A stretch of DNA of 64,000 nt, from the IMG/VR virus record IMGVR_UViG_3300026116_000008; one strand, given 5' to 3'. The notes under the pieces were generated by a model. The model saw only the letters and a list, made by a program, of their open reading frames with translations, had not been told where the DNA came from and made no database searches. The stretch comes from an uncultured virus (IMG/VR IMGVR_UViG_3300026116_000008) (taxonomy: Duplodnaviria; Heunggongvirae; Uroviricota; Caudoviricetes). The translations under genes and the position numbers were made by a program. Within the stretch, counting starts at the first letter, position 1; each line of letters starts with the position of its first letter. Shown here piece by piece: positions 1 to 64,000 of this stretch.

Positions 1-885
1 GTCTTCAAGGGCAAGACGTGGGCCCTGATGCATCAGGGCACCAAGCACCTGTTCGTACGGAAGGACGATGGGACGCCCCTGCCGTACCTCGACGTCATTT
101 TTATTGGCGTGAACCCGCAGAACTCGAAGATGTACTACGAGGGCACCTACGTGGAGGACAGCCAAGAGGCGCCGGACTGCACCTCGGTGGACGGCAGCGT
201 GCCCGACCCGGGCTGTCCTTCGCCGCAGGCGCAGTCGTGCGCGATCTGTCCCCACAACCAGTGGCTCCCAAACCGGCAGGGCAAAGAGTGTCAGGATCAC
301 CGCCGGGTCGCGATCCTGCTCCTGCCGACCATGGCTACCATGCCGCCGCTCGAAGCGCCGCTGCTGGAAGGCGTCTTTTTCAAGGTCCCGCCGGCCAGCC
401 TGAAGACCTTCAAGTCCTACAGCGACCAGCTGAACCACCGCGGCGCGCACTTCGCCAGCGTGATCACGCGCATCTCGTTCGACCCGAACAAGCAGTTCCA
501 GATGAATTTTACGTTTCTGCAACCGCTGACCAACGCCGAAGCACCTTTGGTGCTCCCGATGCTGGAAGACCCGCAGGTCCGGGAACTGATCGGCACCGCA
601 CCGCGCGTGCAGATGCTGGCGAAGCCGGAGCCGAAGCGGGACGACGGTCCGGTCGACACGGGCCTGTTGGGCGCGTTCGCCGCAGCGGGCGGCGCCGTCA
701 AGGACGGCGAAATCCAGCCGCCCAAGCGCCAGCAGCGCCGGCCAAAGCTGGTGGAGGCGGTCGCGGAGCCGCAGCAGCAGCATGACAGCGACGGCGGCGA
801 GGGAGACCCGGAGGAGAGCGATCCGAACCTCGACGACGCCGTGAAAAACGCCTTGGGCAAAAAGCTCTCGGACATGCTCAAATAG
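1..885 (+). CDS. Putative ssDNA-binding/replication accessory protein (5' truncated by window edge)
   Basis: Frame open from base 1; Cys motifs (PDCTS..SCAICP..KEC), acidic low-complexity C-terminus; directly upstream of primase-helicase. Confidence 0.55.
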   Translation, partial: VFKGKTWALMHQGTKHLFVRKDDGTPLPYLDVIFIGVNPQNSKMYYEGTYVEDSQEAPDCTSVDGSVPDPGCPSPQAQSCAICPHNQWLPNRQGKECQDHRRVAILLLPTMATMPPLEAPLLEGVFFKVPPASLKTFKSYSDQLNHRGAHFASVITRISFDPNKQFQMNFTFLQPLTNAEAPLVLPMLEDPQVRELIGTAPRVQMLAKPEPKRDDGPVDTGLLGAFAAAGGAVKDGEIQPPKRQQRRPKLVEAVAEPQQQHDSDGGEGDPEESDPNLDDAVKNALGKKLSDMLK

Positions 886-940
886 CGCTGTAGGAATACG
901 GCACGGGAGCATCACACCGTGCGGCAGGGGCGGACCGGGA

Positions 941-3892
941 ATGAAAGTCAGGGACTTTTTGGCGTCTGTTGTCCCGTGGGGACACCATGTCGTCGTCAAT
1001 TGGCACCATGCCAAATGGAAAGGTCATTTCCGTAGCCGTTCCTGCCGCACGCCCGATGAAGTTCTGCAGGCCGCAAGGCAACTTGCGCTGCAGAACGATT
1101 TTTACTTCTGTCTGACCAGCCAGCAGGAAGGCGGCGGCAAGCGCGAAGCCGACAACGCCGTCGCGGCGCGATCGCTGTTCATCGACGTCGACGTCGGCCC
1201 AAAGAAATTTTACAAGACCGTCGAAGACGCCATGGAGGCGCTGCTCGTCTTTTGTAAAAAGACCGGCATGCCGAAGCCTTCGGCCGTGGTCCTCTCGGGC
1301 GGCGGGCTCCATGCCTACTGGTTCTCGGACCGTGATTTGCCGATTTCCGATTGGAAGCCCTACGCCGAAGGGCTGAAGATCGCCGCGGCGACATACGGTT
1401 TCAAGATCGACCCGACAGTGACGGCCGACGCCGCGCGCATCCTGCGGCTCCCCGGCACGCTGAACCACAAGTACGGCGCGCCGCGCGTCGTCGAGCTCGT
1501 GGAGGGCTCCAGCGGCCAGTGGTTCGACTTCTCGCACACCTTCAAGATGCTGCTCGGCTACGCCGGTGCACCGAAGGCCAGCACGGGCCGTATCGAGGTG
1601 GCGGATGCGTTCAAGCATCTCGACCCGAACCAGAAGCTGGCCGAGAACATGGCGGAGGAACTCCCGCCGCTCCCTTTTTTGCCCATCAAAAACGGCTGCG
1701 GGTGGTTCGGCGCGGCTTTTGAGACCGGCGGCCGCGACTTCGATCAGCCGCAGTGGCATCTCATGGCGCTGGCGGCGACGTTCATGGAGAACGGCCGCGA
1801 GGTCTTCCATGAACTGAGCAACAAGCACCACGACTACGTCCCACACAAAACGGACGAAATGTTCGACCGCAAGGTCGATGACCAGCAACAGCGTGATCTT
1901 GGCTGGCCGTCGTGCAAGACCATTTCCGAGAGCGGTGCCGGTGCGTTCTGCAAAGCCTGTCCGCACTTCGCCAAAGGCAGGTCACCGCTGGCGCTCGCGC
2001 AGGAAGTCATCCGCGAGGAGGCCATCGCCGAAGAAATGGCCCTGTTGAAGGGGACGCGCCCGGTCGAATTGCGTCTTCCGGCCGGATTTTGCCTCAACGA
2101 AAAGAAGCAGCTTTGCTGGTTCGTTCCATCGCAGATCGTGAAGAAGAAAAAGGAACCGGCGAAACTTTTGCTGTTGATCTACAACGTGATCCGCAGCCCG
2201 CAGCTGCAGGTCCACAACGGCATGCGCGGGATCAGCTTCGTTGCCAGCGCCGATCGCGGGGCCGAAGTCGAAGTGTTCATCGGCGCCGGCGCGGCGTACC
2301 GCGACAGCGGTCTTTTATCGACGCTCGCCGAGAACGGTGTGCTCTACAATCCATCTCCGGAAGCAAAGATCATGGTTGAACGGTTCGCCACGTCGTGGCT
2401 CGACAAGCTCCTCGAAGAAGACAAAGCCAGCGTGCGCGACCCCGGCATGGGCTGGAAACACGACAAGGACGGCAAGCTGTCCGCCTTCGTTTACGGCGGC
2501 GTCATGTACAACAGCGACGGCACGCAGACGCCCCTCGTGCAGACCACCGTCGACGATGAATTTCGCCAGTGGTACACCCCGAAGGGAGAGAGCGAGGCAT
2601 GGTTCGAGGCAGCGAAGCTGATCACCGATCGCAAGCGCGCAGAGCTCAATATCATTCTAGCGGTGCCGTTTGCCGCGCCATTGATCGTCTTTGCTGGTGC
2701 ACTCTATGGCTCTGTCTTGTCGCTGTATGGTGGCGCTGGTTCTGGCAAGAGCATCACGCAGCACGTCGCCGCCTCCGTCTGGGGGCATCCGAAACAGACC
2801 CGCGAGAGCCTGACGTCAACACCGAAGTCGGTGCAGGGCCGCCTTGGCCGCACCAAGAACCTGCCCGCGTACTGGGATGACATTCAGGACGAACGGCACC
2901 AGCTGGCGCTGTTCGACGTCATGTTCGTGGCGACCGAAGGCACTGAGGGCGGCAGGCTCAACCCGGATAGCTCCTACAAGCAGCGTCTCGAATGGCAGTC
3001 GATGGTGTTGTGCTGTTCGAACTCCAGCTTCGTCGACTATCTGGTGAAGAAACAAAAGAGCACCACGGCCGGCATCCGCCGTGTGTTTGAAATTCACTAT
3101 GAGAAACGCGAAGACCCGGCCGTCGATCCGGTCGACGCGCTGCGGAAGTTCGCCGCGCTCGAACACAACTACGGCGGCGTCGGCGCCACATACGCCGCGA
3201 TGCTGGCGCGCGAGCACACGATGATAAAAGACCTTGTCGGACACACGACGAGCTCGTTCAGACAAGCCGTGAACGGCGGCTCCGACGAGAGTTTCTGGTG
3301 GGGCCTCTGCGGCGTGTTGCTGGCCGGTGCGCTGCTCGCGCGCAAGATCGGTATCGATCTGGACGTCGAGCAGATGACGAAGTTCCTCATCGACACGTTC
3401 ATGCAGAACCGCAAGACGCGGCTGGACAGCGGCAACGAAGGCGGGTCGTACAAGAACACGCAGAACGCGATCGTCGACTTCCTCAACGAGCACGTCGGCG
3501 CCGGCCATGCGCTCTACACCCGCGAGAAATTCCGCCACCACGAGGTGCCGGTCACGGTGCTGGCCTCGCCGAACGCCGGCAAGAACATCTACATCCAGTT
3601 CATCCGCGATCTGCGGATGTTCGTGGTTTCAAAACGTGCGTTCAGGGAGTGGCTGGAGAAGAAAGAGCAGCGCCCGCGGCAGGTATTCGATGGACTGTCG
3701 AAGCACTTCAGCGTGAAGGAAGTCCGGCACACGTTGGGCGCTGGTACGTCCTTCTCGCTGGCGCAGGAGATGTGCCTAGAAATCCCGGTACCGGTCGGAC
3801 CAAGTGTATTCGAGCATCTTCTGGTTGCTCACGGAAAACCGGTCCCAGAACTTGTTCCAGTCGGAACGAGCAACGTTGGCGGGGCGGGTTAA
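941..3892 (+). CDS. Primase-helicase (AEP/RepB-like primase + DUF927-type P-loop helicase)
   Basis: SLFIDVD, SGGGLHAYW, DAARILRLPGTLNHK primase motifs; FCKACPH Cys cluster; Walker A GGAGSGKS, Walker B-like YWDDI. Confidence 0.85.
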   Translation: MKVRDFLASVVPWGHHVVVNWHHAKWKGHFRSRSCRTPDEVLQAARQLALQNDFYFCLTSQQEGGGKREADNAVAARSLFIDVDVGPKKFYKTVEDAMEALLVFCKKTGMPKPSAVVLSGGGLHAYWFSDRDLPISDWKPYAEGLKIAAATYGFKIDPTVTADAARILRLPGTLNHKYGAPRVVELVEGSSGQWFDFSHTFKMLLGYAGAPKASTGRIEVADAFKHLDPNQKLAENMAEELPPLPFLPIKNGCGWFGAAFETGGRDFDQPQWHLMALAATFMENGREVFHELSNKHHDYVPHKTDEMFDRKVDDQQQRDLGWPSCKTISESGAGAFCKACPHFAKGRSPLALAQEVIREEAIAEEMALLKGTRPVELRLPAGFCLNEKKQLCWFVPSQIVKKKKEPAKLLLLIYNVIRSPQLQVHNGMRGISFVASADRGAEVEVFIGAGAAYRDSGLLSTLAENGVLYNPSPEAKIMVERFATSWLDKLLEEDKASVRDPGMGWKHDKDGKLSAFVYGGVMYNSDGTQTPLVQTTVDDEFRQWYTPKGESEAWFEAAKLITDRKRAELNIILAVPFAAPLIVFAGALYGSVLSLYGGAGSGKSITQHVAASVWGHPKQTRESLTSTPKSVQGRLGRTKNLPAYWDDIQDERHQLALFDVMFVATEGTEGGRLNPDSSYKQRLEWQSMVLCCSNSSFVDYLVKKQKSTTAGIRRVFEIHYEKREDPAVDPVDALRKFAALEHNYGGVGATYAAMLAREHTMIKDLVGHTTSSFRQAVNGGSDESFWWGLCGVLLAGALLARKIGIDLDVEQMTKFLIDTFMQNRKTRLDSGNEGGSYKNTQNAIVDFLNEHVGAGHALYTREKFRHHEVPVTVLASPNAGKNIYIQFIRDLRMFVVSKRAFREWLEKKEQRPRQVFDGLSKHFSVKEVRHTLGAGTSFSLAQEMCLEIPVPVGPSVFEHLLVAHGKPVPELVPVGTSNVGGAG

Positions 3893-3955
3893 CTTCTGGC
3901 CATCGATCTCGACGTGGTCCATGAACACGTCGACGTTCGGTTGGTAGTTGCTCAT
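3776..3955 (-). CDS. 59-aa hypothetical protein overlapping the primase 3' end in antisense (not in ORF track)
   Basis: AGGAGG RBS before ATG; MSNYQPNVDVFMDHVEIDGQKLTRP...; GC-rich third positions on minus strand. Confidence 0.6.
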   Translation of the reverse strand: MSNYQPNVDVFMDHVEIDGQKLTRPANVARSDWNKFWDRFSVSNQKMLEYTWSDRYRDF

Positions 3956-3968
3956 CCCGCCCTCCTGT

Positions 3969-4187
3969 TTAAGACTTCGGCTTCACCGGCGTGAGACACT
4001 TGGTGTCGCCCTTGGCGACGCTCAGCGGGTCTTTCTTCCCGCCGTAGTCCTGCCGGGCACCCGGACCCTTGTCTTCCCGGAACACGTCCGGCTGCTTCAT
4101 GAAGATCGAGCGGCCCTCTTTGATGACGGCACCGCCCTTGGCGTAGCTCGCGTTGGTCGGGCCGGTGCCTTTGTACGGTGCAGTCAT
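3969..4187 (-). CDS. Small basic protein with YAKGG motif
   Basis: GAGG RBS; MTAPYKGTGPTNASYAKGGAV...; typical codon usage. Confidence 0.65.
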   Translation of the reverse strand: MTAPYKGTGPTNASYAKGGAVIKEGRSIFMKQPDVFREDKGPGARQDYGGKKDPLSVAKGDTKCLTPVKPKS

Positions 4188-4230
4188 TTTTTCCTCGCTG
4201 GAATTTGGAACCCCTCTGGGAACCAAATTA

Positions 4231-4704
4231 TCAGAACGTGGCGATGTTCACCACGATCATTTTCAGGTCGCGGATTTTGGCGGGTTCGAGGAAAACCTCC
4301 CGGTCCTTGGTCGACAGGGTCTTGTCGGGAATTTTGGTCCGCTCGTTGTTGTAGGCCGCCAGCTTGCTCATGATGTCGAGCTCGAAGAAAAGCTCTTGGT
4401 CGGTGGCGTCCGTGAACATCGCGGGGCCTTGGTAGATCAGCGCGATCTCCGGTCTCACGCGGCGGTCCGGATCAGCGATGACGACTTGTACAAGACGTCT
4501 GGTTTCAACGGGCATTGGTAACTCCTCTGGTTCAAGTTGCAGTAGTGGTGGTCTTGGAAAGGCAGCTTTCCCGCGGCGCATCGCGCCAGCGGCAAGATTG
4601 GCCGGCGGCAGGGGGAGCGCTTCGCCAAAAACGTTTACGTCAGGCTCCGGGTTGTAAAAGGACGTGCTGTAGGTGCCTGCAGCGATCGACGGTAAATCAG
4701 CCAT
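4231..4704 (-). CDS. Hypothetical phage protein
   Basis: ORF MADLPSIAAG...EPAKIRDLKMIVVNIATF; start uncertain. Confidence 0.6.
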   Translation of the reverse strand: MADLPSIAAGTYSTSFYNPEPDVNVFGEALPLPPANLAAGAMRRGKAAFPRPPLLQLEPEELPMPVETRRLVQVVIADPDRRVRPEIALIYQGPAMFTDATDQELFFELDIMSKLAAYNNERTKIPDKTLSTKDREVFLEPAKIRDLKMIVVNIATF

Positions 4705-5119
4705 GGGTAAGGTCTTTCGTGTTGTGTCGTCTGACCTACCGGCCGGCGCGACGAGAAAGGAAGCTGTCGGCGACTTTCCCAAGGTCAAAACTTGCGCCTG
4801 CGAATGTCGTGCCGAAGCAGCTATCCGTTATTGATCCGGTCTGATTGTGTTCCAGCAACGAAAACAACAGATCGGACTTCGCCGTCTCGCGCGATGGTTC
4901 GAACGAACTCGCGTCCAGCCACATCGCGCACCGTTTGAACAAACGCGCCGTCCAAGTTTTCGGATTGCTCAAGGATTGTCTCCTTTTCCATAGTCAGGGT
5001 CTCCGTCTCGCGCTGTCAGCGCTTAAGTCGCTTCTCGATGTCGTCCAGCTTCATCATCGTGCCCACGTTCCACGCAAGCGACAGAAGATTGAGGCCGATC
5101 AGAACGTAGTCGCCTAGGG

Positions 5120-5383
5120 TCATGTTGCGTCCTTTGCCATGTCCGGTGTGGTCCCGATCTTCGTGGCGCGGTCGCTTCCGCCAGCCAGTTGACTAGCTGT
5201 GGCATCTCGGAGCGGCAGCGTCAGGACGCGCTCGTAGACGGTCGGAAACGCCGTGCTGAGTTCTTTCAGCAACTCGTCGGCCCGATCTGCAGCCATATCC
5301 AAACGGGCTTTCCGGCACATGGTTTTCAGAACACAAATGCCGAGATACGCCCCGTAGATCGCCTGCTCTTGTTCGTCGGTCAT
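5120..5383 (-). CDS. Hypothetical protein
   Basis: 87-aa ORF co-oriented with neighbours. Confidence 0.55.
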   Translation of the reverse strand: MTDEQEQAIYGAYLGICVLKTMCRKARLDMAADRADELLKELSTAFPTVYERVLTLPLRDATASQLAGGSDRATKIGTTPDMAKDAT

Positions 5384-5410
5384 CGTCGGACTTTCCCAAA
5401 GACGGGGGTA

Positions 5411-5851
5411 TCATGCTGGTGGCGGGAGAAGTTTGTTGCTGGTGACGTATTCAACCAGCGTCTGCCCGTTGTTCATCATCATGTACGGCATGAACACAGC
5501 GTCAAAAGACAGGATACCGCACTCGACAGCCATGACCTGCCCCTTCACCCAGTCGCGCAAAACCGAGTTGACCGCGACCAGCCCCTGCCGCAACGCCGCG
5601 CGCTCGTAGTCCTGCTTGTTGCTCTTGCGGCGATACGTGTACGGGTTCTCTTTCAGGTACATCGCCGCCCAGCCCTTTGCAGACGCCTTCAGCTGCATCT
5701 GCCGGCCGCGGTGCTTGAACGCCAGAATGAGTTCGTAGTTCTCGAAATCATCCATGAAGCCGACGCTCTCGCAGCCGAACCGGCGCAAAAGTTTCGTGAT
5801 TTCATCGCGGGCGGCAGCGCCGCTGGTCGCGCGGTCGTAGGGCGTGGTCAT
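5411..5851 (-). CDS. Hypothetical phage protein
   Basis: MTTPYDRATSG... start downstream of a TTGACG promoter; coding-like composition. Confidence 0.7.
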   Translation of the reverse strand: MTTPYDRATSGAAARDEITKLLRRFGCESVGFMDDFENYELILAFKHRGRQMQLKASAKGWAAMYLKENPYTYRRKSNKQDYERAALRQGLVAVNSVLRDWVKGQVMAVECGILSFDAVFMPYMMMNNGQTLVEYVTSNKLLPPPA

Positions 5852-5876
5852 GAATGTGAAATTCCCTAGAGCCGGG

Positions 5877-5905
5877 AACATCTCACGCACGAAATGTAAC
5901 GTCAA
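5877..5905 (-). promoter_or_regulatory. Leftward sigma70-like promoter with overlapping 17-bp operator
   Basis: Minus strand TTGACG-N17-GATGTT (weak -10); operator-like ACGCAC-GAAAT-GTAACG at 5885-5901. Confidence 0.45.
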
Positions 5906-5920
5906 CTTAAAGACGTGTCT

Positions 5921-8900
5921 TTATTGGTCGCGTCGAAGAACTCTTCGCGGCTCCGGCGCAACGCCTCTGTAGCCGCGATCAACATTTTGCCGGCGCTCGC
6001 TCGCGCGCCATTCGCGTTCGGCACGACGATCGTCGGCGATCTTCTGCCCCTGCGGATCAGAGACCCACTTGCCGGGCGCGCGCAGACCCAGAAGCTGCTC
6101 GGGGTAAGAAATATTGGACTGTTTGTACGGCGTCTTCCCCGCGCTCCGTACGAAGATCGGCGTCATGCGCTCGCCGAACGCTTTCGCGCGCTCGCCAAGT
6201 GCTTCCGGAACGCTCGCTTTCGGTGGCACGATCGGCTTCGGCCCGGTCTCGGTCATTTTTGAGTTGGCCAGTTGCTCGCCGATCGCAGACCAGAGGCCCG
6301 CCACCTTGTTGCCGGCTTCACGCCCCGGATGGGCGATGTAGGCCGCGATGTCCTTGTGATAGCCCGGCAGCAGCGCGCGCTCCGGCACCTGCCGCCCCTT
6401 GCCGACACCCGGCTGCTTGCCGCCGGTCTCCGGCCACGCCAGATCGCGCCACTCGTCGGGCCCCTTACCGGTCTTCAGGAACTGGTAGAGCATGGACATG
6501 GCCGCCACCGACATCGGGAACGCCACGGCGTAGGCGGCACGGGGGTCGTAATTTTTGGCGCTCAGTGAGAGGCGGTTCTCGCCCTTCAGCGCGCCGCGGG
6601 CGAGGCTCTGCGTGCCGCCGCCGATCTCGCGGAACACGCCACCGACGGTGAACGAGAACGACCGCAGGGTCAGCGACGCCGCATCGCGCAGGACGCGGTT
6701 CATCATCATGTTGTCGTGGGCCATCTCACCCATGCGGTTGTCGATCGACTTGCCGATCTTGATCGCGGCTTCCTGAAACTGCGCGTCCGTGTGGTTCGGG
6801 TTGGCCTTCATCCACGCTTGCATGTTTTCGCTGAACGCGGCGGTCTTCATGCGCGGGATGTAGTGCTCGAACAGCGGCTTGGCGATCGACTGCATCATGC
6901 GCCCGGCCATCCGCGGCACGAACGACATGCCTTCCTTCCAGTTCTTGTCGCCGACGATGCTCTTGTACTCGGCGATCATCTCATGCTTCAGCGAGCCCTT
7001 GGCGATCGAGTTCCAGAGCGAGCCGGCTTTCGACATGTCGTAGTCGAGTGCGTGCTTCATGCCGATCGGCGAGAAGTTCGCAAGTTTCATCGCCTTGACG
7101 ATCTTTTGCTCGCCGGGCGTGCCTTCGACCTTGCCGGCGTAGACGTCTGCAAGCCGCTGCCCTTCTCCGCCCTTGAGCCGGGCTTCCTGTACGGGGCTGG
7201 CGAGCGCCTTCGCCAGCGTCTTGCCGGCGTCGGCAACGTTTCCGCTTGCGGCTTGTGAAAGCGCCGTCGACAGGCCGGACGCCATGCGCTCGTGCACGGT
7301 GGTGAACGCGTGATAGGTCGGGATGCCCAACTCCAGCATCGTGAAGGTGTTGGACGCCCGGCGCAGCGACGAGACCAAGTCTTCGGCGCCGATCGCGTGG
7401 CCCAGCCCCGGGCCGAACGCGTTGTTGAACGTCTCGGCGTAGTCGCGCGGTGCATACGCCTGCTTGCCGTCTTTATTGGTCAGCCCGCGCATCGGCGCCC
7501 AGCCCTCGGGCGGGCCACCACGACGATACGGGTTCGGCGTGCCGGCAGCGGCGACGGTCTCGGGCGTAAAATATTTGATGTGGCCGGACTTCTCGCCGTT
7601 CGCGACAATCTGGCGGTAGGCGATGTAGTCGCCCATGGCGTTGGTGTAGCGCAACACGCGCTCGATCGGGTTGGTCGAGATGGGCGTGAAGCCGGCACGG
7701 CGCGCGTCTTCGTCGGTCGGGAAGAACTTTTTCTTGGTGCTGCCGCCACCGCCCGCGGCGATGTTGTCGCGGTAGAACTTGATCGCCTCTTTCGGGTTCT
7801 CGTACTGGCCCGCCAGATATTTGTCGTTGTCCCAGAACTTCATCTGCTCGAACTCCGGCATGGAGCGCAGCTTGTTCTCGAACATCTTGTGGATATCGCG
7901 CAGCACGTCGACGACCCGCTTCTCGCCCTCCGTCGGCCGGAAGTTCGGGAAGTCGCTGCCGCCTTGGATGTAGTTCACCAGTGCGCGCTGACGATCCTGA
8001 CCCTCTTGCGTCTTGGCGAGGTCGTTCATCATGCGATGCATTTCATTGGTGAACTTCGCGTCTGCAACCGTCTTTAATTGGTTCTTCTCGCCGAACTCAC
8101 CCATGATGTTGTTGCGCGCGGCACGGCCACTCTCGGTCTCGGACGCAACGGCGCCAACCCAGCGCTTGACGTTGGTCCAGAGATCGTTCTTCAGGTCGTC
8201 GGCGGTCGCCGTCGCCGCCGGTGTCTCGTCTGCGCTGCGCACGCGCTCCAGTTTCTCGAACGGCTCGCGGTATTCCCCCTGCTTGTCTTCAACGGCGTTG
8301 CGCTTCAGGAAGTCGCCCTTGGCCTTCGGATTGATATCCATGGCCTTCGCCGTCGCGCGGATCATGCCTTCGAGCGCGCTGATCTGATCCTTCGGAATGT
8401 TGAAGAACTTGCGGACGGCACCGACGACGGCGTCCCACGCGTTCTTGACCGGCGTGCCGAGATATTCAGACAGCCGCGACGCAGCGCCGGGCGAGAGTTG
8501 GTGCTCGCCCAGCATCTTCTGGAACGTCGGGTTGGAGAACGCCTCAGAAATGAACTCGCGCTCGTTCGTGAAACCGTATTTCGTGTCTTTCCGCTGCGGG
8601 TGGAACGGGTCCGCCTGCGCGACGTCTTTCATGATGCCGTTGATGGCTTTGCGGAGGTCCGGGTCTTTTAAGACCGCGTGCGCCGTGACGGCATGGAGCC
8701 CTTCGTGGATGATTGCGTGCTTGAGATTTTCCGGGTTTTTGAACGCTGCGTCGTTGAGGAAGATATGGTCCTGCTGGCGGTTGTAGCCGCCAAGCGAGCC
8801 GCGCATTCCAGCGCGGTTAATCTCGCTTTCCGGGACGATGTAGACCGGCATGTTGCCGATCTCTTTCATCACCTTTTCGCCGAGAAACTTCGTCAAGCCT

Positions 8901-10918
8901 TCGTGCAGACCTTCGCGCGTGCCGTGCTTTTCCAACACTTCCCGGAACGTGCTCTCGTCTGCGACCTTGAATTTCTGTTCGCGGCCGGTGATCGGGTCGC
9001 GCATGACCGTGATTTCGGTCGTCTTCGGCTTCGGTGCCTCCGCTGACTTCGCGGCAGGCTCTCGCGCCGTGGTGACCGCATAGCCGCCTTCGGGCGTGCG
9101 GACCACGCGCGCCGGGATGCCGCGTTTAGCAGTCAGGTCTTTGGCTTGTTTGGTCACGTAATTGTAGGACGCGAGGCCCGGATCGCCTCTCTTCGGCTTC
9201 ACAGCCGTCGGCAGGTCAGAGCCAAATTGCTTGACGGGTGTCACGGCCGCCGGCTTCGGCGCGGCCGGCTGTTCGGGCGGCAGGGGCGGCACCGCGGGCT
9301 TCTCCGGCGCCATGGCCGCCTTGTCCGCGCGGTTCATCGCCATGATCGCCTTCCCCATGTTGGGGTGCTCGCTCACGAGACCGCCATCCGGGTCTTTGAC
9401 CGCCCACTTGCCTTCCGGCGTCTTCTCGTAGGTGAAGCCGTTCGGCGATCGCCGGGCCTCCGACGCGGCCGCGATCGGCTTTTCCGCCGGCATCAGCGGC
9501 TGCTCTCGCCCGGACTTTGGCCCCATCTTTGGAAACTCAGCGTCGAGTTTCGCGCCGTATTTGGTGGGTGGGGTCGGCGGCAGCTGTGGCGTCTCGGGCT
9601 CGACTTTCGCCTTCGCCGCCGGGTTGTCGAACACCGCCTTCAGCGTCGGGTCTTCCCCGATGTTCACGCCGGCAGGGGGCTCCTGCGTCGGCGGACGCTT
9701 GCCGTAGTCCTCGGGGCCGTGGCCCGGGGTGGCTTCGGCCGGCTTGGGCGGCGGAGCAGGCGTCTCGGCGACACCACCGGCCGCCTGCGGCCCCGGGGTA
9801 CCGTGGGGCGCGTCGCCGCTGCCCGGCACCTCGACGCGGGTTTCTGGCGTTGCTGGTGCAGCTTCACCCTGTGGCTGCGGCACGCGGCCGCCGGCTCCCC
9901 GTGCCTGCGGGTTGGGGAGATCAAGCTGGCCTTGTTCGGGTGGCAGGTTGAGCGGGAGCTCTCCCTGTGTGTCCGGTGCGCGGCCCGGCGGACGAAGGTC
10001 CATCTCCATCTGCTGCGGCGTGCGCGTGGCACCGGCGCCCGGTGCGCCGTCCTGCCCGAAGTCCATGCGTCCTTGGGCTGGTGCTTCAGGGGCGCTTGCA
10101 GCCGCCGCAGCGGCCGCGCCAGCGCGTCCCGCGCGCGCCGCCATCCAACGCTCGCCCCAGTTCTGCGCGTCCTGTACGTAGCCCCGCGGCGAAGCAAACG
10201 CACCGCCGGCAGCGGCCTGCGCCACGATATCCGGGAGCGCTTTCTTGAAGCCCTCGGGCGTGAAGAAGTCACTGCCCTCTTGCGCCGCGGCACTGCCGGC
10301 GGCGACGCCGCCACCGAGAGCCGCCGACGCAACGCGGGTCGCGCCGCTGACGGCGCCGTGCGTGAAGCCGACCAAATTAGACAGGCCGGACGCAGCCGCC
10401 GCGGTCCAAGGGTTTGCTTCCCGGTTGGCCTGTCGCTGCGCGCTGTCGTCGGCGTTGAGGTACTTGAGTGCGGCCTCTTGGACTTTCTCGGCGCCGTAGC
10501 CGCCCGCGAAGCCGCCGGCCAGACCGCCCGCGATGCCCGCCACCGTGCCGCCGATCGGGCCCGCGCCCAACGTGCCGGCAGCTGCACCGGCCGCGCCCGC
10601 GGCGGCTCCACCGGTCACGGCGCCGGCGGCCGCCGGTCCGATATCGTGCGCGAGCTCGCGCGCGAACGTGCCGACGATGCCTTCGTCTTCCGGTGTCTTT
10701 TTCAGCGGCTCCCAGTCGCCCTTGGCGTTCTGGCGATATGGCTCCCAGTCGTCGTCTTTTTGCGACGTCGAGGCCGGCACCCACTTGCCGCGGTCGTCTT
10801 GCTGGTACGGCTCCCAGTCGTCTTCAGGTTTGGACGCGGCCGCCGGCGGAGGGGAAGCCTCCTCGGCTCCGCCGCCTACGTCTTCATCGCCTTCGTACTC
10901 GTCGTCTTCATAGGCCAT
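5921..10918 (-). CDS. Large internal virion/ejection protein (1665 aa) with zincin HEXXH domain
   Basis: Last gene of virion operon; acidic N-terminus, Gly/Ala-rich membrane-like segment, AIIHEGLH...EFISE metallopeptidase-like motif. Confidence 0.7.
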   Translation of the reverse strand: MAYEDDEYEGDEDVGGGAEEASPPPAAASKPEDDWEPYQQDDRGKWVPASTSQKDDDWEPYRQNAKGDWEPLKKTPEDEGIVGTFARELAHDIGPAAAGAVTGGAAAGAAGAAAGTLGAGPIGGTVAGIAGGLAGGFAGGYGAEKVQEAALKYLNADDSAQRQANREANPWTAAAASGLSNLVGFTHGAVSGATRVASAALGGGVAAGSAAAQEGSDFFTPEGFKKALPDIVAQAAAGGAFASPRGYVQDAQNWGERWMAARAGRAGAAAAAAASAPEAPAQGRMDFGQDGAPGAGATRTPQQMEMDLRPPGRAPDTQGELPLNLPPEQGQLDLPNPQARGAGGRVPQPQGEAAPATPETRVEVPGSGDAPHGTPGPQAAGGVAETPAPPPKPAEATPGHGPEDYGKRPPTQEPPAGVNIGEDPTLKAVFDNPAAKAKVEPETPQLPPTPPTKYGAKLDAEFPKMGPKSGREQPLMPAEKPIAAASEARRSPNGFTYEKTPEGKWAVKDPDGGLVSEHPNMGKAIMAMNRADKAAMAPEKPAVPPLPPEQPAAPKPAAVTPVKQFGSDLPTAVKPKRGDPGLASYNYVTKQAKDLTAKRGIPARVVRTPEGGYAVTTAREPAAKSAEAPKPKTTEITVMRDPITGREQKFKVADESTFREVLEKHGTREGLHEGLTKFLGEKVMKEIGNMPVYIVPESEINRAGMRGSLGGYNRQQDHIFLNDAAFKNPENLKHAIIHEGLHAVTAHAVLKDPDLRKAINGIMKDVAQADPFHPQRKDTKYGFTNEREFISEAFSNPTFQKMLGEHQLSPGAASRLSEYLGTPVKNAWDAVVGAVRKFFNIPKDQISALEGMIRATAKAMDINPKAKGDFLKRNAVEDKQGEYREPFEKLERVRSADETPAATATADDLKNDLWTNVKRWVGAVASETESGRAARNNIMGEFGEKNQLKTVADAKFTNEMHRMMNDLAKTQEGQDRQRALVNYIQGGSDFPNFRPTEGEKRVVDVLRDIHKMFENKLRSMPEFEQMKFWDNDKYLAGQYENPKEAIKFYRDNIAAGGGGSTKKKFFPTDEDARRAGFTPISTNPIERVLRYTNAMGDYIAYRQIVANGEKSGHIKYFTPETVAAAGTPNPYRRGGPPEGWAPMRGLTNKDGKQAYAPRDYAETFNNAFGPGLGHAIGAEDLVSSLRRASNTFTMLELGIPTYHAFTTVHERMASGLSTALSQAASGNVADAGKTLAKALASPVQEARLKGGEGQRLADVYAGKVEGTPGEQKIVKAMKLANFSPIGMKHALDYDMSKAGSLWNSIAKGSLKHEMIAEYKSIVGDKNWKEGMSFVPRMAGRMMQSIAKPLFEHYIPRMKTAAFSENMQAWMKANPNHTDAQFQEAAIKIGKSIDNRMGEMAHDNMMMNRVLRDAASLTLRSFSFTVGGVFREIGGGTQSLARGALKGENRLSLSAKNYDPRAAYAVAFPMSVAAMSMLYQFLKTGKGPDEWRDLAWPETGGKQPGVGKGRQVPERALLPGYHKDIAAYIAHPGREAGNKVAGLWSAIGEQLANSKMTETGPKPIVPPKASVPEALGERAKAFGERMTPIFVRSAGKTPYKQSNISYPEQLLGLRAPGKWVSDPQGQKIADDRRAEREWRASERRQNVDRGYRGVAPEPRRVLRRDQ

Positions 10919-10921
10919 GGA

Positions 10922-12847
10922 TCACCGTTGCGGTCGCAGGCTCCACTCACCGGTCGAGCGCGAACGGCCCCAGACCATGCCGGCCGGCGCCGCGCTCGGC
11001 GGAGCGCTGTTGTTCGCTGGCGCGCTCTGCTGCGGCTGCGGCGCGTTGCGGTCGCGGCTGTAGCGCTCCTGCACCCGGTCGATGATCTGCTGCTCGCGCG
11101 GCGTCGGCTTGTAGCCGGGGTCGGCCTTGAACTTGTCGTTGATGCCCTTGTAGACCTCGCGCAGACCTCGCGCTTCGTCCATGTCGCGGTACCGACGATC
11201 GACGGCATCCAAATTTTTGTTCTGGCGATCGGTGATCGCCTGTTGTTTGGCCCGCTCGGCGTTCACCCGGTCGCCGCCGTTGCGCAGCCGGTCGAGCAGC
11301 CGCTCGAACTGACCCTCTTGGCCTTGGTACGGGAACGCGCGATACGCCTGCATCTGGAGCTTGTAGTCCTCCATTGCGCGCTGGTAGCCCGTGCTCGGCC
11401 CCTGCCGCTGTTGCTCCGGCGTGACCAGTTTGCCGGCGGAGCCAAGCGCCTTCTCGACGCCAAGTTCGACGGCGCCGTCCAGCGTCGACGCAGGGCCCTT
11501 CAGGTAATTGGCGAACTGCTGCGGCGTCATGGTGAACACCGCGGTCTCTTTGCCGCCCTCGATCGCGTCGCGCACATGCGCGTTGATGTTGCCGTTCTGT
11601 CCGCGCGTGAACGTGACCGACTTCCCGTTGGGGATAAGGTCGTTCATTTTGGACGCCAGCTGCGTGGCTTCGACCAGCGCGCCTTGACCGGCAGCGGCCA
11701 TCGCCGCTGCGCGCAGGTTCGCGTATGACGGCTTCATCGCCTGCACGAACTCGCCGGCGGCCTTCGGGTCCTGCGCATAGATGTCGTTGAACGTCTTGCC
11801 GATCTTGCCCGCTTGGTCGAGGCCGGGGCGGGTCTTGTCGGTGTTGGCGAGCGCCTGCTCCACCTGCGGCTGCGCCATTGCACCGCCGCCATCGAAGTAA
11901 TTCTTGAGCGCCGTCGCGCCGCGGCGGACGAGCCCGCCAAGCGGATCGTCGCCAAAATCGCCACGCTGGTAGAGCCCGTTCGCCGGGTCGCGCTGCGTCG
12001 GGTCGCGTTGCGCCTCCATGGGGGGCGTCGGCAGCCCGCCCTCGGTCATCGGGTCCATCCGCGACGCCTGATAGGACTTCGCGGCGTTGTCCAGTATCGA
12101 CCCTTCGGCAGGGAGCGTCGTGCGCGGGCCGTAACTCGGCGGCGGTGCCGGCTCGGGCCCGCCGTTCTCGTTGAGCCCAAGCGCCTGACGAATGGCCGCA
12201 AGCGCGTTCCGCACCCGGCTCTCGTCGTTCTGTTGCTGCGGCATGCGCGGGCCGTAGCCGGCGTCCGAGTAGCGGCCGGTGTCTTCCTCGGGCGCCGCCT
12301 CGGGGTTGTAGCCTGTGCGGCCGCGGGCCGAGAAGTCCGTGTCTAGCGGCGGCTTGCGGCTCTCTTGGCCCATGGGGACTTGGTCGCCCCGGGCTTCCAT
12401 CTGGTCCGGATCGCCGCCCTCCTCGGGGTCAACTTCCTCTTCTTCCCCGGCGGGCTGACGTGGCGGACCTTGCGGACGAACCGGCGGAGCGCCCTCCGCA
12501 GGGCCTTCGTCGTCATCCTCTTCAGCTTCCGGCGCGTCGTCTTCTTCCTCGTAGTCGTCATCGTCGACTTCACCCCCGTCGTCGTAACCGCGAACGACGC
12601 CGCCGCGCGCATAGCCTGCGCCTTCAGGCACCTCCGGCGCTCCGTCCGGCATGGTCTCGTTCGGAGCGTAATCCTCGCTGAAATGCTCCGGATTGTGGCT
12701 GCGGTTGTCGAGCGTGACCGACATATAGACCGGTGCCATCTGCGATGTCTCGGCGCTCGTGTCGCTCGCGACGCCGTAATTCGACGCCGTGACCGGGCCG
12801 CCGCCCGCGTAGCCCCGACGCTTGATCCGACGGTGTTTGCGCTTCAT
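10922..12847 (-). CDS. Internal virion/ejection protein
   Basis: Start MKRKHRR overlaps upstream stop (ATGA); disordered acidic N-half with YAxGG motifs, helical C-half. Confidence 0.65.
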   Translation of the reverse strand: MKRKHRRIKRRGYAGGGPVTASNYGVASDTSAETSQMAPVYMSVTLDNRSHNPEHFSEDYAPNETMPDGAPEVPEGAGYARGGVVRGYDDGGEVDDDDYEEEDDAPEAEEDDDEGPAEGAPPVRPQGPPRQPAGEEEEVDPEEGGDPDQMEARGDQVPMGQESRKPPLDTDFSARGRTGYNPEAAPEEDTGRYSDAGYGPRMPQQQNDESRVRNALAAIRQALGLNENGGPEPAPPPSYGPRTTLPAEGSILDNAAKSYQASRMDPMTEGGLPTPPMEAQRDPTQRDPANGLYQRGDFGDDPLGGLVRRGATALKNYFDGGGAMAQPQVEQALANTDKTRPGLDQAGKIGKTFNDIYAQDPKAAGEFVQAMKPSYANLRAAAMAAAGQGALVEATQLASKMNDLIPNGKSVTFTRGQNGNINAHVRDAIEGGKETAVFTMTPQQFANYLKGPASTLDGAVELGVEKALGSAGKLVTPEQQRQGPSTGYQRAMEDYKLQMQAYRAFPYQGQEGQFERLLDRLRNGGDRVNAERAKQQAITDRQNKNLDAVDRRYRDMDEARGLREVYKGINDKFKADPGYKPTPREQQIIDRVQERYSRDRNAPQPQQSAPANNSAPPSAAPAGMVWGRSRSTGEWSLRPQR

Positions 12848-14799
12848 CGACGTGACCCATATCCGGTTTGCGGTCGCGATTGCGCCTGCGGCTGCTGGTT
12901 CATGCCGCCCGCTTTTCGCGCCTGCTCGATCATCTTGTAGAAGAACTCTTTGCCCTTCCACTGCGCGACGTCCTTCGGAATGACGAACTCGCCGGCGTTC
13001 AGGCGGGCGTCGACGTCGTCGACCTGCGCGCCGCGGCTTGGGGACAAATTCGTCGAGACAAAGCCGCCGCTGGTGGCCTTGCGCGGATCAGGCCCGCCCG
13101 GCGGCACCTGACCCCCGCGCGCCATCGCCATCTGCGGCATGCTGCCGGGCGATGCTTGCGGCCGCCCCGTTGCGGCCATGTACCCGGCGCGCGGTGGCAA
13201 CGTCGGTTCGGCGGCGCGCTGGGTGATCCCCGGCGGAGGCGACGGCGGTGCGCGACGGACCGGCATGCGCTGCCGCCCGTAACCGGCAGGCCGCGGCGCG
13301 GGTCGTTTCCTGCGCACCGGACCGCCGCGTGCGTAGTCGCCGCCGTCGTCATAGTCGTCGCTATAGTCGTCGCTATAGTCGTAGTCGTCGCTATCGTCGT
13401 TGTAATCGTAGTTGTCGTAATCCTCTTCGTCGTAGTTCTCTTCGCCCTGATAGTCGTCGAACGTGTCGTCGTTGTTGTTGTAGTCGTCGAGCTCGTCCTG
13501 CTCGTCCTGATAGTCGTCGGCGTACAGGTCGTCGTCGTACTGGTTCCAGTCGTAGTCGTCGTTTCCGGACGACCATCCGTCGCCATAGCCATCGTCCGAA
13601 TAGCGGCCGGTGTCTTCGTCGCCCGTGTCAGGCGTCCACTCGTCGCCGTAGCCTATGTCCGAATAACGATCGGTGGTTTCATCGGCGTAGTCGCTGTCGT
13701 CGCGGCCGCGCGCGGAGAAATCAGTGTCGGTGTCGGCGTACTGGTTGCTTTGCCAGCCGTCGCCATAGCCTTCGTCCGAATAGCGGCCGCTGTCCTCGTA
13801 CTGGTTGCTCTGCCACGCATCGCCGTAGCCGCTGTCTGAATAGCGGCCTTCATCCGGCGACCATGTGGGGCCGTAGCCTTCGTCCGAGTAGCGGCCGCTG
13901 TCTTCCGGGTTTTCCCAGCGATCGCCGTAGCCGCTGTCTGAATAGCGGCCGGTGTCTTCCGGGTTCTGCCACTGGTCGCCATAACCGCGGTCCGAGTAGC
14001 GACCCTCGTCCAGCGGGTTGTCGTCGCCTAGAGGATTTTTTTCTTTATCGTCTTGCGGCTCGCGCGGCGGCTGTCGCTGCACGGGCGCCGATCGGCTCGG
14101 CCGTCCGCCCCTGCCGCCACTCGGCTGCCCGCCACCACCTTCGCCGCCGCCCTGCTGCCCGCCACCCTTCGGCTCTTTCTCGCCGCCGCCCTTGCCGCCG
14201 CCACCGCCCCCGCCATCGCCCGAACTGCCTTGGCTCTGGTTTTCCGACTGCGAGCGGTTGCCCAGCGGTGGGTACTTCAGCTGCATGGCGGCGTTCAGCA
14301 TGCGCGCGCGCTGGTCACCGGCGCGCAAACCGAAGTCCTCGTTCTGCAGGCTGGCAGCGATCGCCTGATTGCGCATCGTGTTGCCGCGCTCTTCGGTCGC
14401 CATGCGCTGCTGGTTGCCGGCACCCGCTGCCGCCGCACCGGCCATGACACGGTTGGCGCTGTCGAGCGCGGCGTAGCGGCCCGACGACGGGTCGATGCCA
14501 TAGCTCTCAAGATCGCGGATCGCGTTGAGGCGGCCTTGTTCGGCAGCCTGCATCACGCCCGCTTCCGCCATGCCCATGTCGGCGGCAATGCGCTGCGGCG
14601 ACGCGTACGTCAGCGCGTCGCGCATCAAGGCATCGATGTTGCCTTGGTTCTTGTTGAACTGCTGCATGCCCCAGTTGTAGGTGTCGTCGGCATGATCGAA
14701 CGCGTACTGGCTGATCTGCTGCAGCAGGGCAGATTGCGGGTAGTCTGGAATAAAGCTCTCGGATTGGCTCCAACCAGAACTGGAATTCGAACTCGCCAT
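12844..14799 (-). CDS. Internal virion/ejection protein with GRYSDxGYG repeats and Asp/Tyr tract
   Basis: Ala/Gln-rich helical N-terminus (GIDPSSGRY), 7 repeats, C-terminal DDVDARLNAGEFVIP motif. Confidence 0.7.
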   Translation of the reverse strand: MASSNSSSGWSQSESFIPDYPQSALLQQISQYAFDHADDTYNWGMQQFNKNQGNIDALMRDALTYASPQRIAADMGMAEAGVMQAAEQGRLNAIRDLESYGIDPSSGRYAALDSANRVMAGAAAAGAGNQQRMATEERGNTMRNQAIAASLQNEDFGLRAGDQRARMLNAAMQLKYPPLGNRSQSENQSQGSSGDGGGGGGGKGGGEKEPKGGGQQGGGEGGGGQPSGGRGGRPSRSAPVQRQPPREPQDDKEKNPLGDDNPLDEGRYSDRGYGDQWQNPEDTGRYSDSGYGDRWENPEDSGRYSDEGYGPTWSPDEGRYSDSGYGDAWQSNQYEDSGRYSDEGYGDGWQSNQYADTDTDFSARGRDDSDYADETTDRYSDIGYGDEWTPDTGDEDTGRYSDDGYGDGWSSGNDDYDWNQYDDDLYADDYQDEQDELDDYNNNDDTFDDYQGEENYDEEDYDNYDYNDDSDDYDYSDDYSDDYDDGGDYARGGPVRRKRPAPRPAGYGRQRMPVRRAPPSPPPGITQRAAEPTLPPRAGYMAATGRPQASPGSMPQMAMARGGQVPPGGPDPRKATSGGFVSTNLSPSRGAQVDDVDARLNAGEFVIPKDVAQWKGKEFFYKMIEQARKAGGMNQQPQAQSRPQTGYGSRR

Positions 14800-14856
14800 A
14801 AGGGGCTCCGGAAAAGCTGAACAGCGCCAGCTGGTTTGCGACGTAGCAAGAATTTA

Positions 14857-14871
14857 TTAAGGAATACTTAA
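14857..14871. promoter_or_regulatory. CtrA box / late promoter
   Basis: TTAA-GGAATAC-TTAA; GCTACGT -10-like element 9 nt downstream on minus strand. Confidence 0.75.
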
Positions 14872-15350
14872 TCTTCTTCCTCGGGAACGTTCGGACCGCC
14901 AAACGAGCCGGACAATCCCGTCGTCCCGGTCGGGCTCAACGCGCCTATTTTCGGTCCCACGGCGAAGGCGTTGACCGTGCCGTGCAGGCCCAAATTTATG
15001 ACCCGCCAGTTGATCAGGTCTTCGGTGTGCGCGATCAGCGAAATGATCCCGCCGTCTCCGGCAGCGCCACCGCCGACGCACCATGTGTAAAAACCGTAGG
15101 CCACGCACTCGGTGATCGGCACGCCGCAATCGGTGTCGCCGAGAAGTTTGCCCGTCTCGGCGTCATTGATGAGGAGCCGGCTGTCGCCGTGCGCCCATCC
15201 CGGCTGCGACGTGTTTATCGGATGCCACGGATCAATCGTGGCGGTGAGCAATTTTCCCGCGAACGGGCCGCGCCGCACCCGCCCCGAAGTGGAATAGCCC
15301 GACGGGAGCGCCACGATCCGCGCGGCGCGATCGAGCGGCGCGCTACTCAT
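14868..15350 (-). CDS. Hypothetical virion-associated protein
   Basis: 160-aa ORF overlapping upstream gene end. Confidence 0.55.
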   Translation of the reverse strand: MSSAPLDRAARIVALPSGYSTSGRVRRGPFAGKLLTATIDPWHPINTSQPGWAHGDSRLLINDAETGKLLGDTDCGVPITECVAYGFYTWCVGGGAAGDGGIISLIAHTEDLINWRVINLGLHGTVNAFAVGPKIGALSPTGTTGLSGSFGGPNVPEEED

Positions 15351-15933
15351 TGGGAGCTCGCGGATGATAGTTGCCCGGCGTCCAGACCTGTCCGTCGGAA
15401 CTCCTGAAGGCGTCGGTGTCGAAATTGGATATGGTCGACTTGCTGTTTATCCCGACCTCTCCGCCCCCTGAACCGTCCGGGTCTGGTTCCTGCGTGACGA
15501 CAAAGTTTTCAGCGACGTGCCGGTCGTCGAAATACTGCAGTCTGGCCGGGAATTTACCGTCGAGGCTGGCCAAGGCTGCGGAGCCGGGTTGAAACTTGCC
15601 GTCGCTGCCGACAAGCACCCACACGGGCGTCGCACCGGCTTTGAGCCCTTCACGCATCCACCCGCCGCTCACGATCGAGCCAAAGCCCCGCGGCAGGTTC
15701 ATGTTGTTGGACCCTTCACCGGGGTCGACATAGGTGCGAATACCTATGTCTTGGCCTTCCCAGCTTTTCCCGTCTTCGGACGTGAACAGCCACGCCCGGC
15801 CGTCACCGCCGGCGATAGAACCGTTGATATAAGACAGCACGCCCGTGCCGGCCATCCAGAAGACTTCGGGCTCCGTCTCCCATTTGACGTCGATGACGCG
15901 CTCGAAGAAGTCTTCATAAAACGGTTCAGCCAT
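15343..15933 (-). CDS. Virion-associated protein with Asp-box (SxDGxxW) repeats
   Basis: FTSEDGKSW and FRSSDGQVW. Confidence 0.6.
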   Translation of the reverse strand: MAEPFYEDFFERVIDVKWETEPEVFWMAGTGVLSYINGSIAGGDGRAWLFTSEDGKSWEGQDIGIRTYVDPGEGSNNMNLPRGFGSIVSGGWMREGLKAGATPVWVLVGSDGKFQPGSAALASLDGKFPARLQYFDDRHVAENFVVTQEPDPDGSGGGEVGINSKSTISNFDTDAFRSSDGQVWTPGNYHPRAPNE

Positions 15934-16369
15934 CGAGCCTCTTCACATAGCTCCAGTTGAACTCGGGGTCGGGCTGCATCTCGTTCTGGAACGTCACACG
16001 GTTGATGCGGACGACATAGGCTGCCTGCGAACGATCCATGCCGCCCGGAAGCGATTTGTCCTTGTGGAAGACAAACCCGGCCTGCACGTCCTTCTGGACC
16101 TGCGCCCACTCCGGGTACTCGGAGTAATATTTGTTGCCTTCCTTTTTGGTGTTCGGCGTGCGCGCCTCGAAGACATTGTTGACGGTCCATTGCCCGGTGA
16201 ACTGCCGCAGCACGTCGCGAAGCGCGTTCACGGCAGCGAGCAAGCTGGCGAGGTCGGTCGCGACCGGGATGTTGCGCCACGGGTTGCCGCCGTGCCAGCG
16301 ATGGATATCGCCGACGTCCTGATTGCGCGTGATCGAACAGGCCGGTGCTACGACCGTGGTGGGCGGCAT
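15926..16369 (-). CDS. Tail-associated protein, paralogue 3 of 3
   Basis: APACSIT..NIPVATDLASLLAAVNAL motif shared with the two upstream genes. Confidence 0.65.
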   Translation of the reverse strand: MPPTTVVAPACSITRNQDVGDIHRWHGGNPWRNIPVATDLASLLAAVNALRDVLRQFTGQWTVNNVFEARTPNTKKEGNKYYSEYPEWAQVQKDVQAGFVFHKDKSLPGGMDRSQAAYVVRINRVTFQNEMQPDPEFNWSYVKRLDG

Positions 16370-16370
16370 T

Positions 16371-16853
16371 TCACTCTCCAGCGCTGCTGTCGGAGAGAGG
16401 CTCGCCCTCTCCCTTCTCGCCGTAGTCCCAAATCAGATACGTTTTCCACGCCTTGTCGTACCAGACCATGCGGACGATCCGTTCGGTGACGACATAGGTG
16501 TTTCGATCCCGTTCGCCGCTATCGGTGATGCCGTAATATTTGAACTTTTTCTTTACGCGCTTGCTCTTCTGTTCGACCCAGCGCGCGGTTTTGTTCTTGA
16601 ACTTGTCCTTGCCGACGTTCTCTTTGCCCTGCTTGCCGGGGTGGACGTTGTTGCGGACCGGGTTGTTGATGATGTTCAACATGATCTGGCGCAAGCGGTT
16701 CGCCAGCGCGATCGCACTCGACAGGTCGACCGCATGGCCGATCGGCGCCTGTATCTTGTCCTTGCGGTGATACTTGTACGGGTTGTCCGGCCCAACAGGA
16801 CTGTCCTTGCTGATCGGGCAAGTCGGAGCGACAGAGCTAAAATAAAGCGGCAT
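16371..16853 (-). CDS. Tail-associated protein, paralogue 2 of 3
   Basis: APTCPIS..IGHAVDLSSAIALANRL. Confidence 0.65.
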   Translation of the reverse strand: MPLYFSSVAPTCPISKDSPVGPDNPYKYHRKDKIQAPIGHAVDLSSAIALANRLRQIMLNIINNPVRNNVHPGKQGKENVGKDKFKNKTARWVEQKSKRVKKKFKYYGITDSGERDRNTYVVTERIVRMVWYDKAWKTYLIWDYGEKGEGEPLSDSSAGE

Positions 16854-16856
16854 GGC

Positions 16857-17267
16857 TCAGTCACCGTACTTCAAGCGATACGCAGTGTTCTGGTTAAAAA
16901 AGACGATCTCGGACAGCGTCTTGATCTCGATGAACTGGTTCTGGTCCAGCGGGTTGCGCAGTTTTTGGGTTTTGTAGACGCGCTGCTCCTCGATCCAGTC
17001 TGCAGCGGCGTAATGCGGGTTGTTGTCTTGCCCCTTCTCGGTCCGGTCCGGAGGATTGCTCTGCCGGATATTGTTCACCTGCGGGCCGCGGTTGAGGATG
17101 TCCCTGATGATCTTCGCCATCTCGTTGAGCGCGCGAAGAGCCGACCGCAAGTCGGTCGCGCGCGGAACGTTCGCGAGCGGATCAGGCTCACGGCCCTGAT
17201 AGCGGCTTATGTTGTTCTGCTGGCTGTGGCTGATGTAGCAGTTCGGCGCAACGGTGTAGGTCGGCAT
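16857..17267 (-). CDS. Tail-associated protein, paralogue 1 of 3
   Basis: APNCYIS..NVPRATDLRSALRALNEM. Confidence 0.65.
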   Translation of the reverse strand: MPTYTVAPNCYISHSQQNNISRYQGREPDPLANVPRATDLRSALRALNEMAKIIRDILNRGPQVNNIRQSNPPDRTEKGQDNNPHYAAADWIEEQRVYKTQKLRNPLDQNQFIEIKTLSEIVFFNQNTAYRLKYGD

Positions 17268-17269
17268 GG

Positions 17270-19540
17270 CTATACCTGTGCGAGTTCTTTTACCGTGGTT
17301 GCGACCTGCATGTTGGAGACGTCGACCCGCCCCTCGATCTCAAACTGCCACCTTTCCCCCTTGATACCAGAGAAAATCCGCAGGAGCTCGCCCGTTCTGC
17401 GAATTTCACGCGTGCACCAGAGTTCATCGTCGACGTAGACGCGGACGATGCCGTACTGGTTCGCGCCCAGAACCAGCTGCGGGTACGTTTCGTCGCGAGC
17501 GATTTGCGCCGGCGTGGTATCGAGCGGGCTGAACCAGACCTTGATGGCTTCGAAGTTGCGCTTGGCCGACTGCTGGTAGATTTTGGACCGCCACTTGTAA
17601 GAAACGATTTCCGGGTTCTGGTCGGAAAAGTCGTAATAATAGACAGCCCCGTTCTGCACCAAGAGCCCGACGCCGGTCCACGGATCGACCTGCAGGTTGG
17701 CGATGTTGAAGCCGTTCGGGCTCGTCATGAGGTTGAGCCCGAGCCGGTGCCCGCCCGCCTGCGGCCAGATGGTGAACGACGTCTTGTCTTCAGACGACAG
17801 TTCGAGCGTGAACCCGCGCTGAATGGCGCCCCCCGGTTCGTCCGAGCCGAACGCGAAGTATGCCGTCGCCAGCTTGATCGCGCGCACGTCACCTTGCGGC
17901 ACGTACTTTTTCCACTGCTCGCGCGTGATCCATCCTTCGGTCACGTTGAGGCCGGCACCGGACTGACTGATCTGGATCAATCCGTTCTCGCTGACGTAGA
18001 GCACCGCGGTGTCGGTCGCGACGATCGAGCCGCGATGAATGCACGGCTCCGTCAGGTTGATCTTGGTGATCGACATGGACGCCGGGTTGACGCCGCTCAC
18101 GAGGTACGGCGTGCCCTTCGTGCAGACGACGATCGACTGGCCGGCAACGCCAATGCCGACGATGGGGAATTCCGTGGTGAGCACGTAGCCCGGCGGCCAT
18201 GCATGTGGCCGGTACGCTTCCGAGAACCAGACTTCGTTTTCCCGGAAGCCGACCGCGACGCCGTTGGGGAAGTCGACGATGGCCTGCAGGTCTTCCGGTG
18301 GAGGAAACCAGTAAAGCGACAGCAGTTGCGAGTTCAGCGCGACGACGTCGTCTTCGGACTGATCGACGTAGACGCCTTGCGCGACCGGAACTTCCGCGAC
18401 GAGAAAATAGGTGCCGACGCCGGCCTGACTGGTGACGGTGCGGTAAATGCGCGTCTTCGTGATGTTGCGCTTGGCGCCGACACCGCCGAGATTTTCGGCT
18501 TCCGGCTGGAAGAGCGTGATCGTCCACGTCGCGTTCGACCAGCCATTGACGATGACCGGTTCGGATGGCGGCCCCTCTTCGTCGTATTCCGTCACCCACG
18601 TATAAACATAGCCGCGGGCTTCGAACACGGACGCGCCGACAAGGTTGGCCCAGATACGCAGCGTCGTGTCGTGCGCCAGATCGACCGGGTTGATGCTCTC
18701 CGGGGCGCCGTTGGTGAAGGTCGTGACGACCGATCGCGTGAGGGTGGTGTTGTCCGCGGTCTCAAGCGTGAAGGCTTTGTCGGACATGACCGCGATCCAG
18801 TATGTCACGTTCGCGGTAACGGACACGCTGTTCTCGAACGGCAGGGTCTGCGTGACCTGCGACAGGTCGCAGATGATCGGGTTCGTTTGCGAAATGAGCT
18901 CGAACGGGTGCCCGTTCAAATCGCTGTACACCGCGCCGATCATCGTGATCACGGTGTTGTCGACCGCTGCCGGGTTACAGGCGATGCTCTGCAGCAACAG
19001 CGATCCGGTCGACACCATGGGCACGAACGTGATGTAGTTGCCGCCGACGTACTTCGAGCCGATGGCGTTTTCAGACACGTTCGGGAAACCGGCAGAGGTC
19101 GTGTCGCCGCCGCCTTCCACCATCACGCCGGGCGTGCATCCGGACTGCGGCACGCCGAGCCACCATGGCTCCAGCCCGTCGGCGTTGCGCTGGTAAGTCG
19201 TGTAGCGCGGACTGCGCGACGGACTGCCGAAGTAATAGCGCTGGTAGATGTCCTGCACGACGGGCGAGTGCATCACCGTGGTGTCCGGATCAGCGAACTC
19301 CAGCTGGAAGCAATCGTCCGCCAGAATGTTGGTGTTCTTGGTGTCTTTATTCGGAATTCGGTACGTGAATTTGGAAGTAACGTCTCGAAGTTGGCGCAAG
19401 ACTTTAGGCTTCCGCCACCCGGTCAACGTGCCCGAGTAAAGGTACGCGTTGAGCGAGTAGGCGGCTTGGCCTTCCGGCAGCAGGCTTTCGTCCCACGCAG
19501 GGAGCATGCCGCCGAACTTGTCCAACTTCAAAGACGTCAT
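17270..19540 (-). CDS. Tail nozzle / tubular protein B-like (beta-propeller)
   Basis: MTSLKLDKFGGM start, YVYTWV..EEGPPS, WFSEAYRPHAWP, YKWRSK motifs; position before ejection genes. Confidence 0.7.
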   Translation of the reverse strand: MTSLKLDKFGGMLPAWDESLLPEGQAAYSLNAYLYSGTLTGWRKPKVLRQLRDVTSKFTYRIPNKDTKNTNILADDCFQLEFADPDTTVMHSPVVQDIYQRYYFGSPSRSPRYTTYQRNADGLEPWWLGVPQSGCTPGVMVEGGGDTTSAGFPNVSENAIGSKYVGGNYITFVPMVSTGSLLLQSIACNPAAVDNTVITMIGAVYSDLNGHPFELISQTNPIICDLSQVTQTLPFENSVSVTANVTYWIAVMSDKAFTLETADNTTLTRSVVTTFTNGAPESINPVDLAHDTTLRIWANLVGASVFEARGYVYTWVTEYDEEGPPSEPVIVNGWSNATWTITLFQPEAENLGGVGAKRNITKTRIYRTVTSQAGVGTYFLVAEVPVAQGVYVDQSEDDVVALNSQLLSLYWFPPPEDLQAIVDFPNGVAVGFRENEVWFSEAYRPHAWPPGYVLTTEFPIVGIGVAGQSIVVCTKGTPYLVSGVNPASMSITKINLTEPCIHRGSIVATDTAVLYVSENGLIQISQSGAGLNVTEGWITREQWKKYVPQGDVRAIKLATAYFAFGSDEPGGAIQRGFTLELSSEDKTSFTIWPQAGGHRLGLNLMTSPNGFNIANLQVDPWTGVGLLVQNGAVYYYDFSDQNPEIVSYKWRSKIYQQSAKRNFEAIKVWFSPLDTTPAQIARDETYPQLVLGANQYGIVRVYVDDELWCTREIRRTGELLRIFSGIKGERWQFEIEGRVDVSNMQVATTVKELAQV

Positions 19541-19633
19541 CGGATAGTCGCCTTCGACACCGTGAATACTTCGTTCATGCCGGGGTTAGAGACATAGACC
19601 GGCGTAGTGGTGGGTAGGGTTTTTGGCCCCAGC

Positions 19634-20014
19634 TTATTTTTTCCCCCCATCCGTCTCGTCGACGGTTGCAGCATTTCCTCGGAGGGCGCGGGCGGCTCTG
19701 TCCATCTCCTCGTGCCGCTTGACGGTCTTGGCGCCGGCCTGCTGTTCGAGCTCAAGCCGCTTCTTCTGGCGCTCGCTCAACGGCGGCATCTCCACTGCCG
19801 GTTTCTGTTCGGCTTCCGCGCGCATCGCGCGGATACGATCGAGCAGCTGGTCGCGCGTCTCGCCATCGACCACCGGGCCCTTGAAGTCTGCGATCTCCTG
19901 CTCTTCGGCCTTCGTCTTGGCTTCGGCCGCCATGGCCGCGCGGCGTTCCTCGTTGTGGACTTCGCTGTCGGTCTTCTGGTCGTTCTTCTGGTCGTCGGTC
20001 TTTTTAGCGGCCAT
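19634..20014 (-). CDS. Charged helical hypothetical protein
   Basis: AGGAG RBS; 126 aa. Confidence 0.65.
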   Translation of the reverse strand: MAAKKTDDQKNDQKTDSEVHNEERRAAMAAEAKTKAEEQEIADFKGPVVDGETRDQLLDRIRAMRAEAEQKPAVEMPPLSERQKKRLELEQQAGAKTVKRHEEMDRAARALRGNAATVDETDGGKK

Positions 20015-20024
20015 CGTGGTGCTC

Positions 20025-20407
20025 CTATGGTGCTACGCAGTTGAAGATGATCGTGTCGTTTTTGATGTTGCCGAGCTTGTCGGTCATCGTGAGCAAGAGC
20101 TTTGTCTTCTCGTTGGCTTCACCGCCAGAGATATAAAAGACAATCTCGTCGCCGAGAACCTCCACATTGCCGATCGTAAAAATATCGTTGTCCGCGACAA
20201 CGTCGATCTGGTCGATTTTCGACGTGTTCGCCAGCCAGTGCGCGTAACTGACGATCCAGCGCTTGGTGTCGCCGGCGGTGTGGGTCCTGCTCCCGATCAG
20301 CATTTTGTCCTCGATCTCGATAAGCCGTATTTCAACAGGGACTTCGATTTCCCGGTCTTCGCCCGGGATCAGCAGACACCGATCTTCCTCCGGGATTACA
20401 AAATCGC

Positions 20408-20411
<4 letters not shown>
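20025..20411 (-). CDS. Putative fibre-tail adaptor protein
   Basis: GTG start overlapping upstream TGA; beta-rich C-terminal domain; next to fibre genes. Confidence 0.5.
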
Positions 20412-21948
<1,537 letters not shown>

Positions 21949-21949
<1 letters not shown>

Positions 21950-22689
21950 CAGAGCTCCATCATCAGATACGTGACGTCTCGAACGGCAGCGCCAACACCG
22001 CTCGAAGATTTCACCGAGAGATTGATCCAGTACGACTGGAAGAACGGGTAGACGTCGGTCGCCTCCGGCGTGAGCTCCACGGTACCGAGCAAAGCAAAAG
22101 GAATGGTTAAGCCCGGGGCGGAAACTTCCAGCGGAAGGCTGACCTCAGTGCCGTACGCGGGATCGCCGCGGCTGGGGTAGTCGTCCGTGGCGGCGTTCGC
22201 CACCCGGATGGTCACGATGGTGCCGCCGTTGTCCGTGTTCAGCGCGGTGCCCGTGACGATGAACAGCATGCGTCCGGACGTCTGCGGGATGAAACTCGCC
22301 GCCTGCCCGAGCATGCGTTCGATCGTGTCGACGCCGGTGATGAAGTCTTGGTTGATCGGGTCTTTGTAAATATTGAAGCGCTGGTTGTCAGGATAATAGT
22401 CCAAGAACCCTGACGGACCCGTCGGGCCGGTGGGGCCCGTAGACCCGGCACTGCCGGGCGGACCCGTCGGCCCCGTGGGGCCGGTGAGTGCAGCGTCAGC
22501 GCCGGCAGGGCCGGTCGGACCGATCGCGCCGGTCGGACCGGTGACGCCGGTCGCACCGGTTGGACCGGTGACATCGGCGCCGGTCGGGCCCGTCGGACCC
22601 GTCAAGCCGCCGTTCGGGCCGGTCGGACCGCCGAGCACGACGGTCGGCACGGTCATGATCTGCGCGCGGACTACTTTTTGGATGGTCAC
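21949..22689 (-). CDS. Short collagen-like virion protein
   Basis: GPT repeats followed by beta-rich globular domain. Confidence 0.75.
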
Positions 22690-23402
22690 ACCGGCACCTC
22701 GAAGATCGTCGCGGTGATGTTGGTAAGCGATCCGCCGTTCGGGTCAAAGCTGCTCGTGCCGGAAATGCCCGCCAAATCGAACCAGCGGTCTCCCAGCGTC
22801 GTGGTGGTGTTGATGCGTTGCATGAACGAACAGAACACCGGAATTTTTTTGTTGGTCCCGTCTGGAAACAGGATCGACGTGTACGACGCGTTCACGGAAT
22901 TGTTCGGGTAGCCGCCGAACACGCCCGGTGCCGGCCCCGGGCCGCTGCCAGTGATGATGCCGCACTTGAACAGTTTGTTCACGGTGTCGGTGAACTGCGC
23001 GGTGAAAAACGCGAACAGATAGCTGCCGTTTTCTCCGCCTTTTACTTCGTACCGGAAATTGCAGCCCGCGCTCACACTGAGCGGCGTGAAGCCGCTGTAG
23101 CCGCTGATGTTCTCGCCATAGGCGAAATAGCTGTCGTCCGGAACAAGTAAAAATCGTCCTTTCGAGCCCCGCGGGCCTTGTGCGCCGAACGCAGACGCAG
23201 GCCCGAGCTTTCCAGTCGCACCCATCAACGCCGCGTAGACACCAGCCATGCCGGCCAAGCCTGTCGCACCGTGCCGCCCGATCGCGCCCATGGGCCCGTC
23301 GGGGCCGAGCAACCCCAGCGCGGCAGGGCCAGTCGGTCCCTGTCGGCCGATCGCAGGGCCTTCCGGACCGCTGACGATGCGAACGAGTTCAGCGCGCATC
23401 AA
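22686..23402 (-). CDS. Short degenerate collagen-like virion protein
   Basis: Gly-X-Y triplets then beta-rich domain; overlaps both neighbours. Confidence 0.7.
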
Positions 23403-24343
23403 CGAAGCCCTATGATCGGATAGCCGTTGGTGAACGAAAACGTCGCCGCTGAATTCGCCGTGTAGTCGTCGTTGCCCGTGAGATCGGGGAAATCACCTTC
23501 GTCGAAGGTGGCGTCGTAGGTGAGATTGTGCAGCAGCCTTTCCCAGCCGCTCGACGTGCAGCGGAGACCGAGTGTCTGAATTGCGTAGCTTCCCGGAAAC
23601 GATTTGAATTGAAGGTCCGTGCCGCACCAGATTGCGAGATAGTAAGGCTTCGGCGAGAGCGCAGCGCTGATCGTGACCGTCATCAGGTCCATGACCGGCA
23701 CGAGGTTGCCGCTGTCCACGACGGGGACCGTCGGGTGCATTTCTTCGTCGCAGTCATAAATTCCTAGCCGAAATCTCGCCGCAGGATCAGCCTGATACGA
23801 CTGGATGGCGAGCTTCGTGTAGACGCGCCCGTACGGAATAAAGACAGGAATGAGGGTGATCACATCCGGCGACACGATGGTCGTGCCGAGCGGGATGTTC
23901 GGCCCAGTCGGCATGACCAGATACGTGTTCGCGTCGGCGTAGAGCGGCACGCCGATGCCGGCGATGTTGCCCGCACCGAGCGGACCGACTGGTCCGGCCG
24001 GACCCGTTGGTCCTGTCGCGGGACCGTCTATGCCTGTCGCGCCGACAACACCCGTTGGCCCCGTCGGACCGGTGTAGCCGATCGCACCTTGCTCGCCGGT
24101 CGGGCCTATCGGGCCGGCGCCGAACGGGCCTGTCTGTCCGGTTGCTCCCGTCGGACCGGTGGCGCCGTCTTCTCCTGCAGGGCCGGTCCCCATCGGGCCG
24201 GTCGGTCCGGTGTACCCCGTCGGCCCCGTGAGAGACACATCGCCTTGCGCGCCGGTTGGGCCCGTCGGACCGAAGCCGGGCCCGGTGGGGCCGCCGACGA
24301 CCCGAACCGGCTTCGCATAGATGATGGTTGGCCCGTCTGTCAT
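23399..24343 (-). CDS. Collagen-like virion protein (paralogue of 24340-25302)
   Basis: GPT repeats; [33 protein letters not shown]. Confidence 0.75.
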
Positions 24344-25302
24344 CGGATACCGATCAGGAAATTGGAATTGCTGTCGACGAGGGTCTTACCAGTAAGGTCC
24401 GGCAGGGGAGAACTAAAACTTGCACCGCCGGTGTAGTTGCGCGCGACGATGTTCGTCGACCACTGTTCGGCAGTTGCTGGCGGGTAGCGTTTCCAGCCCA
24501 GCACCGGAAGGATTTGCGCGCTGTTGAGGGCGCGGAAATTGTGACCGAACTCGACTTCCAGCGCCAGATAGTACGGCTTTGCGGCCAACGCGACGCTCAT
24601 CACCGCGCTCATGCGCCCCGCGCCGATCGGCGTCATCGCGCCGCTGTCAAACGCAACCGTCGTCGGCTGCATGTTTTCGTCGCAGTTGTAAATTCCCATG
24701 CGCATGCGTACCGACGGCAGGCGCGCACTCTGGCTCTCGCATACGATCTGCGTATAGGTGCGCGCGAACGGCACGAACACGGGCGAGAGCGCGATCGCTC
24801 CGCTCGCCAAGGCGCCGTACCCCCACGAAGAACTGCCCGCTATGGGCGTCATCGGCGAAACCAAGAACGCTTCGCTGTCGCCGAAGAACGGCACGATCGT
24901 CCCGCCGACATTGCCCGTCCCCGTGAGCCCGGTCGTACCGGTTATCCCTCGCGGCCCTCCGCCTCTGCCCTGCGCACCCGTGCGGCCCATCGGACCTGTA
25001 TTGCCCGTGGGGCCGTCCAGCCCTTGGTCGCCGGCGTAACCTGTGGGGCCGAGCGTGTCGCTGTTGCCGCGAGGCCCTGTTGCTCCGCGCGGACCGGTCA
25101 CACCGGTTGCCTTCGAAGCACCGGTCGGGCCCGTCGCGCCCATCTCGCCTTGCACGCCAGTCACGCCGGTCGGACCAGTCGGCGCGCGTGCGCCAGTCGG
25201 ACCAGTCGATCCGGTTATATTAGACACGGGGCCGGTGGCCCCCGTGATCGCTATCGACGGAAGTTGGTAGACACGCGCAGGATCATCGCGCGTGATCGTC
25301 AT
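24340..25302 (-). CDS. Collagen-like virion protein (paralogue of 23399-24343)
   Basis: GPT repeats; [33 protein letters not shown]. Confidence 0.75.
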
Positions 25303-28300
25303 GCGGGCAGCCAGTCGTCATGGTTGATCCAGCCCGTGGTGCCGTCGCAATCGAGGTAGAGCTCCCATGCGCCGTCATCGGTCGCCGTCGACGTTACGCC
25401 GACCAGCTGCTCCCACGTTCCTGTGCTCGCGCTGCCGGTGGCGAGAACAACATCGGAGTTTTGCCCCATCGCGGAATTCGCACGCTGCATGAGGCGAATT
25501 TGGTTTCCGTTGTACGCCGCGCCGTCGCCGGCAGCGGACTTGCGCACGTACACCGACACGGATGCCGACGCGCCGCTGTTGCAAGCTACGAGGAAGCCAC
25601 GGTGCTTGGCTGCGCTTTTCAATTTGTTGGACGCACTGCTTGGCGTCATGCGCGCAGACGGTGACGCCGTCTTGTAAATCGTGCTGTCCGTCTTGATCTG
25701 TCCGTACTTCAGGTCGGTGCGATGATCTCCCGCGGTCTTGTTGTATTTCTGATGCGTGAAGAAGCCGTCTTCAGTCCAGTCGGCCTTAACGCTGCCGCCA
25801 AAGACGGTAGTCGGAAAACGACAGTTGTTTGCAAAGCCCTCTACTTGGGCGTACTGGCTCGCAGAAGCTATGCTGAAACCAGCAATCGAAGGAGGGGCAT
25901 AAATACCCGTGCCGGGGTTCATGTCCACGTCAATGAATTCAAATCTCTGGAGAGCCCCATACTGCGAATATATCGCGTAGGTTGGAGTGTACGTGGTATC
26001 GCCGCACAGTATTCCCGTGGATATGTTCAGAGCATCCACGTAGGCGTAAATGCAGGGGGACGCCGTTCCAAAGATCGTTAGGTTCGTAAATTTTACGCTT
26101 GCAGTATTGATGCCCGCGCTGAATTGAATTCCGTACCCGTTGTGTCTCCAGATGGTCAGGCCATCGATGATACCGTTCAGTCCGGTCGCCTGAAAAAGAG
26201 AACCGGGACCGCCACCAGAATGCGTAAGGTTATTCTGGAACGTTCCAATATTGTAAAGAGATATAGTCGCCTGACTGATATTAAATCCTGAACTCGTGCT
26301 GGAACCACTCCCGACGGAAGTGTTGTTGGTGATGGTTCCTACCAATCCATCAGTAAAGCTAAAGCCGCTGCCGGTGCTGTAGCCTCCTGCGAGCATGTTT
26401 ACGTTGTTGTCGAATGTATAATCGGCGTTAGTGACTTGGCCGACCAACGCGAACGGACCAGAATTCCATCCCATGCAATAGCTGATATTGGCGTTAACGG
26501 TGGTTACACCCGCGTCTATGTAGACAGTGTTGCTCTCGCCATCGTGGATGGAGCAATAGGACATCGTTTTCGCGTTGGCTAGCGTAGCCTCTCCGTCGAA
26601 TTCTACGCCTCTCTTGTTGTTCGTGCTGGCAGAACCGCCCAAGAAGTAAAATTCCGCCCACGATGCGTTGAACGTAGCGCGCGAGTTGGCGTACACGTAC
26701 GCCATGTTCGACGATGACGTCGAACATATCTTCACGTTCCGGGTGAGCAGAATGACTTCGGCCTGTATGGGCGAGCTACCGCTATGCGTGAAGGTCGGAT
26801 ACAGCACTGTCGTAAACGAGGAAACGCCCGCGTCGGCAGAAATAAGGAACAGTTCACATTCAGTGTTCGTCATAGACGTAGACGCAACGGCAACCAGATC
26901 GCCCGACTTCCATCCCGTGTCTTGGCTGATATTCCAAGTGGTCGTGGCAGGGATCGAGGAAGCGACGATCAACGCTACGTGGCTGTAAATGAAGCACTGC
27001 GTGGTGTCGCCAGCGTAGGACGTGGTACCGGCAGCGGAGCAGGCTAGGAAACCAATACCCGGAGTGGTTACCGTGCTGCTGGAGATGCTGCCGCTGATCT
27101 TGATGACATATCCGGTGCCATAGGCCGCGATGCTCGCCGATGGAGAGCCACCCGTGCCGAAGGCAGTTGGCGTGCCAATGGTGCCAGCCTGAAGGTCCAC
27201 GTCGACGTAGACGCCGGTCGTGTGGCTGCCCACGGCAACCGCGTTGCCAAGCTGCACGCGCACGTAACGATTGCGCGTTCCGCTGCCTCGATTGAGCACA
27301 ATCTGCCCGGACAGAACGGTGTTTCCTGTGATGCTCGCACCGGAAGTTCCGTATCCATACCCGTGATTGCCATTGGTGGTGTTATCAGTATACGCGCCAT
27401 TGATGATCGAACCTTCCGGTCCAAGCGCGCTGGGGACGGAGAGGACCGAACCGTTGGTCGAGCTAGTGGTGGTCCAGATGCTCGCGCATGTAACGTCCGC
27501 CGTGAGCAGCGCCTTGACGATGTTCTTTCCGCTCGTGCGGGAAAGGCCCTTTATGTTGACTACACCGCCGAGAATATTAAGTCCAAAATCGTTATCCGCA
27601 GACACGGGCTGCATCTTTAACGCGGCAGTGCTGTCGCGCGGTATCTCCGCGCCGTTCGAACCCATGTTCAACGTGCCGCCCTCGTAGACGTACACGTCCC
27701 CGGCCACTTGGAGCAGGTAATTCGTCGCAGCCGTTGTTCCGTAAGTCAGCGTGCCCCATTGGCCAACCGCGACAAGTCCGCCGTAGACGGTCGTGGAGTT
27801 CACGCTGCCGCTGCCGTAGACGGTTGCCGCAGTGCTGTCCATCGTGACTGCGCGAGCGTTATGCGTGCCCGCTCCGGTCAACTCTCCGACGATAATCAAG
27901 TTGTCAGCCGCCGCAGCAGTTGCGGCGGTGGTCGTACGCAGCGCACGGGTCCAGTCGTTGGTGGTGCCGGAATTACGACTAAGGACGACAGTAGCCGAGC
28001 CGGTACCGGCCACGGTCGTAAGAACAATGGTCCAGTTCGAACCACCGTCTCCGGTGGCCGTGCTTGTAAATTTAAAGACAACAGGTATAGGCGTCGCAAA
28101 AGACGGCGCGGGTAAATCGGACTTATTAACGGTCACGGTTGCCTGCGAAACACCGCCCTTCTGCAAATCGACCTTGAACGTTCCGGTACCGGCGGTGCCG
28201 TTGCAGTAAAGAAACAGCAATATTCCGTCGATCACCTTGGCGTTTGTCACCGTGAAGGTAGGCGACGTTAGCGTCGTCGCGTTGGCCATCGTGACGTTGT

Positions 28301-28400
28301 TCGCCCGGATCATCGCCAACGCAGACGCGCCGGTCTCCGTCGCGGCAAACGTAGACGCGCCCGTAAGATTGCCGTCAGCGTTGGCGATCAGTGTGGCCAT
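25299..28400 (-). CDS. Tailspike/receptor-binding protein, probable right-handed beta-helix
   Basis: ~1033 aa Thr/Gly/Ser/Asn-rich beta protein; [12 protein letters not shown] and Asn-ladder-like repeats; within fibre cluster. Confidence 0.6.
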
Positions 28401-28576
28401 CAACCAGCCTTAAGCACGGGGCATGGAAGCCCGTTGAACCAATACTTCGTCGTCCCTGCGTCACGCGCGCCGATCTTGGTGCCCGGCAGGGGGAGACCGT
28501 TGAACCAGTAGCGCATGCTGTTGATCGTCACCGTCGTCGTGATGACCCAGAAAAATGGCTGGCTGTACGGCTGCAT
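28400..28576 (-). CDS. 58-aa protein with two YWFNGLP repeats (not in ORF track)
   Basis: MQPYSQPFFWVITTTVTINSMRYWFNGLPLPGTKIGARDAGTTKYWFNGLPCPVLKAG; fills the gap, TGATG coupling with tailspike start. Confidence 0.7.
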   Translation of the reverse strand: MQPYSQPFFWVITTTVTINSMRYWFNGLPLPGTKIGARDAGTTKYWFNGLPCPVLKAG

Positions 28577-28579
28577 CGA

Positions 28580-29965
<1,386 letters not shown>

Positions 29966-30355
29966 TCATGGATAGGTGACGCCCTGCACGACTTCCAGAA
30001 TGCCATGCATGAGCGGGACGCGAACGCTGTTCGCGTCGATCATCACGAGGTCGTAAACGTAGACCCCCGGGTCGAGCGCGGTGCGCAAGCTGGCGGCGTC
30101 GACGTCGAAGTGGATGACCCGCTGGATGTTGTCGTCTGTAATGATGCGACCGTTTCCGGTCGTTAAAGACAGAAGCGGCGCGCTGTCGTAGGCGTTGCGG
30201 CGAACGTGGAGCTCGAACGTGCAGCCGGTGAGCTCCCACGTCGTGTCGTCGAGATCGCCGAACTGGAAGGCGTCCGACCACGACCCGTTGTTGTCGACCG
30301 CAAGGTCGACCCGCGCGGACGTCGGGCTGTGGTTGTCGCCGCAAATATCGGTCAT
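29966..30355 (-). CDS. Putative fibre attachment/adaptor domain protein
   Basis: MTDICGD.. start overlapping upstream stop; WELTGCT, GVYVYDL, LMHG.L.V..GVT pattern. Confidence 0.55.
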   Translation of the reverse strand: MTDICGDNHSPTSARVDLAVDNNGSWSDAFQFGDLDDTTWELTGCTFELHVRRNAYDSAPLLSLTTGNGRIITDDNIQRVIHFDVDAASLRTALDPGVYVYDLVMIDANSVRVPLMHGILEVVQGVTYP

Positions 30356-30999
30356 CGCTGCGTCGTCGGGTGAACGTTGAACGTGCTCACTCCGCCCTTC
30401 TGACTTCTGGTCCGGAATGTCTGCGGGAAGGCCCACGCCTGCGCGCCGACGGTGTTGGCTTTGGTGGCGGCGACGCGTGCGTGCGCGCAACGATCGCGGA
30501 ATTTCAGGAGATGGTAGTTCGCCATCTGCGTGTTGCTGTAGCTCTGCCCCGGCATCAGCATCATGCTGCCGATCAGGCCGTGCTGGATGCCGACGCCATG
30601 GGTCGGCAGCACCCAGTCCGGGATGTAGGGCGGGTAGCAGCACAGCGGATCGTTGACGGTTTTGACCACCGTCGCCTGCATCATTTGTGCCTGCGTGTAT
30701 GGAAACTGAAACCGCACGGAGCCGACGTCCGGCATGATCGCCGCCTGCACGGTGCCGTACTGGTCGACCACATGGAGAAGCCGCAGGACGCGCCCTTGCG
30801 CGGGATAGAGCTTGTAGTCCTGCGCTTCCGGGACGACCTGAACCGGCAGCGTCTCGGTCCAGCAATTGGAGAGATCGAAAAACTGTTCGAGCGTCTCATA
30901 AAGCTGCACGCGCAGTTGCGCTTTCGAGACACCAGACAGATGCGCTTGAGCTTGCCCGAAAAGTTTCCGCCAGTAGTTGTCGCTCTTTTTCGCGGTCAT
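30352..30999 (-). CDS. Head-tail adaptor / tubular protein A-like
   Basis: 215 aa, two genes downstream of coat cluster. Confidence 0.55.
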   Translation of the reverse strand: MTAKKSDNYWRKLFGQAQAHLSGVSKAQLRVQLYETLEQFFDLSNCWTETLPVQVVPEAQDYKLYPAQGRVLRLLHVVDQYGTVQAAIMPDVGSVRFQFPYTQAQMMQATVVKTVNDPLCCYPPYIPDWVLPTHGVGIQHGLIGSMMLMPGQSYSNTQMANYHLLKFRDRCAHARVAATKANTVGAQAWAFPQTFRTRSQKGGVSTFNVHPTTQR

Positions 31000-31445
31000 C
31001 GACGTTCCTTACGGCCTTGCGGCGGCGAGCCGCCCTGCACGGGGCCAATGCCATGGCCGATGAGCCCGGTGGTAAACATTCCCAAAAAAGACGACGCGCG
31101 GCTGTCTTGAACATCTTCTTGATCGCGTTCAAGCGCGTGCGCGCAGAGCCCGTGCAGGACAGCGAGCCGGAATTGCGGCTCGATATCGACTGGCGTGTCG
31201 TCGACTTCCTCAAACGATTGGACCTGCCCGTCGAAATTATTCCAGACGAACAGGTCCGGACGCAGGCGGGAAGTTTCGAGCATCGTGATGTTGAGCGCCA
31301 CCAGCATGGACGGATCGTCGTAGCGGTAAGGCGCGATGGTGTCCTGAAGCAGCGTGCGCGCGTCGGCGACGTAGTCCGACACCTTGCGCAGCGTGGGCTG
31401 GTCTTCGTCGGTGAAATTGCCGTGGTATGAGGGGGTAACAGCCAT
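30996..31445 (-). CDS. Head-tail connector-like protein
   Basis: ARTLLQD...RYDD..L...LN...E..RLRPDL motif. Confidence 0.55.
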   Translation of the reverse strand: MAVTPSYHGNFTDEDQPTLRKVSDYVADARTLLQDTIAPYRYDDPSMLVALNITMLETSRLRPDLFVWNNFDGQVQSFEEVDDTPVDIEPQFRLAVLHGLCAHALERDQEDVQDSRASSFLGMFTTGLIGHGIGPVQGGSPPQGRKERR

Positions 31446-31484
31446 TACGCGCTCCGATCGCGGCCGAAGCGTACGGACCAAAAC

Positions 31485-31499
31485 TTAAGAAAGGCTTAA
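31485..31499. promoter_or_regulatory. CtrA box / late promoter
   Basis: TTAA-GAAAGGC-TTAA, intergenic, upstream of 31445 gene. Confidence 0.75.
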
Positions 31500-31559
31500 C
31501 CTACGCAGCGAGGCTCTCAACGCCGTTTGCACAGCGTTGAGAGATGTCGCGAAGGTCGT

Positions 31560-31799
31560 TCAGCCGGTGGCGCCGGACGTACCGGTGCCGAGCGCCAAGA
31601 GATTGCCGAGCGCGCCGCCGGTCGCGTAATACTGACTGATGGCGGAGCCGCTCGCGTGAGCCGCCGTGTAGAGTTGCCCCCACACACCGGCGGTCGCGTT
31701 GTACTGGTTGAGCGCGGTTGCGTTCAACCCGAACTCGTTGGCCAACGCCTTGGCGACGCCGCCAGCTGCGTACTGGTCGAGAGTTGGGTTTACGGCCAT
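31560..31799 (-). CDS. Small Ala/Gly-rich virion protein (decoration-like)
   Basis: Immediately after coat gene; internal repeat QYAAGG / QYNATAG / QYYATGG. Confidence 0.6.
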   Translation of the reverse strand: MAVNPTLDQYAAGGVAKALANEFGLNATALNQYNATAGVWGQLYTAAHASGSAISQYYATGGALGNLLALGTGTSGATG

Positions 31800-31805
31800 G
31801 GACTA

Positions 31806-32816
31806 TTAGTCCCCGTTCGCCACGATGGCCTGCACCAGCGCGCTGCTGTCCACGATCTGGTAACCGTAGACCTGCAGGCCGCGCAGGATTTGGCCAAACG
31901 TGAGTTCGGACCGCAGCGTCTCCACCTTGCTGATCTGCGAGGCGAAGGTGAGCCCGTGGGCGTGCCCCGCGTAGATCGGCTGTTCGCCGGACGAGAGGTT
32001 GGTGCTGTCCGTCGAGTTCGTCGGCAGCAGGTTGGAGATGTAGAGCGTGAACCGGTCGATCATGCCGAGCCGGCCGTTGCGCAGCATCGACACGCTGTCG
32101 CCCGACAGATACGCCTGACGGAGCTCCGACTGCTTGATCATGCGGCCTGCCCAAGCAGGCATCACGATCCAGCGGCCTTCTTCCGGGATGTTCTGTTCGT
32201 CGAGGCACTGACCCATGCGCAGGATCAGGTCGATCAGGTTGACGTCGCCGCCCGAGGCGCCCGAGCCGACGATCGACACCGGGGTGCCCTTGACGCCGAG
32301 GTTCAGGTTGCCCGAGAGGACGCCGGCGGTTGCGCCGCGGTTGGTCGAGGCGGCGCCGCCGATGATGCTGCCGAGCACGTCACGATCGACGGTGATCTTC
32401 AGCTGCTGCGCGGCGTCATCCGACCACATCGACAGGACGTTGAGGTCGGACTGAACTTCCATCACGTCGTCGAGGATCAGCGAGAAATACTTGCCGATGC
32501 CGATGTAGAGCTCAACGGAGCCGCCCGACGGACGATCGAGACCGAGCAGACCGTCGGCCTTGTAGTCGCGGATGGTGATGGTGGGCTTGGTCCGGATTTT
32601 CACCCGGTCGCCCATGTTCTGGATTTCGCCTTCGTAGTCGGTGTTCGAGATCGCCGCGAGAACGGTCGATGCGTAGAACTTTTCGACCAGCTTGGCCGAC
32701 CAGATTTCCGGGATGAAGCCCGTCGACTGGAGGGTGTTCGCGGTCGAGCCGGCCGGGGTCAGCGGCGGCAGAGAGCCCGACGTTGCGCCGGGAAAACCCG
32801 AGGAAGGAATGGTCAT
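31806..32816 (-). CDS. Major capsid protein (HK97 fold, P22-coat/N4-like)
   Basis: FIPEIWS, ISNTDYEGEI..GD.V.I, IPEEGRW, G.IDRF.LY.SN.LP, RGLQVYG motifs. Confidence 0.9.
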   Translation of the reverse strand: MTIPSSGFPGATSGSLPPLTPAGSTANTLQSTGFIPEIWSAKLVEKFYASTVLAAISNTDYEGEIQNMGDRVKIRTKPTITIRDYKADGLLGLDRPSGGSVELYIGIGKYFSLILDDVMEVQSDLNVLSMWSDDAAQQLKITVDRDVLGSIIGGAASTNRGATAGVLSGNLNLGVKGTPVSIVGSGASGGDVNLIDLILRMGQCLDEQNIPEEGRWIVMPAWAGRMIKQSELRQAYLSGDSVSMLRNGRLGMIDRFTLYISNLLPTNSTDSTNLSSGEQPIYAGHAHGLTFASQISKVETLRSELTFGQILRGLQVYGYQIVDSSALVQAIVANGD

Positions 32817-32868
32817 GCGTAGCCCCAAGGTGTGGGGCTACACGAGCGTGACGCGGCAGCCCCGGTTG

Positions 32869-33927
32869 TTAGCGGATGCGCCCTTCGCGACCTGCAGCGA
32901 TGATGTCCACTTCGAGGCGGGCCCATTCGGCCTCACGGCCAACGTAGGCTCCTCTACGTTTGTGCTCATACAGCGATGCGATCTGGGGGCGGGTGTAAAT
33001 GGGCTTGTCGGGCTGGATGTGGCTATCGCCGCCACCAGCTGGGACGCCCTTACCCGGTGCCGCCAAGGAAGCCAGTGGGACTGCCGGGGCTCTCGGTGGC
33101 TCTGGTCGAGCGACGGGAGCGGGCGGCGTGGCTGCGATGTGGCCCGTAGCTGCTTCCTCATTGAGGAAGCTCTTGAAGAACGAGATGACACGGGGGGCAG
33201 AGCCGGCCGCGATAGCTTCGTCCAACAGTCGTTGTCTAACACGTCCGGAGAGAAGGTCAATACCCATCAGCCAGCGATGCCAGCGAGGATCGTTGTCGAT
33301 CTCTCTAAAATTTGGAACTGCCACTTCGATCGCCATGTCCATGGCGACTTTGCTTTGGTTCGCGAGACGACGACGCAGTTCGGCGTTCTGTTCTTCGAGC
33401 GACTGCACCACCGGTGCGACGACCTGCTGCGCGGCGCGCTGCGCGACGTCGAGTAATTCCGGACCGAAAGCCTCTTCGTCTTTCGGCGTCAAAAACTGCT
33501 TCGGCGCCGGCGGGGCTTCGCGTCGCGGCTTCGGCTGGCGCTGTGCGCGCTGGTGCTGCGCCACCTCGCGGTAATAGTCCTCCTGCAGCTGCCCGAGGTC
33601 TTGCCGCGTGGCGTGCAAACGACCTTCGGCGGTGAGCGCGCGCTCCTTCCAGTTCACGTCTTCCGCCGGCGGTGCTGCAGGCGGTTCGGTAGGAGCCGCC
33701 GCAGGCGCAGCAGGTGCTGCGGGCTCTGCTACTGCCTGCGGCGGGGTAGGAACTGGCGCTAGGGACGCCGGCTCCGCAACAGGCGACGCCGCGGTCGGCG
33801 GAGCGTCACCCGAAGGACTGTAAAGCGCGTCGACCGCCGCGGCGCGTGCGCGCACAGCCGGCGGAATTGTGTTCGGATCGATCGGCGCCTGCTGGCGCGG
33901 CTTGGCGTCAACTACGATTTCTACCAT
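32869..33927 (-). CDS. Scaffolding protein-like
   Basis: Pro/Ala-rich, coiled-coil, ends EGRIR; directly upstream of coat. Confidence 0.7.
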   Translation of the reverse strand: MVEIVVDAKPRQQAPIDPNTIPPAVRARAAAVDALYSPSGDAPPTAASPVAEPASLAPVPTPPQAVAEPAAPAAPAAAPTEPPAAPPAEDVNWKERALTAEGRLHATRQDLGQLQEDYYREVAQHQRAQRQPKPRREAPPAPKQFLTPKDEEAFGPELLDVAQRAAQQVVAPVVQSLEEQNAELRRRLANQSKVAMDMAIEVAVPNFREIDNDPRWHRWLMGIDLLSGRVRQRLLDEAIAAGSAPRVISFFKSFLNEEAATGHIAATPPAPVARPEPPRAPAVPLASLAAPGKGVPAGGGDSHIQPDKPIYTRPQIASLYEHKRRGAYVGREAEWARLEVDIIAAGREGRIR

Positions 33928-33936
33928 CGTTCACCC

Positions 33937-34149
33937 CTATTTCACCTTTTGTACATCGTTGAACAATCTCGACAGTTTCATGCACATCTGCGCCTTGCCT
34001 TGCGCCGCGTGCACGTTCCCCTCTGTCTGCGCGAGCTCCGTCAGTTTCCCCAATGTGTAGCGTTCAAACGCAGCACAAAACTCGCCGTACTGCTGCGGCG
34101 CGGCGTTGCGCATGAAGCGCAGGCGCTGTGTAAGATCGTCGTCGGTCAA
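33937..34149 (-). CDS. Small head-associated protein
   Basis: 70 aa, AQGKAQ motif, upstream of scaffold. Confidence 0.55.
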   Translation of the reverse strand: MTDDDLTQRLRFMRNAAPQQYGEFCAAFERYTLGKLTELAQTEGNVHAAQGKAQMCMKLSRLFNDVQKVK

Positions 34150-34364
34150 ATGTCGTCTGCGTCGCCATCGCCGAGCATCATCGGGTCGGCAGGCGCCGCC
34201 GGTGAGGACTTGGCGTAATTTCCGGGAAGTCGGAATGCATCCGCGCCGGTCACGGCATCTGCGTTGCTGGACGATGTCTCGCGCGCGCCCTTGCCGCGCT
34301 GCACCGTGACACCACCCTTGCCGATCGGCGTGAGGTCTTTCTTGAACGGGCCTTTACGTGCCAT
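34146..34364 (-). CDS. Small disordered protein
   Basis: GGAGG RBS, GTG start; IGKGG motif. Confidence 0.55.
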   Translation of the reverse strand: MARKGPFKKDLTPIGKGGVTVQRGKGARETSSSNADAVTGADAFRLPGNYAKSSPAAPADPMMLGDGDADDI

Positions 34365-34578
34365 AGGGCTTCAATCCTCCAAAGCCGACGCCTGCTCCGC
34401 GCTCGCTGCCCGTGTCGGGGACGCCGGAAAGCGGCGTGCCGCCCTTGCCGTAGTCGCGGGTGCTGACGGGGCGGATGCGCGGCGCGGCCATCACGGCCTT
34501 GGACGGGTCGGCCATCTTGGGGCGGCCCGTCTGCCCGGGGGCGGAGAGTGGCGCCGGTGCTTTGGGCAGCCGGGGCAT
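34354..34578 (-). CDS. Small Pro/Gly-rich protein
   Basis: TGATG coupling; YGKGG motif. Confidence 0.55.
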   Translation of the reverse strand: MPRLPKAPAPLSAPGQTGRPKMADPSKAVMAAPRIRPVSTRDYGKGGTPLSGVPDTGSERGAGVGFGGLKPYGT

Positions 34579-34805
34579 CAGCGCGCGCTCGTGCGGCCCG
34601 CCTGCTGCGGCTCTGCGCCATGGAAGCCGAACATCTTGTTCGTGCCGCCCTTGGCGAACGAGGCGCCCTTGCCGGTCGCGCCCGGATCGCCGGTCTGACC
34701 GGACTTCATCGGTTCGGCCTGCTGCTCACTGAACATCGGCGTGTCGCCACCCTTGGCGAACTCGACGTTGTGCTGGGCCTCTTTGGTCTTCGACGGCGCG
34801 ACCAT
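34578..34805 (-). CDS. Small protein with two FAKGG..MF repeats
   Basis: GAGG RBS; EFAKGGDTPMF / SFAKGGTNKMF. Confidence 0.65.
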   Translation of the reverse strand: MVAPSKTKEAQHNVEFAKGGDTPMFSEQQAEPMKSGQTGDPGATGKGASFAKGGTNKMFGFHGAEPQQAGRTSAR

Positions 34806-34866
34806 GGAAAATCCTCTCAGTGGAGCCTGTCTGGAAAGCTATCTCTTCTGACGTAGAGCTAAACCG

Positions 34867-34881
34867 TTAAGGAAAAATTAA
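34867..34881. promoter_or_regulatory. CtrA box / late promoter
   Basis: TTAA-GGAAAAA-TTAA; TCTACGT 9 nt downstream on minus strand. Confidence 0.75.
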
Positions 34882-35228
34882 GGGTCCGGCGGGTACTCGC
34901 GGTCGATACCGCGACGACCTTGGATGAAGCCGTCACCGTGACGCAATTCGCGGATGTCCTGTTCGGTTGCTGAAAGGCGGGCGGCAAGCACGCGTATCTC
35001 GCCGCGGATATCGGCGAGGTTAACCAAAATGTCGCCGAGTTTCTTTATCTCGACCTGCATCGAGTTGAGCTCTAGCTTGAGCGCCGCCGAGCCGAGCTTG
35101 AGCGTACCGACGTCGTGCTTCATCGTGATCAACACCAGCAGCCCGCCGCCGATAATTGCGGCAATTTCGATCATGTTGCCGATGGTGATCGTGTAATCGA
35201 GTGTCAACATTCCAAGCGTTCCGCTCAT
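34878..35228 (-). CDS. Membrane-anchored coiled-coil protein (lysis module)
   Basis: N-terminal TM segment then coiled coil; ATGA overlap. Confidence 0.55.
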   Translation of the reverse strand: MSGTLGMLTLDYTITIGNMIEIAAIIGGGLLVLITMKHDVGTLKLGSAALKLELNSMQVEIKKLGDILVNLADIRGEIRVLAARLSATEQDIRELRHGDGFIQGRRGIDREYPPDP

Positions 35229-35707
35229 TTGCCGACCAGCCGTTTCAGGTTGTCGACGATGCCGCCTGCGGCTGGTCCACCCCGCAGCACCACCGCGCCG
35301 GCGCCGAACAGAAATGCCAGCAGCAGATACGCCCACTCAACCGTCGAGCCCGACGACGGATACTGGAAATTTGGAACCGATTGACGGATCACGAAAACTA
35401 AAAACGGCACGCACCATTGGTGCCAGAACAAAACGAATAGCTGGGTGTATACCATCCAGCACCATGCCGTCTGCATCATTTGCGACGTACGCAGGGTTCC
35501 TTGAAAACTTTCAAACGTGCGCGCGGTCAGGTCGGCGTGGGCGGTCTCCACCTTGGTGAAGGAACCAAGAAACGCCTCTTTGAATTTTTCAGCGAGCTCT
35601 GCCTCGCTGATTTTCCTGTCTTGATAGTCTTTCAAGACGCCGCGGATATTGCCGAAGAACGCGTCGAACAGTTTTCCGCCGAGGGCAGCTGCGATGGCTT
35701 CCAGCAT
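35225..35707 (-). CDS. Holin-like membrane protein
   Basis: Hydrophobic segments; two genes after endolysin. Confidence 0.55.
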   Translation of the reverse strand: MLEAIAAALGGKLFDAFFGNIRGVLKDYQDRKISEAELAEKFKEAFLGSFTKVETAHADLTARTFESFQGTLRTSQMMQTAWCWMVYTQLFVLFWHQWCVPFLVFVIRQSVPNFQYPSSGSTVEWAYLLLAFLFGAGAVVLRGGPAAGGIVDNLKRLVGK

Positions 35708-35708
35708 G

Positions 35709-36098
35709 TCAATCCTTGTGCGGTACGCGTTCAATAAAAGAGCGGATGACAGGCATCGCGGCCGCCCCGAGGCGGATGGACGTCGTCACCCAGTCAGGCA
35801 GGATATAGGCCGACAGGTCGACCCCTGCGATCGCGGGCAGCAAATCCCCCAGCACTTGCGAGGTTAACACTGCGGCGTCGAGCGCACCGTTCCATAGCGA
35901 CGGGAACGACACGATCATTCCGGCCGTGACCACGTCCCAACGAACCCTCAACCACGACAGGATGGCGCCGCGGAATTGCTGGAACTCAGGACGGTCTTTA
36001 ATACGCGGGCGCACCATGAGAAAGTAAAAAATCAGGGTGGCGACCGTGACCAAAATCCAGATGACGGTCTGCGGCTTGCTGATGAATGTAATTTCCAT
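35709..36098 (-). CDS. Holin/antiholin-like membrane protein
   Basis: Several TM-like segments; directly after endolysin. Confidence 0.55.
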   Translation of the reverse strand: MEITFISKPQTVIWILVTVATLIFYFLMVRPRIKDRPEFQQFRGAILSWLRVRWDVVTAGMIVSFPSLWNGALDAAVLTSQVLGDLLPAIAGVDLSAYILPDWVTTSIRLGAAAMPVIRSFIERVPHKD

Positions 36099-36099
36099 G

Positions 36100-36807
36100 T
36101 CATGCTCCCTTTTTGAGCAAGGATAAAAATGCTTCCAGCAAGCCTTTGGGCTTTGCGTTCGGCGGCGCGGTGGCTGGTTTCGCCGCCGGTGCCGGGACAG
36201 TTGCCGGGTTGTACGGCGTGTCCTTGATTTTCGACCAGCGTTCGAACGCGCGTTTCAATTTGCCGTCGTAGTCGTTCTGGCGGTAGTTCGCGCCGTTGTA
36301 GCCTTGCGCGAACCGCGCCCAATCCTTCATCCGCAACGCCCGGTCCAGCCCCTTGCTCTTGATGAAGCGGATCATCGCTTCAAGCTGGTTGGCTTCGTCC
36401 TTGCAGAAGTCCGCCACCATGGCCTGCGGCGACAGATAGCCGGCGGCCTGATAGTTCTCGCCGAGAATTTGCCCGAGGCCCCATGAGCACGCTTTCAGCG
36501 CCGCGGTCTCGTCGATCTCCATGGCCCGCAGCAGGCGCGGATAGCTGTCAGGCGGATATTCGCCCGGCCGCCACTGCGAGTAGGCGAGCCCCTGCGAGAC
36601 CGCCGCTGCACGCTTGTCCTGCGGCAGGCAGCGGAAGAACACATGCGGCTCGAACAGCATCTTCAGCCGGCCTTGGCGGTCAAAGCCCGAGCCCGAGCTC
36701 TCCACGTCGAGCACCGCGTGGATTTCGTCCTCGCCGACGCCGATCAACGCGCCAATCCGCGGGATGTCGTAGTCGTCGAGCCGTTTGCCCGAGCCCTGAA
36801 AGTTCAT
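36100..36807 (-). CDS. Endolysin, N-acetylmuramidase (DUF3380-type)
   Basis: VESSG.GF, LFEPHVF, SWGLGQILG.N, FA.GYNG..Y..N.YD.KL motifs. Confidence 0.9.
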   Translation of the reverse strand: MNFQGSGKRLDDYDIPRIGALIGVGEDEIHAVLDVESSGSGFDRQGRLKMLFEPHVFFRCLPQDKRAAAVSQGLAYSQWRPGEYPPDSYPRLLRAMEIDETAALKACSWGLGQILGENYQAAGYLSPQAMVADFCKDEANQLEAMIRFIKSKGLDRALRMKDWARFAQGYNGANYRQNDYDGKLKRAFERWSKIKDTPYNPATVPAPAAKPATAPPNAKPKGLLEAFLSLLKKGA

Positions 36808-37472
36808 GACCGCACTCCCATGTAGTTGGTGAATAAAGTCTGGTCGTGGTCGGCGGCGTACCACCACAGTGGAAATTCCGGATTGCGCTCTTCGAGCCGG
36901 GCGAGCGTGTTCACTTCCCACGACACGTTGCCGGTTTCTTCGATCCAGCGGACGTACTCGTTCTGCATGGCGTCGTTGAACTGCACGACGTATTTCTTGG
37001 GGACGACCATCACCCCGCCGCAAAACCTCCAGCATGGATGGTTGTCGTCGTAGGTATACGTTCCTTTTGGCCAGCAACCGGGGATGGTCACCGCGCGCTC
37101 GCCTTCAGCGCGGGCTAAAAAGTCGTCTATAATTTTCGCGGTGACGCCCGGTACGTGGAAAATACCGGCGTCGATCCAGACGAACACGTCTGTTTTCGGG
37201 TATTCCACCCACGCCTTCTCGATCCATTGCGTCTTTTGCGCCTGCACGATGTGATACCCGAGCGTGTTCTTCGCCGGATTGTCAGACACCGAGTGCGTGT
37301 AGGACTGTTCGTTGTTGCACAGGTACTGATGCAGCCAGCATTCTTCGAGTTCGGGTTTGTAGAGCAGCACGCTGTGCTCGATGTTGAACAGCTTGCGGAC
37401 AAGCTGTTCGTACTCCCGCTTGGGCCGCGGGTGGTTCGGGAGCTCGACGTATCCGGTTACGACGGTGATCAT
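36804..37472 (-). CDS. Glycosyltransferase, HtrL/WlaTC-like
   Basis: ITVVTGY, FVWIDAGIFH, WRFCGG, ADH motifs. Confidence 0.65.
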   Translation of the reverse strand: MITVVTGYVELPNHPRPKREYEQLVRKLFNIEHSVLLYKPELEECWLHQYLCNNEQSYTHSVSDNPAKNTLGYHIVQAQKTQWIEKAWVEYPKTDVFVWIDAGIFHVPGVTAKIIDDFLARAEGERAVTIPGCWPKGTYTYDDNHPCWRFCGGVMVVPKKYVVQFNDAMQNEYVRWIEETGNVSWEVNTLARLEERNPEFPLWWYAADHDQTLFTNYMGVRS

Positions 37473-39449
37473 CTAGTCCTCCAGCGTGAACCGGACGACT
37501 TCGTCGGCGTCCATAATCGCGAGCCGTGCCTCGCAATCGCGCACGCCATACGAGATGACGATCTCTTTGCTGTCCGGCAGATACCCGAGCCCGGCAGCGA
37601 ACTCGATTTCCTTCGCGTGGAAACAGAACGGATGCGAGAGCGCGTGGAGGTTTTTGTCTTCCCGGAACAGCGCGAACCGGTGTCTGTAATAGCGCTTCGG
37701 CTGGCCGGGGATTTGCCCGGCCTCGTGCACGATCGCGAGTTTTCTCCCCTCGCCGATGTCGACCACTTGCGAACCGCCGCTGACGTTGCCAACATCCCAT
37801 TGCTGCGGATGGTCAACGACGAATTTTCCATCGGTGTCGATCAATGCCCCGAGACGATAGACGAACCGCAGGTCGTTACCTTCGACCCATGGCATCCAGT
37901 TTTTCTCGTTCCGCCGGTGCTCTGGCAGGATACGTTTCCAGTTGTTTCCGTATCGCCATCGACCATTCTCGTTCACCAGCGGTGCAAGAACTTGCTCGCA
38001 CCATCCTTCACGGTTCAGCTGCCGCACAGTCGAGAGCGTCCAGAAATCACCGCGCCACTTAAAAAGACGGCTGTCTTCAAAGCCGTGGACGAGGTCCCAT
38101 TCCATCGGCCAGTTTTCGGAGGGCATAAGAATTTCTTCCCAGCCGCCATCCCGCCGGTCGATGAAATTGCGGGTCTTGATCGGATGGTCGAACTCGCTGA
38201 CTGATCCGTCTTCGTTGTTGATCATGTAGCGGCCGTCGACGATCGAGTAGTTCACCGTCCGGACCAGCGTGCGCGCTCTCCCGTCTTCGTCGACGAACAC
38301 GGAAGGGTTCATCGCCTTGTAGCCGGCGGGAGGCGTGAACGAATACTTCTCGGACGTAAAAGACGGCACGAAGGTCTTCAGCGGCTCCAGATACCAGTAG
38401 AGGTTTCCTCTCGCCTGCTGCGAGCCTTCGAGCGACAGCATCGCCGCAACCTTGGCGCCTTCGGCCCGATGCTTGTTGTCGTAGCCCGCGCAGATCGCGA
38501 ACTCTTCCCGCAGGCCCGTCCGGTAGACTTCCTCGTTGACGAACAGGAGATCGCCCGGCCGCTTGAGCTTCATCCCCATCGTCGAGAACAGCAGCGACGT
38601 CTTCTGGCGGTCGGGCTTCTCGCGGTAAAACCGCGCAAGGTCGTAGAGCGCCTCCGCGCGCGAAGGCCGCATCTCGTAGGCTTTGAGCATGTGGTGGACG
38701 TAGGCAGGCTCGTCGTCCATCTTCAAAAGACAGTAAGCGTACTTGACCTGCGCGTTCCAGACTTCCTCGTCCCAGCCGCCGAGCTCGACGCGGCGCTTGT
38801 AGAACGCGGCCGCCGTACCCCATTCGCCGCCGTCGAAATAAGACTGCGCCAAATAGAACGTGTAGCGCTGCACCAGCCCCGGGTCTTTTTCCGTTGCGAG
38901 CGCCTTGGTCAGAAGATCGATGTCGCGCTTGTACTTGTCCGGCCGGTTGGCGCCGTCGGCGTGGTCGACGAAGTACGCCGCGTCTTCCGGAATGATCGGG
39001 CCGGCGACGTCGAGATACTCGTGCGTGACGCCGCGATATTTGCCGGTGGCGTCCTTGCTCACCAGCCGCATGTTGAAGTAGCCGATCGTGCCGCCGGCGA
39101 ACTGTTTCATGTTGTAGCCGGGCGCCGTGAGGCCGACGTCCCACTCGCCCTTGCGAACGACGAGCTCCATGTCGGCGTCGCACAACAGAAGATAGTCCCA
39201 CGGCAGCTTGCTCGCGCGCGCGAGCTTCAGCGCCTGATTGCGCGCCTGCTCGAAGTTCTCGAACGGTGCGTGGCCGATCTCAAGCGGCTTGCCGGCTTCC
39301 TTGAAAAGGCTGGTCAGCTTGACCAGCGTGTCGTCGGTTGACCCGGTATCGACGATGATGGCGCCGGCGATCTGCGGCAGCAGGCTCTTAACGCAACGTT
39401 CGATGCGCGCGCCCTCGTTCTTGACGATGGCGTTCCAGAAAAGTTTCAC
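37473..39449 (-). CDS. GT2 glycosyltransferase + TPR + C-terminal beta-propeller domain
   Basis: IVKNE...IVDTGSTD, ARNQAL, DAD, HEY GT2 motifs; FYLAQSY TPR helices; NPS / GFEDSR / EKNWMPW / EFAAGL propeller motifs. Confidence 0.85.
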   Translation of the reverse strand: MKLFWNAIVKNEGARIERCVKSLLPQIAGAIIVDTGSTDDTLVKLTSLFKEAGKPLEIGHAPFENFEQARNQALKLARASKLPWDYLLLCDADMELVVRKGEWDVGLTAPGYNMKQFAGGTIGYFNMRLVSKDATGKYRGVTHEYLDVAGPIIPEDAAYFVDHADGANRPDKYKRDIDLLTKALATEKDPGLVQRYTFYLAQSYFDGGEWGTAAAFYKRRVELGGWDEEVWNAQVKYAYCLLKMDDEPAYVHHMLKAYEMRPSRAEALYDLARFYREKPDRQKTSLLFSTMGMKLKRPGDLLFVNEEVYRTGLREEFAICAGYDNKHRAEGAKVAAMLSLEGSQQARGNLYWYLEPLKTFVPSFTSEKYSFTPPAGYKAMNPSVFVDEDGRARTLVRTVNYSIVDGRYMINNEDGSVSEFDHPIKTRNFIDRRDGGWEEILMPSENWPMEWDLVHGFEDSRLFKWRGDFWTLSTVRQLNREGWCEQVLAPLVNENGRWRYGNNWKRILPEHRRNEKNWMPWVEGNDLRFVYRLGALIDTDGKFVVDHPQQWDVGNVSGGSQVVDIGEGRKLAIVHEAGQIPGQPKRYYRHRFALFREDKNLHALSHPFCFHAKEIEFAAGLGYLPDSKEIVISYGVRDCEARLAIMDADEVVRFTLED

Positions 39450-39469
39450 TGATTTCCCCCTTCATGATG

Positions 39470-41776
39470 TCAGCCCGGCCCTCCGACGGGGCCCGGCAGG
39501 CGTTGGCCGGGTTGCGGGGGCTTGCGCTGGTTTCCAACGACGTCGACGCCCATGGCTGGGGCGTTGTTCATCGGTGATGCTTGGTTGCCTTGCGCCTGTC
39601 TTGCGTCGCGATCCATTGCACCGGACGGAGGGCCGGGGGGGTTTCCGTCCATTCCGCCCGGTGCAGGGGGTTGGGGTGAGCCGCCCCCCTCCTCCGGCAT
39701 CGACGCCCTCGACGCCAGAAAGCCGGTGGTGAGTTCTTTGGTGATGCCCTGAACACCGAGCTCGACACCCTTCTGGATGCCTTTGTCGACCTGCTCGCTG
39801 ATGGCCTTGTTCTGCTGCTCTTCCTGCTGCTTGGCCTGTTTCTTGAGAAGCTCTGCTTCCGACGGAACGACCTTGTCGCTGGACAGGCCGATCGTGTCGG
39901 CAACCGAGCGCAGCACCGAGCCGCGGCCGGCGAGACCGACGATCGACATGTCGACCGGGTTGTTGGTGTGTTGCAGGAACTCCAGCTGGCGCTGGCGCTG
40001 CGTCTCGCGCTGCACCGCGACCGTGGTGCCCTGCACGTAAAACTTCTCTTCGCCCGTGAGCATCCCGGTCGTGTCGGTGAGCATCACGAGGTCGCCAAGC
40101 TGCTGCAGGGCCACTTCGAAGATGTCGCGGTCGATGTTGGCGGCGACGGTCTGGAGGATTTTGGACGCGTTGCCCATGAGCATCGCGAGGCCCGACGCGG
40201 TGCGGCCGGCGCCGCCCGACGCGCTGCCGCCGACATACTTCGGGATCGCCGAGATGTCGTCGGAGAACTCCACCAGCGCTTTATAGACGGCGAGCAGTTC
40301 CTGCGCGTTCGACTGCGGCTGGAAGAACTCCACCGGCGCCTTGGAGTTGGTGCCGACCGGGTCGTTGGCGGCGTGCCAGCGCTTCCACGGGAAGAGCTCG
40401 TCGACGTTGTCTTCCGGGCGTACGCGGTCGGTGTTGACCACCACTTGCGGACCGGACGCGATCGCCATGTTGTTGAGCAGCGACCGCAAGGTCGCGTTGG
40501 CCGCGTCCTGCAGGTCCGCCATCAGGTCGGAGAGCGAGTTGCCGAGCGGCGTGCCGGGCACTTTCTCGAACGACGTGGTAAAATAGTTGTGCCGTGCACG
40601 GGGGGAAGGCGACAGGTTCGCCTTGATGACATGACGCCCGATCAAATAGACGTCGACCCGGTAGTCACGGAGCTCATCGTTGACCCCGGGCATACCATAG
40701 TCCTGCAAAATCCGGCCTTGAACGTTGCCGTGATATTCCAGCATGGTGATCAGGCCGGACCTGTTCCATGCTGGGTTCTCACGACTTTCAAGGGTCGCCC
40801 GCTCTGCGTCCGTGGTATCCCAATGCTCGTAGAGCCCGCCACGCCCGTACTCGTCGAGCACGGCCCGAACAGCGTTACGATCGTAGCCGGGCAGGTCGAG
40901 CAGATCATTGATCTCGGCACGGGTCAGGCGCGACTTCTCGATCACGTCGGCGTTGGCGATGTCGGCGACGCCCGGCGTCCACCAGATGTCGAACGGTGAC
41001 ACCCGGGTCCAGAACATCTTCGGTACCTGCTGGACCGTCGGCGGGCCGCCGCCGGGCGGCCACACGACTTCCGGGACGATCTTGACCGTCGGGCCCTTGA
41101 TGCAGGCGAACGGGAAGATCGGCAGGTCGACGATGAACTCCGCCAGCGCGTGGTAGAAGCCGCCTTCCCGGAGATACTCCTCGATCCGGTCTTCGGCGAC
41201 CTTGGCCTGCTTGGTGGCCTTTTTCTTCGCCGCTTCGGCCGCGCTCTCAAGCAGCGCCTCGCGCCGCTTGCGCGCACCGTCCGGGTCCGGCGGGACGCCG
41301 GCCTGCATGATCGTCTGCTCCTCGTGCTGGAGCAACGTACCGATCTTCTCCAGCACGTCCGGCGGAATATCCGGGTCGGCCGGCGGCTTCACCGCCCACG
41401 GCCGGTCCTGTCCCAAATAGATGTCGCGCAAAAGAGACGACGCCGCCCGGCATTTCTGGGCGGTGATGCGGGCGTAAATTTCCGACCCGCCGAATTTCTG
41501 CACCTCGCGCAGTTTGTCGGGCGAATACTGGCCGTTGAAGGTCCGCAGCGCCTCGATCAACCGGCCCGACCAGCCCGCCGCGGTGTTGCGGTGGTTGCGC
41601 ATGATCTCGAACTGGGTGCGGACGAAGCCGCCTAGCTCGTCCGGTGGCGACTGTGTATTTTGCGCGTAGGCAGCGGCTTGCGCCTGCTGCCGCTGTTGAA
41701 GCTGCGCTTCCAGCGCCGCCGGCGGGACGACCTGAAGAACACCTTGCTGGTTACCGAGAGGGATCGAAGCGGCCAT
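39470..41776 (-). CDS. Portal protein
   Basis: 768 aa; first gene of virion operon; RTASGLAMLM, GPQVVVN portal-like motifs. Confidence 0.85.
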   Translation of the reverse strand: MAASIPLGNQQGVLQVVPPAALEAQLQQRQQAQAAAYAQNTQSPPDELGGFVRTQFEIMRNHRNTAAGWSGRLIEALRTFNGQYSPDKLREVQKFGGSEIYARITAQKCRAASSLLRDIYLGQDRPWAVKPPADPDIPPDVLEKIGTLLQHEEQTIMQAGVPPDPDGARKRREALLESAAEAAKKKATKQAKVAEDRIEEYLREGGFYHALAEFIVDLPIFPFACIKGPTVKIVPEVVWPPGGGPPTVQQVPKMFWTRVSPFDIWWTPGVADIANADVIEKSRLTRAEINDLLDLPGYDRNAVRAVLDEYGRGGLYEHWDTTDAERATLESRENPAWNRSGLITMLEYHGNVQGRILQDYGMPGVNDELRDYRVDVYLIGRHVIKANLSPSPRARHNYFTTSFEKVPGTPLGNSLSDLMADLQDAANATLRSLLNNMAIASGPQVVVNTDRVRPEDNVDELFPWKRWHAANDPVGTNSKAPVEFFQPQSNAQELLAVYKALVEFSDDISAIPKYVGGSASGGAGRTASGLAMLMGNASKILQTVAANIDRDIFEVALQQLGDLVMLTDTTGMLTGEEKFYVQGTTVAVQRETQRQRQLEFLQHTNNPVDMSIVGLAGRGSVLRSVADTIGLSSDKVVPSEAELLKKQAKQQEEQQNKAISEQVDKGIQKGVELGVQGITKELTTGFLASRASMPEEGGGSPQPPAPGGMDGNPPGPPSGAMDRDARQAQGNQASPMNNAPAMGVDVVGNQRKPPQPGQRLPGPVGGPG

Positions 41777-41799
41777 CTCGACACCAAAAATGATAAACC

Positions 41800-41814
41800 T
41801 TAAGAAAGAATTAA
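41800..41814. promoter_or_regulatory. CtrA box between divergent portal and terminase operons
   Basis: TTAA-GAAAGAA-TTAA; GCTAGG 9 nt downstream on plus strand. Confidence 0.75.
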
Positions 41815-41838
41815 CCGGTCACTGCTAGGGGGAGTTGC

Positions 41839-42393
41839 ATGGCACCCGACCTCGATGAAAGCACTCTGGCGAAACTCGCGCGCGAGATCGTCATGAACAT
41901 CAGGAACTACAAAGAGACCTTCGAGACCTTCGGCATCACCGAAGAGGACTACTACGAGATCGAGAAGAACGAGTTCTTCAAGAAGGTCAAAGAGCAGTTC
42001 GCGATCGAGTGGAACGCGACGACGTCGACGTCCGAGCGGCTGAAAGTCGGCGCCATGGCCTATTTCGAGCAGCTGCTGCCGCGGCTGACCCGGCGCGCGA
42101 TCGCCGGCGAAGACACGCTGGCCGCCTCGACCGAAGTCGGCAAGCTGCTGATGAAGACCGCCGGCATGGGGGAACAGACCAAGGGCGAGCCGAACCTCGC
42201 CGAGAGGTTCGTCATCACCATCAACATGGGCGGCGACACCGAGAAGTTCGACAAGCCGCTGGATATCACGACGATCGACGCGCCGGTGCTCACGCCCGCG
42301 CCGGCCGCGATCGCAGCGCCTGAAAAGCGCAAACGCGGGCGACCACGGAAGACCTACGATCAGGTCGCAAACATAGGGGGTCAAAATGGCTGA
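41839..42393 (+). CDS. Terminase small subunit (putative)
   Basis: Helical 184-aa protein ending with F.ITIN.GG strand; upstream of large terminase. Confidence 0.65.
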   Translation: MAPDLDESTLAKLAREIVMNIRNYKETFETFGITEEDYYEIEKNEFFKKVKEQFAIEWNATTSTSERLKVGAMAYFEQLLPRLTRRAIAGEDTLAASTEVGKLLMKTAGMGEQTKGEPNLAERFVITINMGGDTEKFDKPLDITTIDAPVLTPAPAAIAAPEKRKRGRPRKTYDQVANIGGQNG

Positions 42394-42619
42394 TAATCCG
42401 CACGGCAGCATCGGCGCATTTCGCGTGCGCGAGAGCTTCAATCCGTCGCAAGACAACATGGTCGACAAGCTGAAGCGCTACACGGCCGATATCATCGACC
42501 TGTGCAACGATCTCAAGACCAGCGGCGACGGAGAACAGGCCCGCCTCGCCGCGCTCGCTATGACCGCCTATGAAGAGGCGTGCATGTGGGCTGTGAAGGC
42601 GGCCACCACACCTAAATGA
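42386..42619 (+). CDS. Acb2/Tad1-like cyclic-nucleotide sponge (putative)
   Basis: Helical hairpin FNPS...VDKLK...ARLAALAMTAYEEACMWAVKA. Confidence 0.6.
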   Translation: MADNPHGSIGAFRVRESFNPSQDNMVDKLKRYTADIIDLCNDLKTSGDGEQARLAALAMTAYEEACMWAVKAATTPK

Positions 42620-42629
42620 GGGGTAAATC

Positions 42630-42830
42630 ATGACTACGACTGTAAAAGTGCACGTCAACGGCCAGTACCGGGCCACCGTCCTGCAGGACGATCGCCCGCC
42701 GGTGATCGTCGAGGGCAACTACAACGGTGGCTCCGGCGAGAAGTCGTTCTATCTTGCGCATCCAGCGAACAGTACGTTCGTCGTCACCGAGGAATACGTG
42801 CAGGACAACGACAAGCGTCCGGCCGAATAG
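42630..42830 (+). CDS. Small beta-rich hypothetical protein
   Basis: GAGG RBS, 66 aa. Confidence 0.6.
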   Translation: MTTTVKVHVNGQYRATVLQDDRPPVIVEGNYNGGSGEKSFYLAHPANSTFVVTEEYVQDNDKRPAE

Positions 42831-42839
42831 CGGTCTTTC

Positions 42840-44294
42840 ATGTCTGTTATCTACGACGCGCCGCCGACGCTGGGTCGCTTCATGCGGTCGGAAGCGTTCG
42901 GCCGGCTCGCGGCCGGGCCCGTGGGTAGCGGCAAGACCACCGCCTGCATCATGGAGTGCCTGCGCCGCGCGCTTGGACAGGCGAAGGCGCCGGATGGATA
43001 CCGGTACACCCGTTTCGCTTTTGTTCGTCAGACCCTTAAACAGCTGAAAGACACCGTCTTGAAAGACGTGCAGTCGTGGCTGGCCGGGTTAGGCGAATGG
43101 CGGGTCTCGGACAACACGTTTTATGTGGAGTTCGGTGACGTCAAGTCCGAGTGGGTGTTCATCCCGCTGGAAAATTCCGACGACCAAGCCCGGTTGCTAT
43201 CCATGCAGCTGACAGGGGCGTGGATGTCGGAATGCATCGAAATGGATTTCTCGGTGGTCGCGCCGCTCTCCGGTCGTATCGGGCGATATCCGAGCGGCAA
43301 CCGCGGCACGCCGACGTGGTTCGGCATCGTCGCCGACACCAACATGCCTGTCGAAATGAGCGACTGGTATAAGTTCATGACGGCGCCGCCGCCGGACTGG
43401 CAGGTCTTTATTCAGCCGTCGGGGCTCGCCGAGAACGCTGAAAACCTCAATTACCTTTTACAGACAGAAGAGACGCTGAAGCTGCCGATCAATCATCCGC
43501 GGCGGCTGGCGCAGGGGAGAAGATATTATGAGCGCTTCCTTGAGATGTACGGCAGCGATCACCCGTGGGTTAACCGCTACGTTTATGCGCAGTACGGCGA
43601 CGATCCCTCCGGTGAAGGCGTCTTCCGGGCGACCTTCAACACCAAATTCCATGTCGTGGAAAACACCCTCGTCATCCCCGGTTACCCTATCATCGTCGGA
43701 CAGGATTTCGGTCGTAACCCGTGGTCGCTCATCTGCCAAGTTGATCATATGGGACGACTTCTCGCACACGAGGAGGTCGCTGGAACTAACACCGGCCTAG
43801 AGAAGCACATCGTCCAGAGTTTGCGGCCGCGGCTCTTTCAGGAAAAATATCTCGGCGCCAAGATCATCGTCGTCGGCGATCCGAGCGGCGTCAATAAAGG
43901 ACAGGTCTCGGAGGAAAGCTGCTTCGACGCGCTGAAGCGGATGGGCTTCCCGGCGTTCGGCGCCCCGACCAACGACATCGACCCGCGGCTGCGCGCCGTC
44001 GAAGCGCTGCTGGCACGGCAGACCAACGGCGGTCCCTCGCTGCTGATCAACCGCGCCGGCTGTCCGTTCTTGGTCCGTGCCATGTCTGGAGGCTATCGAT
44101 ACAAACGCCACAAGGACGGCGCGCTGCGCGCGGTGCCCGAGAAGTTCGACAAGGAAGGTTTCTCGCACATCGCCGACTGTTTGCAGTACGTCGCGCTTGT
44201 GGTTCATGGTGGACTTGTGCATGAGTTTGCCCGGCGGATGCAGCCGCGGGCACGCCCCGTGAACCGGCGCATCACCGCTGCGGGGTGGACGTGA
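42840..44294 (+). CDS. terL: Terminase large subunit
   Basis: Walker A GPVGSGKT, Walker B-like AWMSE, nuclease GQDFG and SHIADCLQY. Confidence 0.92.
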   Translation: MSVIYDAPPTLGRFMRSEAFGRLAAGPVGSGKTTACIMECLRRALGQAKAPDGYRYTRFAFVRQTLKQLKDTVLKDVQSWLAGLGEWRVSDNTFYVEFGDVKSEWVFIPLENSDDQARLLSMQLTGAWMSECIEMDFSVVAPLSGRIGRYPSGNRGTPTWFGIVADTNMPVEMSDWYKFMTAPPPDWQVFIQPSGLAENAENLNYLLQTEETLKLPINHPRRLAQGRRYYERFLEMYGSDHPWVNRYVYAQYGDDPSGEGVFRATFNTKFHVVENTLVIPGYPIIVGQDFGRNPWSLICQVDHMGRLLAHEEVAGTNTGLEKHIVQSLRPRLFQEKYLGAKIIVVGDPSGVNKGQVSEESCFDALKRMGFPAFGAPTNDIDPRLRAVEALLARQTNGGPSLLINRAGCPFLVRAMSGGYRYKRHKDGALRAVPEKFDKEGFSHIADCLQYVALVVHGGLVHEFARRMQPRARPVNRRITAAGWT

Positions 44295-44365
44295 TGTTTC
44301 GACGGCACAAACCACATAGTCACGCGTTTCTCCGGCTGATTTATCACCGTCATGGCGGGCAGTGG

Positions 44366-44565
44366 CAATGGAGAGTGGCACGGACCTTTGGCCCGACATT
44401 CAACGACGGGTTAAGCGGCTAGATTTTCTCTGCAAACACCCGCCGCGGTGCCCCGTTTGCAACGACGAACAGGTCCAGCTGATGGACCGCGACCTGCCCG
44501 CGGAGTGGAAGTGTCGACGATGCAAGGCCCCATTTTTCCATGAGCCGCCGTCTGCCAGTCCCTGA
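44366..44565 (+). CDS. Small zinc-ribbon protein
   Basis: CPVC...CRRC; start uncertain (may begin a few codons either side). Confidence 0.45.
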
Positions 44566-44899
44566 TTTAGGCGCCGCGCTGGGCATGCAGCCGTTGCAGC
44601 CCGGACGCACGCCGGAAGACGCCGCGCGGGACGAAGCCGCGCTGAAGAGATTATTTGACCAAGTATGGGAGGAGCCGATGATGGATTTCGGACAGGCGAT
44701 CCGGGTGCTGAAGCAAGGTAACCGCGTCGCACGCAAGGGCTGGAACGGCAAGGGGATGTGGCTGGCGCTGCAGGTGCCGGACGAACACTCCAAAATGTCG
44801 TTGCCCTACATTTACATGAGCACGGTCGACGGCAAGCTGGTGCCGTGGCTCGCCAGTCAGACCGACGTGCTCGCGGAAGACTGGGTGCTGTGGGTTTGA
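44540..44899 (+). CDS. tad2: DUF2829 / Thoeris anti-defence Tad2 family protein
   Basis: MDFGQAI..LK.G.RVARKGWNGKGM...PW.ASQTD.LAEDW signature. Confidence 0.85.
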   Translation: MSRRLPVPDLGAALGMQPLQPGRTPEDAARDEAALKRLFDQVWEEPMMDFGQAIRVLKQGNRVARKGWNGKGMWLALQVPDEHSKMSLPYIYMSTVDGKLVPWLASQTDVLAEDWVLWV

Positions 44900-45294
44900 T
44901 GGCCCGGTCCTGCGGCAGCTGCACGCTGTGCTGTCGGGTGATGAAGGTCCCCGGGGTCAAGGACGACCACGCGTGGTGCTCGCATGCCAAAAAAGGCGCG
45001 TGCGGAATTTACGACACGCGGCCCGAGCTCTGCCGGCAGTTCAACTGCCAGTGGCTGATGAACGAGAAACTCGGCCCCCACTGGTTTCCCAAGGACGCCA
45101 AGATCGTCGTCGACCTCAAGATCGGCGAGGCCGGTGCGGTGCTCGCCTTCATCGTCGACCCGAACTACCCGGACCGCTGGAAGGAAAACCCGTGGTGGCC
45201 GGACATCCGCGCGCTGATGGGTCAGGGCATCGTGTCCGGGATGTGGTCCACGGTGGTGATGATCAAGGAACAGATGATCGTGCTGGGCCGCTAA
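44899..45294 (+). CDS. YkgJ-like Cys-cluster protein
   Basis: CGSCTLCC...C.IY..RP..C..F.C. Confidence 0.7.
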   Translation: MARSCGSCTLCCRVMKVPGVKDDHAWCSHAKKGACGIYDTRPELCRQFNCQWLMNEKLGPHWFPKDAKIVVDLKIGEAGAVLAFIVDPNYPDRWKENPWWPDIRALMGQGIVSGMWSTVVMIKEQMIVLGR

Positions 45295-45596
45295 AAGCGA
45301 TCGTCCGGCACGACCATCCACACGCTATAGGACGGCCACGCCGGATCGCCGTAGATGACGTAGTTCCAGCAGAACAACGGTTTTTCCCAGACCCGGATCA
45401 TTAGCCGGTGATCGTCAGCAGCAGCAGCAGCACCGCCAGCACCGGCATCCAGCACAAAAACAGAACAAAGCCGATCTTCAGGTCGTCTTTCATCTGATCT
45501 TCTTCCCACACACCCCGCATCTCCAGAACGTCCCGCCGGCGTCGTGATCGACCGTTCCGCCATACAGCTTCATCCGGAGCCAGCACTTCATCCACG

Positions 45597-45794
45597 TCAG
45601 CATGTCGGATCGAACTCCCCCCACGTGTAAACAACGGCTGAACCGACGTACCGGAACGCCCGCTGCCCGCAGGCGCAGCCGAGCCGAACAGTCTCTTTCG
45701 GCGGGTCTCGCCGCGAATTTGGCTGATACTCAAAATGCGGGCGGACGCTCCCGAGGTTGACCCACTCGTGCTGTCCGGTCTCATGCACATGCAT
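45597..45794 (-). CDS. Small hypothetical protein
   Basis: 65 aa, CAC motif, follows 45781 gene. Confidence 0.4.
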   Translation of the reverse strand: MHVHETGQHEWVNLGSVRPHFEYQPNSRRDPPKETVRLGCACGQRAFRYVGSAVVYTWGEFDPTC

Positions 45795-46299
45795 CGAGTT
45801 TCTCGGGCGGCTGCACGGCGGTGACGATCATGTCGAGGAGCTTGCGGCGGTCTTTCGGGGTGATCCGGTACCCGTAGCCCCATAAAGTGTTGATCGTAAT
45901 TTTTAGAGGTTCGAGGATTTTCCGCAGATTGCAGACGTAGACGTCGACCGACTTGTAGGCCATGTCGTCGCGGACCTTCGAGACCTGATCGTTCTGGACC
46001 AAGGCCAGCAGCAGGATCGCCTCCGAGCGGGCGCAGCGGAACAGTTTCTGCACGCGGTAGAGGAGAGCGATCGGGTCGACGCCGGTGGCGCGCGCGTAGT
46101 TCACCCGCTGGTCGCGCGGAAAGCCCGGGGGCCAGTCTTCGCGCGGGAGCTCAAGCAGCCGGCCGTCCTGCAGGGCGTCGGTCAGGATTTCGCGAATTTG
46201 GTCGGACGGCAGGGAGGTGGACCGGGCGATCGCCCGCACAGGGACGCCTTCATCGGCGAGGCGGATGACCACTTCGTATTGCGACGCGCTCCCCATCAA
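45781..46299 (-). CDS. Transcription regulator with OmpR/CtrA-type winged-helix domain and no receiver domain
   Basis: KSVDVYVCNLRK.L....I.TLWG.GY; N-terminal HTH-like GVPVRAIAR. Confidence 0.8.
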   Translation of the reverse strand: MMGSASQYEVVIRLADEGVPVRAIARSTSLPSDQIREILTDALQDGRLLELPREDWPPGFPRDQRVNYARATGVDPIALLYRVQKLFRCARSEAILLLALVQNDQVSKVRDDMAYKSVDVYVCNLRKILEPLKITINTLWGYGYRITPKDRRKLLDMIVTAVQPPEKLDACA

Positions 46300-46319
46300 C
46301 CGCTACCCCTAGCCAGCCA

Positions 46320-47637
46320 AGGTTGTATTGGTTCTTAAAGTGCTTCGCCGGTTCCTCGCAAGCACTAAAAAATTCAGCCAACAAAAATCGACCCGCGCGA
46401 GCGATGCCCGGCGGGTCGAGAAGTTGTCCACACCCAAGAGAGAAACGTTCGGAGGAACGTCGAGCCGGAACATATCGGGGTCACGGCACGCGCGCAAGTG
46501 GTGCATGGGATAATTTTCCGGGGGGATTTTGGAGGACCGGTGATCACGGAGGACCCGTGAAGGGGGTGGGGGTGTCTGAGGGGGGAGGGGAGTGTGTCAA
46601 TAAGTGAGGCACCTTTTGTGCTATGTATCACGAATTGTGAGGGTGCGGGGGTGGTCGGGTTGTGTGTTGCCAAAGTTGATAATGTCACGTTTCGTGATAC
46701 TTGGAATTTTGGGGTCGAGGTGTTTCACGGTCCTAGCAATATAGCGCGCGGGCCGGTGGGGCCTGTCCATGGTGGGGGTGGGGTAGTGCGATGGCCCTTT
46801 ATCAACAAATGAGACAGTCCAATTGCTCTTTGTTTTCAATCACTTAGCGAGTAGCAATAAAAGACACATAGCACGAAACTACACAAATGATACGTAAAGT
46901 GCGTTACCAAACATGCTAGCACCATTGGTCACGCACTTTATGAGACATCGCCTTGTCTGGTATCAACAAAAGACACATTTTGGCGCCGCTGCTAGTTTTT
47001 TTACAACTCTTTGGGCGATCTCCTAGAACTAGAGCAAACCATTGAAATCATTGAGCTTTTTGACTGCTAGTCTGTTAGTCGGCAAAAACGGCAGGTCACC
47101 GCTCCGGCAGAGAACAAGTTTCCGGAGGCGCTTCCGGAGCGTGTCTCAAAAATTGATCTGAGGAAGCGGTATCATATAACCTTATTATAACTATATGAAA
47201 TAATTGTCTTTTTTACTTTTTGACTAAAAAACAAATTGAAAAATACAAATTAGATCGTATGCGATCATTCTCCGGAAAGTTCTCCGGAAACTCTCCGGAA
47301 ACGCCGTTTTTGGAGGTGTCCACTGCCAGAAATCGCCGCTAACAGACTAACAGCCCCTTTTTGGACCTGCTTTTTACCAAATTTAGTTAATGATTTCATG
47401 GTGTTATCCTACAGACTATCAACAAATGTCGCCATATGCTGGGGAACTCTTAATGAAATCAATAAGTTAGACCCATAGCCAAAAAGTAACATTCCAAGCC
47501 GGCCAAAAGCGCTCTGTAACCCATTGATTTTATTGGTGTCTCAAATGCATGTTGACAAACGTGATATTAGACCGGTAAATCGCCTTCGGCGAATTTAAGA
47601 CAACGCCGACGACACACCCAATTGGAGCAACCAGAAA
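46320..47637. other. AT-rich non-coding control region (origin and/or genome terminus candidate)
   Basis: No credible ORF; inverted repeats, TCCGGA iterations, IHF-consensus sites, operators, between divergent transcription units. Confidence 0.6.
47552..47581 (+). promoter_or_regulatory. Early sigma70-like promoter
   Basis: TTGACA followed by GGTAAATC, similar to alphaproteobacterial GCTANAWC -10. Confidence 0.6.
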
Positions 47638-48921
47638 ATGGCTAGAACCCCTTCGATGACAACCGCGGAAGCCGAACAAGTCCTCGGCCCGCGCGGACAT
47701 CTCAACGTTAATTCGGACAACCGCGCAACCGTCCGAAAGTGGATTGTCGCGCAAGGCTTTCCTGCGCTCTTTGTCGGCGGCTTGTCCATGCGTGAATTGG
47801 CGCTGGCCTATAACCAAACCGACGGCGCGGGCATTGCCGCCCTACAGCGCAAGTTTCAGGAAACCGAAACTGACGACGAGGACAACGCAGACGACGACGC
47901 GCAGCAAGCCGCTGCCGCGGCTGTCGCGAAGATTGGACACGCGTCGCCTGCCGCTCCCGCGCAAAACGTTGGTCCGCACAACGCCGCGGCAATCCTGCAA
48001 GGCAACGACCCGATGGCGCTGCTGCGGGAAATCTTGCTTGGCGGTTACAAGCCGGGCCTAGACGAAAATCGCGTGCGGGAAATCGTTCAGGACACTCTTG
48101 CCGGCGTCGCGCCGCGCGTCGTTGAAATCCGCAACAACGACAAGCCGCCGGTCAAAATCGAAGGCATCATTCATCCTGAATTTGAGCGCTGTCTGAAATA
48201 TCTTTCGAACACTGGCCCTGACAACTATCGCGCCAATATCATGCTCGTCGGCCCTGCCGGCTGCGGCAAAACCTATCTCGCGAAGCAACTCGCCAAGGCT
48301 CTGAGTGTCGACCATACGATTGTTGGCGGTACCGCAGGCGCCAGCGAAGGCGACCTGATCGGCCGTCTTTTACCCGGTGAAGGCGGAAAGTTTGATTACG
48401 TGCCGTCCAAGGCTATCTCGCTTTACGAGCGCGGAAACGCGCTGATCTGCTTCGATGAAATAGACGGCTTTGACCCGAACATGCTCATGGTCGCGAATAT
48501 GCCGCTCGCAAATTCCTCTTGGTTCGTTCACTTGCGGCGTGACGAGCCTGAAGTGCACCGCGGTGACAACGTGTATTTCATGGCAACCGCCAACACGTAC
48601 GGCACGGGCGCAAATCCGATTTACGCCGGCCGCAATCCCATGGACGGCGCAACGCGCGACCGTTTTATCTTCATTACGGTCGACTATGACACCAAGCTTG
48701 AAGAGAGCATCGCCGCTGCCGGCGGACTGACAACTGCGGAGTGCGCGGGCCTTTGGGAAATGCGCAACCGTGCACGCGAAGCCGGCTTGCGCCGCGTCAT
48801 CTCAACTCGTGCGTTCCAGAAGGCTGCGGTTATGAAGACCGCAGGCGAAACGTGGAAGGAAATCCGCGGGCATCTTCTGGAGGACTGGACCAAGGATGAG
48901 CGCGCCAAGATCGGCGTTTAA
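47638..48921 (+). CDS. MoxR/CbbQ-like AAA+ ATPase
   Basis: Walker A GPAGCGKT, Walker B FDEID, TANT.G.G...Y.GRN..D.AT.DRF. Confidence 0.9.
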   Translation: MARTPSMTTAEAEQVLGPRGHLNVNSDNRATVRKWIVAQGFPALFVGGLSMRELALAYNQTDGAGIAALQRKFQETETDDEDNADDDAQQAAAAAVAKIGHASPAAPAQNVGPHNAAAILQGNDPMALLREILLGGYKPGLDENRVREIVQDTLAGVAPRVVEIRNNDKPPVKIEGIIHPEFERCLKYLSNTGPDNYRANIMLVGPAGCGKTYLAKQLAKALSVDHTIVGGTAGASEGDLIGRLLPGEGGKFDYVPSKAISLYERGNALICFDEIDGFDPNMLMVANMPLANSSWFVHLRRDEPEVHRGDNVYFMATANTYGTGANPIYAGRNPMDGATRDRFIFITVDYDTKLEESIAAAGGLTTAECAGLWEMRNRAREAGLRRVISTRAFQKAAVMKTAGETWKEIRGHLLEDWTKDERAKIGV

Positions 48922-48924
48922 AGA

Positions 48925-48978
48925 GGGCGAAACCGCGCCATGGCGCGGTCTAGCGGTCATGCCGCTACTGACGAGCCC
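48925..48978 (+). ncRNA. Hammerhead ribozyme, type II (HH1)
   Basis: GGGC-GAAA-[CCGCGCCATGGCGCGG]-TC^-TAGCGG-tcatg-CCGCTA-CTGACGA-GCCC; complete core, three stems; cleavage after 48950. Confidence 0.92.
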
Positions 48979-49010
48979 AAAGCTTTCGCAGCAACAATGG
49001 AGCAACACCC

Positions 49011-49220
49011 ATGCAAGCTAAACGCAAGACGCTAACGTCGGGTTGGTATGAGTTTGATCTAGCCAACGGCAAAACCGTTGGCGTGCGATGCCACGGTAAG
49101 GGCGAATGGAGCATTTATTTTCGGCAAGACGGCAAACCCGTTGAACCTACGCCCGAAGGCGGACAAGAGATTTTTTTCCACGGCTATAAAACTGCTGTGG
49201 CGTTTGCGCTTAACCACTAA
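49011..49220 (+). CDS. Small early protein
   Basis: AATGGAGCAA leader; 69 aa. Confidence 0.65.
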   Translation: MQAKRKTLTSGWYEFDLANGKTVGVRCHGKGEWSIYFRQDGKPVEPTPEGGQEIFFHGYKTAVAFALNH

Positions 49221-49238
49221 AAAATGGAGCAACACCCA

Positions 49239-50081
49239 ATGGCCACCCATCAACCGCTACAAGATGGACGATACGACAGCGTAACGGACTTCATTGCGGC
49301 CGTTAACCTTCGGTGCTTTGAGCCCAAGAACAGAGAGCATTTCGACGGCTTAATGACCGAAACGAGATACGGGAAAAAATGGTTTGGCGCGGACTGTGCC
49401 AATGGTCGCGACGTTGAACGCGTCATGAACAGCGGCTGGAAGGAAGGCCAAACCCGCATGGAAAAAATGCGGTCTAAAATCGGCAACGTTGAGCTTGTGC
49501 CGATTGATCGTCGTCGACGGCCTGTCAGAACCGACATGGGCGATATCGTCGACATGCCTAGCGTCTGGAGCGGCCGGCTTGATATCGCATGGAAGACCGC
49601 GAAGCGTCGCACGACGCAAGGCCCGCAGAAGATCGAACTATGCGCCAACATGCTTTGCAGCGGCGGCGAGGATGCTGACGTGCTTTTCTGGCGTGGTGCG
49701 GCTGCGGCAACACTGGCGGATATCCTTGAGCAAGCCGGCTACATGGTTCGGCTCGTGATCGCCTTCGGTGGCAAGGAATACACCAACGGCGACGTGTCAT
49801 GCCGGATCATCGTAAAAGACCATGGCATGCCGTTGGACGTCGCCACCACGAGCGCGGTGATCCTGCCCGGTTTCTTTCGCGCCCTAGGCCATGCTTGGAT
49901 CGTCAATCACTCCCGACAGCACATCGGCTATTTTGGCGGCATCACCGTTGAGCAAGGCAAGGTGGACGAAGGCGAGATTTTCCTTTCGCACGAAGTCCGC
50001 GACCAAGCGACCGCGGCTAAATTCGTCACGGCGCAAATCCAGAAACTCAACGATAGCATCATGGGAGGGGCCGCCGCCTGA
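49239..50081 (+). CDS. vWA-like partner of the AAA ATPase (putative)
   Basis: GGAG RBS before MATHQ; WRGAAA..LAD.LE..GY.V.L and FFR pattern; near AAA gene; no canonical MIDAS visible. Confidence 0.55.
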   Translation: MATHQPLQDGRYDSVTDFIAAVNLRCFEPKNREHFDGLMTETRYGKKWFGADCANGRDVERVMNSGWKEGQTRMEKMRSKIGNVELVPIDRRRRPVRTDMGDIVDMPSVWSGRLDIAWKTAKRRTTQGPQKIELCANMLCSGGEDADVLFWRGAAAATLADILEQAGYMVRLVIAFGGKEYTNGDVSCRIIVKDHGMPLDVATTSAVILPGFFRALGHAWIVNHSRQHIGYFGGITVEQGKVDEGEIFLSHEVRDQATAAKFVTAQIQKLNDSIMGGAAA

Positions 50082-50082
50082 A

Positions 50083-50143
50083 GCCCGAAAGGCCCGTCTT
50101 TAAAGACGGGCCTCTAGCGGTTACGCCGCTACTGACGATGGGC
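50083..50143 (+). ncRNA. Hammerhead ribozyme, type II (HH2)
   Basis: GCCC-GAAA-[GGCCCGTCTTTAAAGACGGGCC]-TC^-TAGCGG-ttacg-CCGCTA-CTGACGA-t-GGGC; cleavage after 50114. Confidence 0.9.
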
Positions 50144-50171
50144 CGAAACTATCGCAGCACCCAATGGAGCA

Positions 50172-50405
50172 ATGACCATGATCGTACAAAAATCCGTTAT
50201 GCAACTACTTGCGGCTATGTCACCGTCCGATCAAGCTTTAACGCGGGAATTAACCGACGCGGCGAGGGCCGGGCGCTTTGACCATGTTCAACTCGCAAGC
50301 CTGCAAGCGCGCAATCCGCACGTTGTTTTAACCTATATGATCGAACGTCCAACACTTGTCATGCGAGACGCACGGTTCGCTAGACATGGAAAGGCAAGGC
50401 CATAA
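50172..50405 (+). CDS. Small early protein
   Basis: AATGGAGCAA leader (start may be 50178). Confidence 0.55.
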   Translation: MTMIVQKSVMQLLAAMSPSDQALTRELTDAARAGRFDHVQLASLQARNPHVVLTYMIERPTLVMRDARFARHGKARP

Positions 50406-50455
50406 CAACAATCGACACCCGATAAAGACACCCAACAAAAACGGAGCAACGCATT

Positions 50456-50965
50456 ATGTCTAAGGTTTACCCAGGAACCATGACGCAAACCGCAGAAATC
50501 GCGGACCGGTTCAAGCCACATCCATTCATCAAGCTGCGCGCGGATCACGGCGACAAAATCGCCAGATGGGTTCTCGACCATGGCCAGCAATTCGAGATTG
50601 GCCCTGAGACCTATAAAGGACGGCGCGGCCGGCAAGGGCTATGCTTCATGAACGCCACGCATCTTGCGTGGGATAATCCCGAGTTGTTTTATGTGGAAGG
50701 CTACGTCTGTATCCATGGCATCTCGATCGAACATGCTTGGGTCTGCGACAAGGACCGAAACATATTCGACCCGACATTGCGCGTTGCGCCCGACAAGTCC
50801 AAGAACCTGCGCAACGACCCGACACGCATCACCGACTATTTCGGCGTGGTGTTTGGCCATGCCTACCTGCGGCGCGCGACACTGGCTAACGGCTACTATG
50901 GCCTGTTCGCCAACGCCAGCACGCGCGCGCTTGTCACCGGCCAAGTGAAGGATTGGCAGCCATGA
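50456..50965 (+). CDS. Transglutaminase-like fold hypothetical protein
   Basis: CFMNA...YVEGY...HAW....D.T (Cys-His-Asp pattern). Confidence 0.55.
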   Translation: MSKVYPGTMTQTAEIADRFKPHPFIKLRADHGDKIARWVLDHGQQFEIGPETYKGRRGRQGLCFMNATHLAWDNPELFYVEGYVCIHGISIEHAWVCDKDRNIFDPTLRVAPDKSKNLRNDPTRITDYFGVVFGHAYLRRATLANGYYGLFANASTRALVTGQVKDWQP

Positions 50966-51323
50966 CCCGCGGAACATTCGATTTCGGCAAGGGGCCGTTC
51001 GCTCGCTTCTGTGTGTTGGTATGCCTGTTCTACATCATATGGAAAGCACGGCGCGAACACTGTGATATCGAGGTACACATAACACCACGAGAGGCGCGTT
51101 AAGAGCCGCGCCCATAAGCGATAATCTCTCGGGCGCCTCAGTGGCGCCCGTTCGCTTTTAACGCATCAGCGGGCTTCTAATGGCTTCGAGATTTTGTAAC
51201 TTTGTTGCGCGAAGGTATTCAAGAACCAAAAACTTTTTACAACTCGCGTATACAAACCAATTGCTCTAATAGCACGTTATATGCTAGTTACGTTTCGTTA
51301 CACATCCAACGGAGCAACCAACC

Positions 51324-51521
51324 ATGAAACTATTCAAGCTCACATTCACACAGCGCGAGATAGCGCTGATCCGTACCGCACTGACGCTGCGGCGTGCGGA
51401 ACTTAGCGAGTTCATAAGAAATCGCGATGAGCTTAAATTATTATCGCCGGCCATGCAGGCGGCTTACGACGAAACCGACGCGCTGCTGAAAGGCAAGCTG
51501 GCGCCAAAGGAGACAGACTAA
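51324..51521 (+). CDS. Small helical early protein
   Basis: AACGGAGCAA leader. Confidence 0.6.
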   Translation: MKLFKLTFTQREIALIRTALTLRRAELSEFIRNRDELKLLSPAMQAAYDETDALLKGKLAPKETD

Positions 51522-51733
51522 TGGCGTCCGAACGCGTCAACACGATAGTCCTCACGGACCGGCAAGTGACGCTTGTCCGCGTCGGGCTGATCCTGCGATT
51601 GCAGCAACTCATGCAGCGTATCAACAACGGCGATACGGACTTGCAGATCATCTATGACGAAACCCGTGCAATGCTGCTCGCGGACGGACCGTTGTCCATC
51701 GACACCATTGCGCGCAACCGCAGGGGAAAGTGA
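51521..51733 (+). CDS. Small helical early protein, likely paralogue of 51324-51521
   Basis: LT.R...L.R..L.LR...YDET.A.L shared pattern. Confidence 0.6.
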   Translation: MASERVNTIVLTDRQVTLVRVGLILRLQQLMQRINNGDTDLQIIYDETRAMLLADGPLSIDTIARNRRGK

Positions 51734-51875
51734 TGCTCCAAATCCTCGCCTATTTCTCCGCGCTGACAACACTCGCAGCGTCAAGCCCGGCCCATGGCAG
51801 CACGTCCGCTTTCTGGATGGCTGCCGTGGCTTTTATCCTTTCGTTCGCACTCATGGTCACAGAGGATCAACGCCA

Positions 51876-52733
51876 ATGAACAACGCATTTCTCGTTCGCC
51901 TGTCCATGACGACATGGACCGCGCGCAAAATGGACAAGGGCGCGACGCGCCAAGCCAAAGACCATGCCGGCGCGACCGACAAGGCCGGCGTGAAGGTCTA
52001 TAAGACCGTGATCGCCGCGGAGGAACTGGACGCCATTCAGTCGATCTGCAACGCCGCACGGATCGAGCACCGCAAGCGCACCGTGCCATGGTCCTATGAC
52101 GGTCCGGGCGCGATCACCGCCGAAGGCTATCCCGCCTATAAGGCCGCAATGACCGGCTACGAGCGGGAGTTTAACCTTGCCGTCGCGCGCTTCAACGAAG
52201 TGTACGCCGCAGAGCGCGAGAAGGCCCGCGAGTATCTGGGCAATCTCTTTGATCCCGCGGACTATCCGGACAGCATGTCGCTCGGCTCGAAGTTCTCTTT
52301 TAGCGTGAGCGCTGAACCCATGCCGGAGGCAAATAATTTCAGGGTTAATCTCCCGCCGGAGATCGTCGCCGAGATCAAAAAAGACATTGTCTTGAATAAC
52401 CAGCAGGCGTTCGAGAACGCGAACAACGCTGCTTGGGCGCGCGTGATCGAGAAAGTGGAGAAACTCAAACTGGCCATGGCGAACTACAAGCCCGGCGAAC
52501 AGAAAGGTAAATTCCACGACACGGTCGTGTCTAATATCGTTGAGCTCGCAGAACTGATCCCGTCGATCAATATTTCCAACGACGAAGACTTGACGCGCAT
52601 GCAGCGCAAGTTACTTTCTCTCACGGCGTACACGGCGCAAGACCTGCGCGAAGACGAGAACCTGCGCGAGGAAGTGGCCAAGGCATGCGGCGCGATCCTT
52701 GCCGATATCACGGTTAAAGCGAGGGCAGCATAG
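51876..52733 (+). CDS. DUF3150-like phage protein
   Basis: L.M..WTARK.D, T.PW, F...DYP, IP..NI..D..L motifs. Confidence 0.6.
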   Translation: MNNAFLVRLSMTTWTARKMDKGATRQAKDHAGATDKAGVKVYKTVIAAEELDAIQSICNAARIEHRKRTVPWSYDGPGAITAEGYPAYKAAMTGYEREFNLAVARFNEVYAAEREKAREYLGNLFDPADYPDSMSLGSKFSFSVSAEPMPEANNFRVNLPPEIVAEIKKDIVLNNQQAFENANNAAWARVIEKVEKLKLAMANYKPGEQKGKFHDTVVSNIVELAELIPSINISNDEDLTRMQRKLLSLTAYTAQDLREDENLREEVAKACGAILADITVKARAA

Positions 52734-52798
52734 GAGGGGAACACATGACAACGTAACTCACGAATACCTAGTTGAACCGATAGTTATTCGTGTGTCTG

Positions 52799-52840
52799 AT
52801 GGAAGCCGAGGAGGGTAAAACCTCTTCGGCTTTTCCATTT
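52799..52840 (+). terminator. Intrinsic terminator-like hairpin
   Basis: GCCGAGGAGG-gtaaaa-CCTCTTCGGC-TTTT. Confidence 0.7.
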
Positions 52841-52867
52841 GACACTAGCACAAAACGTGCTTAGTAT
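52839..52867 (+). promoter_or_regulatory. sigma70 promoter with operator in the spacer
   Basis: TTGACA-N17-TAGTAT; TAGCAC-AAAAC-GTGCTT at 52846-52862. Confidence 0.8.
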
Positions 52868-52896
52868 GGTTGAACACACCTAAAAGAGAAACAACC

Positions 52897-55654
52897 ATGA
52901 CAAAAGCAATCATCGGCGTTGAGCAATTTCCGCGCGTGCAGTTCACAATCGAACTGGCGGAAGGTGAGACGATGCCTAGTCTGATTACGCTGCCGGACAC
53001 TTCGCTGATTGTTTACGCCGGCAAATACGCGTCGCCGGGCGAACGCTATATGTACAAACGCGTTCAATCGCACATGATTTTTAGCGGTCCGGTGCGCGAG
53101 TGGAAAGAACACATCGGCCTTGAAGGCTGAAGGTGGAGCAGCGATGACCGCAATCTATTATGGCGTATACCGCGTAATGCCGAACGGCAAGCACACGTAT
53201 GTGTCCCGTTCGGTCACAAACAACAAAAAACTCGCCGAAGCTATCGCGGACGATCTTTCGCACGGTATCGTCATCCTGCCTACGGGCGCCACGAAGCGTG
53301 TCACACCGCATCCGCACGTATGGTTGGACACATCTAAACGGAAAGGCGCATGAACCATGGCCCCACTGTCTCACGCGATCGACATCGTCAAGGCCGCTGG
53401 CTATAGCGTCTATATGCGCCGCGAAGATTGTACTTGGATGATCTATTCGGACGGCAAGAACATCGGCTATTTGCAGCGAAGTTGGCGCGGTGGCTATGAC
53501 ATTACGACCGTGCACAAACCGAACACGTCGAGCGGTACGAGCTTTAAAGTCCATGAGATGTTGGGCGAAAGCGAGCTTGCCGACAAACTGAAAGACGGAT
53601 TTATACTCGCGCCGCTTTGGGCGCGTGAAAATTCTTCCGTACGTAAATATCGCGATATTGAGGAGTACCTCAACGCGGATGATTTCAACCGTCAATACGT
53701 CAAGGTTTGAACCTGCTACAGAGCGCCCAGATGTACTACACCCTTGAAGGCAAGACGCCCGTGCCGTGCCATGACGTTGCCGCGTGGGCGCGTTGGTTCG
53801 AAGCCACCCGCAAAGGCGACGGGCGCCGTGTTGCTTACGGCAACGTCGGCCCCGGCGTGTCAGTCAGCACGGTTTTCCTTGGCCTCGACCATGCTTTCGG
53901 GAGCGGTCCGCCGCTGCTGTTCGAAACCATGATCTTCGCACCCGATGAAGTGTATTGCGAACGTTGCAGCACATGGGAGCAGGCCGAAGCGCAGCACAAA
54001 AAGGCATATGAGTTTGCCGCGCGTTCGTACGCTGCTGTCCCGGAGGCTTTTCGATGAAACGCAAAATCGCAACACCGGATCAAGCCCGCCAGATTTTGTT
54101 CCGTTGCGGCGCCGACACTGGCGAAGATTTCGCCGCCCTGCCGTCGCGCACTGTTCAGCAATTGCTCGAATGGGCGGACGTTTGTCGGTATCGCGCACCA
54201 AAGAACGCCAATGGTTCGCGGGGCCGTTATTTCTTTGCTTATCTACAACGTCTGGCTAACAGGCATTGACATGAAACACGGTCCTTACCCACGCCGCGGC
54301 ATCATCGAGAAGCGGGCCAAACCGCAGCCAACCGAAGAGAGCATGCCGAAACCAAAAAAGACGGCAGGTCCGCAGCATCTCTATTCGAAGCGATCGGTGC
54401 GCAAGGCGAAATCCCTTGTCACGCTGCCGTCGCTGCCATGGGGGAAGTCATGATGACACCGAAAGCTGTATTGGTCCGCAAGGCGCTTGAAGATTACGAT
54501 TACCGTGAAGCGCTACGGATCATAGACGCAGCGGTTAGCCTTTGCGTTTTAGCAGACACCGCACCAGACAACGCGATCAAAGCCGCCGAAGATTACGTGT
54601 CTGGAATGTCGCATACGACGCCCGAAGAACGAAAGTTTTTGGACGCCGTCATTGCATTGCTTCGTGTAGGGCGCTGACCATGCCGCTTTACACACATGAC
54701 TGCGACAAATGCCGCTTTCTGGGCATCGACGTCCGTCGACACGGTGAGCCGCAATGCAATGGCGTGGACATGTATGTCTGCGAAAGTGTTCTAGGGCGCC
54801 CTCTGTTGCTGCGCCGCTATTCGTCCGAAGGGCCGAACTACGGCTGTCTTGATGTCGAATATATCCATTACGACAACGAGCGTTATGGCCACATGATCCA
54901 GCATGCGAGAGAATTGAAATGGATTTCATGAGCCTGCGGGCGTTCGATTTTGCCACATACTCGATCCTCGCGGTCTGTGGCGTGTCTGTTATCGCAATGG
55001 TGCTGCTATGAGACAAATAGGTCTGGAGCAAGTGAAGTGTTTCGAGGCTGTCGATGGCTGGGGAACAATACTCAGCTATGACGCAATGCCGTCTCCCGTT
55101 CGCGAGCGATTGCGCAATTCACCGTTTAACCTGTGCGCGACTTGCGTGTGCGACGGCGCGTGGAAACGCAGCGACAGAAACTTACCGACACTTAACGCCT
55201 ACATGTCCACAATAGTGGACATGGAAAATCAAATTCGTTGTGAGGAGGTCTGAAATGGACATGGTCGATAAAGTACGTGAAGAACTTCGCGCGCGGCAAA
55301 TCAGACGCCACGCGTTCCTCGCCTGTTTCGTGTTCTGGGCGCTGGTGGCCGTCGTGGTGCGCGCCTATGTCGGATGACAGCAACGGCAAGGCGCCCGAGC
55401 CGAAAACAAGCGCGCACGAGAACCACAACGTCCTCGCGGACGAAATCGTCCGTACGATCACCATCGGCACCGCCAAGGGCGGCGGCAAGTGGCTGGACAT
55501 GCTGGTGCTGCTCGAAACAGTGGTGTTCGGCACTGTCGTGATCGTCCGCGAACTGCAAAAGACAAAAGACGGCGCCACGATCATCGACGCCGTCTGTGCA
55601 GGGGCCAAAAAACGACTTGCAAAATACGACAGGTCAAAGATTATCCGACCATAA
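52897..55654 (+). other. Cluster of about 10 small, tightly packed early hypothetical genes
   Basis: Consecutive coupled + strand ORFs (e.g. 53357-53710, 53707-54057, 54054-54269, 55008-55253); no recognisable families. Confidence 0.6.
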
Positions 55655-55701
55655 GAAGCGCTATGGGGGCCACTCTGCCGAACACAGAACCCCATGACTT
55701 A

Positions 55702-55762
55702 GACGGCGAGAGGTGCGTTCCGCACGGCCCATGAGGGCTCCCACTCTCGCCGTTTTATTTTT
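55702..55762 (+). terminator. Branched terminator-like structure
   Basis: ACGGCGAGAG...CTCTCGCCGT closing two small hairpins, followed by TTTATTTTT. Confidence 0.6.
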
Positions 55763-55772
55763 ATAGCACGTA

Positions 55773-55800
55773 TTGACACACGCACATTGTTTGCTATTCT
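55773..55800 (+). promoter_or_regulatory. sigma70 promoter with operator
   Basis: TTGACA-N16-TATTCT with TG extension; ACGCAC-ATTGT-TTGCTA at 55780-55796. Confidence 0.75.
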
Positions 55801-55824
55801 GAGGCGGCGCAATGGGAGCTACAC

Positions 55825-56115
55825 ATGCGAATTCACCCAATCGACAATCCGAAGTTCGACCCCGGAAACGTCTACGCGACGCCGGCTGTTGTCACGGCAC
55901 TGAGCGAGGACTACGCGCTCTCGTGCCTCACGCTGCACATCACTGGCCAGTGGGGCACGGTTGACGACCAAGACAAGGCCGCCAACGACCGTGCGCTCGT
56001 CAACGGTGGTCGCGTCCTCAGTGTCTACCCGCTGGAGAACGCGCCCGGTGATTTCTGGATCATCACCGAGGCGGATCGTTCGAGCACCACGATGCTCCTG
56101 CCATCTGAATACTGA
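55825..56115 (+). CDS. Conserved plasmid/phage small protein
   Basis: G....TP....H..G.WG....ND.A...G.R..S.Y...WIITEADRS.TT.LLP.EY pattern. Confidence 0.7.
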   Translation: MRIHPIDNPKFDPGNVYATPAVVTALSEDYALSCLTLHITGQWGTVDDQDKAANDRALVNGGRVLSVYPLENAPGDFWIITEADRSSTTMLLPSEY

Positions 56116-56206
56116 GAGGCTCCAAGACGTTTTCACGCCGGGCGGGGTGCAAACCTCTACCCGGCTTGAAGGCGTGCTAACACCCAAAATCAATGGAGCA
56201 AAAAAC

Positions 56207-57169
56207 GTGTCTCATTTCTCTGTACTGGTCATCACTGACCGGGAACCAACCAACTATCTTCTGACCAAAATTCTCCAGCCATGGCACGAGTACGAGTGCA
56301 CCGGCAAAGAAGACCAGTACGTTATCGACGTCGACGTGACCGAGGACTGCGAGAAAACATTCAACAAGCCGCAGAAGGTCGTCCAGCTTGAAGACGGGTC
56401 CATCCACGACTATTACGACGAGCAGTTCTGGAAACCAGAGAACGACGACAAGTTCGCACCGAAGGCGTTCTCCCTGCCGTTCGGCGGGCGACTGATCGAG
56501 GACATGCCGGCGGACGAAGCCCGCAAGCACGGCATCGGCTACAAAGACATGGAAGACTGCGTCGAAAGCGAGTGGGGCGGCTTCATCCGTGACGGACGCT
56601 GCTACCGCAAGACCAACCCCAACAAAAAGTGGGACTGGTGGGTCGTCGGTGGTCGGTGGTCGGGCATGCTTGAGCCCTACGGCGATAGCGTTCGCCTAGG
56701 CGACATGGATATCCCGGCGATGCAGGACGCCGAGGTCGCGGTGAAGCTGCCGGAATACGATGCGTTTCAGGCGATCGTCGCTGGTCGTCCCGCGCCGGAC
56801 TGGGACACGGTCCGCGAAGAAACGGTTGCTGCCGGCGGCACGATCGAGCAGGCCCGCGAGAAATACTGGAACGACCCGGTCATCTTGGACCTGAAGGCGG
56901 CGCCTCTCTTCAAAGAGCGGTGGGATTTGAACCGCGCCGTCAAGCAGATGAACTGCACCCGCGAGAAGTTCATCGAACGCACCCGCAAGCAGACGCTGCA
57001 ATCGTTCGCTGTCGTCAAAGACGGCAAGTGGTACGAGCGCGGCGACATGGGCTGGTGGGGCGTCGTTATCGATGAAAAAGATATCGACACATGGGACGAC
57101 GAGTTCACCAAGATGATCGAGAGCCTGCCGCCCGATACGTGGCTCACGGTCGTTGACTGCCACATCTAA
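56207..57169 (+). CDS. Conserved phage hypothetical protein
   Basis: GTG start after AATGGAGCAA; SHF.VLV, NPN.KWDWW..GGRW.G, VVDCHI. Confidence 0.75.
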   Translation: MSHFSVLVITDREPTNYLLTKILQPWHEYECTGKEDQYVIDVDVTEDCEKTFNKPQKVVQLEDGSIHDYYDEQFWKPENDDKFAPKAFSLPFGGRLIEDMPADEARKHGIGYKDMEDCVESEWGGFIRDGRCYRKTNPNKKWDWWVVGGRWSGMLEPYGDSVRLGDMDIPAMQDAEVAVKLPEYDAFQAIVAGRPAPDWDTVREETVAAGGTIEQAREKYWNDPVILDLKAAPLFKERWDLNRAVKQMNCTREKFIERTRKQTLQSFAVVKDGKWYERGDMGWWGVVIDEKDIDTWDDEFTKMIESLPPDTWLTVVDCHI

Positions 57170-57180
57170 AGAACCCGAAG

Positions 57181-57447
57181 ATGAAAATTCTAGGCATCGG
57201 CGCCATCGTCTATCTGCGATCCGGGTCACCGCGTATGACAGTGACCCGGCTCTATGAAAAGACGGAAGAGACAACGGGCGTCGTGGTCCGCATGGCCGAA
57301 GTGTCCATGATGGTCTACGGCACCCAAGAGGTGGTCCGCGAGTGTTTCCCGGTCGAGGCACTCAGCATCCGCAATTCACCAGAGACCGAGGGCGACGATT
57401 ATGTTGTCCCTTGGAAACGCGAACCCGACAAGGACGACACCAAATGA
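57181..57447 (+). CDS. YodC/DUF2158-like small protein
   Basis: G..V.L.SG.P.MTV...F...AL. Confidence 0.55.
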   Translation: MKILGIGAIVYLRSGSPRMTVTRLYEKTEETTGVVVRMAEVSMMVYGTQEVVRECFPVEALSIRNSPETEGDDYVVPWKREPDKDDTK

Positions 57448-57718
57448 ACGTCGAAGAAAAAGAGAAACAGATGGAGGCTGCCAAGACCAGCGCCTTCAAC
57501 CAGTTCATGGCGCATGCCATGACCCGCATGGGCATGGCGATGATCCCGGCGCCTGATCCGGAACAGAAAGAGGTGTTGCAGCATCTGCTTAAAGCCGCGT
57601 TCGACGCCGGCTGGAACGGTGGTGCCGGGCACATCGCGCTCGACGTCGTCAAGATCATGATGACGAAAAAGGACAGGTAACAGGCTTTGCGCCCCATTGG
57701 GCCTGTTACCTTGAGGGG

Positions 57719-57760
57719 CCCCGCGGCGAGGTTAACTCCTCCCGCGGGGTTTGTCTTTTT
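57719..57760 (+). terminator. Intrinsic terminator
   Basis: CCCCGCGG...CCGCGGGG followed by TTTGTCTTTTT. Confidence 0.7.
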
Positions 57761-57767
57761 AGGTCTT

Positions 57768-57811
57768 TATCACATTTCGTGCTTGACGAATTCCGTTACA
57801 ACTACCATCTT
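57768..57811 (+). promoter_or_regulatory. Operator plus promoter of the HTH gene
   Basis: TATCAC-ATTTC-GTGCTT overlapping TTGACG-N17-CATCTT. Confidence 0.65.
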
Positions 57812-57843
57812 GAGTTCGCTGCATTTTTACCAAGGAAACTAAA

Positions 57844-58089
57844 ATGGCGCGTATGACTGGGGCCCAGTACAAGAAAGCGTTAGCCGTGTTCGGCATGACG
57901 CAGGGCCAAGCGTCGTGGTTGTTCGCCGGCAAGACCAAAACATCGGGCCGGCGATGGGCTGCCGAGGGAGCGCCGTACTATGTCGCTTTGCTTCTGTCCA
58001 TCATGGCCACGTACGATCTGAAGCCTGAAGACATCGAAGCGTTGGGGAAAGAGTGGCGACCTACGGATAAAAAGCGACAGCGGAAATAA
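57844..58089 (+). CDS. Cro/XRE-like HTH protein
   Basis: MT..QY..AL...GMTQ..A..L.....T.RRW....P...A.LL. Confidence 0.7.
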   Translation: MARMTGAQYKKALAVFGMTQGQASWLFAGKTKTSGRRWAAEGAPYYVALLLSIMATYDLKPEDIEALGKEWRPTDKKRQRK

Positions 58090-58563
58090 AACCATGAACA
58101 AAGACCCCACGAGCGAAGACATGATCCTTCTGCGGCTGAAGTACAAGAGCGCGGCGAAGTCGTGCTTTGTCGGCATGCTGCTCAAAGAAGTCTTCTCGTG
58201 GGAGGACGATTTTGGGGAGGTTCTCCCGCATGACGGCTTCGAGATGAAGTTCGTTGCGCTCGAAGGCTACGACCCTGACGACGTCAAGGAAGCATGGCGT
58301 ATTTACCAACAATACAGGACAGAACTCGATGCCCAGAAGTAAAAATTTCTATATCGTCACCGACATGGATTGTAACCCAGCGATGAACGACGCGGGCCAG
58401 AACATGGAATTCACGACTGAAAAGGCCGCGCTGAAGGTCGCCAAAGAGCGTTTGAAAGGCTCTCCCGACGACGAAGTGTTGGTGTGGAAACTTTCCGTTG
58501 TCGTCGGTCGCCCCGACGTGGAGCCTGTCGTCACAAGGTACAAGTAATTTTTTACGAGTTCAC

Positions 58564-58618
58564 GCTGAAGTGTAATAGCTATCAGCCAATGCGGGTTCGA
58601 TCCCCGCCGGGGGCACCA
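58564..58618 (+). pseudogene. tRNA-like 3' remnant (Thr-UGU-like)
   Basis: T arm GCGGG-TTCGATC-CCCGC, acceptor 3' strand CGGGGGC-A-CCA, GCTGA/TCAGC anticodon-like stem; no 5' acceptor strand or D arm. Confidence 0.6.
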
Positions 58619-58636
58619 ACCAATCTTCGAGGCAGC

Positions 58637-58912
58637 ATGAACATCACGGTCTGGAAAACGCCGCTCAAGATAGACCACCTGCAGACGATCGAGGTCCCGG
58701 AAGGCGCAGAGTTTCTCTGCGCTGCCGCCCAAGACGGCACTCCAACACTCTGGTACACATGCAATCCCGCGCACAAACGCGAGTTTCGCACGATCATGAT
58801 GGTCGGCACGGGGCACGTCATGATGGACGAGGGCAAATACATCGGGACCGTCTTCCTCAACAACGGCACGCTCGTCTTCCACATTTTCGAAGTACCAAAA
58901 GAGGAGGAATAA
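58637..58912 (+). CDS. Small phage protein
   Basis: GAGG RBS; VWK.PL....P.GA..L...GTGH...YIGTV....V.H.FE. Confidence 0.6.
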   Translation: MNITVWKTPLKIDHLQTIEVPEGAEFLCAAAQDGTPTLWYTCNPAHKREFRTIMMVGTGHVMMDEGKYIGTVFLNNGTLVFHIFEVPKEEE

Positions 58913-58913
58913 G

Positions 58914-59237
58914 GTGGACCTGACTGAACTGCGCGTCGCCAATATCACTCGCCAACTGGAGTGGGACCCGACCAACCAGATTTCGTTGTCCTATCGCGGC
59001 AACGAACTTGCCGGCGAGGTGGGCGAAGCCTGCAACGTCATCAAGAAAATCGACCGCGAGCGCATGGGTATCCGCGGATCACGCGCCACGCCCGGACAGC
59101 TTGCCGAAGAACTGGCCGATGCGATCATCTGCATCGACCTGATCGCCGCTGCCGAAGGCATCGACTTGTCCACTGCGCTCCGCAACAAGTTCAACGCGAC
59201 GTCGGAAAAGTACGGACTGAAAACCCGGATCGCATAA
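58914..59237 (+). CDS. mazG: MazG-like nucleotide pyrophosphohydrolase
   Basis: LAGEVGE.CN..KK, EELAD, IDL..A...KFN. Confidence 0.85.
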   Translation: MDLTELRVANITRQLEWDPTNQISLSYRGNELAGEVGEACNVIKKIDRERMGIRGSRATPGQLAEELADAIICIDLIAAAEGIDLSTALRNKFNATSEKYGLKTRIA

Positions 59238-59784
59238 AAATGACCGTATGGGCCTGTGGCTGGAGCGAGAAAAACCGACGCTGTATCCGTCTCGCGTGCC
59301 ACACCGCAGGCCCATGCGCAGGCTTCGACGACCACAAACCAAAAAAGGACCAACACCCCATGGCGAACAACGGCACCACCCCCAAGCCACCGAACCCTTT
59401 CCAGCAGGCGATCGACGAATTCAAAGACACCAAAGACGCCTTGGAGCAAACCAAGAACGAACTGCGGCTGACTGTCCTCCAGCGTGACGATCTGGCCAAG
59501 CAACTGGAGGAGATGAACGGTAAATTCGAGGCTTACAAGACCCTCTACGACACGGAAGTAAGGAACCTTCGTGGCGAGCGGGACTTTTTACAAGCCTACG
59601 CCCAGACCCTCCGCACCCGCATGTCCATCATAAACGAGATCGTTCAGGTTGCCATGAACGACGCGGAGATATATGCAACGAAGGTTGTGAGGGGGCAGGA
59701 CGTCGAAACTGACGACGAAGTCGTGCAGTCAATCAAAGATCACTGGGAGCGCGAGAAACGCACCCAGAAGTAGGAGACAGTATC

Positions 59785-60039
59785 ATGTACACGCAGTACA
59801 AAACCCCGAAGCAACTTGCGACTTTGAAGGCCCGCAGTCGCATCCTCTCCGAGGCGCATCGCAAGGGCTACGTGACAAACGAGAAGGCCAAACGGATCGG
59901 CAACTGGGAGCAGGCTTGGTACCACCTGTCTCAAATGGCCGAGGCCGGGCTTCTGAAGCAGGCAGGGTATAACCGATGGATTTGCGCGAAGCCCGGAAAG
60001 CGCTGGTACAAGCAAGCCCGGAAAGTGCTGGAAAACTAA
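59785..60039 (+). CDS. Small basic winged-helix-like protein
   Basis: AGGAG RBS; 84 aa. Confidence 0.55.
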   Translation: MYTQYKTPKQLATLKARSRILSEAHRKGYVTNEKAKRIGNWEQAWYHLSQMAEAGLLKQAGYNRWICAKPGKRWYKQARKVLEN

Positions 60040-61916
60040 AGCATATTCTGGTCGGCGATTTCGAGACCTACTACGACAAGGATTACTCCCTCCGGCGGCT
60101 GACCCCGCCGGAGTACATTTTAGACCCTCGTTACGAGACCATGTTGCTGGGTGTGCAAGACCTGACATGGGACGGGCCGAAGATTTTAGAGGCGCACGAG
60201 ATCGCGCCCTTCCTGAAAAACTACCCTGCCGAAGAGACCATGTTCATTTCGTTCAACGCGTTGTTTGACGCGGCGATCATGGCGTGGCGGTATCACTGGG
60301 TGCCTGCCCGCCTGCAGGACGCTCTGGGCATGGTGCGGGCGCTGCGGAATTATCCCCGCAATTCTCTCAAAGAGGTGATGAAACAGCTTTTCGGGCGTGA
60401 CACCAAGGGCGACACCATCCACAAGGTGATCGGCATGCGGCCGGCTGACGTGAAGCGCGCGGGCCTGTGGCCGGCTTACAAGACCTACGCCATGGGTGAC
60501 GTCCGCGACTGCATGCATATCTGGCTGAAGCTCTACCCGGAGTTTCCCCTCGAAGAACAGCTGGTGATGGACTTGGTGCTCAAGGCCGCGATCGACCCCC
60601 AGCTGCAGGGCGATAAAGACATGCTGGCGCAGCACCTGTTCGAGGTCCGCGCGCGCAAGGCCAAGCTGCTCGAAGAGTGCGGTGCCGACAAGGCCGCCCT
60701 GATGAGCACGGAGCTATTCAAGCAGTCGCTTGAGGCACTGGGCGTCGAAATAAAGACGAAGGTGTCTCCGACGGGGCGTGTCGTGCCGCAGTTCGCGAAG
60801 AGCGACCCGTTCATGGCGGAGCTTTTGGAGTACAGCGCGTCATATAACGACGACACAAACACCAAGGTGCAACTCCTCGCGGCCGCGCGTCTGTCCGAGA
60901 AGTCCACGATCGAGGAGACCCGCGCCGAACGGTTCCTGAAAATCTCCTCGTTGCAGTGGGAACGCGCCGGATACCTGCCGCAGATGTTTCCCATCCCGCT
61001 TCGCTACGGCGGCGCGCACACGCATCGGCTCTCTGGCGAATGGAAAATGAACTGCCAGAACCTGCCGCGGGACATTGAGAAGAGCAAACTGCGCTCCGCG
61101 CTGATCGCCCCGCCGGGGCATACGCTGATCACGGCAGACTTGGCGCAGATCGAGGCGCGCATCGTCGCGTGTCTCGCCGGGCAGACCAACCTCGTTGAGC
61201 AATTCGCCGCCGGCGAGGACGTCTATGCGTCGTTCGCGTCTTTATTGTTCGGCAAACCTGTCAACAAAAAAGACAATCCAAACGAGCGCTTCATCGGCAA
61301 GACTGCAATTCTCGGGCTTGGCTACGGCTGCGGCGACGAGCGGTTCTACACCATGGTGACCACCGACGCGCGCAAGTACCATATTCCGCTCGAAGGACTA
61401 TTCGACAGAGGCACTGCGACGATCACGGTTAATACATACCGCAACCTGTTCGCGCAGTACATCGCCGCGTCGTGGCGCAAGCTGGACAAGATGCTGCGGA
61501 TCATGGAGAGCCCGAGCAACAATCTCCTCGTTTGGGGCCCGGTAAAATTTACAAGTTCGAAGATTATTCTTCCGAACAAGATGACGTTGAGGTACACTTT
61601 GCCCGACGAACGCTTGTACGGTGCGAAGCTGCTTGAGAACATCACTCAGGCGCTGGCTCGTATTGTCGTGATGTCGGCCGCGGTGCGGCTCAGTCAGCGT
61701 TACTGGTTACGTTTCGTGCTGCAGACCCATGACGAACTGGGCTTCATCGTCCAGAACCATGAAGTCGCGAGCGCGGCACGGGCGATCGAACTGGAAATGA
61801 CCACGCCTCCGGATTGGATGCCCAATCTACCGCTGGCGGTCGAGGTCAAGGCGGGGGCAAATTATGGAAGCTGTATCGACGTCAAAAAATATCTCGCCGG
61901 AGCAGTTAATAACTGA
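59976..61916 (+). CDS. polA: Family A DNA polymerase with 3'-5' exonuclease
   Basis: DFETY (ExoI), FNALFD, RLSG...N.QNLPR, motif A DLAQIEARI, motif B RFIGKTAILGLGYG, motif C THDE. Confidence 0.92.
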   Translation: MDLREARKALVQASPESAGKLKHILVGDFETYYDKDYSLRRLTPPEYILDPRYETMLLGVQDLTWDGPKILEAHEIAPFLKNYPAEETMFISFNALFDAAIMAWRYHWVPARLQDALGMVRALRNYPRNSLKEVMKQLFGRDTKGDTIHKVIGMRPADVKRAGLWPAYKTYAMGDVRDCMHIWLKLYPEFPLEEQLVMDLVLKAAIDPQLQGDKDMLAQHLFEVRARKAKLLEECGADKAALMSTELFKQSLEALGVEIKTKVSPTGRVVPQFAKSDPFMAELLEYSASYNDDTNTKVQLLAAARLSEKSTIEETRAERFLKISSLQWERAGYLPQMFPIPLRYGGAHTHRLSGEWKMNCQNLPRDIEKSKLRSALIAPPGHTLITADLAQIEARIVACLAGQTNLVEQFAAGEDVYASFASLLFGKPVNKKDNPNERFIGKTAILGLGYGCGDERFYTMVTTDARKYHIPLEGLFDRGTATITVNTYRNLFAQYIAASWRKLDKMLRIMESPSNNLLVWGPVKFTSSKIILPNKMTLRYTLPDERLYGAKLLENITQALARIVVMSAAVRLSQRYWLRFVLQTHDELGFIVQNHEVASAARAIELEMTTPPDWMPNLPLAVEVKAGANYGSCIDVKKYLAGAVNN

Positions 61917-62148
61917 GCGCGGCACCACGCACGGCTGCTTCCACGATAACGCAAGCGTTTCACAAGCGTTGAAACACATCCTGCAGACACGCCCTAATTG
62001 GGACAGCCTGCCGGTCATACACCGGGAAGCGCTGGAAATGATCTGCCTGAAGATATCGAGGGCGGTTACTGGCGACCACATGGTGGCCGACCACTACGAT
62101 GACATCGCCGGCTACGCCAAGCTGATTAGCAAAACCTGTACGAAATGA
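61864..62148 (+). CDS. DUF6378-like protein
   Basis: ERG.THG.F...LKISR...DHYDDIAGYA. Confidence 0.7.
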   Translation: MEAVSTSKNISPEQLITERGTTHGCFHDNASVSQALKHILQTRPNWDSLPVIHREALEMICLKISRAVTGDHMVADHYDDIAGYAKLISKTCTK

Positions 62149-62382
62149 CGGGAGATACCGTGATGCCCAAAGGAAGCCGTCCGTTCCCGTTCAACGTTCC
62201 TCGCGGCACCCCGATGGCCGACATGGTCATGGGGACCTGCGGCGACCCCGACTGCGACTGCGTCCATTTTTTGATGTTCGACGAGAACAGAAAGCCGATC
62301 GCGCGCACCGTCTTGACGGGCAAGGAAGCGCTCGAACTCGTCAGGCGAATTCAAGACACCCTTTACGAACGGGCCACGGATC

Positions 62383-63054
62383 GTGACTGAAAAAGCGTTC
62401 TCGTGGAGCTATTCGCGCCTCAAAGCCTATGAGGATTGCCCCAACCGTTACTATCAACTCCAGATCGCCAAGAGCGTTCAGGAGGAAAAGACAGAGTTGC
62501 TGCAGTGGGGCGACGACGTCCACAAGGCCATGGCGCTGGCGCTTCTCGGCAAGAAAGAACTTCCGACCACGTTCCGCATCTATCAGCCGTGGGTCGACAA
62601 GGTTCTCGCCACGCCGGGCGAACTGCTCGTCGAAGACCAGTGCCGCTGGGCCATCACCAAGGATTTCGCGCCGACCACATGGTTCTCCAAGACTGTATGG
62701 CTGCGGGCCATTGCAGACGCGGTGAAGCTCAACAAGGAAGTCGCGCTGGTCGTCGACTGGAAGGCCGGAAAATCCCAGAACGGCGACCCGGTGCAGCTGG
62801 TGCTCACGTCTTTAATGATGTTCGCGCAGTTTCCCGAGCTCAAGGCCGTGCGCAGCGACTTCATCTGGCTGCAGGAAGACCACCAGACCACGCAAGTCGT
62901 CTACCGCGAGGAAATTCCAGACCTGTGGGCCGAGATCATGCCGCGGGTGAAGAAACTGGAGAAAGCCTCGCTCGACAACAGATTTCCACCGAACCCGGGC
63001 CGGTTCTGTCGCAGTTGGTGCCCGGTCCGATCATGTGAGTATCACGGCAAATGA
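62383..63054 (+). CDS. Cas4-like PD-(D/E)XK exonuclease
   Basis: WSYS.L..YE.CP, G..VH, VVDWKAGK, QL, C.SWCPV..C. Confidence 0.85.
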   Translation: MTEKAFSWSYSRLKAYEDCPNRYYQLQIAKSVQEEKTELLQWGDDVHKAMALALLGKKELPTTFRIYQPWVDKVLATPGELLVEDQCRWAITKDFAPTTWFSKTVWLRAIADAVKLNKEVALVVDWKAGKSQNGDPVQLVLTSLMMFAQFPELKAVRSDFIWLQEDHQTTQVVYREEIPDLWAEIMPRVKKLEKASLDNRFPPNPGRFCRSWCPVRSCEYHGK

Positions 63055-63259
63055 TCCTCCCGCGCCCCGGCACGACGGACATTCTACCAGCGATGGCAAG
63101 AGCCGTAAAAGACGAAGTTCGGAAGAGGCTGCTCAAGCAGGCGCGGGAAGACCTTGGCGCCGTGATCGACGAGGTCATGGCAGACTTCGAAGTTGCGGTC
63201 GTGCACTGGCGAAATGAGTACGACATGCGGGATACCATCAAGATCGAGATACTACACAA

Positions 63260-63559
63260 ATGAGCGACATACCGAGAGCTAGGGAAATCTTGGAAGCTGC
63301 GTTAGCGCACAAGACCCCGATCAAACTACGCAAGTGCATCCGCCAAGCGTTGGCGGAAATGTACCGCCGTCCGCAGTACAGGCGCGCTCACGGCACGCGA
63401 GCCAAAATGACGCCAGCGCTCAAGCGCCGCATCAAGCGGTTGGCCAAGCTGCACCCAAGGTGGACACAGCAACACATCGCAGAGAGCGTGAACGTCACCA
63501 ACGCACGCGTATCCGAGATTTTACATCCCGCCAAAAAGAAAAATGCCAGCCGCCGCTAA
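63260..63559 (+). CDS. HTH-containing basic protein
   Basis: WTQQHIA...NV...RVSEIL. Confidence 0.65.
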   Translation: MSDIPRAREILEAALAHKTPIKLRKCIRQALAEMYRRPQYRRAHGTRAKMTPALKRRIKRLAKLHPRWTQQHIAESVNVTNARVSEILHPAKKKNASRR

Positions 63560-63923
63560 GTATCGAGTAACTGACCTTTTCATGCCGCGCAAAGTCAAAG
63601 ACACCCCCATCCTAGAGAAAGCCGTCAAGGAAGCAGTCAAACGGCATCTCAAAGACATGGGCGCGTACCAGCACTGGCCGGTGCAGTCAGGCTTCGGCGC
63701 TCCCTGCCTCGACTGCCACGGCTGCTACAAGGGTTTTTACTTCGCGGTGGAGACTAAACGCCCGGGTAAAAAGCCCACCGCGCAGCAGGAATTTACGATC
63801 CAACAAATAAAAGACGCCGGGGGGCTCGTTTACGTCGTCGACAGTTTGGAGCAAGCTCGTGCCTTCGCCGATCATCTCAAAAGCTACGCAGAAAATCCTG
63901 ATCCCCCATACGGCGCCCATTAA
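63543..63923 (+). CDS. VRR-NUC nuclease
   Basis: E..VK, F.AVETKRPGKKPT.QQ...I...GG..YVVD. Confidence 0.85.
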   Translation: MPAAAKYRVTDLFMPRKVKDTPILEKAVKEAVKRHLKDMGAYQHWPVQSGFGAPCLDCHGCYKGFYFAVETKRPGKKPTAQQEFTIQQIKDAGGLVYVVDSLEQARAFADHLKSYAENPDPPYGAH

Positions 63924-64000
63924 GGCCCTGTGGGGTGACATTCCGACGCTCGATCACCAAGGCACCACGTTCGCCATCCTGCCGCACAACCCGCGCACGC
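63859..64000 (+). CDS. 5' end of next gene (possibly a helicase, by gene order), truncated
   Basis: GGAG RBS + GTG, frame open to window end (MPSPIISKATQKILIPH...). Confidence 0.4.
   Translation, partial: MPSPIISKATQKILIPHTAPIKALWGDIPTLDHQGTTFAILPHNPRT

Follow-up and report, generated by a model that had tools for sequence, protein, structure and literature searches.

We assign two elements in intercistronic gaps of a 64-kb stretch of phage DNA (the window, analyzed at its full 64,000 nucleotides) to the type II hammerhead ribozymes, both on the coding strand. In our preferred reading, to which we give a probability of about 65%, both elements (HH1 and HH2) are self-cleaving and would split a single + strand phage mRNA between its cistrons without any protein. 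The arrangement is already known: clustered hammerheads that flank phage genes and cleave in vitro and in vivo were published in 2011, and mRNA processing by such clusters was already proposed by Perreault et al. in that year (PMC3088659). Pfam and PHROG matches identify the window as phage DNA, and the features that matter here are as follows.

46700..47600, no strand: low-GC (0.40 to 0.47) noncoding region upstream of the + strand block, from composition
47638..48921, + strand: AAA_5 (MoxR/CobS-like) ATPase gene (Pfam AAA_5, 6.8e-15; PHROG 249, 1.5e-44)
48924..48978, + strand: HH1, predicted type II hammerhead (Rfam RF02276, R1 model, minimum-energy fold [MFE], descriptor scan)
48986..48991, + strand: UCGCAG anti-core near HH1, complementary to the core CUG(A)CGA
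48996..49005, + strand: AATGGAGCAA translation-initiation motif, with Shine-Dalgarno GGAG at 48999-49002, 8 nt ahead of ATG 49011
49011..49220, + strand: orf69, first gene between the ribozymes (no match in Pfam and PHROG family searches)
49224..50081, + strand: DUF7192 gene (Pfam DUF7192, 4.4e-24)
50082..50143, + strand: HH2, predicted divergent type II hammerhead (R1 model, MFE, descriptor scan)
50152..50157, + strand: UCGCAG anti-core near HH2, from MFE folds
50163..50172, + strand: AATGGAGCAA translation-initiation motif, with GGAG at 50166-50169
50172..50405, + strand: orf77, first gene past HH2 (no family match in Pfam and PHROG searches)
50456..50965, + strand: orf169, the gene after orf77 (no family match in Pfam and PHROG searches)
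51130..51150, + strand: terminator-like hairpin of 8 G-C pairs followed by a T-rich tail, from a consensus scan only

A distance of 1.16 kb separates the two + strand ribozymes. They occupy gaps of 89 and of 90 to 96 nt between + strand ORFs and bracket orf69 and the DUF7192 gene downstream of the AAA_5 ATPase gene. The initial annotation had each element begin 1 to 3 nt after a stop codon, and the positions agree: the TAA of the ATPase gene ends at 48921, 3 nt ahead of stem II of HH1, and the TGA of the DUF7192 gene ends at 50081, 1 nt ahead of stem II of HH2. The shared leader TCGCAGCA..AATGGAGCAA that it placed downstream of both ribozymes is likewise found in the sequence, with TCGCAGCA at 48986 and 50152. 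Its label "vWA-like" for 49224-50081 did not hold up, since Pfam gives only DUF7192, with no vWA match at an E value of ≤5, and a PDB sequence search returned nothing below an E value of 0.9. The true start of the DUF7192 gene is probably ATG 49239, 9 nt past GGAG at 49226-49229, and that of orf77 is likely ATG 50178. With at most one mismatch, AATGGAGCAA has 9 matches in the window versus 2.7 expected, and 8 of the 9 fall in the + strand block at 47621-56201. We also considered TCGCAGCA as a window-wide motif and rejected it, as its 3 matches (3.7 expected) are not above chance. The ribozyme operon is the first + strand block past the low-GC noncoding region and heads toward the DNA polymerase gene; it may be an early operon, as the initial annotation called it. 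The region 46700-47600 is presumed to be the control region of this block; a sigma-70 scan of it found no + strand site, and no promoter is established for the block. The hairpin at 51130-51150 is a possible end of the ribozyme-bearing transcription unit.

The source is an uncultured soil phage, with DNA present in rhizosphere habitats; its genome measures about 60 kb or more and is apparently of the lytic type. Among cultured phages, Rhizobium phages come closest by protein comparison (TerL, 50% identity). No hammerhead was found in the first 50 kb of the nearest cultured phage (a Rhizobium phage), positions 47600-51000 had no DNA match among cultured phages, and the HH1 sequence, searched against cultured phages at an E value of ≤10, returned nothing except one chance-level match. 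Neither Rfam nor the R1 model described below detects a hammerhead in the nearest record (G001), a fragment of only 29 kb. The exact stem I and core pattern occurs in only two species-representative genomes, both of them MAGs, which point to no particular host.

Both copies contain the conserved hammerhead core (C3 U4 G5 A6 N7 G8 A9 and G12 A13 A14), with A15.1-U16.1 closing stem III, G10.1-C11.1 closing stem II, and H17 not G. They also share one permutation, in which stems I and III are capped by loops and stem II is open. We checked the full core reported in the initial annotation (CUGACGA and GAAA, with the triplet GUC in HH1 and CUC in HH2) against the sequence and found it in both, and stem I is indeed nearly identical, with only 3 differing loop bases. 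The strand swap of stem II and the change of stem III with pairing kept, which had been read as covariation, are also real; however, the copies do not count as independent occurrences, as they are paralogues that share 24 identical bases.

In HH1, A48924 precedes stem II (GGGC 48925-48928 and GCCC 48975-48978), followed by GAA at 48929-48931 and a stem III hairpin at 48932-48949 that includes the A15.1-U16.1 pair; the triplet is GUC. C17 is position 48950, which puts the predicted cut at 48950/48951. Positions 48951-48967 form stem I, UAGCGG(U)/(G)CCGCUA, and the core CUGACGA spans 48968-48974. The minimum-energy fold and the centroid are both the three-way junction (z, −1.85). When the 3′ cleavage product is folded, its MFE pairs the core with UCGCAG at 48986-48991, a putative anti-core. 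The search with Rfam hammerhead models proposed in the initial annotation recovered HH1 (RF02276, 38.7 bits, above the gathering score of 37) but not HH2, which was not reported even at an E value of ≤10. This miss says little about HH2, because RF02276 leaves the whole subfamily to which the two copies are assigned (see below) under its threshold.

We also used R1, a model made from 77 hammerheads on other viral contigs with the window sequences left out. It scored HH1 at 69.2 bits (E value, 5e-17) and HH2 at 47.8 bits (E value, 4e-11), and the next-best match in the 64-kb window reached only 13.2 bits. It is important to note that the training set of R1 was gathered with a pattern from the stem I and core of the window, and therefore about 24 of the 65 model positions match by construction; similarly, the 99.8% pairing in the family alignment is imposed by the descriptor. 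A descriptor scan for all three hammerhead topologies matched only HH1 and HH2 in the window, and 300 simulated 64-kb sequences gave 19 matches, 5 of them type II.

The positions expected to make tertiary contacts also fit a hammerhead. An A stands directly before stem II in 77/77 family sequences, at a position absent from both the gathering pattern and the descriptor. Loop 1 opens with U in all 77, and its next-to-last base is a pyrimidine in 59/77. The corresponding bases in the window are A48924, U48957, and U48960 in HH1 and A50082, U50121, and C50124 in HH2. Natural hammerheads are described as having a contact between a loop-1 U and a loop-2 3′-A, with a UNmYN motif (PMC2632901). The bases of the window and of the family match this pattern, and a loop-1/loop-2 contact may therefore form here as well. 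Neither copy shows a pseudoknot between loop I, which is 3 to 5 nt long, and the 3′ tail; by eye, there is no tail complement of at least 4 nt beside stem II. This does not exclude type II membership, because many hammerheads are reported without a pseudoknot (PMC3088659).

HH2 is the more divergent copy. A50082 precedes stem II (GCCC 50083-50086 and GGGC 50140-50143), followed by GAA at 50087-50089 and a 10-bp stem III at 50090-50113; the triplet is CUC. C17 is position 50114, and the predicted cut falls between 50114 and 50115. Stem I (50115-50131) equals that of HH1 apart from the 3 loop bases, and the core CUGACGA (50132-50138) is followed by an additional U at 50139, between A9 and G10.1. 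The minimum-energy fold and the centroid are again the three-way junction (z, −5.22). HH2 is atypical relative to the 77-member family in its G-C 15.2-16.2 pair (1/77) and in the C-G second pair of stem II (0/77). In the MFE of its 3′ product, UCGCAG at 50152-50157 and its neighbors form a 9-bp helix with CUG(A)CGAUGG. When the HH2 precursor is extended by 40 nt of leader, the active junction is lost from the MFE in favor of pairing between the core and the UCGCAG region, and HH2 may thus cleave poorly or only cotranscriptionally.

These features bear on an alternative that we consider unlikely, in which HH1 alone is active and HH2, a paralogue in decay, is left with the role of a stable hairpin between cistrons, either as a 3′-end stabilizer or as a pause site. 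The Rfam miss, the additional core U, the CUC triplet, the atypical stem II, and the competing 9-bp core/UCGCAG helix would all fit decay. Against it, HH2 retains every conserved core base, the pairs G10.1-C11.1 and A15.1-U16.1, the A preceding stem II, and the U that opens loop 1, the R1 score is 47.8 bits, and stems II and III have been altered on both strands with perfect pairing, which is not required of a dead copy. The single extra U after A9, already pointed out in the initial annotation, recurs in the subfamily, both in L006 and in the variant of HH1 on contig X3, where a T is inserted behind 48974. In 2001, De la Pena and Flores reportedly described a natural viroid hammerhead with an extra core nucleotide, reportedly between A9 and G10.1, the same position as in HH2; the viroid base is said to be an A in a type III ribozyme, whereas the phage ribozyme HH2, of type II, carries a U.

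We then examined the same junctions in relatives of the DUF7192 gene, which comprised three loci among viral contigs and three among metagenome contigs; a query with the ATPase returned a near-identical contig only. In L050, whose DUF7192 protein has 59% identity, a hammerhead (54.9 bits) lies between the ATPase stop and the DUF7192 start, and its stems I, II, and III all differ from those of HH1; orf69 is absent from this locus. The strain represented by runs X2 and X3 carries another hammerhead sequence in place of HH1, with flanking coding DNA that is about 3% different. A hammerhead has thus been kept at the ATPase/DUF7192 junction despite complete sequence turnover, which suggests selection for function there. 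At the second junction, the X3 contig has 23 differences from the window over 49467-50382 but none within 50070-50263, which covers HH2 and its leader, and this argues against decay of HH2. The position of HH2 is occupied by a plain 10-bp hairpin in L051 and by terminators in L050 and L002, as would be expected if HH2 now acted as a hairpin. The close relatives L001 and L002 have no hammerhead. Since hammerheads are missing from L001, L002, and the first 50 kb of the nearest cultured phage, they are dispensable for this gene set.

HH1 and HH2 can be placed by sequence in a populous phage subfamily, for which we counted 87 copies (the loci fetched plus the window, near-duplicate contigs included). 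Among IMG/VR contigs, 45 stretches contain the exact string that stem I and the core form in the window. The layout around the copies is regular. An upstream ORF is present for 80/87 copies, and in 64 of these 80 its stop ends −1 to +6 nt from stem II. A downstream ORF is present for 86/87, and its start lies 14 to 41 nt past the ribozyme in 77 of the 86; in the window, the distance from ribozyme to next start is 32 nt for HH1 and 28 nt for HH2. Family hammerheads are always oriented like the flanking genes. The genes themselves are varied, and 4/80 flanking ORFs match anti-restriction PHROGs. Stem II identity is 0.91 within contigs versus 0.74 between contigs. A copying of stem I, core, and leader as one cassette within genomes was unsupported, as only stem II is clearly more alike within a contig. 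The gathering score of RF02276 was reached by 0/46 subfamily copies in 20 loci, and in a second sample of 9 loci Rfam reported 8/29 subfamily copies, at 28 to 31 bits.

This distribution could also be read to mean that the hammerheads cleave without regulatory benefit, as cassettes dispersed among phages by recombination and tolerated where they land between genes. The 45 IMG/VR stretches with varied flanking genes, the patchy presence in close relatives (one in L050, none in L001 and L002), and the exchange of HH1 for another hammerhead between strains about 97% identical in flanking genes would all be expected in that case. Nevertheless, we regard it as decidedly unlikely, due to the regular order of stop, ribozyme, ribosome-binding site, and start, the constant orientation relative to the flanking genes, and the retention of a hammerhead at the ATPase/DUF7192 junction through full sequence turnover.

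In the preferred reading, in which both ribozymes cleave, a single + strand mRNA would carry the AAA ATPase, HH1, orf69 and DUF7192, HH2, and orf77 and orf169, in that order. Each ribozyme would fold once the 3′ strand of its stem II is made and would cut after C17, at 48950/48951 and 50114/50115. The cleavage products would then separate, because they are held together by the 4-bp stem II alone. Each upstream message would terminate with the stable hairpin of stem III and a 2′,3′-cyclic phosphate. Each downstream message would have a 5′-OH at its start, on the hairpin of stem I, and next a short leader that supplies a separate GGAG ribosome-binding site. The operon would in this way yield three messages without a host nuclease, with their stability and translation uncoupled from one another.

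The two cuts would also release the 1.16-kb segment 48951-50114, which might be ligated into a circular RNA or whose flanks might be spliced. RtcB-type ligases and the reverse hammerhead reaction both use the 5′-OH and 2′,3′-cyclic phosphate ends left by hammerheads, so the end chemistry would suit such a product. Further, the stem II common to copies in other contigs would let excised ends rebuild a hammerhead. In the window, by contrast, stem II is strand swapped: the 5′ GCCC of HH2 and the 3′ GCCC of HH1 cannot pair, nor can GGGC with GGGC, and therefore neither the excised segment nor its flanks can rebuild one. Perreault et al. raised the possibility, and they report having sought spliced or circular products and found none (their data not shown; PMC3088659). 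We consider this outcome highly improbable here.

A broader reading, which we raise tentatively and consider unlikely, is that these copies represent a distinct, pseudoknot-free phage type II subfamily acting as a modular punctuation or 5′-UTR insulator unit coupled to translation. Its marks would be a 4-bp stem II, a 6-bp stem I with a U-N-N-Y-G cap, and the invariant A, and its ribozyme core would be coupled to the initiation region that follows it. Some members might have a downstream anti-core (UCGCAG here; N′UCAG elsewhere, matching N7) that locks the cleaved 3′ product or, alternatively, makes cleavage dependent on cotranscriptional timing or ribosome binding. Where N7 is G, the core might double as a Shine-Dalgarno sequence, and recombination might swap whole units at set gene junctions. 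For the family as a whole, core/tail complementarity is barely above that in shuffles (−3.1 versus −2.7 kcal/mol), and it is present only in a subset (13/80 versus 3.6% in swapped controls).

The purpose of bacterial and phage hammerheads is still open according to a review (PMC6765202), and for the literature after 2011 on phage hammerhead function we found only a 2019 review and a 2021 method paper. The locus leaves this overall picture unchanged, yet it offers a clean test case. It pairs two ribozymes that share stem I and differ in stems II and III, one canonical and one with a core insertion and a strong competing helix, around a defined two-gene block; in relatives, these junctions hold a different hammerhead, a plain hairpin, a terminator, or no such element at all. 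Comparing the expression of these natural variants would indicate whether self-cleavage adds anything beyond a hairpin or terminator. On the practical side, because RF02276 scores the subfamily below threshold, phage annotation that relies on Rfam overlooks most of the ribozymes in this 87-copy subfamily.

The initial annotation likened the locus to the RNase III sites in the early RNA of T7, and the plain hairpins or terminators at the same junctions in relatives fit this analogy. The RNase III sites between T7 early genes are intercistronic structures at which a polycistronic transcript is cut into single mRNAs with 3′ hairpins; the cuts require the host enzyme and leave 5′-phosphate and 3′-OH ends. 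In contrast, hammerhead cleavage is enzyme free and leaves 5′-OH and 2′,3′-cyclic phosphate ends.

The closest precedents are the prophage clusters of hammerheads (PMC3088659), among them the triple at ardA of Agrobacterium tumefaciens and those of Azorhizobium caulinodans and Clostridium scindens. These are described as cleaving while being transcribed in vitro, and the ardA set of A. tumefaciens as cleaving in Escherichia coli, too. As in those clusters, a stretch of about 2 kb holds several ribozymes, all on the coding strand, which bracket single genes or short blocks; mRNA processing is the proposed role, and anti-restriction genes are among those flanked in our family sample, as in the ardA precedent. 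Here, by contrast, cleavage is predicted from sequence, and the bracketed block consists of orf69 and DUF7192 behind an AAA_5 ATPase gene in an apparently lytic-type genome. With RF02276 (clan CL00010) the two copies share the catalytic core, the circular permutation, and the occurrence in DNA of bacteria and phages. A short stem II marks the published consensus, and most of its members also have a loop I/3′-tail pseudoknot for fast cleavage (PMC3088659), whereas HH1 and HH2 have a 4-bp stem II and a loop I of only U-N-N-Y-G, with no pseudoknot found. The invariant A before stem II and the U that opens loop I suggest a loop-loop contact in its place. In Desulfovibrio vulgaris, three type II hammerheads, near phage-like genes as here, cleave in vivo, and cyPhyRNA-seq captured their 2′,3′-cyclic phosphate and 5′-OH ends (PMC8782182); the 3′ fragment there is 39 nt, longer than the 28 nt that separate the predicted cut from the last base of stem II in the window.

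Reading of the sequence places two type II hammerhead ribozymes, HH1 and HH2, in a block of + strand genes whose putative "early" status is plausible. The window is phage DNA (mean GC, 0.61), with the following features.

941-3892: primase-helicase
39470-41776, - strand: SU10-type portal
42840-44294: large terminase
~46700-47500: low-GC (0.40 to 0.47) noncoding region upstream of the long + strand block
47638-48921, + strand: AAA_5/PHROG 249 ATPase, first gene of the block
A48924-C48978, + strand: HH1
49011-49220, + strand: orf69
49224-50081, + strand: DUF7192 gene (real start probably 49239)
A50082-C50143, + strand: HH2
51130-51150, + strand: terminator-like hairpin
59976-61916: family A DNA polymerase

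A muramidase gene is also recognizable, and a 1,665-amino-acid ORF (5921-10918, - strand) had as its sole PHROG match a weak one to a family of unknown function. By terminase, the cultured phages nearest to the window are Rhizobium phages (~61 kb; 50% identity), and window DNA is present in rhizosphere and soil metagenome runs. After the ATPase the order is HH1, orf69, the DUF7192 gene, HH2, orf77, orf169, and the terminator-like hairpin. Family and structure-database sequence searches gave no support to the label "vWA-like," under which the initial annotation had entered the DUF7192 protein. A motif with the Shine-Dalgarno sequence GGAG, AATGGAGCAA, recurs ahead of starts in the block (9 matches with at most one mismatch versus 2.7 expected). 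The longest-ORF starts at ATG 49224 and ATG 50172 lie inside GGAG or 2 nt past it; judged by this spacing, the ATGs at 49239 and 50178, 8 to 9 nt past GGAG, are the likelier starts. Within the low-GC (0.40) noncoding region, three tandem CTCCGGAAA-like units (47270-47305) and a related palindrome (47121-47138) may be operator or iteron sites.

In HH1, stem II (GGGC/GCCC) is followed by G12-A13-A14, stem III is a hairpin with an A15.1-U16.1 closing pair, the triplet is GUC with C17 at position 48950, the stem I hairpin reads UAGCGG-U-CAU-G-CCGCUA, and the core is CUGACGA. HH2 has the identical core and, except for three loop bases, the same stem I; its triplet is CUC (C17 at 50114), and its stem III is a 10-bp helix unrelated to that of HH1. 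Its stem II is GCCC/GGGC, with the strands swapped, and an extra U (50139) sits between A9 and G10.1. The initial annotation had described full cores, a common stem I, differing but paired stem III sequences, a swapped stem II, and the extra U behind A9 of HH2, all of which the sequence bears out. The two ribozymes share an identical 24-base stretch, so that as paralogues they amount to one origin plus divergence rather than two hits. The three-way junction is both the minimum free energy (MFE) and the centroid structure from RNAfold for each (z scores, -1.85 for HH1 and -5.22 for HH2). The strand swap also bears on whether the segment between the ribozymes is circularized or its flanks are spliced, which is highly improbable here because the 5' strand of HH2 stem II is identical, not complementary, to the 3' strand of HH1 stem II.

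A descriptor scan for all three hammerhead topologies on both strands, with one inserted base permitted behind A9, returned the HH1 and HH2 sites and no others; when the window was simulated 300 times with a first-order Markov model, it gave 19 matches in total, 5 of them type II. We also built a covariance model (R1) exclusively from 77 hammerheads of other viral contigs and searched with filters off. HH1 scored 69.2 bits (E, 5e-17) and HH2 47.8 bits (E, 4e-11); because the training sequences had been retrieved with the window's own stem I and core string, agreement at ~24 of the 65 positions of the model is built into these scores. The third-best match in the window had 13.2 bits. A stem I-like hairpin in orf69 (49064-49081), a partial - strand match (11.8 bits; E, 0.44), is probably due to chance. 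The Rfam search that the initial annotation had proposed as a check recovered HH1 and not HH2: Hammerhead_II (RF02276), the sole Rfam family above threshold across the 64-kb window, gave HH1 38.7 bits (gathering score, 37), and HH1 was the only match on 48700-50400 with permissive filters at E ≤ 10.

The stem I and core string, with loop and N7 free, occurred in 45 stretches of IMG/VR contigs. The descriptor found 91 type II hammerheads there, a count that includes near-duplicate contigs, a contig near-identical to the window, and one doubtful long-stem-I match later dropped; our alignment comprises 77 distinct sequences from 40 loci. Many contigs carry 2 to 5 copies, and one (L035) has 6 in the descriptor listing. 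Copies in the same contig mostly have stem II in common (identity, 0.91 within contigs versus 0.74 between them). None of the 46 copies in 20 family loci reached the RF02276 gathering score, and at E ≤ 10 only 8 of 29 copies in nine loci were reported (28.2 to 31.2 bits). This phage subfamily thus escapes the curated threshold, which makes the HH1 pass marginal and the HH2 miss uninformative. In other viral contigs, tRNA genes are found near the hammerhead loci, three in L007 (1114-1359, - strand) and one in L001 (447-520, - strand).

Both sides have changed in 12 of the 16 stem pairs of the alignment, where the 99.8% pairing is imposed by the descriptor and has no evidential value. Four features were fixed by neither pattern nor descriptor: an A directly 5' of stem II (77/77), a U opening loop 1 even with other stem I sequences (77/77), a G closing it (75/77), and a pyrimidine as penultimate loop 1 base (59/77). 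HH1 and HH2 both carry the A, the U, and the penultimate pyrimidine. These bases correspond to a contact of natural hammerheads, for which PMC2632901 gives a UNmYN loop 1 motif and pairing of the loop 1 5' U with the loop 2 3' A, whose place in the type II topology is taken by the base preceding stem II. The pseudoknot between loop I and the 3' tail that PMC3088659 includes in the type II consensus was not seen here.

Placement was examined for 87 hammerheads from family loci and the window, with near-duplicates kept and overlapping L040 and window-identical loci left out. Upstream of 80 lies an ORF of 50 or more codons, and in 64 of these cases its stop codon, which often overlaps the invariant A, ends -1 to +6 nt from stem II. 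Of 86 with a downstream ORF, 77 have its start 14 to 41 nt past the ribozyme. In the window, the upstream distance is 3 nt for HH1 and 1 nt for HH2, and the downstream distance is 32 and 28 nt, respectively. Most of the flanking ORFs are short and have no known function; 4 of 80 scanned had anti-restriction PHROG matches, echoing the ardA context of hammerheads in PMC3088659, and others are ParB-like or clamp-loader-like.

The same junctions can be followed in relatives. In L050 (DUF7192, 59% identical; ATPase C terminus, 82%), which lacks orf69, a type II hammerhead (R1, 54.9 bits; triplet AUA) differing from HH1 in all three stems separates the ATPase stop from the DUF7192 start, and an intrinsic terminator (1085-1125) occupies the place of HH2 just after DUF7192. 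Metagenome runs X2 and X3 hold a strain ~97% identical to the window in flanking coding DNA, in which HH1 is swapped for another hammerhead sequence, known in part; the differences listed, at least 10 substitutions and at least 5 indels (6 letters), cluster mainly within 48925-48985. The loose end of X2 reads GAAAC, new stem III, GUC, and new stem I; like HH2, this variant has an extra U after A9, from a T inserted behind 48974. Of 23 differences in X3 over 49467-50382, none falls within 50070-50263, so HH2 and its leader match those of the window. Elsewhere, L002 has a nonhammerhead hairpin past the ATPase and an intrinsic terminator (3885-3925) at the place of HH2, L051 a plain 10-bp G+C-rich hairpin there (656-679), and in L001 the ATPase and DUF7192 genes abut; Rhizobium phage RHph_TM3_14A had no R1 match within its first 50 kb. 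A structured element of some kind thus tends to occupy these junctions, and the hammerhead is one interchangeable option; where it occurs, the fold persists as the sequence turns over. Such patchy presence and cassette-like replacement would also suit tolerated mobile elements, an explanation we consider improbable.

Downstream of both ribozymes, UCGCAG (48986-48991 and 50152-50157) can pair with CUG(A)CGA of the core, and the MFE structures of both 3' products include the resulting helix. In HH2 it has 9 bp, and the MFE structure of the extended precursor already contains it in place of the active fold, so HH2 may be slow, cleave only cotranscriptionally, or be inactive. Three features of HH2 are also atypical of the subfamily: the inserted U, a G-C pair at 15.2-16.2, and C-G as the second pair in stem II. 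That HH1 alone is active and HH2 a decayed paralogue, as these points would allow, seems unlikely; we predict HH1 very probably, and HH2 probably, to be a working ribozyme. An equivalent anti-core matching N7 lies directly past stem II in a family subset (including L008, L015, L022, L023, L025, L035, and L044), as GUCAG where N7 is C and CAUCAG or AUCAG where it is U. Core/tail pairing reached ≤-6 kcal/mol in 13 of 80 copies versus 3.6% with tails swapped (the AUCAG of L034, at -4.2, is not among the 13), and across the whole family the signal is negligible. The modeled pairing could act as a postcleavage lock or inhibitor.

N7 is G (core CUGAGGA) in five family hammerheads (four copies in L012:1501-2528 and one at L006:962-1016). 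With the first stem II base the core there forms GAGGAG (GAGGA in L006), and all five have an ATG 2 to 3 nt past stem II and lack any further Shine-Dalgarno sequence; in these copies the catalytic core may thus also provide the ribosome-binding site for the gene that follows.

Since 2011 the literature has described type II hammerheads, how abundant they are in phages and prophages, and how they cluster around genes (PMC3088659); cleavage of type II examples in vivo was demonstrated in 2021 (PMC8782182), and hammerhead function was still called open in PMC6765202. Our literature search, covering sources other than subscription journals, found no later functional work on phage hammerheads. What the sequences here appear to add is a pseudoknot-free subfamily underscored by Rfam, a recurrent U insertion after A9, hammerhead-for-hammerhead replacement at a fixed gene junction, and possibly the anti-core. 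These are modest variants worth follow-up and no new class.

Transcription of the block would produce, for each ribozyme, the stem II 5' strand, stem III, the cleavage site, stem I, the core, and the stem II 3' strand in turn, and the cut after C17 would become possible once stem II closes. Stems I and III being hairpins, only the 4-bp stem II would hold the products, which should therefore separate readily. The upstream RNA would carry a terminal stem III hairpin (10 bp in HH2) and a cyclic phosphate. On the downstream RNA, a 5'-OH would precede the stem I hairpin, with the core, the leader, GGAG, and the start codon after it. Such ends should slow 3' exonucleases and 5'-monophosphate-dependent decay. 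One promoter would thereby yield three independent messages. Perreault et al. proposed the same mRNA processing for clustered phage hammerheads and reported array cleavage in vitro and, for one array, in Escherichia coli (PMC3088659). We put the probability of this role in the window, taken as a whole, at roughly 0.65. The proposed processing would resemble that of T7 early RNA, which is cut by RNase III.
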